IMG/VR virus record: IMGVR_UViG_3300009709_000021
Span: 38,183 to 102,182 of that record
Origin: a virus
Strand: one strand, 5' to 3'
DNA length: 64,000 nucleotides
Part shown: positions 1-64,000 of the stretch, piece after piece
How the letters are laid out: every line of letters starts with the position of its first letter
How positions within the stretch are numbered: the first letter of the stretch is position 1
Translations under genes and position numbers: made by a program
The notes under the pieces: generated by a model
Told to the model about the DNA's origin: nothing
Seen by the model: only the letters and a program-made list of their open reading frames with translations
Database searches by the model: none

Positions 1-2
1 TA

Positions 3-473
3 GACACCCCGGACGTGGATGGACCTGCCATTCGCCGCCTTCGTGAAGTCGAACCTGATCGTCCAATTCTGGGCATTATCGAAGAAATCGATATGCAGAT
101 CAATGAATACGACGAAGCGGAATGGGCGAGTTTGTTGGACGGTGAGTACAGCGTTAACAACATCATTTGGGTAGCAACAACGAATAACATTGAAAAGCTT
201 CATCCTCGGTTCCGTAACCGGCCAAGTCGCTTTGACATGGTTGTTGAAGTCGGTATGCCTACCAAAAATGACCGGGCCCGTTACGTTGCCCATAAATTCA
301 GCAGTGTTTCTGCCGAACTTTTGAATAAAATTGCCGTTGATACCGAAGGGTTTAGTCTGGCCCATCTCAAGGAGCTTCTGGTGGCAACAGAATGTCTGGA
401 AGTTCCCTATGCCGATGCTCTGACTCGCCTAAAGCTCATGATTGAAACTGAGACTAAAGAAGCAAATCATTGA
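3..473 (+). CDS. AAA+ ATPase, C-terminal part (5' truncated by window edge)
   Basis: Walker-B-like IIEEID, sensor-1 ATTN, arginine finger RPSRFD, lid TEGFSLAHLKEL; frame open to the window start. Confidence 0.85.
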   Translation, partial: DTPDVDGPAIRRLREVEPDRPILGIIEEIDMQINEYDEAEWASLLDGEYSVNNIIWVATTNNIEKLHPRFRNRPSRFDMVVEVGMPTKNDRARYVAHKFSSVSAELLNKIAVDTEGFSLAHLKELLVATECLEVPYADALTRLKLMIETETKEANH

Positions 474-499
474 CGATAAGGCGCTGTCTGTGGTAAAGT
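470..499 (+). promoter_or_regulatory. sigma70-type promoter
   Basis: TTGACG-18 bp-TAAAGT with TG extension, upstream of ORF 524. Confidence 0.45.
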
Positions 500-523
500 C
501 TAGTTTTACTAAGGCAGTGCCGT

Positions 524-778
524 ATGTCTTTAACAAAACCCTTCGGTGACTTAGAAGTTTGTAGGCATGGGAAGAGTCTGAATAGTCTTGCCACTGGCGT
601 GGATTCATGTAAAGCTTGTGAAGCTGAAGCCAGTGAAAAGATCCAGACTCTTTTATTACATCAGCATTTCATCAATGCTTTTTTTCATTTAATCAATTTT
701 GAATTCTCCTTAGCTTTTGGAGGAATCATAGTTGGAATTGGTATGTCAATCTTAAAGGTAATAAGATGTCTGAAATAA
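524..778 (+). CDS. small membrane protein with possible Zn motif
   Basis: CRHG...CKAC near the N-terminus; hydrophobic C-terminal helix. Confidence 0.55.
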   Translation: MSLTKPFGDLEVCRHGKSLNSLATGVDSCKACEAEASEKIQTLLLHQHFINAFFHLINFEFSLAFGGIIVGIGMSILKVIRCLK

Positions 779-1446
779 ATACACAATACGGGGCCAATCT
801 GCTTCATCTACCTATTCCCGATAAAGAAAAAGTAATTAACCTTCTTCAAGGTTATAAAGAACTTGGGATAAATCCCACTATTCTTGTGGATCTGGATGGG
901 GTAGTTTTTGATTGGTCGAACTTTGTTCGTAGTGAACTGCATGAAATTCTTCCTCCAGAACAACACAAAACTCATGAAGAAATTCATAGTTTTTATCTGG
1001 AAGATGTTTATCCAGGTGAGGAAGCGGCAAGGCACCTTAAGAAGATCACTTCGTCCAAGGGGTTATACAGTAGCCTCAATCCTATTGAAGGTTCTGTTGA
1101 AGCAGTTAAAAAGCTAGGTGAACTCGGGTATGAAGTATTCTTCTGTACTGCCCCGGAAACAGAATATCAGGATCAGATGTGTTGGTCAGAGAAGGCTCAG
1201 GCAATCGAAAGTCACTTCGGCGAAGCGTGGGTTCGTAAACTGATTATAACTAAGGATAAAACTTTGATTAAGGGAGATGTATTGGTTGATGATAAACCAT
1301 CCCGACAAATCAAAGGTCTCTATATGCCGGAATGGATACAGTTATTGTTTGATCAACCTTACAACAAGGATCCCCGCCAAGTTCACGATACAACGTGGCG
1401 TGGTCGTTGGAAAGATCTTTTTGATGTACTTGGAGAAACACTTTGA
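766..1446 (+). CDS. 5'(3')-deoxyribonucleotidase (NT5C, HAD family)
   Basis: DLDGVVFD HAD motif I, CTAP, EKAQ..HFG, KDKTLIKGDVLVDDKP, LFDQPYN. Confidence 0.93.
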   Translation: MSEINTQYGANLLHLPIPDKEKVINLLQGYKELGINPTILVDLDGVVFDWSNFVRSELHEILPPEQHKTHEEIHSFYLEDVYPGEEAARHLKKITSSKGLYSSLNPIEGSVEAVKKLGELGYEVFFCTAPETEYQDQMCWSEKAQAIESHFGEAWVRKLIITKDKTLIKGDVLVDDKPSRQIKGLYMPEWIQLLFDQPYNKDPRQVHDTTWRGRWKDLFDVLGETL

Positions 1447-1883
1447 GCGAATTGTACGACCTGATTGCTAAAGACCGACTCATTGCTCGGAAGCATAAGA
1501 ACGCTGATAAGGCCAGCTTACTTACTGTTCTTGTTGGTGACATTGATAAGAAGGCTAAAGACGATGGTGATCGTAAGCCTACAGATGAAGATTGTTTGGC
1601 TTCAATTAAAAAACTCCTTAAAGCTGTTGAGGAGAATTTGAAATACAAGCCGGGTGAATCCGAATTTCTTATCGAAAAAAACATTCTCGAATACTATTTG
1701 CCATCGCAACTTAATGAAGTTCAACTCCTAGAACTTTTTGAGGAAGCGAAGCCACTTAACATTGGCTCGGCAATGTCGTATCTCAAGATGAATTTTCCAG
1801 GTCAGTACGATTCCAAGTTAGCATCAAAAGTAGCCAAAGAATACTTGGAGATTGAAAATGGTAAGCAAGTCAGTACAACTTGA
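1443..1883 (+). CDS. GatB/YqeY-domain protein
   Basis: DRLIARK..LLTVLVGDI, E..ILEYYLPSQL, IGSAMSYLK pattern typical of YqeY. Confidence 0.85.
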   Translation: MSELYDLIAKDRLIARKHKNADKASLLTVLVGDIDKKAKDDGDRKPTDEDCLASIKKLLKAVEENLKYKPGESEFLIEKNILEYYLPSQLNEVQLLELFEEAKPLNIGSAMSYLKMNFPGQYDSKLASKVAKEYLEIENGKQVSTT

Positions 1884-2220
1884 AACTGATTTATATAGGG
1901 CTATTGACGGGTTTGTCATTGCCCGCATTGAAGATATGCTAGGCACAGATGATCCAGGAATTTCTTTGTCGGCAGCAAAAGAAGCATTAATGAAACAACT
2001 ACGCATTCTGTGCAATGAAGCATGTAGTTATAAGCCAGAGCCCGTACTTGGGCCCATTTATCCCATTCATGGTGGTAATAGGGATGATGGGTTTTTCGGG
2101 TCTCCAGGGATCACTCAACCTATTGGCCCTATCGTTGCACAATCAGCACTTGTAACAATCGAAGATAATTTTCACATGAAAGATCTGTTCGCCAAAGATC
2201 TTGGAATTGCAGATTTTTGA
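1852..2220 (+). CDS. hypothetical protein
   Basis: 122-aa ORF continuing the operon. Confidence 0.6.
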   Translation: MKMVSKSVQLETDLYRAIDGFVIARIEDMLGTDDPGISLSAAKEALMKQLRILCNEACSYKPEPVLGPIYPIHGGNRDDGFFGSPGITQPIGPIVAQSALVTIEDNFHMKDLFAKDLGIADF

Positions 2221-2241
2221 TTAGATATTTTGTTCAAACTG

Positions 2242-2288
2242 TGGTATTAGTAATTTGTGGGAAGATAATTAGCCTGAAATTATCTTCC
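2242..2288 (+). promoter_or_regulatory. phage promoter motif TGGTATTAG plus leader hairpin
   Basis: Motif copy at 2242-2250; 11-bp inverted repeat GGAAGATAATT/AATTATCTTCC at 2260-2288. Confidence 0.7.
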
Positions 2289-2333
2289 TATTTTTTCCAT
2301 TAACTCAGGTCTTGTAATAAAAGAGACGTAACT

Positions 2334-2591
2334 ATGACAACCATCTCCGCAACTCGTGTTAGCGGCACTGTTCTTCGCAATGCGGCTCGTATGCGTTGGA
2401 CTTCCGGTTTGACTCGGAAACAATATACCGAAGCTACCGGCATTTCGCCCAGCACTCAACAACGGATTGAGCAGCACTATCTGGGTGGCAGCACCTACAA
2501 TCCTACGCTTCAAACGCTGATTAAGCTGGCTTCAGCTTATGGTGTAACCCTCGACGAATTCACTCGTACTACGCTTATTCGTCCGAACTAA
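2334..2591 (+). CDS. XRE-family helix-turn-helix regulator
   Basis: GLTRKQYTEATGISPSTQQRIE...NPTLQTLIKLASAYGV matches the XRE HTH pattern. Confidence 0.85.
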   Translation: MTTISATRVSGTVLRNAARMRWTSGLTRKQYTEATGISPSTQQRIEQHYLGGSTYNPTLQTLIKLASAYGVTLDEFTRTTLIRPN

Positions 2592-2600
2592 GGAAATACC

Positions 2601-2900
2601 ATGACTGTCCGAGCAAAATTTACAGTTCAAAGCGTTACTCGGCAGCAAGGTAGCCGATACGTTCCTTCAAAAAATCCAGGGCATCATGGGACTTATGAGC
2701 CCTGTGAATTACTAACTATCAAGCTGAATCCGGTTTATGACCCTGAGCCTGGTAGTGAAAATCACGAGTTCTGGTCGGCCACTCCGAGTGGTAACATTGA
2801 ACTCGGCGTTGTCAAAGGCGAAACAGGTCGTTACTTTGAACTGGGTGCAGAATACTATATCGATTTCACTCGGGTTGGCGAAGAAGCTCCAGAGGGTTAA
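2601..2900 (+). CDS. conserved phage hypothetical protein
   Basis: MTVRAKF...EN..FW.ATPSG.IEL...F..G.EYYIDF pattern seen in many phage proteins; SD AAGGA. Confidence 0.75.
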   Translation: MTVRAKFTVQSVTRQQGSRYVPSKNPGHHGTYEPCELLTIKLNPVYDPEPGSENHEFWSATPSGNIELGVVKGETGRYFELGAEYYIDFTRVGEEAPEG

Positions 2901-2917
2901 ACAATTCGTTTAAACCT

Positions 2918-2960
2918 TGGTATTAGAAATATGGGAAGAAAGCTTAGGCTTATTCCTATT
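2918..2960 (+). promoter_or_regulatory. phage promoter motif TGGTATTAG plus leader hairpin
   Basis: Motif at 2918-2926, followed by imperfect inverted repeat GGGAA..AAGC-TTAG-GCTT.TTCCT. Confidence 0.65.
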
Positions 2961-2998
2961 GTTACGAATCACTTCTTTTTCGTAAACCGGGGGTCGAG

Positions 2999-3190
2999 AT
3001 GAGTCGCATCCAGAAAGTAACTGTGTATCACGAAGGCGTAGCTATTTGCGAAGATGAGTTCGGAAAGTTTCTTATCGAACATGCTAATGCAAAACTGACG
3101 CCTTTGCCGGAACCGAGAACATGCTATCTCACAGAACCGAAAGTGCTAACGCAACCTAGGAAATTTGAGGTAGAACTTGAAGTAGCGTAA
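2999..3190 (+). CDS. hypothetical protein
   Basis: 63-aa ORF with SD-like GGGGG, downstream of the promoter motif. Confidence 0.6.
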   Translation: MSRIQKVTVYHEGVAICEDEFGKFLIEHANAKLTPLPEPRTCYLTEPKVLTQPRKFEVELEVA

Positions 3191-3194
3191 CTGA

Positions 3195-3797
3195 TGTATT
3201 CCGGCGGCTGGTTTAGCGCCGGGCCCAATAAGTCTATCATAGCCTGATGTAACGGCCGACTGAGAAGCTACTTCTCGGAGAACTTGGCCCTCTTAGAATT
3301 CGGAAGAATTCACGAGGGGGAGTCCGACCAGTTATTGGGTTTTAAGAATTTGGGCGTAAGCCCTACCGCTTTAGTACTTTGCTTTACCTAACATAAGCAG
3401 TTAGGAGGATGCAGCTAGGAAGTAACTTCCTGGATATCTGCTTCCTGTCCTGTGGACAGGAGTACGACGGCCGCCGGCGAGCACTGGGTGAGCACATCTC
3501 CTCTAGAAGACGTCTGCAGGCGAGATCGGCGCATGAGTAAAGCGGTTTCATTTTCATAATTTGTTTTTATTTTCACGACAAGTATTTCGCTGTGTAATAT
3601 GTTTGCGGTATTATCGTATTACCGAGAATGCGGCTGGTAAGTACCTTGCCGGCGGGCGCTTTCTCCTTCTGCGAAGGAGAGGGCCGGGCCCATAATTATT
3701 AAAGTTATTAGTAGATGTAGATCTGGTCTCCAGGAAGAGCTGTATTTCCACGAGTTGTCGTAGCATTTGCATTTCCCCATTGGACGTTCCACGTCCC
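3195..3797 (+). ncRNA. candidate large structured non-coding RNA of unknown class
   Basis: No ORF in the track; GC-richer than flanks; long-range helices 3224-3231/3332-3339, 3365-3373/3538-3546, 3575-3581/3755-3761 enclose many hairpins; followed by an intrinsic terminator. Strand inferred from the promoter/terminator context. Confidence 0.65.
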
Positions 3798-3800
3798 TTT

Positions 3801-3826
3801 GCCGTTACTCGTTAGCGGCTTTTTTT
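3801..3826 (+). terminator. Rho-independent terminator
   Basis: GCCGTTA-CTCGT-TAGCGGC followed by T7. Confidence 0.8.
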
Positions 3827-3837
3827 AGTTGAATATT

Positions 3838-4839
3838 ATGTCTATTTTTGTACTTTATCACGCTAACTGTTTCGATGGCTTCGGGGCTAAATACGCCGCC
3901 TGGAGAAAATTTGGAAACAACGCTGAATACATTGCCGTAAATTACGGGCAGCCTCTCCCGAACATAAGCGGTATCACAACTTTAAGCAAGGTTGCGGTGG
4001 GAGAGCGGTATCAATTTGAAGCTCTGTCCCTTGTTAAAACGGAAGACTCTGAAACTACCCCTATTAATACTGGATTTGTAGAGATACCAAGATCTCCAAA
4101 TTCAATAGTAACTACGGAAGTTGATGTGTATATACTAGACTTTTCGTATCCACGGGATGTTTTAGAAGAATTACGTAAACGGGTCCGTACTTTAGTGGTA
4201 CTAGACCACCACAAAACTGCTCAAGAAGATCTCAAAGGTCTGGACTACGCCACATTTAACATGAACAAATCTGGTGCTGTCTTGGCTTGGGAATACTTTC
4301 ATCCAGATAAAGATGTTCCTTCAATCCTTTTGGATATTCAGGACGGCGATCTCTGGAAGTTTGAAAGACCTAACACAGAGAAAATTAGAGCAGCGTTGCC
4401 ATTGATTAAATTCGATCTCTTATCTCTGCATTCTTGTGCTATGTATGAAGACGACTACGAATGGCTCTTAGGTCAAGGAGAGTCTATTCTAACTTCTGAA
4501 AACGTTGAAATTAGTCACCGAGTACCTAAACATGTTCACAAAACTACTTTGTACGGCTACTCTTGTGGCTGTATTAATTGCACCACGCTCATCTCAAAAA
4601 CTGGCTCGGCTATTGTCAATGATGAAACCCTTAGAGTCGACGTTGCTTTAATGTATCAAATCATTGAAGATGGTAAAGTACTCCTTAGTTTTCGGGCTGC
4701 CAAAGACAATGACGTAGACGTTTCCGTTCTTGCCAAGGAATTCGGTGGTGGAGGTCACGCCAAAGCAGCGGGCGGAAGATGCTACCTTAAAACTCTACAA
4801 AATATTCTTGACGGTATACTTGACGGCAAATGCGCTTAA
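3838..4839 (+). CDS. DHH/DHHA1 family phosphoesterase
   Basis: YHANCFDG, ILDFSY, LDHH, KSGAVLAW, D.DLWKF, FGGGGHAKAAG; ATG 3838 preferred over TTG 3829. Confidence 0.93.
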   Translation: MSIFVLYHANCFDGFGAKYAAWRKFGNNAEYIAVNYGQPLPNISGITTLSKVAVGERYQFEALSLVKTEDSETTPINTGFVEIPRSPNSIVTTEVDVYILDFSYPRDVLEELRKRVRTLVVLDHHKTAQEDLKGLDYATFNMNKSGAVLAWEYFHPDKDVPSILLDIQDGDLWKFERPNTEKIRAALPLIKFDLLSLHSCAMYEDDYEWLLGQGESILTSENVEISHRVPKHVHKTTLYGYSCGCINCTTLISKTGSAIVNDETLRVDVALMYQIIEDGKVLLSFRAAKDNDVDVSVLAKEFGGGGHAKAAGGRCYLKTLQNILDGILDGKCA

Positions 4840-4848
4840 GTATAAAAT
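4820..4848 (+). promoter_or_regulatory. sigma70-type promoter
   Basis: TTGACG-17 bp-TAAAAT upstream of ORF 4866. Confidence 0.55.
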
Positions 4849-4865
4849 GAAATATTCCAATTACT

Positions 4866-5360
4866 ATGGAGGCCGAAATGGCTTTCTCATCAATTAGCGG
4901 CATCGACATTAATGAAGTTATATCCCCAGCGGGGGAGAATAGGCACATTGGCATTCCTTGGCCTACTAACGGAGGATTTAATAATGCTTACGAAGGACTT
5001 AGCCGCACCATAAATTCAAATGGAGTTGGTGCTGGCGACATTTTCCGAACTAATCCCAGTCCCTCTTTAGTATATTATGATAACGCTCCTAATGATCCGT
5101 ATACCTACGTCCAGAATATCCAGACCTTTAAGCAGAACGAGATTCAAATGGGCTCGTATTCTGTCAGTTATGTGAAAGAACTCGAAGCTGGTAAAGAAGA
5201 GGCTGAGATAAAGTATATGCTTCTTCATTCCAAAGTAATAGACTTATTGAAAGCAATTTCAAGAATGAAAACAATGCCAGAAGATTTTTTCGGCAGTCCG
5301 GCATCAGTAGTTATTTATATGGATTTACTTGTTAGTAGCGCAATTGGAGGTATCAAATGA
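4866..5360 (+). CDS. hypothetical protein
   Basis: 164-aa ORF (may start at ATG 4878 after GGAGG); ATGA overlap with the next gene. Confidence 0.65.
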   Translation: MEAEMAFSSISGIDINEVISPAGENRHIGIPWPTNGGFNNAYEGLSRTINSNGVGAGDIFRTNPSPSLVYYDNAPNDPYTYVQNIQTFKQNEIQMGSYSVSYVKELEAGKEEAEIKYMLLHSKVIDLLKAISRMKTMPEDFFGSPASVVIYMDLLVSSAIGGIK

Positions 5361-6223
5361 CAGTTGAAATAAAGACACTTACGCATTATTTGACGGAAAT
5401 GATCCATGTACAGGATGATTTAGGTCTTCGTCAAAACACGCATTGGCGTGAAAAAGATTGGGACTTCCGGCTTGCGGCAATCGAAGAAGTCATTGAAACA
5501 ATAGAGCATCTGAAATGGAAATGGTGGAAAAACTCAGATAATATTACTGAGAAAGACATTGATTGGGAAGCTGTTCATTATGAAGCAGCAGACGTGTTTA
5601 ACTTTTTGACAACATATTTGCTAAAAGAATGTAGCTACCACTCGGTGGTTCGGACCTTTGTTAAGAGCTATGAACGATCGTTAAGTGGGGATTTCCAATC
5701 TCCTTCGATTAAGAATGCATTGTCGTTTTCCAAAGATTTGATTGGTAGTCTGATCGGAAATCGGTTTGCGGAAGATGAATCTTATGCGACATACCAGGGG
5801 GAAGAATTGGCCCTCATGTATTTCAGATTTCTACATGCAGTTGGCCTTGATCCCGTTCGTCTTCGTGCTATTTATTTGGCAAAAGCAGAACTCAACATTT
5901 TCCGTTGGGAAAATGGAATGAAGGAAGGCACTTACATCAATGTTTGGAACGGTGTTAAAGACGATGTGTTCCTCAAGAAGATTGTCAATATGACAAATGA
6001 ACAGGATCCTAATTATCGTCAGCTCATTGCCCAAAGCATTGCTAATATCTATACCCAAGTAAAAGGTGAAGATATGACAATCCTTCATAAAGCCGCAAGT
6101 TCAGGTTTAAACCCTCAAGCTCGTGCTCAACAAATGCAGGTCTTACAAAAAACTCCTACGAAAGCTCCACGGCCTTCGCATGAAACGGAGAAAGGTTCTA
6201 CTCCACCTCCGGATGCTGCGTAA
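5357..6223 (+). CDS. dimeric (all-alpha) dUTPase-like protein with low-complexity C-terminal tail
   Basis: Q..L, EE..E.IEH..WKWWK, YEAADVFNF, YLAKAELNIFR, Y...WNG..D motifs of the dUTPase_2 family. Confidence 0.85.
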   Translation: MTVEIKTLTHYLTEMIHVQDDLGLRQNTHWREKDWDFRLAAIEEVIETIEHLKWKWWKNSDNITEKDIDWEAVHYEAADVFNFLTTYLLKECSYHSVVRTFVKSYERSLSGDFQSPSIKNALSFSKDLIGSLIGNRFAEDESYATYQGEELALMYFRFLHAVGLDPVRLRAIYLAKAELNIFRWENGMKEGTYINVWNGVKDDVFLKKIVNMTNEQDPNYRQLIAQSIANIYTQVKGEDMTILHKAASSGLNPQARAQQMQVLQKTPTKAPRPSHETEKGSTPPPDAA

Positions 6224-6230
6224 GTAATGA

Positions 6231-6262
6231 TAAGCCCAATTAAAACCTGGGCTTATTTTTTA
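6231..6262 (+). terminator. Rho-independent terminator
   Basis: TAAGCCCA...TGGGCTTA followed by T6. Confidence 0.75.
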
Positions 6263-6266
6263 GATT

Positions 6267-6309
6267 TGGTATAAGAATAATGTAGGAGAGAGCTGTATTT
6301 CAAACTACA
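6267..6309 (+). promoter_or_regulatory. phage promoter motif TGGTATAAG
   Basis: Motif 6267-6275 directly after a terminator; TGTAG...CTACA leader stem. Confidence 0.7.
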
Positions 6310-6326
6310 CTTACCGGAGTAACGCT

Positions 6327-6599
6327 ATGATCTCAGCTAGAGAAGCATTAGATATAACAAATGAAGCTGTAGCAAAAGAAGACCGTGAGATAGGGGTACA
6401 GGAAGCACTCCAAACTATAGATGCTTGTATAAGATCTGCAGCAAAGCAAAGAAAGTATGGGGCTCATATAAAGATTATGGATAATATGAGTAAGACCTCC
6501 GTTAACATTGTCTTAGAAAATTTAAGGCAACGTGGGTTTCAAGCCCATGCTTATTCAAACGAATTTCTGGTAATCAGTTGGTCACCGAAAATCATTTAA
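6327..6599 (+). CDS. small paralog-family protein 1 (MISAxEA...GY/F...W)
   Basis: Shares MISA.EA start, I..AA..., L...G[FY], I.W pattern with neighbours. Confidence 0.8.
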   Translation: MISAREALDITNEAVAKEDREIGVQEALQTIDACIRSAAKQRKYGAHIKIMDNMSKTSVNIVLENLRQRGFQAHAYSNEFLVISWSPKII

Positions 6600-6605
6600 G
6601 GGCAG

Positions 6606-6635
6606 AGGCCCGGAATTATCGGGCTTCTTTTTTTA
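6606..6635 (+). terminator. Rho-independent terminator
   Basis: AGGCCCG...CGGGCTT followed by a T run. Confidence 0.75.
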
Positions 6636-6647
6636 GTCTCTTCAAAT

Positions 6648-6656
6648 TGGTATAAG
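6648..6656 (+). promoter_or_regulatory. phage promoter motif TGGTATAAG
   Basis: Exact motif copy after the terminator. Confidence 0.7.
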
Positions 6657-6698
6657 AAAAGTAGTAAAGAAAACTTCTTAACCTAATTGAGGTATAAA

Positions 6699-6977
6699 AT
6701 GATTTCTGCTAGTGAAGCTGGTCGTCAGGTAAAACAAATCAAAGATGGGCTGTACAAGGATGAGTTGCTCAACCGAGTTTTAAGTAATATGGAGAAACAA
6801 ATCCTAGAGGCAATTGCTCTCGGCCAAACTAAGGTTGTCTGCTTCGTCCTGTACTACTTCCGGCCGGACATTTCTAAATTAGCTATCACTCGGATGCGTG
6901 ACCTCGGCTATAAAGTAACAACCCAAGAAGGCCTAGACTCGACGTGTATCGTCGAATGGTCTTCACACGTTAGATAG
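6699..6977 (+). CDS. small paralog-family protein 2
   Basis: MISASEA...ILEAIALG...MRDLGYKV...VEW; ATG 6699 after GAGG. Confidence 0.8.
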   Translation: MISASEAGRQVKQIKDGLYKDELLNRVLSNMEKQILEAIALGQTKVVCFVLYYFRPDISKLAITRMRDLGYKVTTQEGLDSTCIVEWSSHVR

Positions 6978-6985
6978 GAGAAGTA

Positions 6986-7261
6986 ATGATTACGGCGAAA
7001 GAGGCTCGGGAGTTACTTGATACCAGAGTCAAGGCTACTAGCCATACTACATCCGAAATTTGGTTTACCAGACTTCGGATATCGGCTGAATTGGCAATTG
7101 CCGAAGCTATTATAGACGGTTGTTGGGAAACGTACCTAACTCCGTTTGCTACCAAAGATATCGTAGACGCTGTGGTAGCAGATCTTGTGAAATGTGGTTT
7201 TGATGCCAAAGTCGAAACTCCCAAAGGTATTTTGTGCATCTTAATTAATTGGCGAAATTAA
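6986..7261 (+). CDS. small paralog-family protein 3
   Basis: MITAKEA...IAEAIIDG...LVKCGF...INW; SD AGGAG. Confidence 0.8.
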   Translation: MITAKEARELLDTRVKATSHTTSEIWFTRLRISAELAIAEAIIDGCWETYLTPFATKDIVDAVVADLVKCGFDAKVETPKGILCILINWRN

Positions 7262-7287
7262 ACCGGCTTTCCGGGATAAGGGCTACT

Positions 7288-7557
7288 ATGATTGCGGCTG
7301 AAGATGCTAAAAGAATTACTCTTAACGCGACGGTTAAAGCAACATATGAAAGGAACATACGTGCAGCTTTTCGCTATGCAGAAGATCATATCCTAGATGC
7401 TGCTAATGATGGGCGTGGAGCTGTAGTTTTCTGCTTACCACCAAGTGTTAATAAAGATATTTTCGACGATATCATACCTCATCTCAGAGTTAAGGGATAT
7501 ACAGTTATTATCTACCGTGGAAAAAGTCCAAAACCGGAATACATGATTAGCTGGTAA
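7288..7557 (+). CDS. small paralog-family protein 4
   Basis: MIAAEDA...ILDAANDG...LRVKGYTV...ISW; start moved to ATG 7288 by family alignment. Confidence 0.8.
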   Translation: MIAAEDAKRITLNATVKATYERNIRAAFRYAEDHILDAANDGRGAVVFCLPPSVNKDIFDDIIPHLRVKGYTVIIYRGKSPKPEYMISW

Positions 7558-7559
7558 AG

Positions 7560-7590
7560 AAAAGCCTGGAAACTGTCCAGGCTTTTTTTA
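7560..7590. terminator. bidirectional intrinsic terminator
   Basis: AAAAGCCTGGA-AACTG-TCCAGGCTTTTTTT between convergent genes. Confidence 0.8.
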
Positions 7591-7591
7591 G

Positions 7592-8233
7592 TTATACTCC
7601 AGGCGGTAAAGTCAATGGAGATACAGAAAGATTTTGATAAACTTCTTTGTAATGTAGAGTATCGAAGACATAAGTAGCAATAGAAGGCTTTGTGACTGGA
7701 TTTAAAGGCGTTGGAGGGTCTTGGAAGAGTAAGTTGGTAATAACCCCTTGGACTGATTCCTGAACGGCTCCTGTGAGTGTTTTGACCGTGTTCTCTTCGG
7801 TTGCAATAGCTCCGCTGACTGTAGAAAGATCGGCTGTCATTTTTACAGAGCTATACGTTGTCACTGTATCAGGAGGCGTACCCGTCGTTGTTGGAATAAG
7901 GTCGTTGTAATAGTTAGAAGGCCTAGACGCTGTAGCAGTTAAAAACCCTGCAACGGAAAACACAACCAAACCATCGTATGCACTTAGACTTGGGATAGAA
8001 GTTCCGTAAAGTTGATTCATTACGTACGCCTGATATACTGGTCCGATGAGATTGGAAATATCTGCTGAGCGGTTAGTACCAAACCATGCGTTAAGATCCG
8101 CAGCCAATTCTACGAAAAGAGGAGGCCAATTGATATCATCAACGCTGTAGGCATAGGTTTCTTGTGCTACAAGTGAAGCATACGCAGTTGGATTGTAAGT
8201 ATTAATCCAAGTTGGAATTACAGAGGTTGTCAT
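7592..8233 (-). CDS. hypothetical, probable virion protein
   Basis: 213 aa, T/S/Y-rich and Lys-poor like the late structural proteins; ATGA-coupled to the PAAR-like gene. Confidence 0.65.
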   Translation of the reverse strand: MTTSVIPTWINTYNPTAYASLVAQETYAYSVDDINWPPLFVELAADLNAWFGTNRSADISNLIGPVYQAYVMNQLYGTSIPSLSAYDGLVVFSVAGFLTATASRPSNYYNDLIPTTTGTPPDTVTTYSSVKMTADLSTVSGAIATEENTVKTLTGAVQESVQGVITNLLFQDPPTPLNPVTKPSIATYVFDTLHYKEVYQNLSVSPLTLPPGV

Positions 8234-8535
8234 AGAGAAGTCACAAAAGGTGAACCAGTTGCTGCTACATAAGGACCATTGGGAGTCGAACCTATATCCC
8301 CGACCCGATGTAAACCAAGACCATTAGCAACGCTTAAACCAGAGCCAGTTTCAGCGATAGTCATATGCCCACACGTTGCTAAACCGATGCCCCCAACAGT
8401 CATAAGTAAAAGACCATCTGCATAAGCAGTGATTGCGCCTTGGATAAACGTTGTGACATACGGGGTAGGAGAGGAGTGTAGATAGCAGACTCCTATCCCT
8501 GTGTCCCCTAAACGGCATACTGGTTGGTTGCTCAT
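8230..8535 (-). CDS. PAAR-like spike-tip protein
   Basis: Repeats CRLGD / MTVGG / HRVGD with Cys/His ligands (C..H, CGH) and terminal TGSPFV. Confidence 0.75.
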   Translation of the reverse strand: MSNQPVCRLGDTGIGVCYLHSSPTPYVTTFIQGAITAYADGLLLMTVGGIGLATCGHMTIAETGSGLSVANGLGLHRVGDIGSTPNGPYVAATGSPFVTSL

Positions 8536-8538
8536 TTT

Positions 8539-8576
8539 TGGTATAAGAAAGATAGTAGGAATTATATTTCTATCTT
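8539..8576 (+). promoter_or_regulatory. phage promoter motif TGGTATAAG plus leader hairpin
   Basis: Motif 8539-8547; AAGATAG...CTATCTT stem. Confidence 0.7.
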
Positions 8577-8588
8577 AGGAGAAAGTCA

Positions 8589-8864
8589 ATGATACATGCG
8601 GAACAGGCAGCATTTGTGACGATTGAATCTCGTAAAAACAACCAGAAGAAACTAGACAAAGAACTTGACGAAGTTTTGGCAAGAGCTAATAGTAAAATTA
8701 CACTTGCCGCAAACGATGGACTTACCCGAGTTCAGTTTGAATATGCTGGTAATTCCCTTTCAGTTATCGCAAAACTTCGGTTGCATCTTCAAAAAAAAGG
8801 GTATACGACTCAAGGGACTACGATGGCTGTTTTCTGGATCGATTGGGGTTACCTTGTAAAGTAA
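8589..8864 (+). CDS. small paralog-family protein 5
   Basis: MIHAEQA...ITLAANDG...LQKKGYT...IDW. Confidence 0.8.
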   Translation: MIHAEQAAFVTIESRKNNQKKLDKELDEVLARANSKITLAANDGLTRVQFEYAGNSLSVIAKLRLHLQKKGYTTQGTTMAVFWIDWGYLVK

Positions 8865-8879
8865 CCGAAAGGAAGAACT

Positions 8880-9167
8880 ATGAACGCAAAAGAATCAGCG
8901 CAAATGACGACGGAATCAATCGAACGTAAACCGGATTTCAATTCTGTGTTTTCTACGTACGATCAGATAAAAGTCTATGTTGATTGCGTAATTACAAAAG
9001 CATGCTCTAACGGCAAGTATAGCGCCGATATTGACTTGCGTTGGGATAACCGGTCGCTTGTTGCGAAACTTGCGGAACAGCTTAAGGGCAATGGATACCG
9101 AGTTAGAGTTCCGTCATCCTTCCCGTCGGATCCTGTTATCAAAATAAGTTGGGCTCATCACAAATAG
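8880..9167 (+). CDS. small paralog-family protein 6
   Basis: MNAKESA...ITKACSNG...LKGNGYRV...ISW. Confidence 0.8.
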   Translation: MNAKESAQMTTESIERKPDFNSVFSTYDQIKVYVDCVITKACSNGKYSADIDLRWDNRSLVAKLAEQLKGNGYRVRVPSSFPSDPVIKISWAHHK

Positions 9168-9176
9168 GAGTCAATA

Positions 9177-9452
9177 ATGATTTCAGCAAAGGAAGCTGGG
9201 GAACTGACCTGGAAGAAGGCGTTAGATACGGTCACGAAAGAAGACGTTGAAATGGTCCTGTTCGGTATAGAGGCCCTGATTAAAACGTCGGCGGCTGAGA
9301 AAAAAGCATTCGTTGAGGTCGACATGAGTTCACTTCGTCCTCGGCTTCGTGATTTGGCTATCGACAAAATGATAGTTTTAGGATACAAAGTTCATGGTTG
9401 CGGTCATCACCGCTATATTTTCAACTGGATGTCTAAAACGGGAATTTCTTAA
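9177..9452 (+). CDS. small paralog-family protein 7
   Basis: MISAKEA...IKTSAAE...MIVLGYKV...FNW. Confidence 0.8.
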   Translation: MISAKEAGELTWKKALDTVTKEDVEMVLFGIEALIKTSAAEKKAFVEVDMSSLRPRLRDLAIDKMIVLGYKVHGCGHHRYIFNWMSKTGIS

Positions 9453-9453
9453 T

Positions 9454-9711
9454 ATGAAAGCCAGTGAAGCAAAAGCAATGTCTTGGATCACAATTAACCG
9501 TGATTCTAAGACGGCACTACTAATGTATTGCCTGAAAGAAATTGCAACAATGGCTCTGCAAGGAAATTGGCAGACGACTATCGATCTCGTAAACTTCGTA
9601 GGGGGCGTTGACCCCGACATTGGCACGATAATGAGTCAGTTGAAAAGTCGCGGTTATAGTGTCTTCAAAACAGGTGAGACGCGTCTCTACGTCTCTTGGG
9701 AGGGAGCATGA
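9454..9711 (+). CDS. small paralog-family protein 8
   Basis: MKASEA...IATMALQG...LKSRGYSV...VSW; start moved to ATG 9454. Confidence 0.8.
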   Translation: MKASEAKAMSWITINRDSKTALLMYCLKEIATMALQGNWQTTIDLVNFVGGVDPDIGTIMSQLKSRGYSVFKTGETRLYVSWEGA

Positions 9712-10196
9712 AAAAGCTTTTGATAACCAATACACAACGGCACTACACGGCTGAAGTCGTTAAGGTTAAAGGTCTCAACCTAACTGGTGTCCAGAAAGCC
9801 GGGTTCGAAGCTTGGATCAATGCTCTTCGCACCCATGGATACCAGCAAACGGCACGGAGATCCCGAATTGGCAATCGCTTTGATGTATACGGCGTAGCCC
9901 TGGATATCATGCCGGAATTTGGGGAATGGACTCGGTCTGATAACAACCTGGTTTATTTCCGTACTCCGGAAGGCTTCTTCTATGCCCGCATGTTTCCACC
10001 CGCAGTTCGCAAAGCTCTCGGCATGGGGGATGATGTTTCTGTCATCATTAGACTTGGGCCGAACCGGATTGAAAAGTCTATCGGCACATTAAACGATGAA
10101 GGAGCGTCGTTTGAGCAATTAGCCGACATTCTGGAATGCCATATGGGAGGGGGTTATGAAGCTCAAGTCGAGGAAAAGAATAACTCTGATTCCTGA
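9708..10196 (+). CDS. hypothetical protein, paralog of 10156-10656
   Basis: WINALRT.GYQQ...F...GV...LND.G.SF..LA.ILE..GGY; ATGA overlap with the previous stop. Confidence 0.75.
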   Translation: MKKLLITNTQRHYTAEVVKVKGLNLTGVQKAGFEAWINALRTHGYQQTARRSRIGNRFDVYGVALDIMPEFGEWTRSDNNLVYFRTPEGFFYARMFPPAVRKALGMGDDVSVIIRLGPNRIEKSIGTLNDEGASFEQLADILECHMGGGYEAQVEEKNNSDS

Positions 10197-10656
10197 CTAC
10201 TCCGGATTATCTGACTCTAGTAAGGAACTTTGGCGTGAATGGATTTGGGCCCTTCGAACCGGAGGGTTTTCTCAGGTCTATGGTTTCTTGCAAAGTAGAG
10301 AGGGTTTCTGTGCTTTTGGAGTAGTCACAGAAATTAATAGAGAGCGCCTAGGGGGAAGCTGGAAACTTTCGGAAAGAACTTTTGGGCATACACAGTACTA
10401 CCTCTTTCGACTGGACGGGCAATCCATTTTGGAAGAGGTGTCTGGGGCATTGCCACAATTGTTGGGTGAGCAACTTGGATTCTGTAAAAAAGATCGGCTT
10501 GTAGGATTTTCAGTACGATTAGAAGGAGTTTTCCGGCCGGTCACGCTTAGCAATTTAAACGATACTTTCAGAGTCAATTTCCAGGAAATAGCGATGATTC
10601 TGGAGTTGGCACTTAACGGGGGTTATGATGTCGAAAGTAGAGGTGGTCGGTCTTGA
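10156..10656 (+). CDS. hypothetical protein, paralog of 9708-10196
   Basis: WIWALRTGGFSQ...FCAFGV...LND....F..IA.ILE...GGY. Confidence 0.75.
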   Translation: MKLKSRKRITLIPDYSGLSDSSKELWREWIWALRTGGFSQVYGFLQSREGFCAFGVVTEINRERLGGSWKLSERTFGHTQYYLFRLDGQSILEEVSGALPQLLGEQLGFCKKDRLVGFSVRLEGVFRPVTLSNLNDTFRVNFQEIAMILELALNGGYDVESRGGRS

Positions 10657-10867
10657 ATCAACGAAAGTAAAGCTGACTCGCCGAGTCATAGATTTGATAA
10701 AACAAAAAATGGAAGAAAAGGAATTTGGAGCAACGTATATTGCTTCTATCGAAGAGATTCCTTTTCTTCAAGATATGGCAGAAGATCTTCGAGTCTACGG
10801 GTATAACGTTGCAGTTTTGCGTAATGGTTTAACAATTGGCTGGGTCCGTGTAAACATTAAATGCTAA
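10625..10867 (+). CDS. small protein, possibly a divergent 9th member of the paralog family
   Basis: C-terminal LRVYGYNV...LTIGW matches the family; N-terminus does not. Confidence 0.6.
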   Translation: MMSKVEVVGLESTKVKLTRRVIDLIKQKMEEKEFGATYIASIEEIPFLQDMAEDLRVYGYNVAVLRNGLTIGWVRVNIKC

Positions 10868-11226
10868 AGGAGCAGATGATGGGAATGCCCAATACAACGT
10901 CATATAACATTGCAGTGGGTAAGATGTACGAAACGGGTATTAAAACCCTAGCTTCAGAACTTGGGGATGGGGATCTTGTTATTCATAAGACCCTTGCTCC
11001 TAATAAGGGCGAGAAAGATTTGTACAACGTTTGTTCCGTCCGTAAAACAACTCGGTCGCTTCAACCTGTAGTCTTTCTTTCAGTGGGTCAGCATGACTAT
11101 CCTGCTAACCACCCAGAGTTTCAGATTGAATTGGGAACTCTGGTGGTGCGTCTGTTCTGTCGTGTTCAGCCGGAAGTAGTTCGTGCGGCAATTGAAAAGG
11201 TTAAAGCGGCCGTCGAAATAGAATGA
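10861..11226 (+). CDS. hypothetical protein
   Basis: 121-aa ORF ending before a terminator. Confidence 0.6.
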   Translation: MLKEQMMGMPNTTSYNIAVGKMYETGIKTLASELGDGDLVIHKTLAPNKGEKDLYNVCSVRKTTRSLQPVVFLSVGQHDYPANHPEFQIELGTLVVRLFCRVQPEVVRAAIEKVKAAVEIE

Positions 11227-11253
11227 GAAAAGGGGCCGTTGGCCCCCTTTCTT
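11227..11253. terminator. intrinsic terminator between convergent modules
   Basis: AAAGGGGCC-GTT-GGCCCCCTTT. Confidence 0.65.
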
Positions 11254-11276
11254 TACACTGTCTAATTTCTTTTAGC

Positions 11277-11846
11277 TTAATAATCCAGATTTTCTACGAT
11301 GTAGTCGATCCATTCTGTAGCAGTGAAATTGTATTGGGGAGGAGCGCTACCTGCAGTTGGGTTAGGAACTTCAGGAGTATTGCTATCCTGAGCTTCTGCG
11401 CCTTGATTATTAGGGCTCCCAATAGCACCAGTTGTCAGGTTAGCTAAAGTACTTGTTCCAAGCTTGGAAGCGTTAGGCTGAATAATGAAGAAACCGCGAA
11501 GGAATTCTTTTCTGGATCCCGTAGGCGAAATCAAAATAAGACTATATACGCCCTGGTTCCAGTAAGTTTGATACGTTGCGGAATAAGGAATAGTTACTTG
11601 AATAGTCCCGGCCGCCCCTCCCAATACAATGGAAGGATTTTCTCCATCAGTATTAAATGTTAAAACGATGTATGGATTATTAAGGGCGGTCGCTGTGTCT
11701 CCGTCAGATCCTGTACGAACTTGAATTTCTGCCCTATATCCAGTTAAGTCATTTGGTAAACCGGTAAGTTCATCTTGCGAGATAAACGTTTGAGTCCAAG
11801 TACTTTCTTCGTCTATAACAATGTGGAAGGTGCCGTATCCATCCAT
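11277..11846 (-). CDS. probable virion structural protein (Ig-like adaptor)
   Basis: I.IDEESTW...DLTGYRAEIQVR...G.I.V.I...T...W..GVY.L pattern common in phage virion proteins. Confidence 0.65.
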   Translation of the reverse strand: MDGYGTFHIVIDEESTWTQTFISQDELTGLPNDLTGYRAEIQVRTGSDGDTATALNNPYIVLTFNTDGENPSIVLGGAAGTIQVTIPYSATYQTYWNQGVYSLILISPTGSRKEFLRGFFIIQPNASKLGTSTLANLTTGAIGSPNNQGAEAQDSNTPEVPNPTAGSAPPQYNFTATEWIDYIVENLDY

Positions 11847-12172
11847 TACTTGGAAACTCCTGCATCACTGGCTGGAAATGGAGTTTCAATAGGTGCTGTA
11901 GCGCATACATTAAGTGCTGCTACAAGCTTATCGGAATACGCTTGAAGTGCTTCATTCTCAGCAGCCAACAACTGAGTTTTTTGGAATTGTGTATCAGAGA
12001 CTGAAGCTTGAGTTTGGAAAACAAGTTCTGGCCTATTCGGGGTGACGACTTTGCAGCGGACAGGAATTGGAACGTCCACTGTCTGTGTTCCTGTCACTTT
12101 AATAGGGTCTATCCCACATCCTCCAATAGCTAGAATTAAAGGTAAAAATACAATCAGGAGATAACGGCCCAT
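11846..12172 (-). CDS. o-spanin (Rz1-like lipoprotein)
   Basis: Signal peptide with lipobox-like IGGC, VDVPIPVRC Pro-rich segment, terminal Cys; start moved to ATG 12172. Confidence 0.8.
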   Translation of the reverse strand: MGRYLLIVFLPLILAIGGCGIDPIKVTGTQTVDVPIPVRCKVVTPNRPELVFQTQASVSDTQFQKTQLLAAENEALQAYSDKLVAALNVCATAPIETPFPASDAGVSK

Positions 12173-12173
12173 T

Positions 12174-12563
12174 TTATTTACCTTGGATAAGAGAGTTGAG
12201 TAAAGCATTAGCAGCGTCTGAGTCGGAGACCCCACTCGCTGGTTTCATTGAAAGAATACTTTGAGATTTTTGATCATGTCCTGCAGCAGCAGCGCTAGCA
12301 GCTTCTTGAGCAACAGCTACTTGAGATGCAAGGGTATTTTCTTTGGTTTTAAGAGAAAGTGTTTGATTACTACACAGTTGAGCGGCCGCTGTTTTCTCAT
12401 TGATAGTCATTTGAGCTGCATCAACTTGACCCGTTAAAGTACTAACTTGAGCATGTAGATGACTATTGGAAATCCAGAAATAGCCAGTAATCGTTGCAAA
12501 AGCGACGAGAACCATAGCTACCCAAAATGCCTTAGATTTCAAAAGTTCGAATGCTGCTAACAT
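12174..12563 (-). CDS. i-spanin (Rz-like)
   Basis: N-terminal TM helix and periplasmic coiled coil; lies between holin and lipoprotein. Confidence 0.75.
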   Translation of the reverse strand: MLAAFELLKSKAFWVAMVLVAFATITGYFWISNSHLHAQVSTLTGQVDAAQMTINEKTAAAQLCSNQTLSLKTKENTLASQVAVAQEAASAAAAGHDQKSQSILSMKPASGVSDSDAANALLNSLIQGK

Positions 12564-12571
12564 GATAATCC

Positions 12572-12997
12572 TTAAGAGGTAGTTGTTGTGGTTGTCGGAG
12601 CAGGGGCTGTTACGGCAGGAGCAACGTTATTAACTTGAACATTGACAATTTGTGCTGTTGCAGCATCAGCTTGATCTCCTGCTTGATCCCGACCACGCCA
12701 TTGATTTCCATCTTGGTCGTGCCTGTGGTCTTGGCCATCTAAGCCACCTGCTTCTGAAATTGCAGGCGTAGCATTTGCAGAACCATCGAATTCCAGGAAG
12801 CGTCCAAGAATACCAACGCCAGCTAGGATGACACTTCCAATAGTTACGTAATTAGCGGGGATAGAACTCTTAAGGCCGTCCGGAATAGAATACCATGTTC
12901 CATTAACGGCTGCAGCCAATGCAAAGCATTGCACTGAGAGGTACTTCCATCCTTGCCGCCAATCATCAATTAATTTCAGTTTAAATGTCGCGTTCAT
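12572..12997 (-). CDS. holin
   Basis: KLIDDWRQGWKYLSVQ start and 2 TM segments; next to the endolysin. Confidence 0.75.
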   Translation of the reverse strand: MNATFKLKLIDDWRQGWKYLSVQCFALAAAVNGTWYSIPDGLKSSIPANYVTIGSVILAGVGILGRFLEFDGSANATPAISEAGGLDGQDHRHDQDGNQWRGRDQAGDQADAATAQIVNVQVNNVAPAVTAPAPTTTTTTS

Positions 12998-13003
12998 AAT
13001 AAT

Positions 13004-13687
13004 TTATTTTACACCGAGTGCAGTTTTAGCTTTACCCCAGTACATTTCACGGTCAGCTTCGCCATTAGTTCCACCGTTGATAACTTTGGTACAAGCAACA
13101 AATGCATCAAGTGTACCAGGTTGTGCTTTTTCTGTCAAGCCATGGCTAGACCAATACCATGCAGCAGATAATGCAGCCCATTTTGGCAAAGCTAAATCAG
13201 TTGGGTTATTGACAAAGTCGTGTCCCAAAGCTTTGGTGGCAGCTTCGTAATTAAACAGTCCAGTAATTTGAATAAATCCACGGCCTTTATATTTGACCCC
13301 AGAGCCGGGGGCAGTATTGCCTAAATCTGTTCGGCCTTGATATTCTTCTCCGGAGGCCAGTTCTGTCAACCAGATACCGCCGCCAGATTCATGCATAATC
13401 TGCCCCAGAAACATTGCTAACACAACGTTATTAGTAATGCCAAATTGAGCACAAGCGTCACTTAAGCATTGCGAGTATAATGTTAAATTTGCTGAAGTAA
13501 GTCTATCAGTAATTTGACCGAGTTGTGTTTCATTCAACAAAGTCTTTTCTGAAGTAGAAACTTCCGGTTCAACTACTGATGAGGAAACTGGAGTAGGTTC
13601 CGCAACTTCGGGAGTAGATGTAGTTCCAATTTGGGATTTGTTAAACAGCCCGCCTAAAAATTGGAAAAAAGTTTGTAAGAAATTCAT
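13004..13687 (-). CDS. glycoside hydrolase family 19 endolysin
   Basis: AMFLGQIMHESGG, LGN..PG.G..YKGRGFIQITG..NY, SAAWYW, TKVINGGTNG..DR. Confidence 0.95.
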   Translation of the reverse strand: MNFLQTFFQFLGGLFNKSQIGTTSTPEVAEPTPVSSSVVEPEVSTSEKTLLNETQLGQITDRLTSANLTLYSQCLSDACAQFGITNNVVLAMFLGQIMHESGGGIWLTELASGEEYQGRTDLGNTAPGSGVKYKGRGFIQITGLFNYEAATKALGHDFVNNPTDLALPKWAALSAAWYWSSHGLTEKAQPGTLDAFVACTKVINGGTNGEADREMYWGKAKTALGVK

Positions 13688-13688
13688 A

Positions 13689-16568
13689 TTAGTACTGTGT
13701 ATAGTTATTAGCTTTCGTACATGTTACAGTAACATTACCCGAAGCTAGAGTAATGGTTGTGCCTGTGTTATTTTCAAATCGAAATCCAATTCCATTGGCA
13801 GCAGTTACATACCCAAAAAGTTTAACGCCTTGAAGATTTTGAGAATACCCACATTCTACGGTATCTCCTAAAGCAGCTCCAGTCAGAGTACCCGTTCCAC
13901 CGGCACTGCTACCATTAGTAATAGCACCAGGAGCTGTTGCAAACGATGCGCTAAATGCTGGAGTGAGTACTGAATTAGTACCAAGAATATTCAATGCTCC
14001 AGAAACGTTTCCAGTACAAGTATTACCAGAGATGAATACACCAAATACACTTGAACTGTAATCTGCGTAACCGTAGGTTTGAGTGTGAGTACTTTGAGTA
14101 TCGATAAGGTTATTTCCGGAAACAACACTATAGTTCCCGTTAACAGTACCACTAGTATAGCGGAGGGTTATACCATTGCCGCTCGTTTGACCATTATTGA
14201 TACAAGTATTACCTTGCACAACACTATTTTGTCCGCCAATTGCAATGCCATCTCCTGCGTTAGAAGAGCAGGTATTGCCGATAACTTTAGACCTGGGTGC
14301 CCACATTTCAATACCCAAACAAACTGTGGAATTAACGTCCGTGCCAGTTCCACCGGCACAAGTATTGTTAACAATTTCTAGATCGCTACAGTTACTATTT
14401 TGTTCAATAGTAATACCTGCTCCGAATTTCCAGTTATAGACTTGGTTATCTCGAATAGTTGTGTATTGGCAACTTAAATCCATACCAGTATTGGAATGGT
14501 AATTAGCTTCAATTAAACCATTGCTACATGAGCCTGAAGCAGTAGAAACTAAAATTCCTTGGTTTTGAGTATTAGCAGACGCCGTTCTTAAAAATTGGTT
14601 GTTGCGGAAAATAAAACGATTTCCGCCATTGTGAGAAATTGCAAATGTAAAGTTACCCGTAAATACGCAATTTTCAATTGTATAATTATTATTTAAACTG
14701 AAATTTAACATTCCGTCGGGAAAACTTGTAGCTGCGGACATGTCAAAAGTAATACCATATATTTTGAAATTTGAGATACTAGAACCATTGACCAGTCCCC
14801 CGGTGCTATAAGAAGCAGCCTGAGCTTTTATAGTAACAGTACCATTCTCTGCTGCAATCCAATCGATAGAAGATTTCTTTGTAATTCCAGTCGTATCGAC
14901 AATATAAGTTCCCGCCGGAAAAACAAGGGGGCTAATACCTGCGTTTTCAGCAGCTTGAATAGCTGCCGTATCATCGGTAGTGCCATTTCCAGTAGCACCG
15001 AATTGCTTAACGGAAACACCTGAAATTATTTGAAGGTGCCAACGACCCCCATCTGAAGCTACGATAATGGAGCCGCCGTTATCAGAACTAGTTGTATCTG
15101 ACGCAAAATAAATATAAACTCCGCCTCCACCATCATTTGCGGTAGTATAACCAGTAACAAAAACGTTACCGTTTGCTGTTTTACTAACCGCCCTAAGTGC
15201 AGTGATAGAACTTACGACGGTGAATGTGCCTAAATTTCCTGCTGCCGCAATTGCTGTAGATGCATTTGTACCACCACCTGCAATTGAAAGTAATCCACTC
15301 CCAGATAAAGAAGTGTTAATCATTCTCCAAGTTGTTGTTGCAGCGTAGTAGCGAAACTTCAAAGACGCGCCAATAACAGGTATTGAAGTTGGGGAACCAG
15401 CTTGAACTGAACCTGTGGCGGAATTAATAGTTAATGTGGTAATAAGCTGAGAGAACGAAATTTCAACAGAATGACCATCTGCCAGAGGAGTTGGCAAAGT
15501 TATAGTTAAAGTCGCTAACGTTCCAGCGGGATCAATTGTTTGAAGATTTGTTTCTTGGGCGATAGCAACAGTTGCTCCGGTAGTCGGAGTAGCAACCGCA
15601 GTTCCGGAATTTAAGTAAACTCCTTTCAAATATTCATTTTGAAAATGAAGTGAAGAACTGCCAAGGTTAACCGTTGCATCCGTAGTCGGATTAATGCTAG
15701 TAGATGCGTTTACAGAAGTGAAATTACCTTGGGACGGAGTTTCTATACCAAGACCGCCAGTAAATGAAGCGGAGCCTGTTACTTGTAAAGTATCAACACC
15801 ATTATCAGTCGTTGTCCCAAGTAGTAATGCTCCCCTGTTATTAAATCTACCTACTTCGGAATTGACGATGCTCGCCGTAGGCGTTGTACTAAACGTCAAC
15901 GCTGTGGGCATACTAGTATTTGAAAATGTTCCTTCGGATACAACTTTATAAAGTCCAGTAGATGAAGTTTGGAAAGAAGTTGCACCATAGCCATGTCCGC
16001 TAAAAGACGCAAGCACATCCCCAGATTGAAGTGCCAGTGGAGCAGCCGCAGTACCACGAGCAGATCGGGTCTGGAATGTACCGACTGGTCCTACGCTACT
16101 ACTCCCACTATAAGAGTCCAGAACGGCCCTAACTGGAGAATTTCCTGCTAATTGTAGAATTGTGCCGGAAAAAGGACTAATGATATTTGAGCCTGTTTCA
16201 TTTAATGTCAATAGACCCGTCATGGCGAAACTACCTGCGTAGCCACCAGTAACATCAGAACCTAGCACATAGATACCCGTTGCCCCGTCAGCAAAGATTT
16301 CTCGAGTGTAGCCTTGGGCTACTGTAACTGTAGCAGTCCCATTTGTCATTGCCAAAGTAATCGAGTATGCACCGGTAGTATTATTAAATACTGACCAAAT
16401 TTTTACCTTCTCTGGAAATGTAATTGTAATATTTCCTGTCAATACTCCAGTCAAAATTATTGTCCCAGCATTGGCTTGGCTGGTAGAAAGAATAACAATG
16501 TTAGAACTTCCCGATACATTAACTGTGTTAACTTCGAGGGGAGAAACAATATCTGAAAAATTTGGCAT
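13689..16568 (-). CDS. tail fibre/tailspike with right-handed beta-helix (depolymerase-like)
   Basis: DGGGG motif, VSVKQFGATGNGTTDDTAAIQAA, many parallel beta-helix repeats (GN.C..N). Confidence 0.85.
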   Translation of the reverse strand: MPNFSDIVSPLEVNTVNVSGSSNIVILSTSQANAGTIILTGVLTGNITITFPEKVKIWSVFNNTTGAYSITLAMTNGTATVTVAQGYTREIFADGATGIYVLGSDVTGGYAGSFAMTGLLTLNETGSNIISPFSGTILQLAGNSPVRAVLDSYSGSSSVGPVGTFQTRSARGTAAAPLALQSGDVLASFSGHGYGATSFQTSSTGLYKVVSEGTFSNTSMPTALTFSTTPTASIVNSEVGRFNNRGALLLGTTTDNGVDTLQVTGSASFTGGLGIETPSQGNFTSVNASTSINPTTDATVNLGSSSLHFQNEYLKGVYLNSGTAVATPTTGATVAIAQETNLQTIDPAGTLATLTITLPTPLADGHSVEISFSQLITTLTINSATGSVQAGSPTSIPVIGASLKFRYYAATTTWRMINTSLSGSGLLSIAGGGTNASTAIAAAGNLGTFTVVSSITALRAVSKTANGNVFVTGYTTANDGGGGVYIYFASDTTSSDNGGSIIVASDGGRWHLQIISGVSVKQFGATGNGTTDDTAAIQAAENAGISPLVFPAGTYIVDTTGITKKSSIDWIAAENGTVTIKAQAASYSTGGLVNGSSISNFKIYGITFDMSAATSFPDGMLNFSLNNNYTIENCVFTGNFTFAISHNGGNRFIFRNNQFLRTASANTQNQGILVSTASGSCSNGLIEANYHSNTGMDLSCQYTTIRDNQVYNWKFGAGITIEQNSNCSDLEIVNNTCAGGTGTDVNSTVCLGIEMWAPRSKVIGNTCSSNAGDGIAIGGQNSVVQGNTCINNGQTSGNGITLRYTSGTVNGNYSVVSGNNLIDTQSTHTQTYGYADYSSSVFGVFISGNTCTGNVSGALNILGTNSVLTPAFSASFATAPGAITNGSSAGGTGTLTGAALGDTVECGYSQNLQGVKLFGYVTAANGIGFRFENNTGTTITLASGNVTVTCTKANNYTQY

Positions 16569-16612
16569 TTAATTATAGTTAAGGATACTTCTAGTTTAAG
16601 CTTGGCCGTTTA

Positions 16613-17575
16613 TTACATTACTTCAACAGCATTAAGAATAACATTCCAATCTACAGTATCGGTAGTACTACTCGTAACCGTAACTGCCAGTCCTCCATTG
16701 GTTGTATCTGTACTTACTGCAAGTGACCATCCGGATGCACCAGAAGTTGCGAATGTACTCGTGACCGTCGGACTTCCAACAATAGCTATACTTGCTGCAG
16801 TAGATCCCTTTGTTAATAAAATATCAGATGTCCATTCTTTGGCATCGGTGTTATTTGTCGCATCTCTGGCAACTGCGAATAATCTTACCCGAGTTGCAGC
16901 ATTTGATCTGAGCACAAGTTGATTAGTGGTGGCTCCGGAATTTCCGTCTGAAGTAGCAACTTTTGCGGTTGTACTAGTTGTTATAGCGTAAAGTTGTGTA
17001 ATTGTATTTTGAAATTTTCCAATTGTTGGACTATAAAATCCAATAGCAACTTGGCCATTAATAGAATTAGTAGTACAAAATGCTCCGATAGCAGTTGAAG
17101 ATGTCCCAGACGCAACACTAGAATTCCCAAATACTGCAGAGTACGAAGCGGAAGCGGTATTGCTATATCCGACTGTAAAAGAATAAATACCACTAGCGGT
17201 GTTATGGCCGCCAATTGTTGCGGAGTTAGCACCTGAAGAGGTATTACTATAACCCATGGCGATTGTTGTATTTGCGCTGGCAGTATTATTGTTTCCAGCC
17301 GCAAAAGAATTTGCTCCGCTTGCTACTTGGGTAGCGGCACTACGTTGAGAAGCGCCTTGCAAATCAACTGAATAATTGCCGCGTTTATTGCCACCAGTGG
17401 TTGTTCCGTCAGGAATACAGAGTTGTACTGCTCCAGTACCAGCCGGGACAAGAGAAAGATCTATATTTGTCCCGAGATTAGTAAGAGAAGAAACTAATGC
17501 CTGAACCGGTACAGTAGCGTTTGTACTATAATTATATCCTACGGTAGAATACGTTGCGTTAGGAGTATTGCTCAT
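16613..17575 (-). CDS. fibre/adhesin protein with YadA-head-like repeats
   Basis: ~14-aa repeats ASG.NS.A.G..N.A; paralog of 26223-27143. Confidence 0.75.
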   Translation of the reverse strand: MSNTPNATYSTVGYNYSTNATVPVQALVSSLTNLGTNIDLSLVPAGTGAVQLCIPDGTTTGGNKRGNYSVDLQGASQRSAATQVASGANSFAAGNNNTASANTTIAMGYSNTSSGANSATIGGHNTASGIYSFTVGYSNTASASYSAVFGNSSVASGTSSTAIGAFCTTNSINGQVAIGFYSPTIGKFQNTITQLYAITTSTTAKVATSDGNSGATTNQLVLRSNAATRVRLFAVARDATNNTDAKEWTSDILLTKGSTAASIAIVGSPTVTSTFATSGASGWSLAVSTDTTNGGLAVTVTSSTTDTVDWNVILNAVEVM

Positions 17576-17590
17576 TGTCTATTCTTTCTC

Positions 17591-20299
17591 TTAAATTTGA
17601 TTGACAATAAAATTATCAATATAATACGTAATAACTGGTAAATTTTGTTGATCCATAACAATTGCAAGGTGACTAGCCCACTGAGGAGCACCGGGGCTAA
17701 CATCACCTGAAATAACCGAGGAATCAGTAGTATAAAGTGTATTTATCCCTCTATTAATCCAGGTAGTTGACCCTGCTAACGGAACAGTAATATCAGTTTC
17801 CCCTTTAAACATAGTTTGAGTATCGAAGATAGGTCTGTTAAATGAATCATAAGCAAGAACTTTTACCCAAAATAATCGATAGTATAAAGTAGCAGTCCCA
17901 GTTCCAACATTGTTAGGGAATAAGAAATTAATTTGACCAAGCATGTCATGTCCAGGTTGAACTGGGACTATGAAAACTAACTGGCCATTCTGACCACTTC
18001 CAACAAGTCGACTAACGCTTAGAGAAGATATACCACTTTGTGCATATGAAGTGCTAACTGCCAATGTATAATAGTTTGAATTCCATTGGCTTAAAGCTGA
18101 GCTTGTATACATACCACCGGCTAAATTAATTCCTGAGGTATCTGCTCCGTAGAGTATGGTAGAGGTTGCAGGCTCAAACGTACCTGATCCTGCCAACACA
18201 TCCATCGCCAAACTATTAGAAAGTAAAGTAGGACCAATATTGGCATTACCTTTATTACGCCAATTACTAAATCGCAACATTCCAGGACCCGAAGCAGCAA
18301 TGCCGGCTATACTGCTTAAATTATAAACTTCAGTTCCTTCAAACAAGAAACTACACATTGCGCTGGCAAGATTGATGGGAGGTTCAGCAGCCGAACTCGT
18401 TGCTCCAGCACCGAGGAACATACCTCCAAACATTGAGATACGGCCACTATTTACACATTGGAATAATGGATAGCCAGCAGTCGACGGTACATTCATTTCT
18501 GCGTGTACTCCGTAGAGTTCGACACGACCGGCGTTGTTAACTATAGCTTGGGTGTTATAATCTATGGCTGTACCATAGAAAGTAAACTCTGCGCCACCTA
18601 CATTGCTAAGTCCGATAGTATTATTATAAATACCGCCGCCGTAAAATCGAAAATTTTCACCGCTATTAATACCGGTAGTATAGTTAATTCCAGTCCCGTT
18701 ACTATATATTTCTAAACCAGAAAGTTGGGCTAGATAGGCACCATCTTGGAAGTTAATGCCGGTTCCAAATCCATGAATTGCGCTTCTATCAAATCGTAGA
18801 ATATTACCATCAAGATTTGTAAACGATTTAAATAAAATACCATTAACTCCGACAGTAGATCCTGGCCCAATAATTTCTATGCCTTCCACGGGTTCGTGAA
18901 TAGGATAGTGTTCAACTGTACCATCTCTGGTTGCGATAACAGCGCTATTAGGCAACCACGGAGAAATATTAAAAGATGATATGCTGAAATTAACATATCC
19001 TCCCCCCGTGAAAGTTAACCATGAAGTAGTATTAGTAGTAACAATAAAATCCAGTTCAATAGTTTGACTAACGGTTCCTGTGAGAACTCCTGACATGCCG
19101 GTTAAACTGACTGTATTCCCTGTAAAATTTGGGCCGTAGCCGGGACTATTTTGGAAGAAAGCGATTTGTCCATACGCAGGAGTAGGATTTCCCAATACAT
19201 AAGAAGCTCCTAGAGTTGCTGTAGCAGTGAGAATTGCTTTGTATTTTCCAGGTGTAAGCGTTACTTGTGTACCAAACTGGCAAAAATGACCGCCAGAAGT
19301 ATTCATAGCTTCTGCAGCAACGGTTGTTCCTCCCCATCCAGCTAAATTATAAGTCCCATTACCACCAGTACCCGTCCCAAGGCTAGTAATAGTTACTCCC
19401 GTCGGAACTCCAGTACCGTACAATGTTTGACCAACAGCTAGTGCAGTTGTTCCTGAAAAACCAGTTACAGTGAGAACACCCGCACTAGATACCGCTCCTG
19501 AAAAACTATTATAGATGTTAGGATCAGTGTATGTTGCTGTTCCACCCCCGAAAGTCGTCAGAGTGATTTGAGTAGGCGTCCAAATGCTTGAATTAGCCCA
19601 ACCCGCCGATGTCGCAAAATTATAGTTAGGGACATAACTTACTGTAGTTGTCTGAGCAACCATGGCAGAAAAATCCCAAATAGCGCCTTGCGCTTCTACC
19701 CAACTTTGCCCAGACACAACAGTGAGAGGGGTCTGGGAAGCAACATTGCTGTTACACATAATGTAATGCAATTGAGGCGTATAAATTCCCCCGCCTGCAT
19801 TCAATGCTGCTTGCCATGCGAGGTAATCCATCTCCTGGGTAAGACTAGTTGCAAATGGATATACTGCTTGTAAAGCAGCTAGACTTGAGAACGTATTACT
19901 AGCAGGATTACTGGACCCATTTCCAATGGCACCAAAATCTAAAGGGCTTGAAAAATCTCGTAATTTACTTCCTATTGTACGAGTCGTTCCACCAGTATTT
20001 GGATTAGTAAATCCTCCAAAAATATTCAAAATCCAATTTGCGATTGTAGTTAAGGTAGTTTGGAGAATACCTGATCCACGACTAACAGTAGCGAACTCTG
20101 CCCCATTCAAAGCTCCAGCATTGATATTCGTTGCATTAGCAATTTGAGCAGTGGGATTATTTATCCCTGTAGAGAGTTGCGTAACGGTGCCTTGAACTAA
20201 AGTCCCATTCTGATCTAAAGTTACAGTATCAGTAGAGTTAACTGTAGAAGCTGAGTTCTGGTTAGAAGGATTTAGAAGATCAAAAATAGAGGCTGTCAT
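17591..20299 (-). CDS. tailspike / receptor-binding protein with beta-helix
   Basis: RTIGSKLRDFSSPLDFGAIGNG neck, beta-helix-like core, C-terminal carbohydrate-binding-like region. Confidence 0.8.
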   Translation of the reverse strand: MTASIFDLLNPSNQNSASTVNSTDTVTLDQNGTLVQGTVTQLSTGINNPTAQIANATNINAGALNGAEFATVSRGSGILQTTLTTIANWILNIFGGFTNPNTGGTTRTIGSKLRDFSSPLDFGAIGNGSSNPASNTFSSLAALQAVYPFATSLTQEMDYLAWQAALNAGGGIYTPQLHYIMCNSNVASQTPLTVVSGQSWVEAQGAIWDFSAMVAQTTTVSYVPNYNFATSAGWANSSIWTPTQITLTTFGGGTATYTDPNIYNSFSGAVSSAGVLTVTGFSGTTALAVGQTLYGTGVPTGVTITSLGTGTGGNGTYNLAGWGGTTVAAEAMNTSGGHFCQFGTQVTLTPGKYKAILTATATLGASYVLGNPTPAYGQIAFFQNSPGYGPNFTGNTVSLTGMSGVLTGTVSQTIELDFIVTTNTTSWLTFTGGGYVNFSISSFNISPWLPNSAVIATRDGTVEHYPIHEPVEGIEIIGPGSTVGVNGILFKSFTNLDGNILRFDRSAIHGFGTGINFQDGAYLAQLSGLEIYSNGTGINYTTGINSGENFRFYGGGIYNNTIGLSNVGGAEFTFYGTAIDYNTQAIVNNAGRVELYGVHAEMNVPSTAGYPLFQCVNSGRISMFGGMFLGAGATSSAAEPPINLASAMCSFLFEGTEVYNLSSIAGIAASGPGMLRFSNWRNKGNANIGPTLLSNSLAMDVLAGSGTFEPATSTILYGADTSGINLAGGMYTSSALSQWNSNYYTLAVSTSYAQSGISSLSVSRLVGSGQNGQLVFIVPVQPGHDMLGQINFLFPNNVGTGTATLYYRLFWVKVLAYDSFNRPIFDTQTMFKGETDITVPLAGSTTWINRGINTLYTTDSSVISGDVSPGAPQWASHLAIVMDQQNLPVITYYIDNFIVNQI

Positions 20300-20321
20300 T
20301 CTGGAGTAGTCGTTGTGCTTT

Positions 20322-20329
20322 TATTTTAG
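20322..20329 (-). promoter_or_regulatory. candidate late promoter CTAAAATA
   Basis: One of several [C/G]TAAAATA copies upstream of - strand structural genes. Confidence 0.45.
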
Positions 20330-20335
20330 CTAAAG

Positions 20336-20362
20336 AAAAAGCCAGGTAACCACCTGGCTTTT
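20336..20362 (-). terminator. intrinsic terminator
   Basis: AAAAAGCCAGG-TAACCA-CCTGGCTTTT. Confidence 0.75.
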
Positions 20363-20381
20363 GTAAATTCTGTTAAGGCGA

Positions 20382-21986
20382 TTATACTGAGCCTACGGCT
20401 AGAATAATCCAACCAAGATACCCATGAGAGGCATTGCGCCTCCAACCAACTGTTACATAAGTAAGATCTGATGAAAGAGTTGCAAGAGTAGCTGAACCAT
20501 TATTAATAATTATAGTATTACTACCATTGACTGCTCCATTGGTTATAAACGTATAAGTTAGTCCGTTAAACAAATTAGCACCAGTTGACGGAAGAGTTAC
20601 AGTACAAGGAGCAGTCAATGCTGTATTAAATACTTGAGTATTGTTTGCTCCTAATGTAATAGCCAATGAAGTAATATTACCATTATCTTGCGAAATGTGG
20701 CCATTGAGGAAATTCTTAATGGATAGTATTTCACAGGTGGTACTGCTTCCCGTATTAGTTAATTGCCAATTGGCGTTTCCATCGTTGATGTATGTATTCA
20801 CAGTAATAAAGCCTACCGCACCTTGGAATACGTATACATTTCCAGATCCGACTGTTGTTGCAGTAAGACTTAGAAAGTCTATACTTAAACTGCCGGTGTT
20901 ACCTCCAGCATTAGTTTCAAATAATACAAAGCTACCAGACGCAGGATTAAATACACCAGTTGTACCATAACAGATAAATTGATTTATCCTTATGTTTGTA
21001 CCACCGTCAAAAACAAATAAATTACCGGCTACATTGTAAGTGTAAACCTCCATTTTCATAGTATTAATAGAGATATCACTTCCTGATTGAACCAACATTA
21101 ATTGACAATTGGTCGGAGATAGGAATTCTAAGCAATCAATATTGGCATTAACACCCTTGATATTATTGAAAGCTGGGCCAACCATATTATTGCAAGCAAT
21201 CTGCATACGTCCTATAACCCAGTTTGGACCGGCGTCAACTGTGCCAGTCCAATCCATCATTGAACCATACGTAGCGGCTGTACAGTCGATTTCATCCCAT
21301 TTGGTATTTTGCGGTGCGGGTTGTCCACTTAGAACTTTGAATCCTGTGTATCCTTCCCAACGAAGATGATGGAAGCTACAAAAATAATAACTAGATTGTA
21401 AGTAAATAGCATACGCAGAGGTATTTGACGTACCTTGAGCATTTGCGTAATGCAAATACATGTTTGCAATTTCAATAAATACACACGCTGCTGAGCCAGT
21501 ACCACCCATACTAAAAATGGGCACATTATTTGTTATTTGTTGAATTGTAGTACTATTTTTACCAGCTCCAATAACGCTATAACTGCCACCTTGAGGGAAA
21601 TTTAAGGAAGAACTTATAATGTAAGTGCCTTCTGGGATATACCCTCGTTTGCTATTTGTAACAATATAAGTAACAAATGCTTGCAAAGCAGCAGTATCGT
21701 CTGTAGTACCATTACCAGTTGCACCAAAGTCTTTAGCACTGACTGTATCCTGAAATCTTCCTTGAACTGTTCTATTTACAGCTCCTGTTCCATTTTGAAG
21801 AAATCCTTGGAAAGTTTGCATAATCCAAGTTGCTGCTGTAGAAAGAGTAGTTTGTAAAAATCCTGACCCACGACTGACAGGGACTATCTCGGAACCAGTT
21901 AAAGTTCCTGCACTACTATTCGATCCATTCGAAGCGCTCGCAACTCCAGGTAATGCTTGGGCAACTTGTTGTAAGTCTATTGACAT
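20382..21986 (-). CDS. tailspike with pectate-lyase-3-like beta-helix
   Basis: RTVQGRFQDTVSAKDFGATGNGTTDDTAALQA, YIPEGTYIIS. Confidence 0.85.
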   Translation of the reverse strand: MSIDLQQVAQALPGVASASNGSNSSAGTLTGSEIVPVSRGSGFLQTTLSTAATWIMQTFQGFLQNGTGAVNRTVQGRFQDTVSAKDFGATGNGTTDDTAALQAFVTYIVTNSKRGYIPEGTYIISSSLNFPQGGSYSVIGAGKNSTTIQQITNNVPIFSMGGTGSAACVFIEIANMYLHYANAQGTSNTSAYAIYLQSSYYFCSFHHLRWEGYTGFKVLSGQPAPQNTKWDEIDCTAATYGSMMDWTGTVDAGPNWVIGRMQIACNNMVGPAFNNIKGVNANIDCLEFLSPTNCQLMLVQSGSDISINTMKMEVYTYNVAGNLFVFDGGTNIRINQFICYGTTGVFNPASGSFVLFETNAGGNTGSLSIDFLSLTATTVGSGNVYVFQGAVGFITVNTYINDGNANWQLTNTGSSTTCEILSIKNFLNGHISQDNGNITSLAITLGANNTQVFNTALTAPCTVTLPSTGANLFNGLTYTFITNGAVNGSNTIIINNGSATLATLSSDLTYVTVGWRRNASHGYLGWIILAVGSV

Positions 21987-21999
21987 ATTCTATAGTTAA

Positions 22000-22443
22000 T
22001 TAAGAAACCAGTTTTTGACGCTCTTTTAAAACATCTGAACAAGCATTGGGATCGAATCTCCAGGGTTCTTCAAAACCAAGACTCTCAAGGACAGATTCAG
22101 AACAAAACCAAAGATTTGTCGGGAAGCCTTTAATCGGTCTAACAATAAATCCTAAAATCCCTAGCCAATCATACCCACTCCCAAGTCGAGCATCAAACCA
22201 AGCCTCTACTGAAGCTTCGTTCCCAGGACTTTCAACAATGTCCCAAGTATCTGCAGGCAATACCATTTGAGTTTTCCGTATTCCTGTTCCGGGCACAGAA
22301 CTAACAACCGTATATAATTGTGTTTGCTCATCATAAGAAAGAATTGCTTCTACATGAGCGTACACGCCGCTTTCCCACCATCCAATAAGCTTATCAAAAA
22401 TTGATGCGGTAGGGCTATTTGCTTTTTTAAATGCGAATTTCAT
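22000..22443 (-). CDS. permuted papain-like (NlpC/P60, YiiX/YebB-type) protein
   Basis: His in YAHVE precedes G.GYDWLG and Cys in WFCSE. Confidence 0.75.
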   Translation of the reverse strand: MKFAFKKANSPTASIFDKLIGWWESGVYAHVEAILSYDEQTQLYTVVSSVPGTGIRKTQMVLPADTWDIVESPGNEASVEAWFDARLGSGYDWLGILGFIVRPIKGFPTNLWFCSESVLESLGFEEPWRFDPNACSDVLKERQKLVS

Positions 22444-22444
22444 A

Positions 22445-25264
22445 TCAATGGGTCATCTCAAATAAAATTGAACCTTGGGGAGGAGAACTAGTGTTATCCG
22501 CACTAAATGCAATGTTGAATCCATGCCAATACTGCATTAATGTTAGTTTTGTCAAACTGTCTGCACCTACGCTTCCGTACGTTCCACTGAAATCTACAAC
22601 TCGAACTCCGGTTGTTGTCAAGTCTATTACTTGTGAAGGCGGGGCAGGATTAATACTTCCTTTTACTTCTCCAGTAGGACGACTGATCGTCATAGTTCCT
22701 GTACCTGCTGAAGAAACTTCAACAATGATTTTTGTCAAGTTACCTAGTATAAGTCCTTGGTAAGCGCCTGTGCCAGTGAAATCACGTAGAAACACAAAAG
22801 GAACTCTAACAGTATTATTTGTACGAGTTGGACTCTCTAAATAGTATTGGTCTGCAATAACGCCGTTATAAATATCCAAAGAACCTGCCGCTACCGCTCC
22901 CGTTGGAGTGGCATTATATTGAACTTGGCTGCCCTTAATAACAGGGTTCCTTACACTAATAGAGCGGACAATATTAGCGGTAAAAACTTCGCCTACTTGT
23001 GGAATACCTGATGTACCAGAAATTGGTAATCCAGAATTTGACCATTGTCCAGCAATAACGGTATTGCCGGTGCCAGAGTCATAATAGATATCAGAAATAC
23101 GGATCTGGGTCGCCGTCGTTGTACTAACAAGAACCGCTCCAGAGTCTAACCCGCGTATAGTGGTATCATTTAATCCAGCATTTGTTAGAGCAACTTCAAT
23201 TGTATTGGCAGCTTGATTAGCGCTTAATACAGTAACTGATTGCTGTCCTCCACCAATCATAAAAGCAATTGCTCGACTCACTTGAACAACACTAGTACTA
23301 TCTGGTTGGGTAGTCCAAGCAGCAGTCAAAGTTCCCGTTCGAGTAGATCCTACATAACTACCAGTGGTAGTACTGATTTGACGATATTGACCTACTCCAG
23401 TCCCGGAATAAATATATACAGAGTACCCGCACAAAGCGTTATTAACGGTACTTGCATTTGTAGGCAAAATAATTTGCGATGTTGTCGCCCCCGTTTGTGC
23501 TGGACATTGGCCAATAATTTCATTGGGATCAATTACGTCAATCAATGGATCATTAATAGAAATACTATCCATCGGCGTTGAAGCACCAAATTCAATAAAC
23601 GATGAAATTCGAGGAAATGTTGTCACGTCTCCGCATTGGAATTTGCAATTATCCGCTTGGAATCGGCGTGGGCCTAAATTAGGAATTGGAGTTACAATTT
23701 TACAATTTTTCAAATAAATAAAATTTGTGCCGGGCCCATTATTAATATCACCAATTTCACAATTTTCAAAAACAACGGTATCAAGATTTTTATCAACTTC
23801 AACAAAATTTATATAACTGTTATAAACTTTAACAGTTTGGCATGTTGTAGGATCAAAAATACCTTCTACTCGACAGTTACTAATTGTTACGTTTAAGCAA
23901 CCATTAGTTCCCAAATAACCCTGCAGTGATTGCAAAGGATCTGTAGCGTAATAGGTGCTTGGACCAAAAATAATATTCTCTAACTTTAGGTCTTCAGTTA
24001 TATTAAAGTACGGCCTATTAAGTGGTAAAATACGAGCCGCTCCAACAGCACTTGCCGGAGAATTATTTTGGATATCCAACCAATCTTGACGATACTTGTT
24101 GAGTAAAGGTTTTTCAAGAGTAAGAACTCCGGTACTAGTGTTAACCGCAGTAACCCGAATATACTCAAAATATCTACACGCTGATGGGTAACCAGAAGAT
24201 CCTTGGTTATATCCATAAATAAAGGCATAACCACCTACCGTAAAATTAGATGCGTTAGCAGTAGTTAAAAGAGTAACTGAAGTTGAAAATTTAGGTACCG
24301 TTGCGATAGTATACCCTGGATTAAATACGCCATTTTGTAAACCAATTGTAGAATTATCATAAAAAATATCAAAATTGGTTATACTTGTAAAATCTTCGTT
24401 AGTATTACCGCTAGTATTTATGTTTATAAATTGAGTAGCAGGGCCGCCAACCCAGCGAGAGTTACGAATACCCTGCATAAAATACGGGTTTTGGTAAGAT
24501 ATGATTCCGTTCGGCAAAAATATTTCGTATTCTTGATTAGGATTATTTCTGGCATATGAATTAAATGCCATTAATGCCGAGGTATTGTCAATAGAAGGGT
24601 TATTGACTAATCCAAACCAAGCAAGATTAATAGGATTTGTAATGACTCTAAGCCAACGACCCGCAGAACTAGCATAGGAATAACTAGCAGTAATTGCTAC
24701 TCCGCTAGCGGGGGCAGTTGAGAATGTGATTGTCCATGCTCCAGTAGCATAGTTAATATTCCCGGATATACCGCCTGAGCCTTGCATGGGACCCGCACCA
24801 CCGATATTCCCCGAGTCAGAAGCTGACTGGCTACTGGCAGCAATTGAAAAAGTTTTTGGAATTACCGAAGTATGAGCCAACGTACCCGAAAAAGTTGTCG
24901 TAGAACCGTCTCCGGTTCCGATGGATGCGGAGCTAACAGTCGAGACATTAGCGGTAGGAACAAATGTCATACCGAAGTCATGAGTAGCTGTGCTTGCAGA
25001 ATTCCATATGAAAAGGCCACCACCTCCATCCCCAGATGTTGTGTAATTAGCAACCAAAATTTGTTGGTTGTTTGTAACACTATTTGTAGCTATTGCTCTC
25101 ATCGCTGAGATATTGGTAACTTGAACAATAGTGGTCGAACTGGTCAAAGAATTCAATATCGCGCCAACACTTTGCCCGTTCCAACCAATAAGACTAGCAC
25201 CGGCTGAAGAGTTATTTTGCTGGTCAGCGCCATCAAGTGGCAGTAAATCAAAGAGTGAGGTCAT
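22445..25264 (-). CDS. tailspike / receptor-binding protein
   Basis: GASLIG anchor, GDGGGGLF, G.GDGSTTTFSG Ig-like domain, beta-helix core. Confidence 0.8.
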   Translation of the reverse strand: MTSLFDLLPLDGADQQNNSSAGASLIGWNGQSVGAILNSLTSSTTIVQVTNISAMRAIATNSVTNNQQILVANYTTSGDGGGGLFIWNSASTATHDFGMTFVPTANVSTVSSASIGTGDGSTTTFSGTLAHTSVIPKTFSIAASSQSASDSGNIGGAGPMQGSGGISGNINYATGAWTITFSTAPASGVAITASYSYASSAGRWLRVITNPINLAWFGLVNNPSIDNTSALMAFNSYARNNPNQEYEIFLPNGIISYQNPYFMQGIRNSRWVGGPATQFININTSGNTNEDFTSITNFDIFYDNSTIGLQNGVFNPGYTIATVPKFSTSVTLLTTANASNFTVGGYAFIYGYNQGSSGYPSACRYFEYIRVTAVNTSTGVLTLEKPLLNKYRQDWLDIQNNSPASAVGAARILPLNRPYFNITEDLKLENIIFGPSTYYATDPLQSLQGYLGTNGCLNVTISNCRVEGIFDPTTCQTVKVYNSYINFVEVDKNLDTVVFENCEIGDINNGPGTNFIYLKNCKIVTPIPNLGPRRFQADNCKFQCGDVTTFPRISSFIEFGASTPMDSISINDPLIDVIDPNEIIGQCPAQTGATTSQIILPTNASTVNNALCGYSVYIYSGTGVGQYRQISTTTGSYVGSTRTGTLTAAWTTQPDSTSVVQVSRAIAFMIGGGQQSVTVLSANQAANTIEVALTNAGLNDTTIRGLDSGAVLVSTTTATQIRISDIYYDSGTGNTVIAGQWSNSGLPISGTSGIPQVGEVFTANIVRSISVRNPVIKGSQVQYNATPTGAVAAGSLDIYNGVIADQYYLESPTRTNNTVRVPFVFLRDFTGTGAYQGLILGNLTKIIVEVSSAGTGTMTISRPTGEVKGSINPAPPSQVIDLTTTGVRVVDFSGTYGSVGADSLTKLTLMQYWHGFNIAFSADNTSSPPQGSILFEMTH

Positions 25265-25298
25265 AGGTAGAGAGTAGCTGTCTATGCTAGTTTAAACG

Positions 25299-25324
25299 AA
25301 AAAGCCCGGTTTTAGCCGGGCTTT
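25299..25324 (-). terminator. intrinsic terminator
   Basis: AAAAAGCCCGG-TTTTAG-CCGGGCTTT. Confidence 0.75.
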
Positions 25325-25344
25325 CTTATAGCTTAATAGAGAAC

Positions 25345-25980
25345 TTAAGCGAGTTGTTCAACTACAACTGAAACTGAATAGGCGGGAGATCCAGCAGCAC
25401 TTGCAACAGTTGTCGAGTAATCAACAACTTGGCCAGCAGCCGAATAGAACGTAACGACTTGAGAAAGTTCCGTACCCAAAGTAGCGAGACTACAAGTTGC
25501 GGTCGTTTGCGTGTTAGCAGCCGAACCGTTATTACTGATGATTGATGCATCAACCGTGCCGGCGGAGCCAGCCGCTGTGGTAATCAAAGTTACTGTTGCA
25601 CGGTACGTACCAGCCACAGGTGCAGTGAACAGAGGCGTCGATGCGACAGAAGCCGTTTGAGCAGTCAAAGATGCGCTGCCAGCCAGAGTCGAACCGGCTG
25701 AGCTACCTGCCATAACATTCCAATTATGGCCATCGCTAAAAAGAACAGCTTGACTATATTTAGAACCTAAAACCAGAGTTGCAACACCATCAATAGTTTG
25801 TGAACTAACAGTGTTAATTGTAACGGCAGCCGTGCTTTGATTCTTGAGGACCGTTGAAAGTCCAGGGGTCAGGGTTGCATCCCCTAGCGTATAAGACTGA
25901 GCGGTTGAACCGGTGAAGACAATATACTTGCCTTGGGTATTGGACCACTCAGTTTCTACGAAACCTGAAGTGATTGACAT
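25345..25980 (-). CDS. virion structural / fibre-associated protein
   Basis: T/A/S-rich; QTIDG...L.SDG.NW motif of fibre domains; strong SD AAGGA. Confidence 0.7.
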   Translation of the reverse strand: MSITSGFVETEWSNTQGKYIVFTGSTAQSYTLGDATLTPGLSTVLKNQSTAAVTINTVSSQTIDGVATLVLGSKYSQAVLFSDGHNWNVMAGSSAGSTLAGSASLTAQTASVASTPLFTAPVAGTYRATVTLITTAAGSAGTVDASIISNNGSAANTQTTATCSLATLGTELSQVVTFYSAAGQVVDYSTTVASAAGSPAYSVSVVVEQLA

Positions 25981-26034
25981 ATTATTCCTTTACGTAAATT
26001 TTTCTATAGAAAGCGGAAGACCGCTTCGATTATT

Positions 26035-26223
26035 TTAGCTTGATTGAGCAGGAGGTACCCAATCCTCGGGTACGGCTAATTGGTAATTCCCATTCGTATC
26101 AACATACCAACCCCAGAGTAATTCAGTGGTGCCATCTGGGTTGACAGCAAGAAAGAGTTGGTTAGATGCTGCATTAGCCTCATCTTCTGTTGCATAGTTA
26201 TATGGGGGTTGTGGCAGAGTCAT
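26035..26223 (-). CDS. small hypothetical protein
   Basis: 62 aa; stop/start overlap with the upstream gene. Confidence 0.6.
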   Translation of the reverse strand: MTLPQPPYNYATEDEANAASNQLFLAVNPDGTTELLWGWYVDTNGNYQLAVPEDWVPPAQSS

Positions 26224-27143
26224 TAATTTACCTCGATTGTGTCATAAGATACGTTCCAACGAACAGTATCGGTTGTTGTGCTAGTCACAGTTGCTTTTAA
26301 CGCACCATTAGTTGTATCCGCCGCGAACGCGACTGTCCATCCGGTAGCTCCAGAGGTCGCATATTGCTGAGTAACACTTGGAGATCCAGCGATGCTAGTA
26401 GCTGCTGCATTTGCGCCACGTATAACAAGCAAGTCTGCATACCAGGCTGCTGCATCAGTATTATTTGTTGTATCTCTTGCAACTACACGAGCATGCACAT
26501 AGAATGCTGAATTGTTTCTCAGTGTAAGTTGGTTGGCGGTTGCCCCAGAGTTACCGTCGGCAGTTGCAACGGTTGCAGCCGTCGTGGTTGTAGAAGCATA
26601 AGCTTGAGTAAAACTATGCTGATAACGACCCGATGATGGACTATCATGACCAAACGTTACTTGACCAGCGATACTATTTGTAGTTGCAGAATTGCCGAGT
26701 GCCGATGAAGCAATACCTGAAGCTGTAGAGCCATTGCCACCCAACACAGCCGAATAGTTGGCAGATGCGTTCGCTGCGGTTCCCAGCGCCACAGCCTGCA
26801 GCCCCGAAGCTGTGTTACCATAGCCCATGGAGACGGCTGCAACGCCGGATGCTGTGCAAGTCAGTCCAGCTACAACCGAATTAGCAGCGCTTGCTACTTG
26901 AGTGGCACTTGTTCTTTGGGAAGGACCTTGTAAATCTATTGCGTTTGCGCCACGCTTATTTCCTCCAACTGTAGTGCCATCCGGCACGCTAAGTTGAAAT
27001 GCCCCGGTGCCAGAAGGAACTACGGATACATCAACGTTTGCGCCAACTAAAGAGCCTAATACTCCTAAAACAGGAACAGTAGCGTTTACGCCGGTCCTGT
27101 AAGAAATTTCATAACTAGCTTTTGGTGGAATTGGAAGCATCAT
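26223..27143 (-). CDS. fibre/adhesin protein with YadA-head-like repeats, paralog of 16613-17575
   Basis: Shared NATVPV, PDGTT.GGNKRG, DGNSGAT.NQL.LR, TTDTV.W blocks. Confidence 0.75.
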   Translation of the reverse strand: MMLPIPPKASYEISYRTGVNATVPVLGVLGSLVGANVDVSVVPSGTGAFQLSVPDGTTVGGNKRGANAIDLQGPSQRTSATQVASAANSVVAGLTCTASGVAAVSMGYGNTASGLQAVALGTAANASANYSAVLGGNGSTASGIASSALGNSATTNSIAGQVTFGHDSPSSGRYQHSFTQAYASTTTTAATVATADGNSGATANQLTLRNNSAFYVHARVVARDTTNNTDAAAWYADLLVIRGANAAATSIAGSPSVTQQYATSGATGWTVAFAADTTNGALKATVTSTTTDTVRWNVSYDTIEVN

Positions 27144-27144
27144 A

Positions 27145-28404
27145 TTAGTTCCCTGCGTACGAAACGAAATCAGCCGCTGTGCCGTTGATGTATACTTGGC
27201 TTAAATTGGAAGAAGCTATAGAAATTGCTTCTCCAGGAGCAAGGGGGTATCCATTGCCAGTACCTGTACTTACGTTTGTCACACCAGAACCACCTACAAG
27301 AATAGTAGCGGCATTGGCGGTGTTTGCCTTAATAACAATTCCATTTACTAAAGCACCTGACCCAAGAGCTAATGCAGTACCAGTCGTCGCAATTGAAACT
27401 TGACCAGTCACTGGGGCAGCAAGAGGAGTTGTCACTGCTTGGGTGGTGGGGAAATTAGTAACGTGAGCAAGCGAACCTCCATCACCGTTTAATGCAGGTT
27501 GGTTTGCCGATGTTGCTGCGCCTGTTGGAAGGGGCAATGCAGTTGCACTAATGGGCTGAGTTGCGGGGTAAAACGTTCCAGAGACAGGAACTGTGCCTGA
27601 TACTGAAACTGTTCCAGAGACGGGTTGGGTTGCTTGATAAAATGTTCCGGAGACAGGAACTGTACCGGATACTGAAACTGTTCCCCCAATAGTGAGGGTT
27701 CCTGTGATTGCTTTATAAATACCTGAGAGCCAACCCCTAATACCGGAACCGCCCGTTGGTTGAGTAATCCCAGTTCCATCGACACCAGTCCCTGATGCTT
27801 GAATAGTGCCTGAGGGGGTGTAGGTAGCTCCTGTGGTTACATTGGCATAAGTAATGGCAGAGCCCGTATCCCGAGCGACGAATAATGTGCCTGTAGTGTC
27901 TGTTAAAAGAACATCTGAAAGAGACGATCCACTACCCCCACCTCCTCCTGTTACTGGGAGGGGATTGGCAGCAGTTACGATTACTTGAGCACCTTGTGAA
28001 TTTTGATAAGAAATTAATGAAGTAGTATTTAAATCGGATGCAACATCATTTTTTACATTGACATGATCAACTGATGCTGTTCCTGTTGCAAATGCCGTGA
28101 ACGATCCTGACGTAATACTAACTAATCTAGCTCGTATTTGTTCTGCACCGCCGGCACTAACGTTATAAACACCTTCGGTTGTAACTGTTGTACTACCTGC
28201 GGTATTCGCTGCCGAGTAAGCCTTTTTAGCGACCCAGTTAATACCATCAGATGTATATTCAAAAATTACCGTGGCACCTACTGGAGTACCTTGTAGAGAA
28301 AAATTAATTGATCCCAATGATGCTACAGAGACTGCAACTGAATCATTTGGCTGTTGTAAAATGTAACTATTAGTTACAAATGGAATGGGGGAATAAGTTG
28401 TCAT
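27145..28404 (-). CDS. virion structural/fibre protein with internal repeats
   Basis: G/T-rich; GTVSVSGTVPVSGTFY repeated. Confidence 0.7.
   Translation of the reverse strand: MTTYSPIPFVTNSYILQQPNDSVAVSVASLGSINFSLQGTPVGATVIFEYTSDGINWVAKKAYSAANTAGSTTVTTEGVYNVSAGGAEQIRARLVSITSGSFTAFATGTASVDHVNVKNDVASDLNTTSLISYQNSQGAQVIVTAANPLPVTGGGGGSGSSLSDVLLTDTTGTLFVARDTGSAITYANVTTGATYTPSGTIQASGTGVDGTGITQPTGGSGIRGWLSGIYKAITGTLTIGGTVSVSGTVPVSGTFYQATQPVSGTVSVSGTVPVSGTFYPATQPISATALPLPTGAATSANQPALNGDGGSLAHVTNFPTTQAVTTPLAAPVTGQVSIATTGTALALGSGALVNGIVIKANTANAATILVGGSGVTNVSTGTGNGYPLAPGEAISIASSNLSQVYINGTAADFVSYAGN
27569..27684. repeat. imperfect 47-bp direct repeat (69-bp period) within CDS
   Basis: 27569-27615 and 27638-27684. 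Confidence 0.8.
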
Positions 28405-28454
28405 TTTATCCGATAACTTTAGATAAAGTTATTTTAGTCCTCAGTTTGGCTGTA

Positions 28455-30611
28455 TCAACCATACAGAGTCACGGTGTTTTCTCCGGATTGAACTCTGCTA
28501 AAGTACACCATAAAATTTCTGGTGGTCCCTGCGTTAATTACGAAAGTTCCAGAACTTGTATTTCCTGAAAAAATTACAAAAGATCCAGGAGCCAGAGTCA
28601 GAGTTCCACTGGAAGTATTGAGAATCATCAACGATCTCCCAGCGCCTGTCGTAACATTTGGCAAAGCCGCTACAAGATTAGAAGCAGTATCCGTAGTTCC
28701 AGTGAATCCTCCTGCACCAGATACAGTGTAAACTCCCCCCAACATTTTTGCGGCGGTAATTGTATAAGCGGCGCTCGGCGTATCTGAAGAGGGGCTTATT
28801 ACAGTTCCAATTTGAGCTTGAGCCGCTGCTGTCTGGGCTGCAGTAACTGAAGTTTGAATAGATTGAGATAATGCTACGTACGGAGTATAAAATTCTACTG
28901 TGTACGTCGTACCGAGAGGTAATGTAATATTTGAATTAATGATAGTTACATTTTGTCCGTCTAACGCAGTATAGTCAGAATTTTGTAGGGAAAGACCAAG
29001 TCCAGTGATTACTCCACGAACTGTACCAATAGTATAGCCACCGGAAACAGGGAGGACTGTTTGATTAGCGGTAGTAGTTGTACCTTGGACAAAAGTTGGA
29101 TTACCAAGAAGAGCATCCAGCGCCTGGGATACAGTACCACCCTGGTGGTATCCAACCAGACTAGCACCTAGTCCAGCCTGGCTACTTGATAACTGAGAAG
29201 CGTTGACTCCATTGTTATAAGAGAATGCCGTGTTGATCATCAACTCAACAATATCTGACGCATTCAAATTATGCTGAAAAACAATAGTCTCACCATCCGT
29301 AGCCTGATATAAGCCAGAAGCGAATGGAAGTTTATTCATGTTGAGATACACTTCAATCGCGCCGGGAGTGTACCCTCCTGTTACTGTAATCGTATTTGTA
29401 GTGATTCCAGTGTAGTACTGTTGTTGCCTATTGACAATAGTTTCATTGAGGGCTTGGGCAACCGTAGTAGTACCATACCCAACTAATGTTGCACCTGCAG
29501 AACTTGCTAAAGTACCTTGGTCAACATTATTCTGTCCTTCAGCATAAACGATTAACGCCGAAACAACGAGGGTATCTCCAATTGCAATTTTGTTAATTAC
29601 TTTAGTATTGAGAATTACAACAGTAGCACCATCAGTTGCTACATAATCGATGCCTTCCATTAAGTACGCATTGAACATGAAACATTCAATTTTGCCTACC
29701 AGATATCCACTCGGTACAGTGAAAGTTGTTTGATTGGCTGCGGTAGCTGCAATTGAATACCTTGTGCGAACTTGGTTAAGAGTGTTCAGAGCTTCAGCGA
29801 CAGTTTGGGAATTATACCCGACCATTGTCGCGCCGCCTGAACTGGCTAACGACTGGCTATTGACTGGATTCGCTACCGTTGCATACGTGTTTAAAGCGGA
29901 GACAGTCATGATGTCTCCAATCTTTACAGAATTATAAATCTTCGGATTAATTAAATGAACTGTTTCCCCGTCTGTTGCTGTGTAGTCAACACTCTCAGCA
30001 AGATAGGTGTTATACATGTATACATCCAGTTCACCTAGTTGATAACCACCGGGTACTGTCCAATTAACTTGGTTAGCTGACGTAGCTCCAATGTTTTGTT
30101 TTGTACGAGCTTCAGTTAACTCAGTAATTGATGCTGCTAGAGAATTGAGTTCAGCATAAACGGTAGAGCCGGGGTAGTAACCAACAAGAGCAGAACCTTT
30201 CGTTGGATCCGTATTGTTTTCAAGTTGAGTACTAACGGAGCCGGTAGACGACGAAATATTTAGCCAGATTCCGTTAGTCGTCGACACTAATTGGATAGAA
30301 TCACCGGGGTTAAACGTGATAGAGGTTACTGAAGCCGTCTGGTCTTGAATTGTATCAGAACCAGTTGTGACAATGGAAGAAGTGCCGGTTGATGCCGTAT
30401 AAATAACAGTAACTAGAATATACCCTGGCGTTGTAGAACTCAACGGAAGTGTCAATACGACATTAGGAGCAGTAATCTCGATAACTTTACCATAGTCGCT
30501 ATTCTGAATGGTGTAAGAAGCCGAGATGGTTTCAGTACCAAGATAAGAATAAGGTTTGAGCGTAGGGATGACGGCTGTTTCGTCACCAACTGGAATTCCG
30601 TAATAGGACAT
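28455..30611 (-). CDS. multi-module tail fibre adaptor/hub protein
   Basis: Four GA.[LM]VGY...TV..[AE]L[ND] helices alternating with four ..Y.A.DG..[VI] beta modules. Confidence 0.75.
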   Translation of the reverse strand: MSYYGIPVGDETAVIPTLKPYSYLGTETISASYTIQNSDYGKVIEITAPNVVLTLPLSSTTPGYILVTVIYTASTGTSSIVTTGSDTIQDQTASVTSITFNPGDSIQLVSTTNGIWLNISSSTGSVSTQLENNTDPTKGSALVGYYPGSTVYAELNSLAASITELTEARTKQNIGATSANQVNWTVPGGYQLGELDVYMYNTYLAESVDYTATDGETVHLINPKIYNSVKIGDIMTVSALNTYATVANPVNSQSLASSGGATMVGYNSQTVAEALNTLNQVRTRYSIAATAANQTTFTVPSGYLVGKIECFMFNAYLMEGIDYVATDGATVVILNTKVINKIAIGDTLVVSALIVYAEGQNNVDQGTLASSAGATLVGYGTTTVAQALNETIVNRQQQYYTGITTNTITVTGGYTPGAIEVYLNMNKLPFASGLYQATDGETIVFQHNLNASDIVELMINTAFSYNNGVNASQLSSSQAGLGASLVGYHQGGTVSQALDALLGNPTFVQGTTTTANQTVLPVSGGYTIGTVRGVITGLGLSLQNSDYTALDGQNVTIINSNITLPLGTTYTVEFYTPYVALSQSIQTSVTAAQTAAAQAQIGTVISPSSDTPSAAYTITAAKMLGGVYTVSGAGGFTGTTDTASNLVAALPNVTTGAGRSLMILNTSSGTLTLAPGSFVIFSGNTSSGTFVINAGTTRNFMVYFSRVQSGENTVTLYG

Positions 30612-30646
30612 ATTTAATTAGTAGTAAGCTCTTTGATTTTACTCGT

Positions 30647-31093
30647 TTAGTTCTTGTAATGGTCAGCTTTGGATCGGTGTTCTTCTGAGCCTTGATTAAG
30701 ATTAACTGTAACTTCAACCCTATCTTCGTTTTCTCCTGGTATCAAGCTAATGCCTTTATTGACTAGCCTATCAAGGGCCTCTGAACCTCTATTGTCAATC
30801 CATAAAATAACAGCTCTTATAATGTGGACACCCGTTCCACCCATGATCCAAGATAAAGCAGCGATAGCCTCCGCCGTTTTTAAATTTAGGTAATCACAAA
30901 TAATTGGACCGATAAACACAGCGAAAGAAGTACCAACAATGGCACTGATTACTGCATTGCGAATACTGATTTTTCTTTCGTTAGAAATTGCAAGAATAGG
31001 CACAATGCTGCCAGCAAAACTGGCCAAGAAAGACCAAAATTTTGCGGCAGTAATAGCGGCAGCAAGTGCGGTGGAAGTGGTGGGTTCGGCCAT
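30647..31093 (-). CDS. membrane protein, holin-like
   Basis: Three hydrophobic segments and a charged C-terminus. Confidence 0.6.
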   Translation of the reverse strand: MAEPTTSTALAAAITAAKFWSFLASFAGSIVPILAISNERKISIRNAVISAIVGTSFAVFIGPIICDYLNLKTAEAIAALSWIMGGTGVHIIRAVILWIDNRGSEALDRLVNKGISLIPGENEDRVEVTVNLNQGSEEHRSKADHYKN

Positions 31094-31132
31094 GCATTTA
31101 TTTTAGGTTGAAAACCTGTTTTAGCCGAAACG

Positions 31133-31315
31133 TTACTTCGATTGAAGTTGCGGTTTTCCGTTGACCGAGATAATCTTCATACCTCGTTGATTCTGGGAAA
31201 TTAAATATGTGTATTCCGCTTCGCTTAGTTCAACTGCGTCATGCGGAATATTATTTGGATGAGTAAATGCGCTTGATAAAAAGCCATTCTTAGAGGCCGA
31301 CCACCAGTATGTCAT
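31133..31315 (-). CDS. tail fibre assembly-like small protein
   Basis: WSASKNGF...IPHDAVELS...Y..L......G..I....G.P resembles the N-terminal part of tail fibre assembly proteins. Confidence 0.7.
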   Translation of the reverse strand: MTYWWSASKNGFLSSAFTHPNNIPHDAVELSEAEYTYLISQNQRGMKIISVNGKPQLQSK

Positions 31316-31629
31316 TTCGAAGTTTCCTGCAAAAGTGCAACAACATCAGGGTTATTAGCCAAGAATGCTTTTAATTTGTCAACAGAAGTTTGTGTAGCTA
31401 CTACTGGTGCGGGGGGTTTATACGCGCCAATTTTACCGAATTTTCCGTCGGATATATTTTTAAATAGAGCAATGCCATGTGGTTCAGTATCATCTTTATG
31501 GGCATTGAATGGAAGGACTGTACCGTCGGAAAGTTTTACTTTACAATTAAAGTGAGTTTTAGCATCATCACCCCAGGTAATGTCCGTCACATCTTCGACA
31601 GTAGTGTTCAAATGTTCAATTTTAATCAT
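31312..31629 (-). CDS. tail fibre assembly chaperone
   Basis: LPFNAHKDDTEPHG..LF......KFG.I..Y.PP motif of fibre chaperones. Confidence 0.75.
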   Translation of the reverse strand: MIKIEHLNTTVEDVTDITWGDDAKTHFNCKVKLSDGTVLPFNAHKDDTEPHGIALFKNISDGKFGKIGAYKPPAPVVATQTSVDKLKAFLANNPDVVALLQETSK

Positions 31630-32888
31630 TATGCGTACCTATATCCTAAGCCAACATTATCCCCGGAAATCTGAGTTGCCGATGTCATAGTCCAACTTCC
31701 AGGGACGCCGGAGATTGTCCCATTACCGCCGGGTCCAAACCCGCCACTCCATTGAGATTGCTGAATGAAATAATAACTGCGAATACCATACACACTACTA
31801 ATTGCATTAAGCTGATTTTGCAGATTATTATCGCCGTTAACTCGATTATTTGCTTCACCATTAATATTATTTTGTAGTGCATTGTCAGCATTGAGTCGAG
31901 TATTGGCTTCGCTATTAATATTACTTTGTAGTGCATTGTCAGCATTGAGTCGAGTGGTGGCCTCATTGCTAATACTAGTATTAATATTAGTTACTGTTGT
32001 TGCGAGATAACTACGGTTAAAAGGATAAATGCCAACGGCGATCCATGTCCCAGTACCATTATAGACAAGAGTTACCGAATTTGCTCCTGGCATAGCGAAA
32101 CTTGCTACAACGCCATTCCCAACATCCATGTTTGTCCCGGTACCTGTTACAGTCAACGTTGTGGTAGATCCCGTCAAAAAAGTAATTTGTGCGCCGGCAG
32201 GAACACCCGTAGTAGCAGGCATTGTCACTGCCTGAGACGCAGATGTCTCAAAGCTATAAATACCGCCAAGGTTAGCTGCCGTCATTGTAGTTGACGTAGC
32301 TGTAATGTAGCTAGAGCTAGTGTTGTACTGAACCCCCCTAGCTGCTTCCCATGCAGTATTAGGAATAAGAGTAGAATTATCGAAATGCCCAGGAGTAACC
32401 GATACTGTAGGAGATGCGAATCCAGGAGCATTTAACTGAGCGTATTTAATAACTTCCCAATTTATAGAATTGGAAACAATATCTAAACTTTCATTTGGGT
32501 ATAATACAAGAGTATTAACTCCTGTAGTTGAGAAAGGAGAAGTGATTAAATCGTTTACGTTTCCTTTTATAGTAACGTTTCCTGTTGCTAAAGGATTAAG
32601 GAAAGTAAGAGTTGCACCAGTAGGAGAATTACCAATTGGCGGCAAGGTAATAATAAGCCCACCTGTCGATACTTGGACTAATCCACCTATCTGAGTAGTC
32701 GATAGACTTGTAGAAGCAGAGTACGAAAATATATTTGAATAAGTATGGCCCGATGCCTTAACGAAAGCTGTCGTTACTAAATTGGTTGAAGAATCAAGGG
32801 CCGGTGGAGTAGTTCCTGTTGCGTACTTACCATTAGTGGAAAGTACATTACCAAGGTTACCAACGTTACGAGCAAGAGAGATAGTCAT
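31629..32888 (-). CDS. tail fibre protein
   Basis: TPP..DSST.L.TTAFV repeats, coiled-coil EA..R...DN.LQ repeats; followed by chaperones. Confidence 0.8.
   Translation of the reverse strand: MTISLARNVGNLGNVLSTNGKYATGTTPPALDSSTNLVTTAFVKASGHTYSNIFSYSASTSLSTTQIGGLVQVSTGGLIITLPPIGNSPTGATLTFLNPLATGNVTIKGNVNDLITSPFSTTGVNTLVLYPNESLDIVSNSINWEVIKYAQLNAPGFASPTVSVTPGHFDNSTLIPNTAWEAARGVQYNTSSSYITATSTTMTAANLGGIYSFETSASQAVTMPATTGVPAGAQITFLTGSTTTLTVTGTGTNMDVGNGVVASFAMPGANSVTLVYNGTGTWIAVGIYPFNRSYLATTVTNINTSISNEATTRLNADNALQSNINSEANTRLNADNALQNNINGEANNRVNGDNNLQNQLNAISSVYGIRSYYFIQQSQWSGGFGPGGNGTISGVPGSWTMTSATQISGDNVGLGYRYA
31871..31955. repeat. 31-bp exact direct repeat (54-bp period) encoding TRLNADNALQ
   Basis: 31871-31901 = 31925-31955. 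Confidence 0.85.
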
Positions 32889-32902
32889 GTCGGTATTTTA
32901 CT

Positions 32903-34609
32903 TTAATAGCCCACTGATTCCCAAGTTCCAGCAACTACACGAGACGCGGTAGCGCAAGATACATTGATGGTACATCCTGAAGTAGTTTTATTGGAAATCC
33001 AAGTACTAAAATCTTGACCTGACCCAGAAGCATCAACAACAACTGGGACAATATGTACGCAATTTGTATCAAATACTACTGGAAACGTAATTGCAACTGA
33101 TCCTTCGTATCTAGAGTCCCCAGCTTCTGTTGCGGAAGTAGTAGCAGTAAATTGCCCCCATTGACGAAATAGACTAGTTGGGGATCCTACAGATCCTGTT
33201 AAGCCTAACGTGACCGGAAACGCTAATTGACGGAACAAGAAAGTTCCATTGACAGACCAGAATGTACCAGTCCATGTCAATGCTACAGTATCCCCGGAAT
33301 TTAAAGTAAACGTTGAGGCTAAAGCTGAACCATTACCAAGATTAATGACCGCATCATTGTCGAAAGCATTAATAGTTGCAGGAGTTGCATCAACTAAATT
33401 TCTCACCAGTTCAACAGTAGACCCAATTAACAATGAAGTATGATTGGGCAAAGTAACTGTTTGAGCAGACGACGAGTTTAAAACAATTCGAGCGCCAATG
33501 GTATTCTGAGCAAGAGAAACTGTTGCCGAAGAGGTTTCTACAGTTTGAACGTTGTAGTGTAATCCAGTCTGCCATGAGAATGCCGTTGTTGCACAAAGTG
33601 TTGAGTTATCTCCTTGCGCAGGGGTATTATTCGTAGCTGCTGTAAATGCAGGATCAACTTCATTAGCAAAGAATACTTCTCTCCAATGGGAAGATCCATC
33701 ACTGACGATACAATAACGAGCACCAGTAGTTAGTACTACGGTTGGACCGGAGTCCGTCGTATCTGATCCACTGCATGAAATCGTTTGAGCTTCGCTACTA
33801 ACATTGGTTAAAACAAAACCACTAGAAGTTAAGACAGTAGACGCAAGGGGTAAAGTAACAACATATTGAGTACTACCTCCCATTACATACATTGATCCTG
33901 CTTCTGATGCAGTCAGAGTCAATCCCGACGAAATGGTCACAATTTGAGCAGGTTTAATACCAAGAGCATTCACCCAGGAAGTAGTAGCAGAATGAGAGCT
34001 ATTGTCAAATTGGGGAGGAGTTTCAACTGATGAAGACCCATCCATTAAAGCAAGATTATTATTTGCTTGGATGTAACGAAGAGTTATATCTGTATTAGGT
34101 CCCCAGTCGTTTCCTGCTAGTGGGCTCTGGTCAGGTCTAACAATACCTAATGATGAAAGACCGTTAATAGTAATGACGGGACTAGTAGTAGAATTTGCGG
34201 CACTAGTGCGAACCTTGACTTCTAAACCATCAATGAATGAGCTAAATGTTGGAGTTGTGTTGACAATTTGGGTGTCTCCGGTCCCAGTACAAATACCATA
34301 ATAATTAGACAAAAGACTATTAACTTGTTCTTTTGTATAAATATCTTGATTTTGAACTTGTATTTTGGAGACAATTTCTACAGTTTCCCCGCCAGTACAG
34401 GCGAGTGTTAAAACAATATGTAAACCATCGGTAGCAGTAAAGTCAACTGCCGGATCGAGGTCAGCGCCATTATAGTAAACGTCGACATATCCGACCGTAT
34501 AATTTGCTGAGAATGTGGTTTGACCTAATACCGCAAGATACCGATACCTGTTTTCAGTATTGGTAACTGCAGAGGGTGCAACTCCATAATATTCATAAAC
34601 GGTCGTCAT
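32903..34609 (-). CDS. tail fibre protein
   Basis: DFTATDG module, TP.Q.DNS...ATT repeats, C-terminal RQWG...ITFPVVF domain. Confidence 0.8.
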   Translation of the reverse strand: MTTVYEYYGVAPSAVTNTENRYRYLAVLGQTTFSANYTVGYVDVYYNGADLDPAVDFTATDGLHIVLTLACTGGETVEIVSKIQVQNQDIYTKEQVNSLLSNYYGICTGTGDTQIVNTTPTFSSFIDGLEVKVRTSAANSTTSPVITINGLSSLGIVRPDQSPLAGNDWGPNTDITLRYIQANNNLALMDGSSSVETPPQFDNSSHSATTSWVNALGIKPAQIVTISSGLTLTASEAGSMYVMGGSTQYVVTLPLASTVLTSSGFVLTNVSSEAQTISCSGSDTTDSGPTVVLTTGARYCIVSDGSSHWREVFFANEVDPAFTAATNNTPAQGDNSTLCATTAFSWQTGLHYNVQTVETSSATVSLAQNTIGARIVLNSSSAQTVTLPNHTSLLIGSTVELVRNLVDATPATINAFDNDAVINLGNGSALASTFTLNSGDTVALTWTGTFWSVNGTFLFRQLAFPVTLGLTGSVGSPTSLFRQWGQFTATTSATEAGDSRYEGSVAITFPVVFDTNCVHIVPVVVDASGSGQDFSTWISNKTTSGCTINVSCATASRVVAGTWESVGY

Positions 34610-34612
34610 TAA

Positions 34613-34945
34613 TTAGCTCAGGGTAAGAATGTTTACATTGCATTGCAAAACACCATTAGTGTCTGCTTCAACCCAAAGAGACTCTCCCGGCATCATAACA
34701 ATTTTAGGAACTTTAGAAGTTCCCCCAAAAGGGACAGGGATGTTATTCATGTACACTTGGGTGTATGTAGTACCATTGTACAACTGTAAGGTAATATTAT
34801 GTTGTAATTCGTTCGTGTTGTCGATATTCGAAATAGTGCCTGAAAAAATGATATCAGTTGTGTTAGCCGCCGTAGGGCCATAAAGCTGACTCAGCGAAGT
34901 CGTAGCAATAATAGACGGTGGGCTGTGTGAAAAAGCATATGCCAT
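34613..34945 (-). CDS. virion structural protein
   Basis: 110-aa beta-rich ORF within the structural operon. Confidence 0.65.
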   Translation of the reverse strand: MAYAFSHSPPSIIATTSLSQLYGPTAANTTDIIFSGTISNIDNTNELQHNITLQLYNGTTYTQVYMNNIPVPFGGTSKVPKIVMMPGESLWVEADTNGVLQCNVNILTLS

Positions 34946-34950
34946 GTTAG

Positions 34951-35733
34951 TTAGTCACCTAAGACGATAGCGAAAATAATTGAGTCGATTTGACTGTTTT
35001 GTAAATCTTGAAGTGAAGAATACTCACTCTGGTAAATCATGTATTGATCCCCAACTGAAGGGGAACCGGGTAATGGGTTAGACCAAGTTACCCCAGTTGT
35101 AGATGCTGCTGTCACAAGACGAGGCAGCCCAATTTGGGAACCTGAAGTAAATTGGACGATATACTGACCAGCAGCCGGCGTTCCTAATGTTGATAGCGCA
35201 CTTGATAAAGGTAAAAAAGTTTGTGTTACGCCTGAAGGAGCGGAACCCGAAGCTATTGTGGAAGGATGATTTACAAATCTCCATGTATTATCACTACGGG
35301 CCACAGCAATAATAGGGTTACCTCCATCATCTGTTGACACCGAAACATAAGTAACAGAATCACTTGTCTCTGGAGTAGATAAACTTTCCACTGAAGCGAC
35401 AGGGGCCATGACATCGACAAAACGAGTGAATGACGTAAACGTTTCAGCAGTTGCACGGTTTTCACAAGTTGTTCCCGACGGCCACGCAAGTGCTGTCGTA
35501 TTTTCTAAACCACGAATGCATCCTGTGAATGCACCGTTGGAAACTCCGTATACTTGGACAATTTCATAAGTAGTTCCCGATACTAAAGTAACCAAGAAAT
35601 ACTGTCCCGTTGTCAGGGTGGTTGTCTGAAATGCAGTTGTATCTGCCACGGGAATAGTCGTGTCGGAAGCTCCAATTGCCGCAGCCAGGGAAGTTTTCGC
35701 GTTATTGAAATAAACTCGTTGACTGATTGCCAT
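34951..35733 (-). CDS. virion structural protein (fibre attachment-like)
   Basis: NNAKTSLAAAI...EIV.V......RGLENTTA..W..G...ENR.TA motif typical of tail proteins. Confidence 0.75.
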   Translation of the reverse strand: MAISQRVYFNNAKTSLAAAIGASDTTIPVADTTAFQTTTLTTGQYFLVTLVSGTTYEIVQVYGVSNGAFTGCIRGLENTTALAWPSGTTCENRATAETFTSFTRFVDVMAPVASVESLSTPETSDSVTYVSVSTDDGGNPIIAVARSDNTWRFVNHPSTIASGSAPSGVTQTFLPLSSALSTLGTPAAGQYIVQFTSGSQIGLPRLVTAASTTGVTWSNPLPGSPSVGDQYMIYQSEYSSLQDLQNSQIDSIIFAIVLGD

Positions 35734-35734
35734 A

Positions 35735-36094
35735 TTAGTTAATCGTTACCGTTTCCGTTGAATTGCCTTGAGCCTGGATTTCTTTGCTTAATAAAGTAGC
35801 TGTATTAATTAAGTTTTGAGTCACAGAACTAAGATCTTCTTGTATACTGATGTTAATTTTAGCCTGATTAGATAAAACAAATTTATTGCCAAAAACGGGC
35901 AATGCCGCGCCAGACCAGACTTGTAACCTTGTCAGTTCTGAAATATTGCATACGCCAATGTAGTCACCCAATGTAGTCGTACCCGTATTCCAATATACAA
36001 AAATATTTTGTGGCAGAGTTCCACCGGGTAGTACTACTGCCGTGATTACCCAAGTACTATTGTTTAGTTGAGTCGTAATCTGAAGTTGTGAACT
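35735..36094 (-). CDS. hypothetical structural protein
   Basis: ORF in the baseplate operon; start uncertain, within 36094-36121. Confidence 0.6.
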   Translation of the reverse strand, partial: SSQLQITTQLNNSTWVITAVVLPGGTLPQNIFVYWNTGTTTLGDYIGVCNISELTRLQVWSGAALPVFGNKFVLSNQAKINISIQEDLSSVTQNLINTATLLSKEIQAQGNSTETVTIN

Positions 36095-36099
36095 CATTA

Positions 36100-36621
36100 T
36101 TAAGCGATTGAAATCGTCCATTCAAATTGAACACCAAAACTTGATGCCTTGGTGATACTTGGCCAGGTTTTGATATTAAACATAATTCCAGATTGGGTAA
36201 ATAATCCCGCTTCATTAAGATTACTACCATTGGCTGTAGATTCATCGACAGTAGCAAGGAAAGTAACACTGGGCACAGTCGGAGCAATAGAATATGTAAC
36301 TGGAACAGTTAGTAAATAAGCATAAAGGGAAGTAAGCGATTGATTAACTGGGCGTGGGTATAGGCCTTCACTATCCAATGTACCTCCCGTTCCTACTTCT
36401 AACGTTGTAATAGGGTCCGACGTAGTTGCCAGATAAATACCTGACAACACTTTTTGTTTAGCTGTTAAAGTTATGACATTTTTCTTTTTAAAGTAAGGAA
36501 CCTTGTCAACAGTGCCATCTGGTTGGGTGTAGGTTAGGAAAATAGCCAAATCACCCCTGAGCTTAGCACTGGTATGAAACCGAATGGCGGAACGTTTCCT
36601 AGTTTGTTGAGTAATTTTCAT
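36100..36621 (-). CDS. baseplate/tail-collar protein
   Basis: N.IT...VGTGG...ANG..LNEAGLF...G.MF..KT...I.K.....FEWTI pattern. Confidence 0.75.
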   Translation of the reverse strand: MKITQQTRKRSAIRFHTSAKLRGDLAIFLTYTQPDGTVDKVPYFKKKNVITLTAKQKVLSGIYLATTSDPITTLEVGTGGTLDSEGLYPRPVNQSLTSLYAYLLTVPVTYSIAPTVPSVTFLATVDESTANGSNLNEAGLFTQSGIMFNIKTWPSITKASSFGVQFEWTISIA

Positions 36622-36623
36622 AA

Positions 36624-38774
36624 TTAGTTTCTGTATATTGCGTGTGCGATGCTACTGCCCGAACGATTAATAGGTACTGCAGTATTATTTTCATCTGTGT
36701 ATGACCCGACAGGGGCTCCGTCAGCATAATTTTGTCCACGAATTAGATAGTAGGGAACTCCTGTTCCGGCAAATCCACGGTTTATAGGGGCAGTCCAATT
36801 TACAGTTAACGAATCATTTTCCGCAATTGGATCACAGTAAGGCATATCATTAGATACATTCGTAGTTACCCAGTATATGCCTGCGTATACGTCTTCAATA
36901 CGAATTCCTAATAAATAATCTCCTGCTTGTATCTCAGATATATTAGGGGCATAAGTATCTGTCAAAGCCAAATCTGGGATATGTGCTCCCAGATAATAAA
37001 TGTTTGGGCCACGGAAAAATAGAGTTTCGTAATTTTCAGTGAGCTCAGTATAAGTATTCAATGAAGCAGTGTCGTCGATTGCAAACGTGTTAATAGCCTG
37101 ACTATTCGTCAGAGAGGGGATTTCAAATGTCCACTGAGTTAGAGGAGGAACATCCACTCCTGCTGCTGTACATTTTTGTTGGATATCATCCTGATTGGTT
37201 ATGTATAATGGAATTGCATACATACCAGATGGAAGATCCAAACAATTTACCGGCGTACCGGGTAAGCTATTCTGCGGCATCACCCCTCGATTGTATCCAG
37301 CTACACTACGGTTAATAGCCCAAATTTCTGAATCACGCCTCCAGATATTTTGAATCCAGGCTTGATCAGTAGCAGTAGGTGTTGTAAATTGCCCACGTGG
37401 ATTTCTCAATCCATTAATTTGGCCAAAATCCATAACCGGCTGGAAGGAGTTTACATAGGGGTTTGATCCTCCTAAAGATGTTACAAAGTAAGGAACATTC
37501 CAATGCAAAAAGTTAGGGCAGTCCCTGGTAATAGGGTTAATTGTATTTCCACGATAAAATTCCTGGATGGGTTGTGTTAAATGTTCACAGCGGGCTTGAT
37601 AAATATCTATTGAAAAATCATCATCAGATAATGTCAAAGTTTCATTTAAACCCTGAACAGACCAGATATAAATTGCTTTTGTGTACGTCGGTTTAACACG
37701 TTGAATAACATCGAAAACTGTCGAAAAGTTTTGAATGTCTTTAAAATTAGCAACTTCGATATTGATTAAGAATGTATGAGTCTTTAAATAATTTCTCATT
37801 AAATAATCAAATTGAGATCCCGATGTTGCATAACGGTTATCTTGACCAGGTGGAAGGTAAGGAATAACTGACGAGGGAATATACAAATTTAACCACCAAT
37901 CTCCATCTTCTTGGTAGTCTTTAACCTGAAGCCAGCTTGATAAAGGTTCCCCGACACTCAAAGCATCCCCTACCGATACCGAGGGCGGCAAACCGTAAGG
38001 AATAATATATTGATTTTGATTCGTAATGACAATGTATTCCCCTGTTTGCAAGTACTCACGGATATCCAAAACTGTCTCGGCATCACGCGCAAGAGGAATT
38101 CCCAAGACTAAATTTAAGCCACTTTGTACAAGTGAAAGCTTAGGTCCTTGGGTATACATATAATACAAACCATATACAAGATTGTAGAAATTATCCGTAG
38201 ATGTTTCTGGGCTTATGGCGATGAGATCAGCATAGTATGTGCTAATAAGTTCTTCATCGATATTTGCGTCTACAAACCAGAGGGCGTATTGGGTATTGCC
38301 GGATGAATCGGCACGAACCGAAAATCCAGCATCGGTGATAGATCTTGCGAAAACGATTTGAAGTTGGCCAGCAGTTGTAGTTTGAATAGCAAAATCTACA
38401 TTCTGTTCCCATAGAGTTGTTGGGAGGAATGGTCTATTAGCTATATATCTAGCCGATTGAACACTGATCGGCAATGTATAAGTATTTTCAGAACCTACAA
38501 CTTGACTGTTTGCTTCTAACAAAACAAGCTTTATGCTAGAGCCTATTGTTTCTTGTATTGACTCAAGACTGATTGTTGAAGCATACTGCAAAAAACGGCT
38601 GTACACATCAGATGCGTATTCAGCCTCTGCTTCCAGCATTAAGTTTACAGTTTCTGAATCTTCAAAAATAGTATGGAAAAAATCACTAAGGCCATATAAT
38701 GCAACCATGTTGACATTGTTTTGACCAATAGCAAGGCCATTTGTTGTGAAATTAGCACGAGGATTCAATGCCAT
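36624..38774 (-). CDS. baseplate wedge protein
   Basis: 716 aa, directly downstream of the J-like gene; GP.L..V..GLN..LG and R.KP.YT motifs. Confidence 0.65.
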   Translation of the reverse strand: MALNPRANFTTNGLAIGQNNVNMVALYGLSDFFHTIFEDSETVNLMLEAEAEYASDVYSRFLQYASTISLESIQETIGSSIKLVLLEANSQVVGSENTYTLPISVQSARYIANRPFLPTTLWEQNVDFAIQTTTAGQLQIVFARSITDAGFSVRADSSGNTQYALWFVDANIDEELISTYYADLIAISPETSTDNFYNLVYGLYYMYTQGPKLSLVQSGLNLVLGIPLARDAETVLDIREYLQTGEYIVITNQNQYIIPYGLPPSVSVGDALSVGEPLSSWLQVKDYQEDGDWWLNLYIPSSVIPYLPPGQDNRYATSGSQFDYLMRNYLKTHTFLINIEVANFKDIQNFSTVFDVIQRVKPTYTKAIYIWSVQGLNETLTLSDDDFSIDIYQARCEHLTQPIQEFYRGNTINPITRDCPNFLHWNVPYFVTSLGGSNPYVNSFQPVMDFGQINGLRNPRGQFTTPTATDQAWIQNIWRRDSEIWAINRSVAGYNRGVMPQNSLPGTPVNCLDLPSGMYAIPLYITNQDDIQQKCTAAGVDVPPLTQWTFEIPSLTNSQAINTFAIDDTASLNTYTELTENYETLFFRGPNIYYLGAHIPDLALTDTYAPNISEIQAGDYLLGIRIEDVYAGIYWVTTNVSNDMPYCDPIAENDSLTVNWTAPINRGFAGTGVPYYLIRGQNYADGAPVGSYTDENNTAVPINRSGSSIAHAIYRN

Positions 38775-38776
38775 TG

Positions 38777-41185
38777 TTAAACCGCCAAACTGTTAGTTGT
38801 AACGTTATTTAGAATAAACACAGAAGTTGCATCCATTGGATCAAGGTAATCTGTAATCGTACCTGTCGTAGGTGGAACTAAGTAACGAGTATAGTTCGTA
38901 TATGATACACCAATTGGAGTTTGAATGCCAGTAATTCCTGCTTCTGTCAACGCCGAAATTAAATCTCCCATAACAAAAGTTGCCCCTGGGCTGAGAGAAG
39001 ATAAATAGGTGTTAACTGTGGTGGTAACAGTTGAAGCATCCGGAGTAGCAGAATTATACGCAACAAGGCTAATGTCTAACAGATAAAAATTAAAGCCACG
39101 GGCTAATAAATCAGCACACATAACTCTATTAGCCGAAGCTTCCAGATACGTTTGAATATCGCTGAGATAGTTAAAGTAGTTCACCAAGAAACTGGCAGTA
39201 GAATTGGCGTATTGACTGCCAAAACTAATAGTAATAGATTGTTCCGTAGAAAATCCATAATCCTCCCAAGGAATAACCGACGTTGCGGTAATTGTTCCTG
39301 TCGCTGGGCTAGACAATGTAGTACTTTCATTAAATGTATACGTATTCTGGTCTATAACAGACTGTACCACCCATGATCCATTGTATCCAGCAGGGCTTGC
39401 ACCTTGAATAGAAATATATTCACCTACAGAAAGACCGTGGTTAGGCTGCACAACAGTAACAACTCCATCACTATAAGTTAGAGAAGTAACATTTAATGTC
39501 TGGGCATAAGTATTTTTAGAAGTATAAGGAACATTAGTTTCAATAACTAGTGTTCCAGAGGTTGTTCCTTCAATCCAAAGAGTTGGTACAGGAATCTCAT
39601 AGGCGTTGGGACCAAGCACTGTAACCGGGTAACTGCCTGTCAAATTAGGATTAACAAGTTGCATTGCTGAACCCGAACCGGCGGTAGGAATATTGGCGGC
39701 AACTGTGTAAGTTAACGTATTTGCATTTGTAGCTACGACAATAAATGTACCGTTATAGGTAGTGGGAGTAACTCCCGCAACTGTCACAGTTGCTCCGGTA
39801 GCTAATCCATGAGGAACGCTAGTACTGATGCTTACGGTAAAGCCCGTACAAGAAATAGCACTAATAGAAATAATCTGGGTAAGACCAGAAATAGCTACGT
39901 CTTCTCCAGTTATTAGTCCATGGTTTGTCTGAGCAACTTGAATCATTTGTCCTGGTTGATTCAAAGTATAGCTAGAATACGCCAGGGCGTTCTGAAACGG
40001 GATGGTATCGGCAGATGACCCACCAGTAACTGCTGAGCGAGAAAACGAATACACGGGTCCTGTGAGCGTTGCATTGCCGTTAGCATCTGTTGTTAGTTGA
40101 CTAATTTCTGAAGCCAAGGAATTACCACAATAAATATCTACGCAACCTCCATTGTGAAGTAACACTGGAACGTAAACAGGAACAATTGATGGAAAGTTTG
40201 TAACTTGGACAGTCGGTACATCATCCATCACATAAGTAAAGGTGTTAGTATCAAGAACCGTAATTGAAAAACCTCCATTTAATACACTTGGCTTTCCCCC
40301 TGTAGCAATGATGTTTTGTCCGGTTTGAAATCCGTGATTTGGAACAGTGATAGTTGCAATGTCACTTTCATATGTAACTGCGGTAGGTGTAACAGGTTGA
40401 GGCGTTGTAATGTTTGCGTATATTTGATCTCGAATCATCTGGGCATCGCCAAATCCAACCGGAAAAATCTGGGAAAGGTAATTGAAATTAGCAGCCAGAT
40501 TGGATTGAATTGACGGAACATTGATAAGGTTACGAGTTGAGATAGCCGTACTAGCTCGTGTAACAAATTGAGTGTTTGTCTCTGCATTGGTAGACGAGGA
40601 GACAAGATAATTAATTTGTGCTTGTAAAAAGTAAGCGTTGAAATTAGAGAAATATAGCAACGAACCAGACGAAAGATCGTATGATGATCCTGTCGCTGCT
40701 GCTGTAAGGTTTACATCAACGTAATACTCATTTGAGTACGAATCGTATTGCAGTGCAGTTGCAGCAAACGAGTAAGTTGTGCTTGGGTAATACAGCAAAG
40801 TATTATCGGGACTAAACCAGATATCCGTAGTCAATGTCACTGTTACTTGGCGAGCAAAATATAGGCGGACATTGATAACTGAGTAAGTTCCCTCATTACG
40901 AGTTAAAAACCAGTTAGACAGCAGATTATCAACAATACTTGTATCTGTGTTATCCGTTACTTGGGATATGGTATTATTCGCAAAATAATAATTAAGGGCT
41001 GCTCTAACAGTTGCAAGTGCTAGGGCAGAAGGACGAATCGTAAGATCAGCTAGACCGGTCCCTGAACGGAGGTCCAGGTCGGGATATTGAGCTGATAATA
41101 TTTGTTGTGTGAGGAGTTCCGCCTCAGTAACGTCGTTCGCGCTTACTGTAAGTCCGTCTAGGACATTGTATAGATCACCGGCCAT
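38777..41185 (-). CDS. baseplate J/gp6-like protein with inserted repeated beta domains
   Basis: PDLDLRSGT...DL.IRP start, ETN..F..R; four HG[LF]..G..[VI].[IV].G modules. Confidence 0.8.
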   Translation of the reverse strand: MAGDLYNVLDGLTVSANDVTEAELLTQQILSAQYPDLDLRSGTGLADLTIRPSALALATVRAALNYYFANNTISQVTDNTDTSIVDNLLSNWFLTRNEGTYSVINVRLYFARQVTVTLTTDIWFSPDNTLLYYPSTTYSFAATALQYDSYSNEYYVDVNLTAAATGSSYDLSSGSLLYFSNFNAYFLQAQINYLVSSSTNAETNTQFVTRASTAISTRNLINVPSIQSNLAANFNYLSQIFPVGFGDAQMIRDQIYANITTPQPVTPTAVTYESDIATITVPNHGFQTGQNIIATGGKPSVLNGGFSITVLDTNTFTYVMDDVPTVQVTNFPSIVPVYVPVLLHNGGCVDIYCGNSLASEISQLTTDANGNATLTGPVYSFSRSAVTGGSSADTIPFQNALAYSSYTLNQPGQMIQVAQTNHGLITGEDVAISGLTQIISISAISCTGFTVSISTSVPHGLATGATVTVAGVTPTTYNGTFIVVATNANTLTYTVAANIPTAGSGSAMQLVNPNLTGSYPVTVLGPNAYEIPVPTLWIEGTTSGTLVIETNVPYTSKNTYAQTLNVTSLTYSDGVVTVVQPNHGLSVGEYISIQGASPAGYNGSWVVQSVIDQNTYTFNESTTLSSPATGTITATSVIPWEDYGFSTEQSITISFGSQYANSTASFLVNYFNYLSDIQTYLEASANRVMCADLLARGFNFYLLDISLVAYNSATPDASTVTTTVNTYLSSLSPGATFVMGDLISALTEAGITGIQTPIGVSYTNYTRYLVPPTTGTITDYLDPMDATSVFILNNVTTNSLAV

Positions 41186-41255
41186 CTTAACTAAGGTATG
41201 TAGAGTTCAGTATAATAACTGATGTTAGTTTAACGGAATCTCCAGCAGCCTAAGA

Positions 41256-41762
41256 TTACGCGTTTACTGGCAAGTCTAATTGGGGGAAAGGAATGGCGAT
41301 TGCTGCGTTTTGTCCTGCAACTGTCAGAATATTCACCGAGAGAATAGCTCCGTCATCAGCAACGTTTACTCCTAGGACTGTGGCTGACGCCATTTGGCTT
41401 GATGAATCAGAACTAGCTGAGTTGAGGATACTTTGCGTTTGGCTAGCAGCATTGGCAACTGCAGAAACAAGTTGAGCTGATAAAACTGCGTTAGTACTTA
41501 GGATATTGGCGTTGACAACTAAAGAAGGGAATTGTGTTCCACGGTTGGGGTTAACGGGATCGCTTCCTTGTGTTGTAAAAAGGATTTTAAGAAACGTCTG
41601 TACAACTTTTTCAAGTCCTGTGACTTTTCTTGGGGTATTTCCAAATTCAAAGATAAGTTGGCTATTCGGAAATCCGTCTGGAAAACTGAATAACAGAACG
41701 TCATAGGTACCATCTGTACCTAAGTTTGAAACTGTACCAACTCGGCTGGATACACTAGCCAT
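41256..41762 (-). CDS. baseplate gp25-like (sheath initiator) protein
   Basis: VTGLEKVVQ.FLK.L.T..GS....P.RGT.F pattern; upstream of the J-like gene. Confidence 0.7.
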   Translation of the reverse strand: MASVSSRVGTVSNLGTDGTYDVLLFSFPDGFPNSQLIFEFGNTPRKVTGLEKVVQTFLKILFTTQGSDPVNPNRGTQFPSLVVNANILSTNAVLSAQLVSAVANAASQTQSILNSASSDSSSQMASATVLGVNVADDGAILSVNILTVAGQNAAIAIPFPQLDLPVNA

Positions 41763-42172
41763 TACGTCGTAACCCCTTCTGGTGCAGAAACTGAAGCTGT
41801 CCCCAGGCCACTTACCATGTAGCCGTACTGGTTACTCAGCATTGTGTAGTACTCTGATTCAGTATTGCCGTCACTTTGAGCATCTAAGTAATGCTCATAC
41901 TTAGTCAACGATCCCAGCCCCAGTTCTCTTTGCACAGCCGTAATATGGTGGATTGTTTCGATCAATGCGCCGTTAGCATAGTTGGGAGAACCTCGCTGGG
42001 TCTGAGCTGCAATCGTAAATAGTTCGGAATAATCCAAACTTGAAAGATAATCTGAAGCCGTTGGGTAAGTCGAGGATTCTCCGCTTAGATAGCTAGATAA
42101 GGCTGAGTAGTAACTCGACATTTGGTTAAACGCTGTTGTTGTCTGGGTTTGTGCAGGAGAAGGAGTTGTCAT
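41762..42172 (-). CDS. hypothetical structural protein
   Basis: 136 aa; coupled to both neighbours. Confidence 0.6.
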   Translation of the reverse strand: MTTPSPAQTQTTTAFNQMSSYYSALSSYLSGESSTYPTASDYLSSLDYSELFTIAAQTQRGSPNYANGALIETIHHITAVQRELGLGSLTKYEHYLDAQSDGNTESEYYTMLSNQYGYMVSGLGTASVSAPEGVTT

Positions 42173-42942
42173 TCGCCTAGATCCTTTTTAATTTCTTGAA
42201 TTTTCTGCACAAGCTTCAGCTTGAGGTAGTTCAAGCGACTGATGTTAATTTTTAAATGCTCTGCCATTTCTTGGGATGACACTGATTTAGCGTTGTCCAT
42301 GATGTAGAGTTCTTCAGGTGAAAGCGTGTTTCTCAAGTATTCCATTAACAACGCATTCTCATTGTGCATTGCAAATTCAGCAGGACGTTCACTGCTGGAT
42401 TCGACGAGATCGTCGTATAGGCCACCTTTGAGTCGAACTACCATACCTTTTGACCAGCCAAGCCTCTTAGCCAGTTCATCTTCGGTTGGCTCTTGGCCAA
42501 GTTCGTCAGTGAGATTTTCTTTGGCGTGAGTGTAGGTCTGATATTTCAGATGCACATCTTCTGGTAGCATTACCGCATTTTGTAGGCGATAATTTTGCCG
42601 CGATATCTTTCGCATATATGAAGTAACGTGAGTACCAAGAGCTGCCCCTTTGCTTGGATCATACGTCTCTAATGCCTTTAGAGCCCAACGCTTACCAGAA
42701 GAAGAAAGAGTGGCACGAGGCAATGATCCGGATCGTTTTTGTACTTCCCGTTGTATCAAGGGATCAATCTGATGCATTAGAGCACTCAGATGTTCTTTAG
42801 ATCCAGATTTTTTCCAGGCGTTGAATAATTCTATGTCTTTAGCCCTACGATCAGCATACATAGAAGCTGTGGATCCAGTAGCCTCCGGTATTTCATCGTC
42901 CTCTGAAATAAGGTCTTCGTTTTCTTCGTTTAAATCAGTCAT
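42169..42942 (-). CDS. phage sigma70-family (FliA/SigF-like) sigma factor
   Basis: Region 2 KALETYDPSKGAALGTHV, region 3 ELGQEPTEDELAKRLGWS, region 4 LSPEE...EMAEHL.I. Confidence 0.88.
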   Translation of the reverse strand: MTDLNEENEDLISEDDEIPEATGSTASMYADRRAKDIELFNAWKKSGSKEHLSALMHQIDPLIQREVQKRSGSLPRATLSSSGKRWALKALETYDPSKGAALGTHVTSYMRKISRQNYRLQNAVMLPEDVHLKYQTYTHAKENLTDELGQEPTEDELAKRLGWSKGMVVRLKGGLYDDLVESSSERPAEFAMHNENALLMEYLRNTLSPEELYIMDNAKSVSSQEMAEHLKINISRLNYLKLKLVQKIQEIKKDLGE

Positions 42943-43156
42943 AAACTGGATAGTCGCTATATATGCTATTAACGTAGCCCACTAAATAAGCTTGTAATTT
43001 TCCACTAAATTTTTGTCCTGCAAATACATTAGCTGCCGTACTAGTAGTAGATAAAAGACCAGACTGAGCAATGCCTTGGGGGATATTAACGGACCTGGGC
43101 AAGCCCGCTACGGTTTCCCCTAATGTACTAAAGTCAAAGGATGAATAGTCACTCAT
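42935..43156 (-). CDS. small hypothetical protein
   Basis: 73 aa; overlaps both neighbours by 8 bp. Confidence 0.55.
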   Translation of the reverse strand: MSDYSSFDFSTLGETVAGLPRSVNIPQGIAQSGLLSTTSTAANVFAGQKFSGKLQAYLVGYVNSIYSDYPVYD

Positions 43157-43826
43157 GGTAGTAAAATTTTAACGCTTCGTAGACATCATCTGGCATATCC
43201 GGCCAATAACAATTCTTTTTTGCAAGATTTTCTTTAGCTGTAAGAATTTGTAAATTGAATTCATTATGTAATCCACATACAAGACCATGAGTTAAGGGAA
43301 CTATATGATCAACGTGATGAATAATACCTGTTTCTTTACTAGTATTGTCACATTCAGTATAAACTTTTTTAACCTTATCAAGGTTAGCCCATTCCACAAT
43401 TGCTTGTTTATGCCTCGCTCTACGCTTAGCTGAATGATGTCTAACAACGTCTAAATTTTCTTGCCGGTATGTTTTTTGATACTCTGAGACATGTTCTTTA
43501 TTATTTTGAACATATGTTTTAACTCTAGCAATAATTTTTGTTCTGTTATTTTCGTGGTATTTCTTAGCTCTTTGAGAAATAATTTCTTTATTATTTTCTC
43601 TGTATTCTTTCCAATATTCTGATATACCTTCTTTATTGGATTCATATCTATTTTTCCAATACTCAAGATGTTTTTCTTTATTTTCTAAACGATATTGTTC
43701 TTGGCATTGAATACAACATCTGCTTTTTACGTACCTTTCACTAAGGTGACCATGTTTACATGGTTTACCTGTAAAATATAAATCCAAACCTTGCTCTATT
43801 GCTTGTTTCTTGCTAATAATTTCCAT
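43149..43826 (-). CDS. free-standing HNH homing endonuclease
   Basis: YFTGKPCKHGH..C..C Zn finger, Lys-rich helical repeats, HHVDHIVPL...VCGLHNEFNLQIL...NL.K.N; markedly AT-rich. Confidence 0.92.
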   Translation of the reverse strand: MEIISKKQAIEQGLDLYFTGKPCKHGHLSERYVKSRCCIQCQEQYRLENKEKHLEYWKNRYESNKEGISEYWKEYRENNKEIISQRAKKYHENNRTKIIARVKTYVQNNKEHVSEYQKTYRQENLDVVRHHSAKRRARHKQAIVEWANLDKVKKVYTECDNTSKETGIIHHVDHIVPLTHGLVCGLHNEFNLQILTAKENLAKKNCYWPDMPDDVYEALKFYYHE

Positions 43827-43828
43827 AT

Positions 43829-46498
43829 TTAACTACCTGAAGTCTGTGCTGTGTTTAAAGTTTGAATTTCTTGCTTAATACTACTTGCATTAATAAAGTC
43901 CGAAGTATCCTGGTAATCCACGAATAATGATGCGCCGGGTTCTAATAGTATACTTTTATCCAAAATTGGATTTAAATAACTAGACGCTTGTTGGGAATAC
44001 AGAGTAGGATCTAAATCAATAAAATTAATTCCAAAGGCTGCCATTATAGCTTGTTTGCCTTCAATCTGTCTAGCAGATAAAGATAGATTTCCAACGACGG
44101 ACATGTAAGGGTTAGTTTCTATACCATTGCCGTCCGGTGAGCTTTGTGCAACGCCAGAAGCCAGTTGTCCATTTGACCGAGTCACTGCGCTCGGCTGTCC
44201 ATAATCAAAGGCATAAAGTAAGCTTGGATCCGCAGCTCCAATTCCTAAAGTAGTCTGGTAGTACTCCGTTGCCGCAGCCAAAGCAGTCGGGTTATTAATC
44301 AAAGTCTGTTCCACCGATTGGATTGTCCCAGTCGGAGAACCGTATGAGGCTGAACCTGTAGTAGTTGTAGCAGTCGTACTGCTATTAGCAACTTGACCAA
44401 TCTGACCTGATGGTACTGTTGTAGTTCCACCTGACGTAGAAGTACTCGTTCCATACTGGACGTTATTCACATTCAGTATGTTTTGAAGCCAAGGTGCAAC
44501 AGGAGGAATGTAATAATTCGACATCTCCGCGTAAGTCATCGCTCCAACAAAACTAACTGTTGTGCTGATACTACTGGCCGTAATATTGTGGGTGATAGAA
44601 GCACATGTCGCGTGGAAGCAAGGATACGCTGGACTTGAATCAATAATATCCATCGGGTATCCACAGACAATATATGGATTGAACACCATCTCAATTATCC
44701 CGCTACGGGCTTGCTCCACGCTTTTTGCAAATTCATAGTCCGCCGTGTTAAATAACATTCTCTGGAAAGGAGCGATTTGAGATTGTGGAGAATTCGGGTC
44801 CATCGTATCCTTTGATGTATTCAAAGTACGAGTAACGACCCCGTCATTTTCCGTAATGTCGTATCCATAGCGATCTACCCAGGCTGCATGCATATTGACC
44901 AGATCGTTATAGTCTGCAGTTCCCTGAGCCGGCCATGCTTCGTTGTTTGGGTCTCCTACATTGGGTATTTGATCCGCAATATAGAACGAAAGCCAGTTTG
45001 GCATTACTACCTTGCGCTGCACAACGCCTCGGGCTTCTTCGTATTTGCCGGGAACGTTGTAGGAAGGACCGGTTGTACTCAACAGATCAATAGTATTCTG
45101 AGCGCCGGATGCATTAGCAAGACTCACTCCAACTGCTACCGCCTCACGGACAGATTCAGGGGCTCGATAGAAAGTATTGAGCGCCCCGCCGCCATCGTTT
45201 GGTAGCATGTCTGTGTACGCAGTTACACGAGTTGGCACACTCGCCTCATCCTGGCTAACACTGATGGATGTAAACATCTGAGGATAAACAACGTTACATA
45301 CAGGGGCGTAATAGAAGGGCGTCTGTGGCTTAATAACAGTTTCAACAGCCATGCGGTTAGCACTGGCCCATGCAGAAGCACTATCAGGATTTACGTACGT
45401 TGTCGGATCGACGGGAACTGCAGCGGGGCTAGCCAATGTCAAATACTCATACTCAACAGAGTAAAAAAAGTTATTCATCATTGTGATGAAATCTGTCAAT
45501 TCCCCGGAGTAGCCCATTTGACTCTTAACAGCATAGACGGTCAATGCCGTCTTCATTGCTGAAACACTTGGCAATTGGCTGGATGGTGGAACTAGGAGAT
45601 TGTATTTGACATCCGACGGGGGAATATCGTGAGGGCAGTACTGTTCACGATGTGTCTCAGCATAGTTTTCAACAAGGTAATGACCAGAGATACGATTAAA
45701 GAATTTAAGCCCATCTTCCACCAATGGAATATACATAGAGGTCATCGTTGAACTCCATGCTGGGGCCATATAGCATTGACGTTTAAACTGATTCCAGATA
45801 TTCATCATACTACCTGGAATACCGGCATAGCGAGGGATGAAGCCTTGAAATTTTGTTGCAGCTTTGGTGACATCAGCCTCGGAGATCTGAGTATTAGTGG
45901 GGCCTAGCAAATCTTGAGCAGCAGACTGAACACCAGTAATTCCTGATAAAGCATTGATAATACTTAACTCGGAAGTCATTAAATCAACTTTCAACGCTGC
46001 TTGTTCTGGGTTAGGATCAGTGCCGTTAGACATGTTAGAGCCTACATAGCCGTTGTAGTCCAGAGTCACAAGTTTCATTAATTCATTCTTGTGTACGCAC
46101 TGAAAGCTGATCGATGATGAGGCAGGGCTACGTGAACGGGAGTACTCTACTCGTGCAATATGCCCCCAGAACAAAAGCCTATCTCCACCAGTGATCTGAT
46201 CAGTGTAAAAAATATGGACTTTGGGCTGATAGTAACGAGCAATGTCCATGAGTCCTGCTTGCGGAGGGACTGAGATCATTGCTGATGGGTAGGTCCCGAT
46301 AGATTGGGAAATGGAAATAGCTGTAAATGGGACCTGAACGCCTTCTATGTAAAGTTTAACTGTCTGATAAATGACATCCGTAAAAGTATTACCGGAAGGG
46401 ACTGCACCTTCAGATCCTGTTACCGACCCATCAGAATTAAGAGTGACCGTGGAAGCTGCAGGGGTAGTTCCAAGTGAAATAGTGAAGTTGTCAGACAT
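43829..46498 (-). CDS. baseplate hub-like structural protein
   Basis: KLYIEGVQVPF..ISISQ, LLFWG.I, FNPYIVCGYP..I.D, A..SITH.I; position after tape measure. Confidence 0.7.
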   Translation of the reverse strand: MSDNFTISLGTTPAASTVTLNSDGSVTGSEGAVPSGNTFTDVIYQTVKLYIEGVQVPFTAISISQSIGTYPSAMISVPPQAGLMDIARYYQPKVHIFYTDQITGGDRLLFWGHIARVEYSRSRSPASSSISFQCVHKNELMKLVTLDYNGYVGSNMSNGTDPNPEQAALKVDLMTSELSIINALSGITGVQSAAQDLLGPTNTQISEADVTKAATKFQGFIPRYAGIPGSMMNIWNQFKRQCYMAPAWSSTMTSMYIPLVEDGLKFFNRISGHYLVENYAETHREQYCPHDIPPSDVKYNLLVPPSSQLPSVSAMKTALTVYAVKSQMGYSGELTDFITMMNNFFYSVEYEYLTLASPAAVPVDPTTYVNPDSASAWASANRMAVETVIKPQTPFYYAPVCNVVYPQMFTSISVSQDEASVPTRVTAYTDMLPNDGGGALNTFYRAPESVREAVAVGVSLANASGAQNTIDLLSTTGPSYNVPGKYEEARGVVQRKVVMPNWLSFYIADQIPNVGDPNNEAWPAQGTADYNDLVNMHAAWVDRYGYDITENDGVVTRTLNTSKDTMDPNSPQSQIAPFQRMLFNTADYEFAKSVEQARSGIIEMVFNPYIVCGYPMDIIDSSPAYPCFHATCASITHNITASSISTTVSFVGAMTYAEMSNYYIPPVAPWLQNILNVNNVQYGTSTSTSGGTTTVPSGQIGQVANSSTTATTTTGSASYGSPTGTIQSVEQTLINNPTALAAATEYYQTTLGIGAADPSLLYAFDYGQPSAVTRSNGQLASGVAQSSPDGNGIETNPYMSVVGNLSLSARQIEGKQAIMAAFGINFIDLDPTLYSQQASSYLNPILDKSILLEPGASLFVDYQDTSDFINASSIKQEIQTLNTAQTSGS

Positions 46499-47361
46499 TA
46501 AGAGACCACATTAGCAAAGAGTGATTGAAGAGCCAGCAAATATAACGTTTGTTCAAGAGGATCTTGAATGCTCCCAGCATAGTTGGAAAGTTCTGATGGG
46601 ATGTTATTATTACTGACTGTAGCATCAAGCACTACATTGAGTATAGCACTATTAATTATAGAGGTCAATAAAAGAGACCTGGTAGGTAGTAGTTCTCTTG
46701 GCAATGGCAACATCCCAAGCATTGCACCTGAGTATTGTTCTGCAAGGTAGATCAAAAAGGGCGCACGGTTATAACTCGTATATCGAACGGTTATGCCTCC
46801 ATCTTCAGCTAAAGGAATAGTCAATGTTAATGTCGTATCTGAAATTGTGTAATCAACACCTTGCGTATATAATTGCCCTTCGTAGTAAACGTAGTTATAA
46901 GCGTATTGGGCCGGACTTAAAGTCAAAGTAAATACAGTTTGTCCTTGGACGCCAGACAATGCATCTGTTGTTATAGCATATTCTGGATAAACAATTACGC
47001 GATCATTCACATTTGGGACTGTTGCTCGTGGAAAAGACGCTGCATAACATGTTGCACAAATACCTCCGGAAGCAATGCATGTACTAGTTGAGCGTGTGGC
47101 TACTGAGTAAATGCCATTATATAAAAGCTGCCCAATTCTATCACGGCTCAAAGGTTCACCTGTGGCTAATTCCACTAAGCCTTCTGCAGTGTAATTAACA
47201 GTTACAAATAAGCCAAGAGTTGTTCCGCAATCTGTTGCTACTACTTTTAGATTAGGTGAAAAAACCGTATTAGCCAAGTTGACCACATCTTGGTTTGTCG
47301 TTGGGACATAATCATAAATATCTTCCAGGATTAAAAGTCCTGCGTAACTACGCATTGTCAT
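46498..47361 (-). CDS. tail-module protein with an RpoC(beta')-like Zn-binding subdomain fused to a virion beta module
   Basis: DCGTTLG...RSTSTCIASGGICATCY aligns with RpoC DCGT..G...RS...C....G.CA.CY; then a GQTVFTL...GVDYTIS module. Confidence 0.65.
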   Translation of the reverse strand: MTMRSYAGLLILEDIYDYVPTTNQDVVNLANTVFSPNLKVVATDCGTTLGLFVTVNYTAEGLVELATGEPLSRDRIGQLLYNGIYSVATRSTSTCIASGGICATCYAASFPRATVPNVNDRVIVYPEYAITTDALSGVQGQTVFTLTLSPAQYAYNYVYYEGQLYTQGVDYTISDTTLTLTIPLAEDGGITVRYTSYNRAPFLIYLAEQYSGAMLGMLPLPRELLPTRSLLLTSIINSAILNVVLDATVSNNNIPSELSNYAGSIQDPLEQTLYLLALQSLFANVVS

Positions 47362-48674
47362 AGGAAAGCTCCTTGTGCTGCAGAATATGGTGTGCCAGAA
47401 TTAAGAATACCAATTTTAGATAGGGATGTCTCACTGACTGTTAATGAAGCAATGGACTGATTTTGCATAAATGCAGAATTAACTGGAATTTGGCCAGCGG
47501 ATACATATGACTGAATATATTGAAATAACGTCGGCGGAACAGTAGAGATAACCCCACTTGAGTTAGATAAACTCCCAATCGCTTGTAATGTTGCACTGGA
47601 AGTTGAAATAGAAGTTGAGTTGTTTCCAAGTAAAGCGCCTCCCCCATCAAATAAAGCTGCATTAGCAAGATTTACAAGACCAACTGCGATTGATGAGATA
47701 TTTTGCAAATCTCGAACAATGTTATTGACTTGTGTAACAGTACTAGTAAATGCATTTTCAACACCGCTTATAGCACCGACAAGTTTAGTAAGAGAAGACA
47801 ATACCCCATAAATCGGCGAAAACAAACTAGCTCGCAAACCGGCCAATGTTGCTGTAACGCTATAAAATGCACTAGATACACTATTCAGATTCGCAGTGAT
47901 GGTATTTGCAAATCCAGAAATACCTTGGGCTACAGTGTTAAATGAAGAGAGATCACTAGTCACCATTGTTGAAAATTGTGACAGTGAAGCTTTCAAACTA
48001 TTTAATCCAACCTGATCTAAGAATGTCGATGCTTGGCTAATGTTCAGTAAAGACGCGGAGTTAGACAATATAAAATTCGTGTTCATGACCGGAATTGGTA
48101 ACAATTCTTTGGCCATAAATTGGAATTGAAATGGAATATCAGTATCCCTATCTGAGTTTTGATTGAAACTCATGGAGGAAATAGTACCAACCAATACCAT
48201 TGTTGGTAGATAGAGTTTCACGAGCTGATATCGAGAAGCAGTTTGAGTTCCTCTCAATACTTGGCCGTACATAAACATCCATTGAGTGAACCAATCGTTC
48301 TCAATAGAATCAATTAATATCCCGCTAACTGTCATAGCAATTGGCTGCCGACCGAAGTAATAGTATACTTCCCCATCGCCAAATGTTTCAGTTACTTGAA
48401 TTTTTTCAGACATCTGGCATTGAATGCTAGTAATCAGAAAATTAGCATATCCTCCGTACGTACCTCCATTTACAGCTTGATCGAGTGTTCCCCCTGAACC
48501 AGCAATAGATGAAGAATATATAGATGTGTCTGATACATTTACAGGATTAGAACTTACAAGCTGGATATACCCACGATAACCCCTATCTCCTCCGGTAGTA
48601 TTAGATAATACACTACGTGGGGTAATTGTAAATAGTCTTTCGCTGGATTGTCCAGTGGCTAAGACAGTTGACAT
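47358..48674 (-). CDS. tail tube-initiator/baseplate-associated protein
   Basis: EK.QV.ETFGD...Y.FG.QP....VSG.L pattern; position after tape measure. Confidence 0.65.
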   Translation of the reverse strand: MSTVLATGQSSERLFTITPRSVLSNTTGGDRGYRGYIQLVSSNPVNVSDTSIYSSSIAGSGGTLDQAVNGGTYGGYANFLITSIQCQMSEKIQVTETFGDGEVYYYFGRQPIAMTVSGILIDSIENDWFTQWMFMYGQVLRGTQTASRYQLVKLYLPTMVLVGTISSMSFNQNSDRDTDIPFQFQFMAKELLPIPVMNTNFILSNSASLLNISQASTFLDQVGLNSLKASLSQFSTMVTSDLSSFNTVAQGISGFANTITANLNSVSSAFYSVTATLAGLRASLFSPIYGVLSSLTKLVGAISGVENAFTSTVTQVNNIVRDLQNISSIAVGLVNLANAALFDGGGALLGNNSTSISTSSATLQAIGSLSNSSGVISTVPPTLFQYIQSYVSAGQIPVNSAFMQNQSIASLTVSETSLSKIGILNSGTPYSAAQGAFL

Positions 48675-48919
48675 TATGTGCTAGATCCTGTGACTGAAAA
48701 GTTAATTACTTGTAATACAACATCGTCTGTTAGTACGTCTTGCTGCGTAAAAATACCGCCTAACTGATTAGGGGTATAACTCAATCCATTATTAGTGGCT
48801 CTGATTCCGTCAATGCAAGCATTAATTTGCTCCAAATAAATTTGGGAGGGGGACATAATCTTATACTGACTGTTAAGTTTAACGGTATTTCCGTTTGAGG
48901 TCGTTGTTGTGCTAGCCAT
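48674..48919 (-). CDS. small hypothetical protein
   Basis: 81 aa; TAATG-coupled on both sides. Confidence 0.6.
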   Translation of the reverse strand: MASTTTTSNGNTVKLNSQYKIMSPSQIYLEQINACIDGIRATNNGLSYTPNQLGGIFTQQDVLTDDVVLQVINFSVTGSST

Positions 48920-51900
48920 TATTGTCCTCCGTTAGGACTACTTGTTCTTTGGTTACCCTTAGTATTAATAGGTACTCCGGAAATAACCAGGGGTGTTCCG
49001 CCATTAGATGAGCCTGAACCCGACATATCTCCAACTGCTTTGGAGAATTGCTGCACGGCATCACTAAATATCTGGGTTGCTTCTTTCATATCTAACTGGT
49101 TAAGAGTTGCTTGATAGCTACTATAATCTATCATTCCTCCCTTATAAGCCTTTTCTAACTGATTACGTTTTTGAGCGTCTTCAATTAAAATTTGTTGCTG
49201 ACTCATAAGCTGGGCATCAGTAAATCCAGATGTATTTTTAATCTGCGTATCTTTAAAATTTCCGCCATTTAAATAGCCGGCATAAGAAGCTAACGCATCT
49301 TCCATGCCGCCTTTATCGCCTTTTTTAAGCGCAGTTTGGAATCTTTTCCTAATATCTGGATCTGTAATTAAACTGGGATTTTTGCTTATTGCATTTACAT
49401 CCATAGTAGAAGCCTGATACGCAATTTCTGAATATCCACCTTCTGCAGTTTTACGATTTAGTTGAGCAAGTTTATCCATGGCTTCTTTGCCGGATTTTGG
49501 CCGGCCAAGAGCTTCGTATAATCCTGGTTGTTTTCTAATGTAATCCATAATATTGAGCTCGTTTAAATCACCAGAAACAACTTTTTGTTCTCCCATCATT
49601 GCTTCGCCCATTGAGCGCAAATTATAGTATGGGCCGGCTTGTCCAGTAATTTTATTAAGCTCTTGTTTGTACTTATCCCCCTGGGATTTAGATGTTTGAT
49701 CAAAGGAATCTCCAGTTTGACCTTTACTCATGTTATCTACGAATGCATTTAAATAATCTGAGTTTTTAGAATCCATCAAACTTTTAACATCATCATCTAG
49801 GCTATCTTTATGAGCAGCTAAAAAATTTCCTAAAGCAGTACGACGAGTCTGATTATCTTGTGCAGATAGAATTGCTAAAGCTCCTGAATCACCTTGTCTA
49901 GCAAAGGAGTTAATACCTTTACTTAGTGAAGCATACCCTCGTCCATAATTAAGTTGGCCAGCAAACCTATGCCAAGCACCTGCTATTCCGGTTTCTCCTG
50001 CCGTTCCAAGTTTAGCCCATTCCCCAGAACTTTCGCTTAGGAGTCTAACATTCTTGAACTGTTGGTTTTGGGTGCGGTCAAAGAAGTTGTTAGGATTACC
50101 TTGCAATCCAGTGTTGTCAAAGCTACTTCCAAATTGAACGTTGTACCAAGCTTTAGAAATATCGTCTCCTAAACCAAGGGCATCTGCAGCTAATCCCCCG
50201 ACGTTCCTCCAAGTATCTCCCATAAAGCCTTTAACACCTTCCAAACCATGTCGATACATAGATCCTAACGCACCGCCATATAATTTATTTTGGCTAGTAT
50301 TTTGCATTAACAATTCTTGGGTTGTGCGGTTATTGGCCTGTAGTCCTTGCCTTACTACATTGGGGTCAGTCTGAGCAGATCTCATGGACCCAAACGCGTC
50401 AATCTGTTCTTTAGTCCAACCTTGAGACATAAGGATAGGGACGATGTCATAGAAATCTATTTGGCCTTTGTTATTTCTCTTTAGAGGTAAATTCTGTGCA
50501 TAAGCATAAACGGAGTTTTCGATGTTAAGACCTCCATTTTTACTTAAGTCACGGGCAATAAGTTCATCTCCATGCAAAGCCATGCGTCCCATTAATCCAT
50601 ATGGATCACGAGCAAAGTTATTTGAGAATTGTCCGACAGTAGCCGTTAAATTCATACCGGGTCCTGCCATAGATTGGGAACCGCCACGCCCAAATGCCTG
50701 ATTGAAAAGACCCATTTGCATAAGCGTACTTCTACCGCCTTGCATCATGCCCATCATAGCACTTTGAGTAGCATTTTCTAGACCGCCCATTCGTGCGGCC
50801 TGAGCAGGGCTAATCAGTCCCTCCCGCATTGCAGCAGACATGGATGAGTAAATATTTGCTGAAGTCAATTCTCCCAAATAAGGAGTCATGCCAAAAGATG
50901 AGAATAGATTAGAGCCTTGAACCCCAACTGTTCCCATAAGGCGTTGGACAGTTGTACCTGCTATGGATGCAGAACGACCCAATCCTTGGTACGCAGACAT
51001 TGCCGTACTGAATCTTCCACCAACAGCACTCGCACCACTCATCTGGAGACTAGAAAGATCTTCAATTGCTTTTTGGAAGTCCGGGTCTTTAGAAATTGCC
51101 ATGACAACCTTTACCTGCTCTGCAATTCCTTTAATCCGACTTACAATTTGAGTTGAATTAGCATTATCAAGCAATCCAGAGCGCATGGACATATCGGCAA
51201 TTTGCAGATACTGGTCCGAGTTAAACGTCATATCCCGTGCGCTTGACGAAACAAGTTTGCTTGCCATTCCGTATGCTTCACGGTTAGATAAGCCGCCTCC
51301 AGTTAAGGCGTTGCCCCTGGCGTCCCCAAATGTGATGCCGTCAAAATTGTTTTTGAGTTGCTCTCCCATCTGACGAGTACGAATGTATGGGTCGAATGCA
51401 AGTTTTTGAGCTCCTTGCATAACTCCATACCCAACAGCGGCAGGAATGAGTACAGCTCCGGCGAGAGAGCCAGCAACGCCGGCTGCTGCTTCAGCACCTC
51501 CTACAATCCAATTTGGTGTTCCGAAAGATCCTAAAGCGCCTCGGGTTATACCAGACGCAATCCCTTTGCCCATTCCAGCAGCAATTCCTTGCCCCGTAAA
51601 ATATCCCCCTGCGGTAGCTGGACCCAACGCTTTAAACGCTGCACCAAAAGCGAGTGCCGGACCAGCTATACGCTGCCCAGCCCAAACTGTTGCATCTAAA
51701 GGTCGAGTCGAAACGGAATCTAATGCTGCTTGGTTATTATATTGAGGATTTCCCCAGGGATGTTCATGAGCAAACGGGGAAATTAATTGATTGGCCGAAC
51801 TCCAAAATCCTTGCTGGCCCACCGGCTGGTAGGGCATAGAACCATTATACGATTCAGGGTATGGATTAGTAACGCCAGAATACGCAAAAGGCATCTGCGT

Positions 51901-51996
51901 ATTCCAGCTTTGATTCAAATAAGGATTTTGGCCAATTGGGGATGTAATAAATTGGCTTTGAAATCCTGGCGCATTGAAATAAGAGTTGAAGGTCAT
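48919..51996 (-). CDS. tape measure protein
   Basis: 1025 aa, G/A/M/Q-rich helical, glycine-zipper hydrophobic segment; follows the chaperone pair. Confidence 0.75.
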   Translation of the reverse strand: MTFNSYFNAPGFQSQFITSPIGQNPYLNQSWNTQMPFAYSGVTNPYPESYNGSMPYQPVGQQGFWSSANQLISPFAHEHPWGNPQYNNQAALDSVSTRPLDATVWAGQRIAGPALAFGAAFKALGPATAGGYFTGQGIAAGMGKGIASGITRGALGSFGTPNWIVGGAEAAAGVAGSLAGAVLIPAAVGYGVMQGAQKLAFDPYIRTRQMGEQLKNNFDGITFGDARGNALTGGGLSNREAYGMASKLVSSSARDMTFNSDQYLQIADMSMRSGLLDNANSTQIVSRIKGIAEQVKVVMAISKDPDFQKAIEDLSSLQMSGASAVGGRFSTAMSAYQGLGRSASIAGTTVQRLMGTVGVQGSNLFSSFGMTPYLGELTSANIYSSMSAAMREGLISPAQAARMGGLENATQSAMMGMMQGGRSTLMQMGLFNQAFGRGGSQSMAGPGMNLTATVGQFSNNFARDPYGLMGRMALHGDELIARDLSKNGGLNIENSVYAYAQNLPLKRNNKGQIDFYDIVPILMSQGWTKEQIDAFGSMRSAQTDPNVVRQGLQANNRTTQELLMQNTSQNKLYGGALGSMYRHGLEGVKGFMGDTWRNVGGLAADALGLGDDISKAWYNVQFGSSFDNTGLQGNPNNFFDRTQNQQFKNVRLLSESSGEWAKLGTAGETGIAGAWHRFAGQLNYGRGYASLSKGINSFARQGDSGALAILSAQDNQTRRTALGNFLAAHKDSLDDDVKSLMDSKNSDYLNAFVDNMSKGQTGDSFDQTSKSQGDKYKQELNKITGQAGPYYNLRSMGEAMMGEQKVVSGDLNELNIMDYIRKQPGLYEALGRPKSGKEAMDKLAQLNRKTAEGGYSEIAYQASTMDVNAISKNPSLITDPDIRKRFQTALKKGDKGGMEDALASYAGYLNGGNFKDTQIKNTSGFTDAQLMSQQQILIEDAQKRNQLEKAYKGGMIDYSSYQATLNQLDMKEATQIFSDAVQQFSKAVGDMSGSGSSNGGTPLVISGVPINTKGNQRTSSPNGGQ

Positions 51997-52005
51997 GGAA
52001 GTATT

Positions 52006-52419
52006 TTAGGCGGCCTGTTTAGGGATTTTATCGTCTCTAAAATCTGAGGCGTCTAATCCCTTAAGACCTTCTACGACCAATTTCCCACTCTTCGTCTTTC
52101 TCAACTTGGGTCGCATGTGTTTAACGACTTTGTTATAGAATTCCAACATCTCAATATCTTTTTGTGACTCTTCTGAAAGTTCAACATTAAAGAGTTTATG
52201 TAGATAAGAAGACCATGTGCGCTGTATTTCTTTTTCCCAAGCTTTTGCTTTATTTTCATCTGAGAAAGTTGGATTACTCAATGTATTGAGCATCGTTAGT
52301 TTTTCTCGCTCAGCCTCAAGCTCAGCTTCTTTTGTTACGTAGTCTCGTAGTACACGGTCCTGAGCGGAACCAAGCCGGGGTAGTTTTATTCCTGAGACGT
52401 ATAGCTTGGTCCGTTGCAT
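52006..52419 (-). CDS. tail assembly chaperone, downstream (T-like) ORF
   Basis: Charged helical ORF in the -1 frame relative to the upstream chaperone; no SD before the ATG. Confidence 0.65.
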   Translation of the reverse strand: MQRTKLYVSGIKLPRLGSAQDRVLRDYVTKEAELEAEREKLTMLNTLSNPTFSDENKAKAWEKEIQRTWSSYLHKLFNVELSEESQKDIEMLEFYNKVVKHMRPKLRKTKSGKLVVEGLKGLDASDFRDDKIPKQAA

Positions 52420-52433
52420 GGCCCAAGACCGAG

Positions 52434-52988
52434 TTAGAAAGAAGTCTCCCCTTCTTTCAGAGCAGCAAAAACCTTTTCATCAAACTGCGCTAATTCATTT
52501 ACAAGAGCGACAATGATAGGAGAGGCAAGTTTACCGACAAACTTAGCTCTATCTTCTTTAGATAGCCCTGACAAATCCCGACTATGGTATCGTGTCAGAG
52601 AGTATTGGAGATTGAGCAGAGAACGTTTTTGATCAAGCGTAGTAAATAAGTTAGCGCCTAAAGTATCAAGTGTGAGTGCTATTTCCTCGGATTCTTCAGA
52701 AGTACGAGTCCTGAAAGTAACAAGAAGCTTATCTTTGATCTTGACATTTTCGGAATATTCCCCTTGAAACAAGAGTTCGTCAAAAATCATTGCTAGTTGC
52801 TCAGGATCATACTTAGGTTTTTCTTCTTCCGACTTTACTTCAGAATCTTTAGAAGATTCCATAGCTAACTCTGCTTGAGGTTTAATAAGAGCGACTGCAT
52901 CGGGGGGACTCTCCAGCACACCCTTTCGCTTAGATGTTGCTGGAGTTTTTGAAAATTCAAACGACTTAAGTTCAGAATTAGTTGACAT
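52434..52988 (-). CDS. tail assembly chaperone (G-like)
   Basis: Acidic/charged; VTFRTRT.EE, L...L..FD.K; lies before tape measure. Confidence 0.7.
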   Translation of the reverse strand: MSTNSELKSFEFSKTPATSKRKGVLESPPDAVALIKPQAELAMESSKDSEVKSEEEKPKYDPEQLAMIFDELLFQGEYSENVKIKDKLLVTFRTRTSEESEEIALTLDTLGANLFTTLDQKRSLLNLQYSLTRYHSRDLSGLSKEDRAKFVGKLASPIIVALVNELAQFDEKVFAALKEGETSF

Positions 52989-53011
52989 GGATAAATTCCT
53001 TTGATACTCGG

Positions 53012-53040
53012 ATTATACGTGAATTTTCACGCACTGTCAA
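53012..53040 (-). promoter_or_regulatory. perfect sigma70 consensus promoter with palindromic spacer
   Basis: TTGACA-GTGCGTGAAAATTCACG(17)-TATAAT; CGTGAA-N2-TTCACG inverted repeat. Confidence 0.8.
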
Positions 53041-54677
53041 AGAAACTCTAGCCGACCTTCTTGGTTATCAGGTACTTCGTCCAAATAGGTAAATTCTTGG
53101 CGTAAAATTTGGCTAGCAACATCGCAGAATACCCAGGAATGCAAAGCATCATCAGTTAAGTCTTCATCCTTTCGATATACTCTCCGGCCGGCTTGAGTTT
53201 CCTCTTCAAATACATTAAGTGCATCTTGCCAAAATTCACCAGTTAAGCCCCATGAAGGAGTTTCGAATTTATCCCGCCCAAGTTTTGCTTTAATAATCAT
53301 ATGGTCCATAGCCATTGTACGATCAGCAGAAAAGAATCCACCTATACGATCCCAACGAAGAGGATGTTTGGCAGCGACATACTGAATCATATTCGCTTGA
53401 TCTTTGCCTAAAGCACGTTGGAGAAGCTGGGCTTGAAGTACGCCAACTCCTCGATCAGATGCCAACATTGTGCAACGAAACTGACGATATAATTGTTCGA
53501 CTCGGGCCACTTGTTCTAGGATGTCCACGCCATTAAGACGTTGACAATAAAGTAGATACACTTTACCTTTGGAATCATGTCCCATGATAGAAATGACTGT
53601 ATAGCTTTTATCAGAACCGGAGACTGACCAGTCTACCCCAAGAGTTGTATATAGAATATGGCGATCATCAGTAGGGAACTCAGTATCCCAAGCTGTTCTA
53701 TCTGGATTGCAACAAGCCATACATTCTCTGAGGGAAAGAATACGTCCACCAATACCGGCAGCTAATCCATAAACTTCGTTTGCCAGTTTAGTTGCAGGAT
53801 AAGTCTCAAATTTTTCAACTAAGTTTTTCCATTTATCTGGCTTTGTACGAGCATGGAAAATAAGTTGTGGACAATGAAAACCAATATTATCAGCCCTATC
53901 AGGCTTTGCTGCCATCCATTGCCCATTACGTACGTCCAAAGTTTTTCCGCAATGGATACATCCAGGACCGTCTTTCCCTTTCATCATTTTCGAACAATTT
54001 TCAAAGTCAATAGGAACAGTATAACGTGAGCAATGTTCACATTTCATAACCCATTCACTCATGCTAGACCGTTTCCAAACGATCTCAAGGCTATTATTTT
54101 CTCCCTTGGCTGTACCAGTAAGTCGGACAAACCCGAAATCAGAAGCGCTTGTTGTTTCTCTGAGAATAGGGAGGGCATCCATACTCATATCCTGAAACTC
54201 ATCGCAATTCAAGATACCAATATTTGCAATACCCCGGATGCGGTCGGCATCGCTTTCAGTTTCACAATACCCAATATAGATGATAGAACCATTGCGCATA
54301 CTTTTTTCAAAAACGTTTTTGCGTGATTCCCCATCTATGAAGTATTTCCTTACAAGTGGCGACCGTAAAAAAGGATCGATATACGCAGTGGAAAATCTAG
54401 AAGATTGTTGTTGTAAAGGAGCAACATATAGTGTATTGAAGTATGGTCTCATGATACTATTCGTCAAGAAGATTGCGGCAAGAGAAAGACTTTTACCGAT
54501 CTGACGACCCGCTTTAATTACTAACGTGTTTGGGGCGTAATCATAGATATCTTTGAATGGTTCATATCCGGTAAACCCTAATGGCTTTCCTTGAAATTGC
54601 AAAAGGGCAGCCGCAGCTTGTGATAAGGAAGCTTTCACAGGGGCGTTGACATCGGACGAAGTTTGTATTATACTCAT
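53037..54677 (-). CDS. terL: terminase large subunit
   Basis: Walker A KAGRQIGKS, Walker B LNCDEFQD, GTAK coupling motif, CxxC..CxxC, nuclease LGVDWS and DDALHS. Confidence 0.92.
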   Translation of the reverse strand: MSIIQTSSDVNAPVKASLSQAAAALLQFQGKPLGFTGYEPFKDIYDYAPNTLVIKAGRQIGKSLSLAAIFLTNSIMRPYFNTLYVAPLQQQSSRFSTAYIDPFLRSPLVRKYFIDGESRKNVFEKSMRNGSIIYIGYCETESDADRIRGIANIGILNCDEFQDMSMDALPILRETTSASDFGFVRLTGTAKGENNSLEIVWKRSSMSEWVMKCEHCSRYTVPIDFENCSKMMKGKDGPGCIHCGKTLDVRNGQWMAAKPDRADNIGFHCPQLIFHARTKPDKWKNLVEKFETYPATKLANEVYGLAAGIGGRILSLRECMACCNPDRTAWDTEFPTDDRHILYTTLGVDWSVSGSDKSYTVISIMGHDSKGKVYLLYCQRLNGVDILEQVARVEQLYRQFRCTMLASDRGVGVLQAQLLQRALGKDQANMIQYVAAKHPLRWDRIGGFFSADRTMAMDHMIIKAKLGRDKFETPSWGLTGEFWQDALNVFEEETQAGRRVYRKDEDLTDDALHSWVFCDVASQILRQEFTYLDEVPDNQEGRLEFL

Positions 54678-54723
54678 GTCGTTATATTAACATTTACATA
54701 AAATTAGATTTTTTATGAAATGC

Positions 54724-54764
54724 TGGTATAAGAATTTTGGAGAGAGACTATATGTTTCTCTCCA
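54724..54764 (+). promoter_or_regulatory. phage promoter motif TGGTATAAG plus leader hairpin
   Basis: Motif 54724-54732; TGGAGAGAGAC-TATAT-GTTTCTCTCCA stem. Confidence 0.75.
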
Positions 54765-54803
54765 GTTGTGCAACTAAAAACTTTTTGATTCAAAAGGCAT
54801 ACC

Positions 54804-54989
54804 ATGGATATCCAAAACACCACCATCGTGAACAACTCGACTGGCTCCTCGTTCCAAATCCCGGGCGACTGGAGTGCGGAACAAGTTCAAGCGAACTACC
54901 CTGACCTCAGCGGCCTGCGCGCTACCTCGTCGACCAATGGCGAAACCCGCACGCTGACGTTCTCGCCGGTCACCGGCGCGAAGGGTTAA
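54804..54989 (+). CDS. prokaryotic ubiquitin-like protein (PRTRC protein C-like)
   Basis: 61 aa; SAEQVQANYPDL and C-terminal TF....GAKG resemble the PRTRC-C/Prok_Ub S.EQV....YPEL...F....GxKG pattern; same cassette as E2, JAB and E1. Confidence 0.8.
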   Translation: MDIQNTTIVNNSTGSSFQIPGDWSAEQVQANYPDLSGLRATSSTNGETRTLTFSPVTGAKG

Positions 54990-55058
54990 GCTGTAATTCG
55001 GCGCGTTGGACCTCGGACCTAGAGTAGTTTTCTAGGTCTGGTTAGGTCCAGTAGTAGG

Positions 55059-55091
55059 AAAACCGGACTCTCAATGGGTCCGGTTTTTTTT
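55059..55091 (+). terminator. Rho-independent terminator after Ubl gene
   Basis: AAAACCGGACTC-TCAAT-GGGTCCGG followed by T8. Confidence 0.85.
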
Positions 55092-55112
55092 AGTCTTTTC
55101 GAACGTTTTATT

Positions 55113-55121
55113 TGGTATAAG
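55113..55121 (+). promoter_or_regulatory. phage promoter motif TGGTATAAG
   Basis: Exact motif copy after the terminator. Confidence 0.7.
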
Positions 55122-55204
55122 AAAAATAGAGGCAATAAATCCTTTGTACGATTCGTCGTACAAATTCTTAACATCCTGTTTTCTTTTCGTTGGAGGCATT
55201 TGCG

Positions 55205-56068
55205 GTGAAAATCAAAGTCCCTTCGAATAGGCTGCCGAATTCTCAAGCCTATCAATCATTAATCAAAATGGCCCACGAACGCCTGGTCGGCATAACCATT
55301 AAGCAATTGATGGAAAGTGGAATTGTCAATACTGCCTACGGTAGAGGTCTTGATTTTACAACTGCAGCTTCCATAGAAGATTCCATTCACCATTATATGA
55401 ATTTGGTGATTCGCTATCTTACCCAGCAATATCCATATATCAGCCTCGTCAAATCTGGTTTTGAAAAACCTATCCGAGGCGGTTCATCGGGTGTTGGTAT
55501 AGGAGTTCAATTCATTTTTAAAGATCAAGATCCTATATTCCAAAGTTTGAAAACGATCCGAGACATAGATGATGCAAATGGGCCCGGGGCAAATAACTCA
55601 GAAGTAGTTATGTTTGGAGTACCGAAATGGTTGAATCGGTACATAGCGAAAATCAATGCTTTGTGCATTAAAAATCGTGTGCCTGGGTCAATTAGTCTTA
55701 GTGTCAACCAGTATTCTTCAATTCCCAGCGGATTTTCCTCAAGTTCAAAGCCGTCAGATCGTGCTTACATCAGAATCACAATTTATTTCGATCCGGTCTT
55801 TATGCGCCCGAATGATGCCAATGCATCTTGGACTTCCAGTTACGGCAAGTTCGGCCGTGGTAGAAACCAATTTAATTCCTCCGTCGGATATTTCTGTGTG
55901 ATGAAAAGTCCTCAAGAGGAAATGGGAGATACCAAGAGGGGAATGGATGGTGTAATTTCTATGCCCTTGTATTCTTTGGCGTTCTTTGCCAAAGATATCG
56001 CCCAGATTGTTAAAACTCTTCACCGAAAGGCTGAATATGTTCCTTCAGTATTTGCAGTCAAACTTTGA
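55205..56068 (+). CDS. hypothetical protein in the Ubl cassette
   Basis: Basic ~287-aa ORF; GTG 55205 after GGAGG. Confidence 0.7.
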   Translation: MKIKVPSNRLPNSQAYQSLIKMAHERLVGITIKQLMESGIVNTAYGRGLDFTTAASIEDSIHHYMNLVIRYLTQQYPYISLVKSGFEKPIRGGSSGVGIGVQFIFKDQDPIFQSLKTIRDIDDANGPGANNSEVVMFGVPKWLNRYIAKINALCIKNRVPGSISLSVNQYSSIPSGFSSSSKPSDRAYIRITIYFDPVFMRPNDANASWTSSYGKFGRGRNQFNSSVGYFCVMKSPQEEMGDTKRGMDGVISMPLYSLAFFAKDIAQIVKTLHRKAEYVPSVFAVKL

Positions 56069-56345
56069 AGGCCTGGACGATATCTCCAAGCCAATTGAAT
56101 ACGGATTGGATATCCTTGAAAAGACGAAAGAGTTTTCGTCTCTTGAAGATGTTTCTTATCTTTTCACTTGTTTACGTCGAGCCCAGACAGACCTTGCTCA
56201 AGTAAGTAAAGGCCCGGCAAAAGGCAATCCTACATTGAGTTCGACAAGGCGGGCGTCCAGAGACGCTTTGAATGCCATCGAATCAATGACGCCGAATTTT
56301 AAACGCTATGTCTCCGTCTATGACGACGACGACGATTTCATCTAA
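56037..56345 (+). CDS. hypothetical helical protein in the Ubl cassette
   Basis: Likely ATG 56037; acidic DDDDD C-terminal tail. Confidence 0.6.
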   Translation: MFLQYLQSNFEGLDDISKPIEYGLDILEKTKEFSSLEDVSYLFTCLRRAQTDLAQVSKGPAKGNPTLSSTRRASRDALNAIESMTPNFKRYVSVYDDDDDFI

Positions 56346-56354
56346 GGAGTTAGT

Positions 56355-57227
56355 GTGAGTGACATCCAAACTAATGCAAATGTGGCGGGATCGGGGAATA
56401 CCGAAAGTAGTACTCCGGTACCCGCCGCGCCGGCTGTCGGTGATTTGGTCAAGGCTGCCATTGCGGATAACAAGGCAGTCGCTGAAGCGCCAAAAGCGCC
56501 AGTAAAAGAAGTGATGATGAAAGGCGTCGATATCAAGCTTCTCGAAGATGCCGCCATTGTCACAATGCCGAACGGAACTTCCAAAACAATCTCATTGCAA
56601 GACTGTTATAACATGATCAGTTTTGCTTTCCAGAAAGCAGTGGAAGATAACGGTGCAGAAATCATGCTTCCGAAGAATTGTATTTACATTCGGACCACAA
56701 GCAAGACGATGTACATAACGTTGTATTACCCTGAAGGAACATACGATCTACATTATCAGTATGGTGGTACAGATCGGAAGTTTAAAATTCCAACTCCGAA
56801 TATTGTTGTGTGTCTGACTTTGGACATCACGACAAATTCAAAAGGAGATGCAGAAGCTCGCGTCACAAGCGCAAAGTACTTTTGCACGGATTACCCTCAA
56901 GGTGCCTTCAAAGTCAAGCACTCGACTTCTGTTGACCATAATCTCGGCCTGTATTTGCTACCATTTTCGAATATCTACGAAGATGCCAAGCTATGCACCG
57001 GGGAGAATGCTATGCCCACAGTAATGCCACGCAACGACTTGCGTCGGCTTAACTGGCACTTCGAAGTATTGTGGAATTCTCCGTTCAACAACGATCTCGG
57101 GCTCCATGCAGTTCGAGATTGGGAGAGCAATGTGCAAAGTTGGTATGTGCATCTCCAAGAAAGGCATCAACAAGGTTTGAAGTTCCCGTATGAAAAGCTT
57201 CGTGGTTACCGACCCGCCGCAATTTAA
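56355..57227 (+). CDS. prokaryotic E2 family D (PRTRC protein B-like) conjugating enzyme
   Basis: IPTPNIV, LY.LPFSNIYEDAKLCTG (putative catalytic Cys), WNSPFNNDL; SD AAGGAG. Confidence 0.82.
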   Translation: MSDIQTNANVAGSGNTESSTPVPAAPAVGDLVKAAIADNKAVAEAPKAPVKEVMMKGVDIKLLEDAAIVTMPNGTSKTISLQDCYNMISFAFQKAVEDNGAEIMLPKNCIYIRTTSKTMYITLYYPEGTYDLHYQYGGTDRKFKIPTPNIVVCLTLDITTNSKGDAEARVTSAKYFCTDYPQGAFKVKHSTSVDHNLGLYLLPFSNIYEDAKLCTGENAMPTVMPRNDLRRLNWHFEVLWNSPFNNDLGLHAVRDWESNVQSWYVHLQERHQQGLKFPYEKLRGYRPAAI

Positions 57228-57248
57228 CCTTCAGTATTAGGAAACAAT

Positions 57249-59114
57249 ATGCATATCCTCCAACCGTACTTCCGAGTTGTTGTTGCGTCGAAGGCTGACT
57301 TCGAGAAAGCTCAACAGGAAAACTATCCCGAGATCTTTATGATCACGACTGACGGGATTTACAAGCATCATCGTCTAGGCGCGAACGGAAGTGAACGATA
57401 CGTTTGCGCGAAAGTTCCGGCCATTCCTGGCTACGAGATGATGATCCCGCCGAAACAAGAAACAAAATTCTTGCCTGACGGGAAAGTTCCGGGCGAACTG
57501 TTTGAGCAAATCGTCAGTTTATACCGTGAAGTGATGCGGGTCAACAACGGCCGAAATCTCGAAGCGATGGCGTGGATTCTGTGGACTAAAGAGCAAGGAT
57601 ATTTTATCCATGTTCCGAAGCAGCAAGTTTCTGGCGCAAGTGTCAACTACGATTGGGATATTCCCGAAGGTAGCACTGTGATTGTGGATACTCATTCACA
57701 TAACAGCATGGGGGCATTCTTCTCCGGCACAGATGACGGCGACGACCGTAAGGGTGTTCGCTACTCAGGTGTGGTCGGTAAGTTGACGGCAACCACTTTC
57801 GAAATGATCTGGCGGTTCTGCTACCAGGGCAAGTTCTTCGACACCAAATTCGACGACATCTTTGCGCCGCCCCGGGCGGAGGTTAACCCGGATTGGTTGG
57901 GAAAGATCGAGACACACTCGTATGGTGGTTATCAAGGATACGGGTATCAGGGGGGTCGGGCAGGAAGTCACAACGGAAGCAACGGCACGGGAACAACAGC
58001 TTCGACTGGCGGGACGAGCGGGACGGTGGGACGGAATCGAGCGGACCATCTGAGGCCATATCAGTTTCAACCGGGGGGCGGAAGAAACGGCGGGGCGGGA
58101 AACACTGGAAGCGGAACCGGGGGTGCTAATTCTACGGGTCGGCCTCATGAAGACGCCTACGATTTCGACGCTCAGTACGAAGACTACTACCGCAGATTGT
58201 CTGGTCAACCTGCATCCGATGGTACCGGACCAACTTCCAGACCGCCAACTCCGACAGGTCGGCCGGTGTATGACCAGCGTACTCGTGTAGCAACAACGAT
58301 CGATCCGAGTGCTTACGACAATTCCTCACGGACTCCCGCTGCAACTCAGGAGAACCAGGGAAACGTATCGGCCGGAACACCGACGGGGACAGCATTAACG
58401 GTGGTTCCGGCAAAGGGCGGAGAGGCCGTGATCGTGGACGCAAATGGTCAGCCATTGAAGAATTCATCCGAGAAGCTGACGACGGCTCAATCGCTCCTAG
58501 CCGACATGGAAAAAGTTCACGGCGCGGCGGTGGGGGCAAACGGAACGGAAAGTAACGCTACTACTCCTGAACCTAAAACCGATGCATTTCCGTTTCCGAA
58601 AGGTTCGGATTTCATAGATAAAGGGAATGGAGAGCTCGCACCCTTAGGAGGGCCCGCAGCGGGGGAGCGCTCGGGGACTAACGCCAAGAATATTTTGGCC
58701 GAAGTCCCCGTCGATCTGTCTGAAGAAGAAGCTGATGCCATCCTTCGTAATCTCGCTAACCGTGCAATGTGGGAGGCAGGAGGTGAAGGTTTTGACATCG
58801 AAGGGCACAACGAAAGTTTGGGGTTTCTACCTGACGGAGCGGGGGAAGAAGGTGTTTCCATCTCCGGCTTCGAGGAACATCCCCGTTTTCAAGATATCGC
58901 AGTTAACTATGGAGTAACCGTAGCTAATGCATTCTGCTTAATCAACGAATTATCTGTTGAATTTGCGGGCGGCGGTTGCGATGAAATGATAATGGAAATC
59001 GTTGGTGACTTCTTCCAACTCTTACCAGAGGACTCAGCAGTGAAGACGTTTCGGAATCTATATGAATTTCTGTCGGCAAAGAATCAAGCCGATATCAATT
59101 CTAAAGGCATCTAA
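57249..59114 (+). CDS. JAB/MPN+ metallopeptidase (PRTRC protein A-like) with long disordered linker and acidic C-terminal domain
   Basis: Catalytic Glu in NLEAMA, VPKQQVS, JAMM motif DTHSHNSMGAFFSGTDDGDD, SGVVGKL. Confidence 0.92.
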   Translation: MHILQPYFRVVVASKADFEKAQQENYPEIFMITTDGIYKHHRLGANGSERYVCAKVPAIPGYEMMIPPKQETKFLPDGKVPGELFEQIVSLYREVMRVNNGRNLEAMAWILWTKEQGYFIHVPKQQVSGASVNYDWDIPEGSTVIVDTHSHNSMGAFFSGTDDGDDRKGVRYSGVVGKLTATTFEMIWRFCYQGKFFDTKFDDIFAPPRAEVNPDWLGKIETHSYGGYQGYGYQGGRAGSHNGSNGTGTTASTGGTSGTVGRNRADHLRPYQFQPGGGRNGGAGNTGSGTGGANSTGRPHEDAYDFDAQYEDYYRRLSGQPASDGTGPTSRPPTPTGRPVYDQRTRVATTIDPSAYDNSSRTPAATQENQGNVSAGTPTGTALTVVPAKGGEAVIVDANGQPLKNSSEKLTTAQSLLADMEKVHGAAVGANGTESNATTPEPKTDAFPFPKGSDFIDKGNGELAPLGGPAAGERSGTNAKNILAEVPVDLSEEEADAILRNLANRAMWEAGGEGFDIEGHNESLGFLPDGAGEEGVSISGFEEHPRFQDIAVNYGVTVANAFCLINELSVEFAGGGCDEMIMEIVGDFFQLLPEDSAVKTFRNLYEFLSAKNQADINSKGI

Positions 59115-59128
59115 CTAACCCGTCACAT

Positions 59129-59170
59129 TGGTATAAGAGACGCAGAGGGGATTTACTCCTTTGTGTCTCT
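59129..59170 (+). promoter_or_regulatory. phage promoter motif TGGTATAAG plus leader hairpin
   Basis: Motif 59129-59137; AGAGACGCAGAGGGG...CTCCTTTGTGTCTCT stem. Confidence 0.75.
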
Positions 59171-59187
59171 TAATTTTAGGAGGATAT

Positions 59188-60663
59188 GTGTTTACATACA
59201 GACCGCATACCATGCCGCAGCAATTCTTCATCATTGGCGGCGGCGGGACGGGTGGCAGATTGGTTCCTCTTTTGGCTCAGTTTCTTCGGTCTATTACGAA
59301 GGATGTTGGACCAAGAGGTTGGTTGATAGACCCGGCCATTGTCATTATCGATGACGACGTTGTGGAGACGAAGAATTTGATTCGTCAAAACTTCATTCAG
59401 CGGGATGTCGGAAAACCGAAAGCAATTGTTTTGGCCGAGCGTTATTCGAAGGCGTTTGGCATAAACATTCATCCAATCGTTGAACGAGTTACCTCAGCAA
59501 TGGCAATGGAAAAAGTTCTTGCTGAAAAAGTTCCAAGCAGAGATTTTATCGGTTCAAAAGATGCGATAGTATTTCTGTGTGTTGATTCGGTTAAAGCCCG
59601 AAGGGAAGTGTTACTTGCGTTTACGCATATGAACATGAACCTTCATTCAAAGCCGTATTTTGTCATCGACGCTGGCAACGAAGATACGTTTGGACAAGTA
59701 AAGTTCTTTCATCTTCAGACTATTGCGTCGGGTTTTCAAGAGAAGACAAGTGCTGTTTCAACGATGAAAGTTCCTCCGATGGTTCCGGAGAAAGTCAGCA
59801 TTCCGTTCATTCCGCTTGATCCGAAGTACTATGACAGTATCGTTGATAATCAAGCGGCGAGCTGTGCAGATTTGGACCAAACTTTAGCCATCAATGCTCA
59901 AATGGCAACGATGATGATGGGTGTGGCTCAGAACTACATGTACTTCAAACCCTTCACATATAGTGGCCGTAGCTTCGACCTGATGGGAGCAGGTAATACG
60001 TCTTGGATGACGATGGATGCTATCCGGCGTATGACGTGGTTCATGAAAGAAGTGGTGCCGGTGAGCTCATTTTGTGCCAATTTCCCCAAGGCGAGAAGTG
60101 CTCCGGCTAAAGCGATTCTGGACGACTATGTCACGAAGAACCGCGACAAGCTGGTTACTATGGGCATTGATCCGGATACTGGTAGGAAGTACGAATCGAT
60201 GAAAACAGTGTCAATCATCGAAGATCCAAAACCAGTGGAAGCAGTAAAAGTAGAGGTTGAGGAAATGGCGTTGGAACCTGTGTCTGCCCCAGTTATTTCG
60301 ACTCCAGTTGAAGTAGTCGGTGGACGGCCAGCCCAATTTATTACTACCACGCCTCCGCCGCCACCTCCTGCAGCAGTACGGGCAGCACAACGCTTGAACG
60401 CAACTCCACAACCAGATACCGGTGAGATGGCAGATCGTGCAATGTGGCCATTCCCGACGGGGGATAGGCATCCAGTAGCAGCCGAGAGGAGTGCGGCTGA
60501 GACTGCATTACATGAAGCGATTCGAGTATTGGGAAACAATACTGCAGCGGTAGGATTGGATGAAGCGATTCGAGTATTGGGAAACAATACTGCAGAGGTT
60601 GAACCAATGATGGATGAAGTTGAAATGCCGGTGATATCACCACCGCCGGTTGCATTGCCGTAA
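59188..60663 (+). CDS. ThiF/E1-family ubiquitin-like activating enzyme with Pro-rich tail
   Basis: IIGGGGTGG, IDDDVVETKNLIRQNF, K..VLAERY, CVDS, IDAGN, SCAD (putative catalytic Cys), IN..MA; GTG 59188 after AGGAGG. Confidence 0.93.
   Translation: MFTYRPHTMPQQFFIIGGGGTGGRLVPLLAQFLRSITKDVGPRGWLIDPAIVIIDDDVVETKNLIRQNFIQRDVGKPKAIVLAERYSKAFGINIHPIVERVTSAMAMEKVLAEKVPSRDFIGSKDAIVFLCVDSVKARREVLLAFTHMNMNLHSKPYFVIDAGNEDTFGQVKFFHLQTIASGFQEKTSAVSTMKVPPMVPEKVSIPFIPLDPKYYDSIVDNQAASCADLDQTLAINAQMATMMMGVAQNYMYFKPFTYSGRSFDLMGAGNTSWMTMDAIRRMTWFMKEVVPVSSFCANFPKARSAPAKAILDDYVTKNRDKLVTMGIDPDTGRKYESMKTVSIIEDPKPVEAVKVEVEEMALEPVSAPVISTPVEVVGGRPAQFITTTPPPPPPAAVRAAQRLNATPQPDTGEMADRAMWPFPTGDRHPVAAERSAAETALHEAIRVLGNNTAAVGLDEAIRVLGNNTAEVEPMMDEVEMPVISPPPVALP
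60512..60595. repeat. 36-bp exact direct repeat (48-bp period) encoding EAIRVLGNNTA
   Basis: 60512-60547 = 60560-60595. Confidence 0.9.
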
Positions 60664-60668
60664 AGAAC

Positions 60669-60700
60669 AAAGCCAGACAAAATATCGTCTGGCTTTTTTT
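60669..60700. terminator. intrinsic terminator closing the Ubl cassette
   Basis: AAAGCCAGAC-AAAATATC-GTCTGGC followed by T7. Confidence 0.8.
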
Positions 60701-61109
60701 AGCTTACTAACTCTCGGGAAGCTTCGGTGAGAGTATCAGTGACGTTATATGTGTTAAGGGTTGTTCCATCTTGACGAACCAGAGTCAAGACTCCAGTAGT
60801 TTTATCCCATGACCAAGAGCCGAGGGCTTCATCTTCAATATTTTGTAAGAACGACTGATCAGAGCGAGTAGTAACATTCACTCGTGCTTGGAGTTCGCCG
60901 AAACAGAAGACATCGTAGACACCAGTGGAAGTTGGGGTGAATGTAAGGGAGTAAAGATTGCCTGTACCCACATATGCCACAGTAATAGTAGTTGAATTTG
61001 TAGCACCATTTAGATATAAGGCCAAGTCAGGGATAACCGTCAAGCTAGGCTCATTGCCATTGACCATGACAAAAGCTTGGGTGTTAACGGGAGAATTAAA
61101 TGTTGTCAT
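60699..61109 (-). CDS. probable virion structural protein (Ig-like)
   Basis: T-rich and Lys-poor; G.Y.L.FTP...G.Y, ALGSWSWDK. Confidence 0.6.
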   Translation of the reverse strand: MTTFNSPVNTQAFVMVNGNEPSLTVIPDLALYLNGATNSTTITVAYVGTGNLYSLTFTPTSTGVYDVFCFGELQARVNVTTRSDQSFLQNIEDEALGSWSWDKTTGVLTLVRQDGTTLNTYNVTDTLTEASRELVS

Positions 61110-61110
61110 A

Positions 61111-61674
61111 TTATTTATCCGTCAAGTGTTTCAGGTAAATTTGAACAGCCTTAATTTTATTGGCTGCTGTTTCTTTATTATTAGACTTCTCAGGAAAATA
61201 ACTATCTGGAATAAATTCCATTGGAGAAACATCAAATCCATCTTCGATCAATAACTTGGCAATACCTGCTTTCATTGCATTACTAAATTGGATAAAAGGA
61301 ATTTTCCAGTCGTCAAGTACATCTCGCACTTCAACGACAGCTCCAATCATTTCCAAACTATTTGGAGTTATAAGGGTTTCAAAATCATGAGGCACTCCGT
61401 TAACTACATCACAAATAGCGATGAAGCCGAGAATATTTTCGTAGAAAATATGAGGATTTACTGCCAGGGTTTTTAAGACTTCAATTTTTTCAGTAAGCAT
61501 TACAGGGGCTAGCCCTTTACCTTCCATCAAATCATCAACAATGGTTTCAAGTTCAAAGTTTATCCATTGTCCAGGAACAGTTAGAGGCTCTCCTTCCTCA
61601 CTAAATTTTTTATCTAGATAGCGGGAAAGTCTAACGAGAGATGTCTCGGCAAGCTTATCAACGGGTACAGTCAT
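61111..61674 (-). CDS. hypothetical protein (head region)
   Basis: 187-aa acidic ORF coupled to the upstream gene. Confidence 0.65.
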   Translation of the reverse strand: MTVPVDKLAETSLVRLSRYLDKKFSEEGEPLTVPGQWINFELETIVDDLMEGKGLAPVMLTEKIEVLKTLAVNPHIFYENILGFIAICDVVNGVPHDFETLITPNSLEMIGAVVEVRDVLDDWKIPFIQFSNAMKAGIAKLLIEDGFDVSPMEFIPDSYFPEKSNNKETAANKIKAVQIYLKHLTDK

Positions 61675-62549
61675 TATATGCAGTTAGTCATTCGCAACAG
61701 AAGTTGCTGGGAATCAATGGGGAGAGACTCAAGCGCGGCTTTAAAGTTCATCGGACCATCATTCATCTCACGAGTGATTTCTGTACCAAGGTAACTAGCT
61801 AACCTTTTTTCACCTAAAGCAAGGATATTGTTAAGAGGAATTTCTTTGTTACGAAGGCGAACAGTCATTGAATCCAAAGCTTCGGCTTGTTTTGTTACCA
61901 AGGTCTCTTTAAAAAAATCCATGGTTAAACCAGCAGCTTTATCCATTTCCGAAACAGTTCGGCATAAGTCAACAACTGTTTCAGGTTTTAAATTGAATTC
62001 GTTTGCTTTGTTAATTGCTGCCGCAAGCTTAACATATCCAGCTTGATTTGTTTTATGATAACGAACTGCAAGACTTTTGACTGCTGCTTCTTTAACTAAA
62101 AAAGCATGTCCAGAATACCGCTTAACTTGGTCTGAAGGTTCAATGCCTAAAGCTTTTGCTTCTTTATAAAGGTTCTCTGCCTTGGCACTTTGTTCCAGGA
62201 CATCAGTAAATCCTGTGAAATCACCTTCAAAGTTAGCTTGTTTGTCCATGTATTCACCGGGAAGGACAGCGGCCGCTTTCTTTTCGTGTACCACAGCAAC
62301 CATCTTATCTGTCAGTGTTTTGATCTGACTTTCAACATTATACAATTTAACTGCTTTAGCTACTTTTTCAAGTACATTCAAAGCAATAGGGTTGCCACTA
62401 ACTTGGGCTGCGTAATTTACGCACAAAGCAGAAGCAATGCATGAGTCACGATTTGATAGAGGAAACTCCTCATCCACGTGGGCTTGTTTGATCATTGGCA
62501 GTGCTTCGGGCACAAGTTCCAAGATAGGTTTAAGTGTATGAGCGAGCAT
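61674..62549 (-). CDS. hypothetical helical protein rich in KxA motifs (possible head/internal protein)
   Basis: KQA, KVA, KKA, KEA, KLA, KAA repeated about 10 times. Confidence 0.65.
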   Translation of the reverse strand: MLAHTLKPILELVPEALPMIKQAHVDEEFPLSNRDSCIASALCVNYAAQVSGNPIALNVLEKVAKAVKLYNVESQIKTLTDKMVAVVHEKKAAAVLPGEYMDKQANFEGDFTGFTDVLEQSAKAENLYKEAKALGIEPSDQVKRYSGHAFLVKEAAVKSLAVRYHKTNQAGYVKLAAAINKANEFNLKPETVVDLCRTVSEMDKAAGLTMDFFKETLVTKQAEALDSMTVRLRNKEIPLNNILALGEKRLASYLGTEITREMNDGPMNFKAALESLPIDSQQLLLRMTNCI

Positions 62550-62558
62550 GTGGTTGGG

Positions 62559-63161
62559 TCAATTTGGGAAATATAGTTCTTTAACTTTATCACCGATCTG
62601 TTTAAAGCCTCGGTCTCTAGCTTGTTCCTGATTCTTCCTAATGAAATCTGAAATTGGATCCCCGATTTTCTCGGGATTAGATTTTTGAACATTATGAAGC
62701 AGCAAAACATTAAATGCATTTTCGTTTGTCGGCTCTTTAACAACAGTTTGAAGGGCATTATTAATATCGATCCGCCTATGAATTTCTTTTTCTGAATCAA
62801 GCATTTTAAGAACTGCACTGCTTAATCCACCTGCGACAGCACCCATACCTGCTGCTGTAAGAGTAGGGAGAATTGATGCGCGTGAATAGCCTCTGATGCC
62901 GAATCCTAAGCTTCCACCTGCTAATGCGCCTGCAATGGCACCTTCAGCGACTCCACGTTTATATTTGCGAATATCGAAACGAGAAATATTATATAGATCA
63001 CTACGGGTGCCTTGCTCAAGTTCCTCAGCATGTTCTTTGACAATACGAATCTTATCCGATAACGGTAGTTTCATAAAATAAGCATCATCCAGGAGATAGT
63101 GAAGATCTATCCCACGAGATTTATAAAATGCAATGAGTTGAGCTGCTAATTTATTATCCAT
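62559..63161 (-). CDS. glycine-zipper membrane-associated protein
   Basis: GAIAGALAGGSLG and AAGMGAVAGG segments. Confidence 0.6.
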   Translation of the reverse strand: MDNKLAAQLIAFYKSRGIDLHYLLDDAYFMKLPLSDKIRIVKEHAEELEQGTRSDLYNISRFDIRKYKRGVAEGAIAGALAGGSLGFGIRGYSRASILPTLTAAGMGAVAGGLSSAVLKMLDSEKEIHRRIDINNALQTVVKEPTNENAFNVLLLHNVQKSNPEKIGDPISDFIRKNQEQARDRGFKQIGDKVKELYFPN

Positions 63162-63166
63162 AGACG

Positions 63167-63805
63167 CTAAAAAGAAACACGTTCTCCTATTTTAGCGCGT
63201 CTCTTTGCGAGCACAGAATCAAATACCATCAAGGGATTCGACTGGACTCCAGGGGTTATAGCCGGATTTAAAACGAAGCTTGTTTGGATAAGATAAGGAC
63301 TTGTTTCAGGGAGATAAATTTCCTCCATGAAAAGATAGGACCAGGTTCCATCGACAGGTAGGCAACAGATGCCTAAGACATCGAATTCACCCTTAACAAG
63401 ACAGGAAGTACGAACAATGCCAACACCTTCTATTTCTACATCTCTTTTGTCAGTGGCTTTACTACGTACTTTACCTTGCCATGTTTCATTGAGGCAATCA
63501 TGGCGTATTGAATCAGAGGCAAGGGATTTAAGTTCTAAACGAATAACTTCGTCTTTATACGTAATTCTTAAATCACCTTTCTCTTCAGAGGCATCGGGTA
63601 TTTTCTCAACCTTCTGCACATCCGGCAGACCTCGAAGCATTTGAGCCAAGCGACGCTCCGCCACGAAGCCTTGGACATATCCCCTGAGCGATGAATTCTC
63701 AAGCAATAAAGATTCGATCTCCTCTAAGGTAACACCGGAGAGAATAGCTTTGTTAAGAGATAGGGGTTCCATAGGATGAACAAAGGTTGGTATTGATCTT
63801 GCCAT
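63167..63805 (-). CDS. PD-(D/E)xK endonuclease (restriction-endonuclease-like)
   Basis: G.V.G.VAE helix, KGDL, LELKS catalytic pattern, FDVL. Confidence 0.75.
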   Translation of the reverse strand: MARSIPTFVHPMEPLSLNKAILSGVTLEEIESLLLENSSLRGYVQGFVAERRLAQMLRGLPDVQKVEKIPDASEEKGDLRITYKDEVIRLELKSLASDSIRHDCLNETWQGKVRSKATDKRDVEIEGVGIVRTSCLVKGEFDVLGICCLPVDGTWSYLFMEEIYLPETSPYLIQTSFVLNPAITPGVQSNPLMVFDSVLAKRRAKIGERVSF

Positions 63806-64000
63806 TGTAAGTCTATTGCCTTTTCTTTGTCAAGCTGCTACTGGCAATGAGTTTAACTTTCTGGCCGAAGGAAGGGATGATTACAAAATTTTCTGTAAAT
63901 AAAATTTCTTTACAAAATTGATTTTCCGTTTTTGTAAGACCTAAGTGTTTGATTTATAAAGGAAAAAAGGTCTTTTTACAAAAAAACAAAAATTTTCTTG

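What the first reader, a model, noticed from the sequence alone, without database searches (positions are those of the whole stretch)
3195..3826. ~640-nt ORF-free, multi-domain structured RNA candidate
Seen: three domains closed by long-range helices (CCCAATAA/TTATTGGG 3224-3339; ACCGCTTTA/TAAAGCGGT 3365-3546; ACGACAA/TTGTCGT 3575-3761), separated by AT-rich linkers. Internal hairpins include GAGAAG-CTA-CTTCTC, GAATTC-GGAA-GAATTC, GGGC-GTAA-GCCC (GNRA loops), CCTAAC/GTTAGG, AGGAAG-TAA-CTTCCT, TCCTGTCC-TGT-GGACAGGA and TCTCCTTC-TGC-GAAGGAGA, with several G-U-compatible pairs on the + strand. The region lies downstream of the promoter motif at 2918 and a 63-aa ORF and ends at a terminator. It is the only large intergenic gap in an otherwise dense window. 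I cannot match it to tRNA, tmRNA, RNase P or a known ribozyme. It could be one large ncRNA or three processed small RNAs (decoy, antitoxin or scaffold).
Basis: partly seen in the sequence, partly recalled or inferred. Interest (0 to 1): 0.75.

Follow-up and report, generated by a model that had tools for sequence, protein, structure and literature searches.

The report
Three tandem structured phage RNA units
The 640-base gene-free stretch holds three tandem copies of a folded RNA module that matches no Rfam family; related uncultured phages carry the same module at the same spot, between a small protein gene and a DHH phosphoesterase gene, and its function is unknown.

Summary
Window 3191-3837 is ORF-free, richer in G+C than other non-tRNA gaps of this 102-kb uncultured phage, and strongly enriched in perfect hairpins. 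It lies between a + strand promoter motif with a 63-aa ORF and an intrinsic terminator.

The three "domains" are three tandem paralogous units: D1 3224-3339, D2 3365-3546, D3 3575-3761. Each has a closing stem P1, GUA just after its 5' arm, a small hairpin, a triloop hairpin H1 (..AG-NNN-CU..), a second hairpin H2, and CAYGAG just before the P1 3' arm.

The same architecture occurs one to three times in about nine distantly related phage contigs. In most it sits between a homologue of the 63-aa ORF and the DHH phosphoesterase gene. P1 and H1 covary fully. A descriptor taken from the relatives hits D2 and D3 and nothing else in the genome (0.033 hits per shuffled genome).

There is no match to Rfam, tRNA, tmRNA or Y RNA. 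No expression data exist and the function is unknown. My best guess is a stable protein-binding scaffold or decoy RNA. The phage also encodes Ro60 with YrlA-like RNAs elsewhere. The scan noted this same stretch once before, in another window of the same genome.

The parts
2918..2926 (+). Phage promoter-like motif TGGTATTAG that would drive the 63-aa ORF and the RNA units
   Evidence: 8 exact copies in the window, all on + (1.06 expected). 17 on + in the whole genome, each followed by an A-rich stretch and a purine-rich 5' hairpin. No copy lies inside 3191-3837.
2999..3190 (+). 63-aa ORF, conserved partner gene directly upstream of the RNA units
   Evidence: Homologues directly precede the units or gap in L101, L106, L105, L103, L102 and L016. 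83 representatives at E<=1e-3 in 1.84 billion proteins. No Pfam or PHROG family. AF2 gives a four-strand beta meander, pLDDT 66.
3201..3222 (+). G+C-rich hairpin H0 (CCGGCG...CGCCGG) between the ORF stop and unit D1; no U tract follows
   Evidence: Sequence; pair probability 0.7.
3224..3339 (+). Unit D1 (116 nt, short and divergent): P1 CCCAATAA/TTATTGGG, GUC after the 5' arm, H1 3260-3278 (CTGAGAAG-CTA-CTTCTCGG), branched hairpin 3288-3318 with GGAA loop, GACCAG before the 3' arm
   Evidence: P1 probability 0.73; H1 pairs; folds alone with P1 closing. A like short unit with GACCAG lies elsewhere in the genome.
3352..3363 (+). Linker hairpin GGGC-GTAA-GCCC between D1 and D2
   Evidence: Sequence; pair probability 0.66.
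3365..3546 (+). Unit D2 (182 nt): P1 ACCGCTTTA/TAAAGCGGT, GTA 3374-3376, small hairpin 3387-3405, H1 3415-3433, H2 3443-3461, CATGAG 3532-3537
   Evidence: Descriptor hit. Folds alone as a multi-way junction closed by P1. Top hit, with exact ends, of the covariance model built from relatives only, but weak at 11.7 bits, E 0.11. Pair counts.
3547..3574 (+). A+U-rich single-stranded linker between D2 and D3; candidate processing site (inference)
   Evidence: Sequence; direct repeat TTTCATTTTCA/TTTTATTTTCA (D7).
3575..3761 (+). Unit D3 (187 nt): P1 ACGACAA/TTGTCGT, GTA 3582-3584, small hairpin 3606-3624, H1 3634-3652 (CTGGTAAG-TAC-CTTGCCGG), H2 3662-3680, CACGAG 3749-3754
   Evidence: Descriptor hit. 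Paralogy with D2 and compensatory changes in H1 and H2. Folds alone with P1 closing.
3782..3796 (+). Hairpin GGACGT-TCC-ACGTCC ahead of the terminator
   Evidence: Sequence.
3801..3826 (+). Intrinsic terminator (GCCGTTA-CTCGT-TAGCGGC followed by T7). Its tail TTTTTTTAGTTGAA resembles the tails in L106, L101 and L018
   Evidence: pair probability 0.84; for the relatives.
3838..4839 (+). DHH/DHHA1 phosphoesterase gene (NrnB-like), the conserved downstream neighbour. It starts 12 nt after the terminator, with no promoter motif and no Shine-Dalgarno sequence
   Evidence: Pfam DHHA1 and PHROG 4771; source names of homologues; sequence.

Best explanation
The gap encodes, on the + strand, three tandem paralogous copies of a structured RNA module of about 115-190 nt that matches no Rfam family.

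Each copy is a multi-way junction. A 7-9-bp stem P1 formed by its own ends closes it. Conserved junction letters flank P1: GUA after the 5' arm and CAYGAG before the 3' arm. Inside are a small hairpin, a conserved triloop hairpin H1 and a second hairpin H2.

Inferred: the units are transcribed from the promoter motif at 2918 together with the 63-aa ORF, and transcription stops at the terminator at 3801-3826. They may be cut apart in the A+U-rich linkers into stable small RNAs.

Most likely role (inference, not shown): a protein-binding scaffold or decoy RNA working in RNA metabolism. The co-conserved 63-aa protein is a candidate partner. The neighbouring DHH nuclease, or the phage's Ro60, is a possible functional context.
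For: Noncoding:
- No credible ORF. The short ORFs on either strand are Arg-rich, lack ribosome-binding sites and have no homologues.

Strand:
- Promoter, terminator and all neighbouring genes are on +.
- In P1 and H1 of eight well-aligned units there are 6 G.U pairs and 0 A.C.
- An invariant U.G sits in all four H1 copies of this genome.

Paralogy and covariation inside the window:
- D2 and D3 align over H1, the 8-nt linker, H2 and both P1 junctions.
- H2 differs by four compensatory changes. P1 differs completely, yet both versions are fully complementary.

Family:
- The 63-aa ORF is conserved in L101, L106, L105, L103, L102 and L016, always just upstream of a long ORF-poor stretch that is followed by DHH.
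- 15 units in about nine contigs share the layout P1-GUAY...YAYGAG-P1' with 11 different P1 sequences.
- The strict descriptor gives 12 hits, all in these slots and on the gene strand, against 0 in reversed sequence (2.75 Mb, both strands).
- In the window's genome it hits only D2 and D3, against 0.033 hits per shuffled genome and 1 in 3000 region shuffles.
- L018 was found by a simple first form of the descriptor (P1 arms + GT + CAYGAG) before its sequence had been looked at. It carries the whole set: promoter TGGTATAAC, two units, and a terminator with the same tail.
- All 10 units first tested fold on their own with P1 closing a 4-5-way junction.
- RNAalifold on six relatives' units finds P1 and H1 unprompted.
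- Pair counts on nine units: P1 is 100% paired with 7 of 8 pairs changed on both sides; H1 is 90% paired; 0 of 500 shuffles reach the observed values.

G+C content is like the tRNA-rich gaps, not like the gaps that are mostly free of tRNA genes.
Against: - No expression data: no RNA run holds the stretch.
- The closest variant genome has no substitution between 3089 and 5646, so there is no covariation from close relatives.
- No sequence-level homology between the window's units and the relatives' units (blastn and nhmmer).
- The covariance model from relatives scores D2 at only 11.7 bits and misses D3.
- The descriptor was shaped partly after seeing the window, and units were chosen for P1 complementarity, so the P1 pair counts are partly by construction.
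- In the ensemble of the whole 640 nt the D2 and D3 closing stems are not favoured.
- H1 keeps nearly the same sequence in copies within one genome (CTAGGAAGTWACTTCCTGG at 3415 and at genome 6983). The same palindrome sits between the -35 and -10 boxes of a promoter in an unrelated phage. That would also fit a DNA operator.
- D1 lacks both junction motifs.
- The proposed partners and role are inference from gene neighbourhood only.
Confidence: 0.62

Rival explanations
1. A cis-acting leader of the DHH gene. Two or three tandem aptamer-like domains (a tandem riboswitch or protein-binding attenuator) would control read-through of the terminator at 3801-3826 into the DHH gene.
For: - Tandem homologous domains, each closed by a P1, followed by an intrinsic terminator and then at once by the DHH gene. 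In this phage that gene has neither the promoter motif nor a Shine-Dalgarno sequence.
- The units are linked to DHH in most relatives.
Against: - In L101, L104 and L106 the units are followed by one or two terminators and then a TGGTATAAC promoter before DHH.
- In L018 the units have their own promoter and terminator and are followed by Ro60; DHH lies 4 kb away.
- The P1 3' arm of D3 shows no complementarity to the terminator, so no expression platform is seen.
- Units of 160-190 nt are large for aptamers.
- No Rfam riboswitch matches.
Confidence: 0.12
2. A DNA-level regulatory or replication region. The palindromes would be operators for the nearby HTH protein (2334-2591) or another DNA-binding protein, or the hairpins would form a replication origin or single-strand initiation signal.
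For: - H1 is a near-perfect 19-bp palindrome. It is repeated with almost the same sequence at 3415 and at genome 6983, just upstream of a promoter.
- Within each relative the H1 copies also share their sequence.
- The same palindrome lies between the -35 and -10 boxes of a sigma-70-like promoter in unrelated phage L162.
- An HTH gene is syntenic.
- An A+T-rich tract with short direct repeats lies at 3547-3575.
- Folding z-scores do not favour + over -.
Against: - Operators do not explain the P1 helices, which lie 110-190 nt apart and covary completely next to fixed junction letters.
- They do not explain the H2 compensatory changes.
- They do not explain the G.U against A.C asymmetry or the invariant U.G.
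- They do not explain the promoter-units-terminator packaging in L018.
- G+C is raised, as in RNA genes.
Confidence: 0.1
3. Y RNA-type partners of the phage's Ro60. The units would be divergent Y RNAs that tether Ro60 to an effector nuclease.
For: - The phage encodes a Ro60-like TROVE protein.
- In L018 the two units lie directly upstream of a Ro60 gene (TROVE plus vWA_Ro60), next to a YrlA-like element.
- Y RNAs also have a stem formed by their two ends plus a variable effector module, and several occur per genome (PMC4201824).
Against: - The phage already has two YrlA-like modules directly upstream of its Ro60 gene, 16 kb from the units.
- The region has no YrlA match even at E<=10 and no GNCGAAN0-1G motif.
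- No TROVE gene is found in the records of L101, L102, L105, L106 or the complete 169.7-kb genome of L103.
- The units are larger than the 80-130 nt usual for Y RNAs.
Confidence: 0.08
4. Non-functional DNA. A decayed gene, or a duplicated spacer whose hairpins carry no function, or a set of small translated ORFs.
For: - No detectable sequence conservation with relatives.
- No expression data.
- Internal short repeats suggest duplication and rearrangement.
Against: - The architecture is conserved across contigs whose DHH proteins are only 37-40% identical to the window's, at the same slot.
- Hairpin enrichment.
- Descriptor statistics.
- The short ORFs have no ribosome-binding site and no homologues.
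Confidence: 0.05

Closest known systems
Bacterial and phage Y RNAs (YrlA/YrlB, Rfam RF02553) with Ro60/Rsr (Chen et al. 2014, PMC4201824)
   Same: - Small modular RNAs whose two ends form a closing stem around a variable multi-hairpin module.
- Several copies per genome, often tandem and processed from one precursor.
- Found in phages near tRNA and RNA-metabolism genes.
- This phage and L018 both encode Ro60, and in L018 the units abut it.
   Different: - No tRNA-like T and D arms and no YrlA model match.
- No GNCGAAN0-1G motif.
- Units of 160-190 nt rather than 80-130 nt.
- The junction letters GUA and CAYGAG are not Y RNA features.
- Most carriers show no Ro60 gene, including one complete genome.
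- The phage has separate YrlA-like RNAs beside its Ro60 gene.
Tandem riboswitch aptamers (for example the glycine riboswitch; review PMC9481103)
   Same: Two or three homologous P1-closed junction domains in tandem, followed in this phage by a terminator and a gene.
   Different: - No match to any riboswitch family.
- No expression platform overlapping P1.
- In relatives the units form their own transcription unit, separated from DHH by a terminator and a promoter or by another gene.
Large ornate phage-associated RNAs of unknown function (GOLLD, ROOL; Rfam; bioRxiv 10.1101/2024.12.08.627333)
   Same: Structured noncoding RNAs carried by phages, often near tRNA genes, known only from comparative analysis. 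Two relatives (L102, L103) have a tRNA gene in the same gap.
   Different: - No Rfam match.
- Built from repeated modules of about 180 nt rather than one 600-800-nt fold.
- Different conserved letters.
- Linked to a small protein gene and to DHH.
Stable small RNAs of phage T4's tRNA region (species 1 and 2, also called band C and D RNAs); recalled from my own knowledge, not checked here
   Same: Phage-encoded stable structured RNAs of unknown role, co-transcribed in RNA gene clusters and released by processing.
   Different: No sequence or model was available here to compare, so nothing was tested. The window's units are not next to the phage's tRNA genes.

Membership tests
The P1-GUA...CAYGAG-P1' multi-junction RNA module defined here from relatives (L018, L101/L104, L106/L107) | Closing stem P1 of 7 or more pairs formed by the unit's two ends, 110-250 nt apart | tested here: met
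   D1 8 bp, D2 9 bp, D3 7 bp. Each unit folded alone closes with P1.
The P1-GUA...CAYGAG-P1' multi-junction RNA module defined here from relatives (L018, L101/L104, L106/L107) | GUA directly after the P1 5' arm and YAYGAG directly before the P1 3' arm | tested here: met
   D2 has GTA and CATGAG; D3 has GTA and CACGAG. D1 does not meet it (GTC and GACCAG). Chance rate of the whole descriptor: 0.033 per shuffled genome.
The P1-GUA...CAYGAG-P1' multi-junction RNA module defined here from relatives (L018, L101/L104, L106/L107) | Triloop hairpin H1 of 6 or more pairs with the core AG-NNN-CU, 10-75 nt after P1 | tested here: met
   3260-3278, 3415-3433 and 3634-3652.
The P1-GUA...CAYGAG-P1' multi-junction RNA module defined here from relatives (L018, L101/L104, L106/L107) | Position between the conserved gene for a protein of about 65 aa and the DHH gene, on the gene strand | tested here: met
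The P1-GUA...CAYGAG-P1' multi-junction RNA module defined here from relatives (L018, L101/L104, L106/L107) | Significant score with a covariance model built from the relatives alone | tested here: inconclusive
   Model R1 gives D2 as the top hit with exact ends, but at 11.7 bits and E 0.11. D3 is not found. The model is poor because MAFFT misaligns the variable interior.
Y RNA / YrlA (RF02553) | tRNA-like module (T arm and D arm) matching the YrlA model | tested here: not met
   No YrlA match in 2850-3950 at E<=10. The same model does find two modules elsewhere in this genome and one in L018.
Y RNA / YrlA (RF02553) | GNCGAAN0-1G (Rsr-binding) motif near the 5' end (PMC4201824) | tested here: not met
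   No occurrence in 3191-3830.
Y RNA / YrlA (RF02553) | Encoded within about 2 kb of a Ro60/rsr gene | tested here: not met
   The Ro60-like gene lies at genome 24328-25725, 16 kb from the units. The feature is met in L018 only.
Riboswitch (any Rfam class), tandem arrangement | Aptamer matching a known class; an expression platform that competes with P1; the same regulated gene directly downstream in relatives | tested here: not met
   No Rfam match. No P1/terminator overlap. Relatives have a terminator and a promoter, or Ro60, in between.
tRNA, tmRNA, RNase P, group I/II introns, small ribozymes, GOLLD/ROOL/raiA/OLE | Match to the family model | tested here: not met
   ARAGORN finds none in the window. 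Rfam finds none at gathering score on the window, and on 2850-3950 at E<=10 only two chance-level terminator-like sRNA matches at 3753-3834.
Type III toxin-antitoxin RNA (ToxI-like) | Short (about 36 nt) head-to-tail direct repeats next to an endoribonuclease toxin gene | tested here: not met
   No tandem repeats. The units are 116-187 nt and differ in sequence. No ToxN-like gene was seen nearby.

The most novel reading that the evidence does not exclude
The units, the co-conserved beta-rich protein of about 65 aa and the DHH phosphoesterase would form a previously unknown phage ribonucleoprotein module. It would be analogous to Ro60/Y RNA particles. Modular RNAs, each closed by P1 with a loop-E-like GUA/GAG platform, would bind the small protein and tether or regulate a nuclease. 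The outcome would be to reshape host RNA turnover, or to trap a host RNA-binding defence or quality-control factor, during infection.
Probability: 0.2. Interest if true: 0.85.

Novelty: new variant of a known kind. Interest (0 to 1): 0.66.

Why it matters
Phage-encoded structured RNAs other than tRNAs are few, and almost none has a known role.

This finding offers a compact, repeatable module of about 180 nt with clear covariation and fixed junction letters. It also has a conserved small-protein neighbour and an RNA-metabolism context: a DHH NrnB-like enzyme, YqeY and nucleotide enzymes nearby, tRNA genes elsewhere in the genome, and in two lineages Ro60 with Y RNAs.

That makes it directly testable. 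D2 can be transcribed and probed, its binding to the 63-aa protein, DHH and Ro60 can be tested, and its structure can be solved.

If it proves to be a scaffold or decoy, it would add a second RNA-based system beside Y RNAs to the ways phages handle host RNA turnover or defence. If it proves to be a sensor or ribozyme, it would be a new class.

Even as it stands, it adds a candidate family to RNA family libraries and explains long "empty" gaps upstream of DHH genes in a group of uncultured phages.

Tried and rejected
Searches that found nothing relevant:
- Rfam at gathering score on the window, and at E<=10 on 2850-3950. The only matches were two chance-level sRNA matches on the terminator.
- ARAGORN on the window: none.
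- blastn of the region against cultured phages: no match.
- blastn and nhmmer of the region, and of the L106 element, against all fetched loci and the genome: no homology beyond the terminator tail.

Closer relatives could not be reached:
- They are in neither viral contigs nor genome contigs.

Sequencing runs:
- No RNA holder was listed.
- The one independent DNA holder (X2) has no substitution in 3089-5646, so it says nothing on covariation.

Models and patterns:
- Covariance model R1 from relatives: weak.
- A relaxed descriptor (P1 + GTA + GAG only) is no better than its control, 83 against 86 hits. I used it only as a lead.
- Pattern scans of IMG/VR gave the same four contigs plus unrelated hits: promoter-like block plus H1, the window's H1 palindrome, and H1 plus YAYGAG.

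Ideas rejected:
- CsrB-like decoy: GGA is not enriched (12 seen, about 10 expected).
- Promoter copies inside the gap: none.
- Small ORFs on either strand: no ribosome-binding site and no homologues.
- Tandem repeats: none.
- Hammerhead-like reading of GUA and CUGAUG: not supported by Rfam.

Small protein:
- No Pfam family.
- No PDB fold match.
- No homologue in cultured phages.

Literature searches found no description of this module.
Full report
**Where the window lies.** The window is the right 64 kb of a 102-kb linear IMG/VR record. CheckV estimates it at 77% complete. A moss metagenome holds it and may be its source. Its terminase is at most 47% identical to that of any cultured phage; the nearest are Salmonella phage Arash and some Vibrio phages. 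The stretch in question lies in a + strand block of nucleotide and RNA metabolism genes. In order these are NT5C 5'-nucleotidase, YqeY, an HTH protein, a 99-aa ORF, a 63-aa ORF, the gap, a DHH/DHHA1 phosphoesterase and a dUTPase_2 protein.

**The observation.**
- The gap 3191-3828 is the largest in the window.
- It follows the phage's own promoter motif TGGTATTAG at 2918. That motif has 8 exact copies in the window, all on +, against about 1 expected. Genome-wide there are 17, each followed by a purine-rich 5' hairpin.
- It ends in a clear intrinsic terminator at 3801-3826.
- It holds 5 of the genome's 48 perfect 6-bp triloop hairpins in 0.63% of the sequence.
- Its G+C of 0.49 resembles the gaps made up largely of tRNA genes (0.48-0.53), not the gaps that are mostly free of tRNA genes (0.37-0.41).
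- Energy alone is weak evidence. Whole-region z-scores are -2.9 on + and -5.6 on -. In the ensemble of the whole region only the first closing helix is favoured.

**What it is not.**
- Rfam 15 gives nothing at gathering score. At E<=10 it gives only two chance-level sRNA matches on the terminator.
- ARAGORN finds no tRNA or tmRNA in the window. The phage's seven tRNAs lie elsewhere in the genome.
- There are no tandem repeats.
- There is no similar DNA in 50,697 phage records.
- The short ORFs on both strands are Arg-rich, lack ribosome-binding sites and have no relatives.

**Synteny gave the first real lead.**
- DHH homologues were collected from IMG/VR and metagenomes. Protein comparison then showed that L101, L105 and L106/L107 share NT5C or HTH genes upstream and dUTPase_2 downstream of DHH.
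- They also share a homologue of the 63-aa ORF. L103, L102 and L016 have one too.
- In each, a stretch of 650-1300 nt without credible genes lies between that small ORF and DHH. In L102 and L103 this stretch also holds a tRNA gene.
- L101/L104 and L106/L107 share blocks of 14-25 identical bases there, separated by variable parts.

**Internal paralogy.**
- A local alignment of the two halves of the window's gap pairs 3378-3478 with 3602-3689.
- D2 and D3 share H1. D2 has CTAGGAAG-TAA-CTTCCTGG and D3 has CTGGTAAG-TAC-CTTGCCGG. One A-U to G-C change and one G-C to U.G change keep the pairing.
- They also share an 8-nt linker and an 8-9-bp hairpin H2 with a UGY triloop. H2 differs by four compensatory double changes.
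- The flanks of the closing helices align as well. GTAYTTYGCT follows the 5' arm and CAYGAGT precedes the 3' arm, while the arms themselves are unrelated in sequence yet complementary in each unit (ACCGCTTTA/TAAAGCGGT against ACGACAA/TTGTCGT).
- D1 is a shorter, divergent copy with the same H1 type. A fourth short copy lies 34 kb upstream in the genome.

**The same junction in the relatives.**
- What first looked like promoter boxes in L101 and L106 are P1 arms with the same junction letters. One unit reads TGTTCAC-GTATAAGA...CATGAG-GTGAACA and the next reads TGTTCGT-GTATGGAA...CATGAG-ACGAACA.
- L102 has ACGTTAA-GTATAAC...CATGAG-TTAACGT.
- A strict descriptor was run over 2.75 Mb of fetched loci plus the genome. 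It requires P1 of 6 or more pairs; GT directly after the 5' arm; a triloop hairpin with an AG-NNN-CU core within 75 nt; and YAYGAG directly before the 3' arm. It gives 12 hits, all on the gene strand and all in these gaps, and none in the reversed sequences.
- A simple first form of the descriptor (P1 arms + GT + CAYGAG) turned up two tandem units in L018, which I had not looked at before. That contig shows the full package: a TGGTATAAC promoter, two units, and a terminator with the tail TTTTTTTAGTTCC, like the window's TTTTTTTAGTTGAA.
- In the window's own genome the descriptor hits exactly D2 and D3. The chance rate is 0.033 hits per dinucleotide-shuffled genome and 1 hit in 3000 shuffles of the region.
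- Looser members with the same P1-GUA...GAG-P1' layout and similar arms occur in L103, L105 (two), L016 and L020.

**Structure.**
- Folded alone and without constraints, all ten units first tested close with P1 around a four- or five-way junction. The junction holds a small hairpin, H1, H2 and one or two further arms.
- RNAalifold on the six units of L018, L101 and L106 finds P1, an extra U-A pair between the GUA and the GAG, and H1 by itself. Ten of its 19 pairs show compensatory changes.
- On nine units including D2 and D3, P1 is paired in 100% of cells, with changes on both sides in 7 of 8 pairs. H1 is 90% paired. No shuffle of 500 reaches these values, and slid controls stay at or below 52% paired.
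- Since units were picked for P1 complementarity, the weight lies on the fixed junction letters and on the controls of the descriptor.
- Non-Watson-Crick cells in P1 and H1 of the eight well-aligned units are 6 G.U and 0 A.C. All four H1 copies of this genome keep a U.G at the same place. This points to RNA read from the + strand rather than a DNA palindrome or a - strand RNA.
- The fixed GUA/GAG next to P1 could form a loop-E or bulged-G-like platform. That is my inference only.

**Limits.**
- There is no sequence-level homology between the window's units and those of the relatives.
- A covariance model built from the relatives alone ranks D2 first with exact ends, but at 11.7 bits and E 0.11, and it misses D3. 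The MAFFT alignment of the variable interior is poor and I could not supply a curated one.
- The one independent near-identical contig has no substitution from 3089 to 5646.
- No RNA run is on record.

**Context and function.**
- The module travels with the gene for the roughly 65-aa protein. That protein family has 83 representatives among 1.84 billion proteins, none in cultured phages and no Pfam family. AF2 predicts a four-strand beta meander with no PDB match.
- The module also travels with the DHH enzyme, which sources name NrnB-like oligoribonuclease/phosphodiesterase. The loci were drawn by DHH similarity, so this link is biased.
- In L018 the units lie directly upstream of a Ro60 gene (TROVE plus vWA_Ro60) and next to a YrlA-like element.
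- The window's phage also has a Ro60-like gene, with two YrlA-like tRNA-like modules just upstream, 16 kb from the units.
- The units themselves lack the YrlA features and the GNCGAAN0-1G motif described for bacterial Y RNAs (PMC4201824). Five other carriers, one of them a complete genome, show no TROVE gene. I therefore do not file the units as Y RNAs.
- A riboswitch-like leader is unlikely. In relatives a terminator plus promoter, or another gene, separates the units from DHH.
- A DNA operator role for H1 cannot be excluded. H1 keeps its sequence within a genome, and the same palindrome serves inside a promoter of an unrelated phage. But it would not explain P1, H2 or the G.U bias.

**Verdict.** This is a real, conserved, + strand structured RNA locus made of three tandem copies of a module absent from Rfam. 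I rate it a new family within the known kind of phage-borne structured RNAs. The function is unknown. My working model is a stable protein-binding scaffold or decoy in RNA metabolism, perhaps a particle with the 63-aa protein.

Noticed in passing
L149:4722-4789, L149:5133-5199 and L149:5328-6725 (genome 23722-25725, upstream of the window): The phage encodes a Ro60-like protein (TROVE, 57 bits summed). Two YrlA-like tRNA-like modules (26 and 36 bits, below Rfam's cut-off of 69) lie directly upstream. This is a phage Ro60/Y RNA pair of the known kind.
   Followed up: partly
L148:6946-7063 (genome coordinates, outside the window): A fourth, short unit of the same RNA module lies just upstream of the promoter motif at genome 7073. 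It has a weak P1 (TTCAC/GTGAA), GTA, an H1 nearly identical to that of D2 (CTAGGAAG-TTA-CTTCCTGG) and GACCAG before the 3' arm, as in D1.
   Followed up: partly
L148:17548-17846 and L149:7586-7752 (genome 26586-26752): Two further G+C-rich stretches without ORFs and without an Rfam match. The first is 299 nt with G+C 0.49, and has two hairpins sharing the loop GAATAGT. The second is about 165 nt, right after tRNA-Pro and downstream of Ro60. Both are possible additional small RNAs.
   Followed up: no
window 3827-3840: The DHH gene starts 12 nt after the terminator's T tract, with no TGGTATWAG motif and no Shine-Dalgarno sequence. Relatives have a promoter and AAGGAGG there. Its expression here must depend on read-through or an unusual start.
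   Followed up: no
window 2242, 2918, 6267, 6648, 8539, 54724, 55113, 59129 and nine more sites in the upstream genome: The motif extends to TGGTATAAG-AAAGTT-(purine-rich hairpin). It is strictly on the + strand and intergenic, which fits a phage-specific promoter with structured 5' ends of transcripts. Relatives use TGGTATAAC.
   Followed up: partly
L018:319-433, 618-679, 738-1106, 1140-2831: One metagenome contig packs a YrlA-like RNA, a T-arm-like piece, two units of the new module and a Ro60 gene in 2.7 kb, 4 kb upstream of its DHH gene.
   Followed up: partly
L106:3675-3815 and L101:2103-2240: Between the small ORF and the first unit these relatives share another conserved structured segment (CTGTGGGGTGTA...GGCCTAAGAGCGCACCTT...) that ends in a terminator. 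The window has only hairpin H0 at that place.
   Followed up: no
L162:5189-5205 (unrelated IMG/VR contig): The palindrome TAGGAAGTTACTTCCTG sits exactly between a TTGCAA and a TATAAT box, like an operator within a sigma-70-type promoter.
   Followed up: no
genome 37045-37752 (window -1137 to -430, just before the window): A second large gap (708 nt, G+C 0.38) with no ORF of 60 aa or more called by my simple ORF map. It was not examined.
   Followed up: no

Follow-up and report, generated by a model that had tools for sequence, protein, structure and literature searches.

The window analysed here, a 64,000-nucleotide stretch of the virus record IMGVR_UViG_3300009709_000021, contains a cassette of six plus-strand genes at positions 54724-60696, arranged in the order Ubl-unk1-unk2-E2-JAB-E1 and framed by three TGGTATAAG promoter motifs and two terminators. 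The terL gene (53037-54677) lies on the minus strand, divergent from the cassette. The features are as follows:

54724..54732, + strand: promoter motif TGGTATAAG, extended -10 type, 5′ of the Ubl gene
54804..54989, + strand: Ubl gene (ORF), 61 aa, beta-grasp in the AF2 model, C-terminus TGAKG followed by the stop
55056..55090, + strand: intrinsic terminator after Ubl, with a T run downstream of its 15-pair stem
55113..55121, + strand: second TGGTATAAG promoter motif, 5′ of unk1-unk2-E2-JAB
55205..56068, + strand: unk1, 287 aa, start chosen in this analysis
56037..56345, + strand: unk2 (ORF), 102 aa, overlapping the end of unk1
56355..57227, + strand: E2-like protein (Prok-E2_D), 290 aa, by Pfam match and Cys motif
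57249..59114, + strand: JAB/JAMM metallopeptidase, 621 aa, by Pfam match and full JAMM site
59129..59137, + strand: third TGGTATAAG promoter motif, 5′ of E1
59188..60663, + strand: ThiF-type E1 by Pfam match, 491 aa from GTG 59188 (ORF open from 59161), start placed by family alignment
60669..60696, both strands: bidirectional terminator hairpin, closing the cassette against a convergent minus-strand gene (60699-61109)

Because an intrinsic terminator sits after it, the Ubl gene forms a separate transcription unit. The motif TGGTATAAG has six copies in the window where 0.57 would be expected, a count reached in 0 of 100 shuffles, and 14 copies in the whole 102-kb contig, every one being on the plus strand. 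An earlier sequence-only reading of this DNA had proposed that three copies drive the cassette, and three are present, at 54724, 55113, and 59129; the motif is common to the non-structural plus-strand genes. The cassette is thereby placed under the promoter class of these genes, unlike the virion genes, and the common motif would suggest "early" expression. In addition, visual inspection of 14 related loci showed a promoter-like element of the form TTCAATATTT...TGGTATAA(T/G) in most of them. The cassette had also been described as opposite in strand to its flanks, which holds for terL and for the convergent minus-strand gene downstream, but the downstream minus-strand genes could not be identified as head genes.

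With regard to potential partners, ParB_N was searched for in this contig and the genomes of four relatives (three of the five being complete) and gave no match, while control genomes matched, in agreement with the claimed lack of ParB. The cassette contains no cyclase or effector, and its six genes include neither a sulfurtransferase nor a ThiG/MoaE-type partner nor an export gene.

The encoded proteins

The E2 family D, JAB, and ThiF/E1 assignments made by the earlier reading are all supported by matches above the Pfam cut-offs. The E2-like protein matches Prok-E2_D (E 5.4e-10, 39.7 bits, cut-off 25) and has a predicted catalytic Cys214 within LPFxNxYxxxxxCxG, a Cys motif that 32 of 34 distinct relatives retain. 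It carries Asn, in SPFNNDL, at the place of FTHPN in PRTRC_B, whose His was called absolutely conserved in 6d E2s by Iyer et al. (PMC1779556). The JAB protein matches Prok-JAB (E 1.3e-7, 31.9 bits, cut-off 25) and has an intact JAMM metal site (E105...H149-x-H151-x7-S159-xx-D162), the HxHx7SxxD part of which is kept in 27/27 relatives. Its catalytic domain (residues ~1-215) is followed by a G/A/T/S/P-rich linker of ~290 aa, with ~110 aa at the C-terminus forming a helical domain, and its nearest plasmid relatives carry the annotation PRTRC protein A. The E1 matches ThiF (E 3.3e-12, 46.5 bits, cut-off 28.1), and its true start is most likely GTG 59188 rather than the ORF opening at 59161. Its motifs comprise GxGGTG, KNLIRQNF, VD142, DAGNE, and, in SCADL, an invariant Cys235 (numbered by the 500-aa ORF); GxGGTG, KNLxRQ, and SCADL are each kept in 26/26 relatives, and the C-terminal ~160 aa are of low complexity. 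MccB (7e-8), the NEDD8 E1 catalytic subunit, and ThiF are its nearest solved relatives by sequence.

The best NCBIfam matches of these enzymes all belong to PRTRC (ParB-Related, ThiF-Related Cassette; TIGR03734-03742), namely PRTRC_ThiF for E1 (1.7e-21), PRTRC_A for JAB (5.4e-20), and PRTRC_B for E2 (5e-4), each below its curated cut-off (76.7 bits against 144.75, 71.8 against 101.8, and 19.5 against 131.45, respectively), and the phage Ubl gave no match to the curated PRTRC_C model.

The Ubl is the 61-aa protein whose GAKG end had been noticed earlier, and it is present at 54804-54989. Its AF2 model (pLDDT 90.4) has a beta-grasp topology, strand-strand-helix-strand-strand, with a free tail at 55-61. 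In a VIA-align fold search, the top 50 were mostly beta-grasp proteins with Z up to 4.9; these values are low, and protein G/L domains reach scores equal to those of Ub-like proteins. MoaD and the Bil Ubl (8tyz_B, Z 3.5) are among the structural look-alikes. By hhalign, the phage Ubl aligns with PRTRC_C (probability 85%, E 6e-6; controls 0.1%), and both have a C-terminus of the form ...F-x-x-x-x-G-x-K-G. A profile of the phage Ubl matched 142 cluster representatives among 1.84e9 proteins and reaches true PRTRC_C, one of the 142 (P0142) being above the TIGR03738 cut-off. Among these representatives, 93 are KG-terminal, 34 have 1-10 extra C-terminal residues, and 31 consist of 2-5 tandem units; a tri-Ubl is encoded by Vibrio phage D69. 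The tandem units each end in G-x-K-G with short linkers between them, in a polyubiquitin-like arrangement for which cleavage is predicted, and the G-x-KG is kept in 31/31 relatives. The earlier designation of the cassette as PRTRC-type is thus upheld by the families, their order, and the Ubl profile link, but not by the scores against the curated PRTRC models.

Of the two remaining proteins, unk1 is fast-diverging, occupies the slot of PRTRC_F in the PRTRC order, and conserves an R-Y motif and a C-terminal helix. Profile searches gave no family match (hhalign against PRTRC_F, probability 0.05%), and a fold search was uninformative because the AF2 model had a pLDDT of 58; the protein is a candidate adaptor or E3-like factor. 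The helical unk2 has a conserved acidic and aromatic/aliphatic C-terminus (...DDDDDFI), and at PRTRC_E C-termini [LF][LIF] likewise comes after an acidic residue. It gave no family match (hhalign against PRTRC_E, probability 0.04%), and the view that the cassette has no recognisable PRTRC E/F partner agrees with both results.

Conservation in the phage clade

The survey of relatives was blind to the cassette because it was seeded on TerL. Each of the 37 related phages for which sufficient sequence was available carries the complete kit; the full cassette directly adjoins terL in 35, and in the remaining two JAB lies 12-17 kb away. The kit is also present in the culturable Salmonella phage Arash and Vibrio phage D69, and cultured clade members have been described as lytic (PMC10585845). 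Cassette identity follows TerL identity (Spearman 0.59-0.78, over non-independent pairs), and the cassette enzymes evolve faster, one sub-clade having identities of 88% for TerL, 68% for JAB, 67% for E1, and 53% for E2. The catalytic motifs are retained in nearly all copies across the relatives. The cassette is a core module of a clade of large lytic phages, and the suggestion that it is domesticated rather than hitch-hiking holds on this pattern. The relatives had been called jumbo phages, a term that does not strictly apply since their genomes measure 170-193 kb.

Probable protein tagging and its alternatives

The cassette is probably a phage-core, ParB-less, and strongly diverged PRTRC or "type 6d" Ubl conjugation system that tags proteins. 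Judging from the families, the Ubl would be produced abundantly from its own promoter-terminator unit, and the JAMM peptidase would trim C-extended or tandem poly-Ubl after the invariant Lys-Gly. The ThiF-type E1 would adenylate the terminal Gly of the Ubl and load it onto the invariant Cys in SCADL, and the Ubl would then be handed to Cys214 of E2 and transferred to lysines of target proteins. The fast-evolving unk1 and unk2 may serve as adaptors, and the mark could also be reversed by JAB. The likeliest targets are host proteins or phage non-structural proteins, because the promoter motif is that of the non-structural plus-strand genes and not of the virion genes, and the cassette most likely serves take-over or the response to host defence. 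The accessible literature reports no conjugate, thioester, or cleavage for any PRTRC-type system.

It is unlikely that the same chemistry is directed at the phage's own virion and packaging proteins, with the Ubl attached to or chaperoning head, portal, or tail in morphogenesis. The cassette adjoins terL in 35/37 relatives, between virion gene blocks, and in the GenBank record of phage Arash "structural protein" is the label given to the homologues of E1 and E2 on the basis of virion mass spectrometry. However, terL and the cassette are divergently oriented, and the promoter motif of the cassette is that of non-structural plus-strand genes, with 0 copies of TGGTATAAG on the minus strand, the site of the virion genes; some relatives also have 3-17 kb of other DNA between the cassette and terL. 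The Arash particle proteome comprises 116 proteins, and membership points to expression rather than incorporation because the list includes ribonucleotide reductases, RNA ligases, and a helicase. A lower probability still is given to counter-defence, in which JAB strips host Ubl marks (from the tail fibre in Bil or cGAS in CBASS), or Ubl, E1, and E2 are decoys or competitors. Host Bil and type II CBASS do turn E1/E2/JAB chemistry on phages (PMC11601603, PMC10097602), and enzymes evolving faster than TerL are typical of conflict genes; yet a deconjugase alone needs no E1, E2, or abundant Ubl, all of which are kept with intact active sites. Moreover, CBASS/defence models gave no meaningful match (only weak E1-E2 matches of 13-18 bits, to the E1 part), and Bil and CBASS are sporadic among hosts whereas the cassette is universal in the clade.

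The absence of protein tagging, with the E1 adenylating a small protein for sulfur transfer (ThiS/MoaD) or making a modified peptide or nucleotide-peptide (MccB), appears very unlikely. The solved E1 relatives named above and the likeness of the Ubl to MoaD would accommodate it, but the cassette has features characteristic of conjugation rather than of sulfur transfer, namely a conserved Cys in its E2, a JAMM peptidase, and precursors of the poly-Ubl type, and the six genes lack the partners that sulfur transfer or peptide modification would employ. A selfish or maintenance module derived from plasmids (ParB/ThiF "partitioning" or addiction), with no role in lytic growth, is highly improbable. 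Although PRTRC typically occurs on plasmids, on ICEs, and in a temperate Burkholderia prophage and is annotated as a partitioning cassette (PMC13366799), ParB is absent from the five clade genomes searched, and the fixed position, the divergence with TerL, the presence in every relative, and the lytic lifestyle all speak against this explanation.

Comparison with known systems

The PRTRC cassette, exemplified by plasmid p352-3 of Cupriavidus sp. EM10, corresponds to the operon type 6d that Iyer, Burroughs, and Aravind described in 2006 (PMC1779556) and has the gene order ParB-E-C-F-B-A-ThiF. The phage cassette has the four families in the same order, i.e., Ubl (C), followed by a large fast-diverging protein, E2 (B, Prok-E2_D), JAB (A), and ThiF E1; the Ubl end is ...G-x-K-G in both, at times with an extension requiring trimming, the E2 Cys and the Cys of E1 S-C-x-A-D align, and both are carried by mobile DNA. 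Unlike PRTRC, the phage cassette has no ParB and no detectable E or F homology, its proteins fall short of the curated models, its second small protein follows the Ubl rather than preceding it, its E2 has an extra insert and Asn for the conserved His, and its JAB and E1 bear long low-complexity tails. It is also a fixed core module adjoining terL in a lytic clade, in which poly-Ubl genes are common.

Bil (BilABCD) likewise encodes its Ubl, E1, E2, and JAB/DUB separately and is expected to conjugate to protein lysines, but it defends bacterial hosts by tagging the tail fibres of phages, whereas the present cassette is phage-encoded and its E2 belongs to a different family; phage E2, JAB, and Ubl gave no sequence-level match to defence models. 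Type II CBASS Cap2/Cap3 employs E1, E2, and JAB chemistry as well, but its Cap2, in which E2 and E1 are fused, conjugates a CD-NTase and not a free Ubl. Bub ("6E") operons are also prokaryotic Ubl conjugation systems with a peptidase, and their Ubls contain 1-3 beta-grasp domains (PMC11601603). They differ in a DUF6527-type E2 and other domain fusions, to which the phage cassette gave no match, and in that the phage tandem units each have a predicted cleavable G-x-K-G. As in eukaryotic polyubiquitin, head-to-tail modifier repeats or extra C-terminal residue(s) would be removed by a dedicated peptidase to expose the Gly; however, the sequences are unrelated beyond the fold, the phage end is Lys-Gly rather than Gly-Gly, and the JAMM peptidase is encoded by the phage cassette itself.

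Layout and expression signals of the cassette

The parent contig, a viral record of IMG/VR, comprises 102,182 bases and is 77% complete according to CheckV; the window is its right-hand 64 kb. The conjugation genes form a block of six on the + strand, bounded by the divergently oriented terL and by a convergent - strand gene. The sequence-only reading had described a Ubl, an E2 of family D, a JAB peptidase and a ThiF-type E1 behind phage promoter motifs, and all of these parts were confirmed in place. The features are as follows.

53037-54677, - strand: terL, large terminase, divergent from the cassette (PHROG terminase, 1e-50)
54804-54989, + strand: Ubl, 61 aa, ending ...TGAKG and then a stop codon
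55056-55090: strong terminator 3' of the Ubl gene
55205-56068, + strand: unk1, 287 aa, with its start taken from an identical database protein
56037-56345, + strand: unk2, 102 aa, the beginning of which overlaps unk1
56355-57227, + strand: E2-like protein (Pfam Prok-E2_D)
57249-59114, + strand: JAB peptidase (Pfam Prok-JAB)
ORF open from 59161, + strand: ThiF-type E1 (Pfam ThiF)
60669-60696: bidirectional terminator at the end of the cassette
6267, 6648, 8539, 54724, 55113 and 59129, + strand: TGGTATAAG-type sites in the window, with eight more upstream of it

Judging from the family alignment, the E1 likely starts at the GTG at 59188, which lies behind an AGGAGG.

The window contains six copies of the motif TGGTATAAG (0.57 expected), and one copy each precedes Ubl, unk1 and E1; TTGGTATAAGA is common to the aligned sites. 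In the whole contig, 14 copies were found, all on the + strand and each before + strand non-structural genes, and none on the - strand, which bears the virion genes. The 14 sites represent a promoter-like motif confined to one strand; its extended consensus is roughly TGGTATAAGAAAGTTAGAG, and no conserved -35 hexamer is present among them. A promoter-like element of the form TTCAATATTT...TGGTATAA(T/G) was recognized by eye before the Ubl gene in most of 14 related loci. Because a strong terminator follows its gene, Ubl is a transcription unit of its own, presumably a highly expressed one. The timing of cassette expression may likewise be read from these promoter and terminator signals.

Ubl, enzymes and accessory proteins

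The closest described counterpart is the plasmid ParB-Related, ThiF-Related Cassette (PRTRC), in which proteins C, B, A and ThiF correspond to Ubl, E2, JAB and E1, and E and F are accessory. The family assignments of the sequence-only reading were confirmed for the three enzymes, which passed the Pfam thresholds of Prok-E2_D, Prok-JAB and ThiF; the window Ubl gave no match to the library models of Prok_Ub or PRTRC_C. No match for this Ubl was obtained in Pfam, NCBIfam, PHROGs or PADLOC; Prok_Ub was touched by one of 18 Ubls (E 0.16), and the curated PRTRC_C model (TIGR03738) gave nothing at E up to 0.1. Its relatives in other phages align over their full length and have in common an IPG turn, a helix and the invariant end F-x-x-[RK]-x-G-x-K-G. 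An AlphaFold model built with 18 sequences (pLDDT 90.4) has the order strand-strand-helix-strand-strand, followed by a disordered seven-residue tail (55-61). When this model was compared with 48,161 solved chains, the best 50 rows were mostly beta-grasp proteins, including GB1, protein L, MoaD, UBX, SUMO, FAT10, ISG15 and Bil Ubl, with Z at most 4.9, such low values being expected at 61 residues. Foldseek returned nothing from the PDB at E 0.001 or better, its top rows being protein G and protein L domains. The predicted model and the structural matches (Z <=4.9) agree with the beta-grasp fold and the flexible C-terminal tail ending in Gly that are expected of ubiquitin-like modifiers.

In PRTRC protein C from plasmids, the motif ...F-x-R-A-A-G-[AT]-K-G precedes an extension that may be short or long, and G-x-K-G is common to protein C and the phage Ubl. 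When the phage Ubls were aligned, profile to profile, with eight PRTRC_C proteins in hhalign, a probability of 85% (E 6e-6) was obtained vs about 0.1% for unrelated control pairs. A HMMER profile of the phage Ubls retrieved 142 cluster representatives from 1.84 billion proteins, and one of its weaker matches (P0142) is a true PRTRC_C, scoring 58.1 bits with TIGR03738 vs a cut-off of 45.95. Direct searches with the window Ubl and unk1 found nothing in Salmonella phage Arash and Vibrio phage D69, two cultured relatives, and the relationship is legible from alignments.

Among the 142 proteins, 93 end exactly in Lys-Gly, 34 carry 1-10 further residues and 11 have longer tails; 31 contain two to five tandem units, each ending in G-x-K-G. 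The D69 gene encodes a tri-Ubl with five residues after the last unit, and among the IMG/VR relatives two have a di-Ubl and two a C-terminal extension. Ubiquitin is encoded in the same manner. Processing of these precursor forms would be an obvious first job for the linked JAMM peptidase.

Two database entries deserve comment. In Arash, gp251c (OQ632216.1 180500-180718, 8501-8719 of the extracted locus, - strand) is a hydrophobic 72-aa product without relatives, while a 66-aa ORF in another frame (8514-8714 of the locus, - strand) is a Ubl of this clade, ending in RTGTKG and then a stop codon; it appears that the gp251c annotation is in the wrong frame. In addition, a 134-aa database protein (P0147) has an N-terminal zinc-binding domain of the IS1/IS1595 type and, at its C-terminus, a Ubl unit ending in RTGTKG plus four residues; it may be either a gene-calling artefact or a real fusion.

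The enzymes match Pfam families above threshold and the curated PRTRC families below threshold, as summarized below.

Table. Profile matches of the three enzymes (bits; cut-off in brackets)
Enzyme; Pfam match; best NCBIfam match
E1; ThiF (PF00899), 46.5 (28.1); PRTRC_ThiF (TIGR03736), E 1.7e-21, 76.7 (144.75)
E2; Prok-E2_D (PF14460), 39.7 (25); PRTRC_B (TIGR03737), E 5e-4, 19.5 (131.45)
JAB; Prok-JAB (PF14464), 31.9 (25); PRTRC_A (TIGR03735), E 5.4e-20, 71.8 (101.8)

The E1 contains GxGGTG, KNLxRQ, the Asp of VD142, DAGNE and, within SCADL, an invariant Cys, so that the nucleotide-binding glycines, the Arg and Asp residues of the adenylation site and a Cys beyond the crossover region are all present; invariant in the family alignment are G26, G28, G29, R33, D64, D66, K71, N72, R75, Q76, D142 and C235, the last of which, from its position, is the putative thioester site. 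A predicted complex of E1 (10-345), Ubl and ATP scored 0.10 and 0.00 vs a mark of 0.32, values that argue neither way on binding. In the E2, Cys214 lies in LPFxNxYxxxxxCxG and is conserved across the aligned relatives. The JAB has a full JAMM motif of invariant residues, E105...H149-x-H151-x7-S159-xx-D162, and E...HxHx7SxxD is kept in 27/27 relatives; among plasmid proteins, its closest relatives bear the annotation PRTRC protein A (27-30% identity). Nearly every distinct cassette sequence retains its catalytic motifs. With the E2 and JAB profiles as queries, no sequence match was obtained in the PDB. Both JAB and E1 have long low-complexity tails, and in that of the E1 (window 60500-60620) the peptide EAIRVLGNNTA occurs twice, 17 residues apart, a repeat absent from the DNA-level output of Tandem Repeats Finder.

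With regard to the two accessory proteins, no matches for unk1 or unk2 were found in Pfam, NCBIfam, PHROGs or PADLOC. When 13 relatives of unk2 were scanned with Pfam at E up to 10, no HhH family was among the matches. Of the two, unk1 occupies the F slot and diverges very fast, retaining only an R-Y motif and a C-terminal helix. Comparisons by hhalign of unk1 with PRTRC_F and of unk2 with PRTRC_E gave probabilities of 0.04-0.05%, so that homology to F or E is not detectable. Both unk2 and PRTRC_E have a C-terminal acidic residue followed by [FL][ILFV]-COOH, a likeness that is taken as a resemblance rather than as demonstrated homology. The AF2 model of unk1 has a pLDDT of 58; its best VIA-align score (Z 6.2), to pterin dehydratase and aminotransferase C-domains, was set aside as reflecting an alpha/beta layout of a general kind. 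In the ESM Atlas, unk1 had no usable match and unk2 only helical look-alikes of low confidence. In one lineage (IMGVR_UViG_3300043411_002265), a 782-aa protein stands in the unk1 slot and the E1 has 1046 aa (2745-5093 and 8162-11302 of the extracted locus), both much larger than in other relatives.

Distribution and inheritance in the phage clade

No match to the cassette was found among phage records by megablast, and locus searches with a single E1 or TerL sequence retrieved nothing or distant phages only, so that queries built from alignments were needed. A JAB-seeded scan of IMG/VR gave 16 loci, 15 of which belong to this clade; in 15/15, Ubl, E2 and JAB stand divergent from terL, with two unknown ORFs between Ubl and E2, and E1 is present wherever the locus extends far enough. 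As a guard against circularity, a TerL-seeded survey was made of 37 loci with enough upstream DNA and a TerL at least 38% identical. Related phages, a survey of which the sequence-only reading had proposed, do carry the cassette: the full cassette lies upstream of terL in 35/37, and in the remaining two, a complete genome and one of 95% completeness, JAB lies 12-17 kb from terL. The cassette is absent from two complete phages with a TerL of about 30% identity. It was also found in the cultured phages Arash (OQ632216), D69, D148 and D181, the first infecting Salmonella and the others being Vibrio phages. Some relatives (L049-L051, L057 and L059) carry 3-4 kb of extra DNA between terL and the Ubl gene; given this DNA and the displaced JAB in the two exceptional genomes (G405 and G406), the terL-Ubl junction tolerates insertions.

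When the phages are compared in pairs, the identities of E1, JAB and E2 rise and fall with that of TerL (Spearman 0.59-0.78, from pairs that are not independent of one another). The enzymes diverge faster than TerL: in the Arash-like group, TerL is 88% identical vs 67% for E1, 68% for JAB and 53% for E2. In the JAB tree, PRTRC_A forms one split with a support of 100/100, and the joins of two long outgroup branches to phage sequences are supported by 47/0; the topology is compatible with a single origin of the phage cassette. As for individual annotations, the E1 homologue of D69 (OZ195729.1, 3529-4516 of the extracted locus) is annotated as a 251-aa protein starting after the GxGGxG motif, and in tblastn residues 20-316 of the window E1 align in one piece over two annotated D69 CDSs. 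Probably, the gene start was mis-called or the gene is interrupted.

Proposed role and comparison with known systems

The anatomy of the cassette fits a working conjugation cascade. In such a scheme, an abundant Ubl modifier, whose terminal Gly is free or can be set free, would be adenylated by the E1, which has a conserved Cys; the E2 would take part via its conserved Cys and the JAMM peptidase would act in the same cascade, while the fast-evolving unk1 and unk2 could select targets. The promoter class is shared with non-structural genes and speaks for host or non-structural proteins as the likely targets rather than for a part in virion assembly. One tentative proposal, which is rather improbable on present evidence, is that a lytic phage lineage deploys its own Ubl cascade offensively, tagging host proteins of defence or housekeeping for cell take-over. 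The tag would then be made in large amounts, often as a polyubiquitin-like precursor, from a promoter class of non-structural genes.

The Arash virion proteome lists 116 proteins, cassette products included; the cassette went unrecognised in the Arash paper. This listing shows that the cassette products are expressed. As an indication that the enzymes are packaged in virions it is weak, since as many as 116 entries are included and the paper numbers its genes in a way that does not agree cleanly with the GenBank record.

Many large tail proteins encoded at 13689-47361 (- strand) of the window are very poor in lysine, with 2 Lys in 802 aa (38777-41185), 1 in 287 (46498-47361), 1 in 260 (34951-35733) and 7 in 902 (17591-20299). 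According to PHROGs, several of the lysine-poor proteins are tail spikes, tail fibres or depolymerases. Their arginine content is low too (1-3.6%), and non-structural proteins contain 5-13% lysine. Since Ubl tags are usually attached to lysine, a link between the lysine-poor tail proteins and the cassette, or host Bil-type tagging, is conceivable.

Conjugation has recently been shown to work in CBASS Cap2/3, Bil and Bub, all from bacterial operons; Bil and CBASS are anti-phage defence systems, and the role of Bub is still open. A fourth family of Ubl conjugation, type 6d or PRTRC, was predicted in 2006 (PMC1779556). It is not covered in the Bil, Bub and CBASS papers, and no functional test of any PRTRC-type system was found in the literature that could be searched. 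Here, a system of this type belongs, as a fixed module that is inherited vertically, to the core of a clade of lytic phages of 170-193 kb. Since members of the clade grow in the laboratory (Arash, D69, D148 and D181), both PRTRC function and phage Ubl tagging are directly testable. If host tagging for take-over were true, it would be the mirror image of Bil defence, the first 'ubiquitination' of a bacterial host that a virus encodes and the first function for the 20-year-old orphan PRTRC/6d family. Because the tag ends in Lys-Gly, trypsin would leave a single Gly (+57.02 Da) on the modified lysine; this is the mass of the carbamidomethyl artefact, and standard proteomics would thus miss the mark.

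In type II CBASS, E2 and E1 are fused and accompanied by a CD-NTase and an effector, whereas here E1 and E2 are separate genes; CBASS models gave only matches of 13-22 bits (E1-E2 or cap2_3), and no cyclase is present among the six genes. For Bil, which comprises a Bil-type E2, an E1, a DUB and an ISG15-like Ubl, PADLOC 2.0, in which some Bil types may be lacking, gave no match with Ubl, E2 or JAB. On Bacillales plasmids (Lysinibacillus pHJ.T1, 6467-11227 of the extracted locus L023, and Alkalihalophilus, L027), a longer JAB-family protein stands beside a ThiF protein, with no PRTRC B, C, E or F annotated; in one of them, DNA polymerase III subunit genes follow immediately downstream of the pair. 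A PRTRC_F profile search of genome contigs found four Cupriavidus loci only, and PRTRC_F is present in 4 genomes of a 401-genome sample of the phylum of Cupriavidus. A canonical PRTRC with ParB has been reported from a Burkholderia gladioli prophage, its function being described there as not studied (PMC13366799).

The canonical PRTRC order is ParB-E-C-F-B-A-ThiF, whereas in the phage the genes are, in order, C-like, unk1, unk2, B-like, A-like and ThiF-like; the two share the order Ubl, large accessory protein, E2, JAB and E1. The arrangement is that of operon type 6d, for which Iyer, Burroughs and Aravind (PMC1779556) give as parts Ubl, JAB, E1, E2 and a 'rapidly diverging alpha-helical protein'; unk1 is like this last protein in its fast divergence. 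Several differences set the phage form apart. ParB_N (PF02195), which matched 11/14 control genomes, was not found in the contig (77% complete), Arash, D69 or two complete relatives, and the NCBIfam models of PRTRC E and F gave no match in the phage cassette. In the E2 of type 6d, a His that lies C-terminal to the catalytic Cys is conserved (Iyer 2006, Table 1 row 6d, PMC1779556). In an alignment with six PRTRC_B proteins, which have F-[TAS]-H-[PS]-N, most phage E2s read S-P-F-N-x-D-L, with Asn at the His column, and the phage E2 carries an extra insert. The long low-complexity tails of JAB and E1 are a further difference from PRTRC. Taken together, it is well supported that the cassette is a diverged, ParB-less Ubl system of the PRTRC/6d type that belongs to the phage core.
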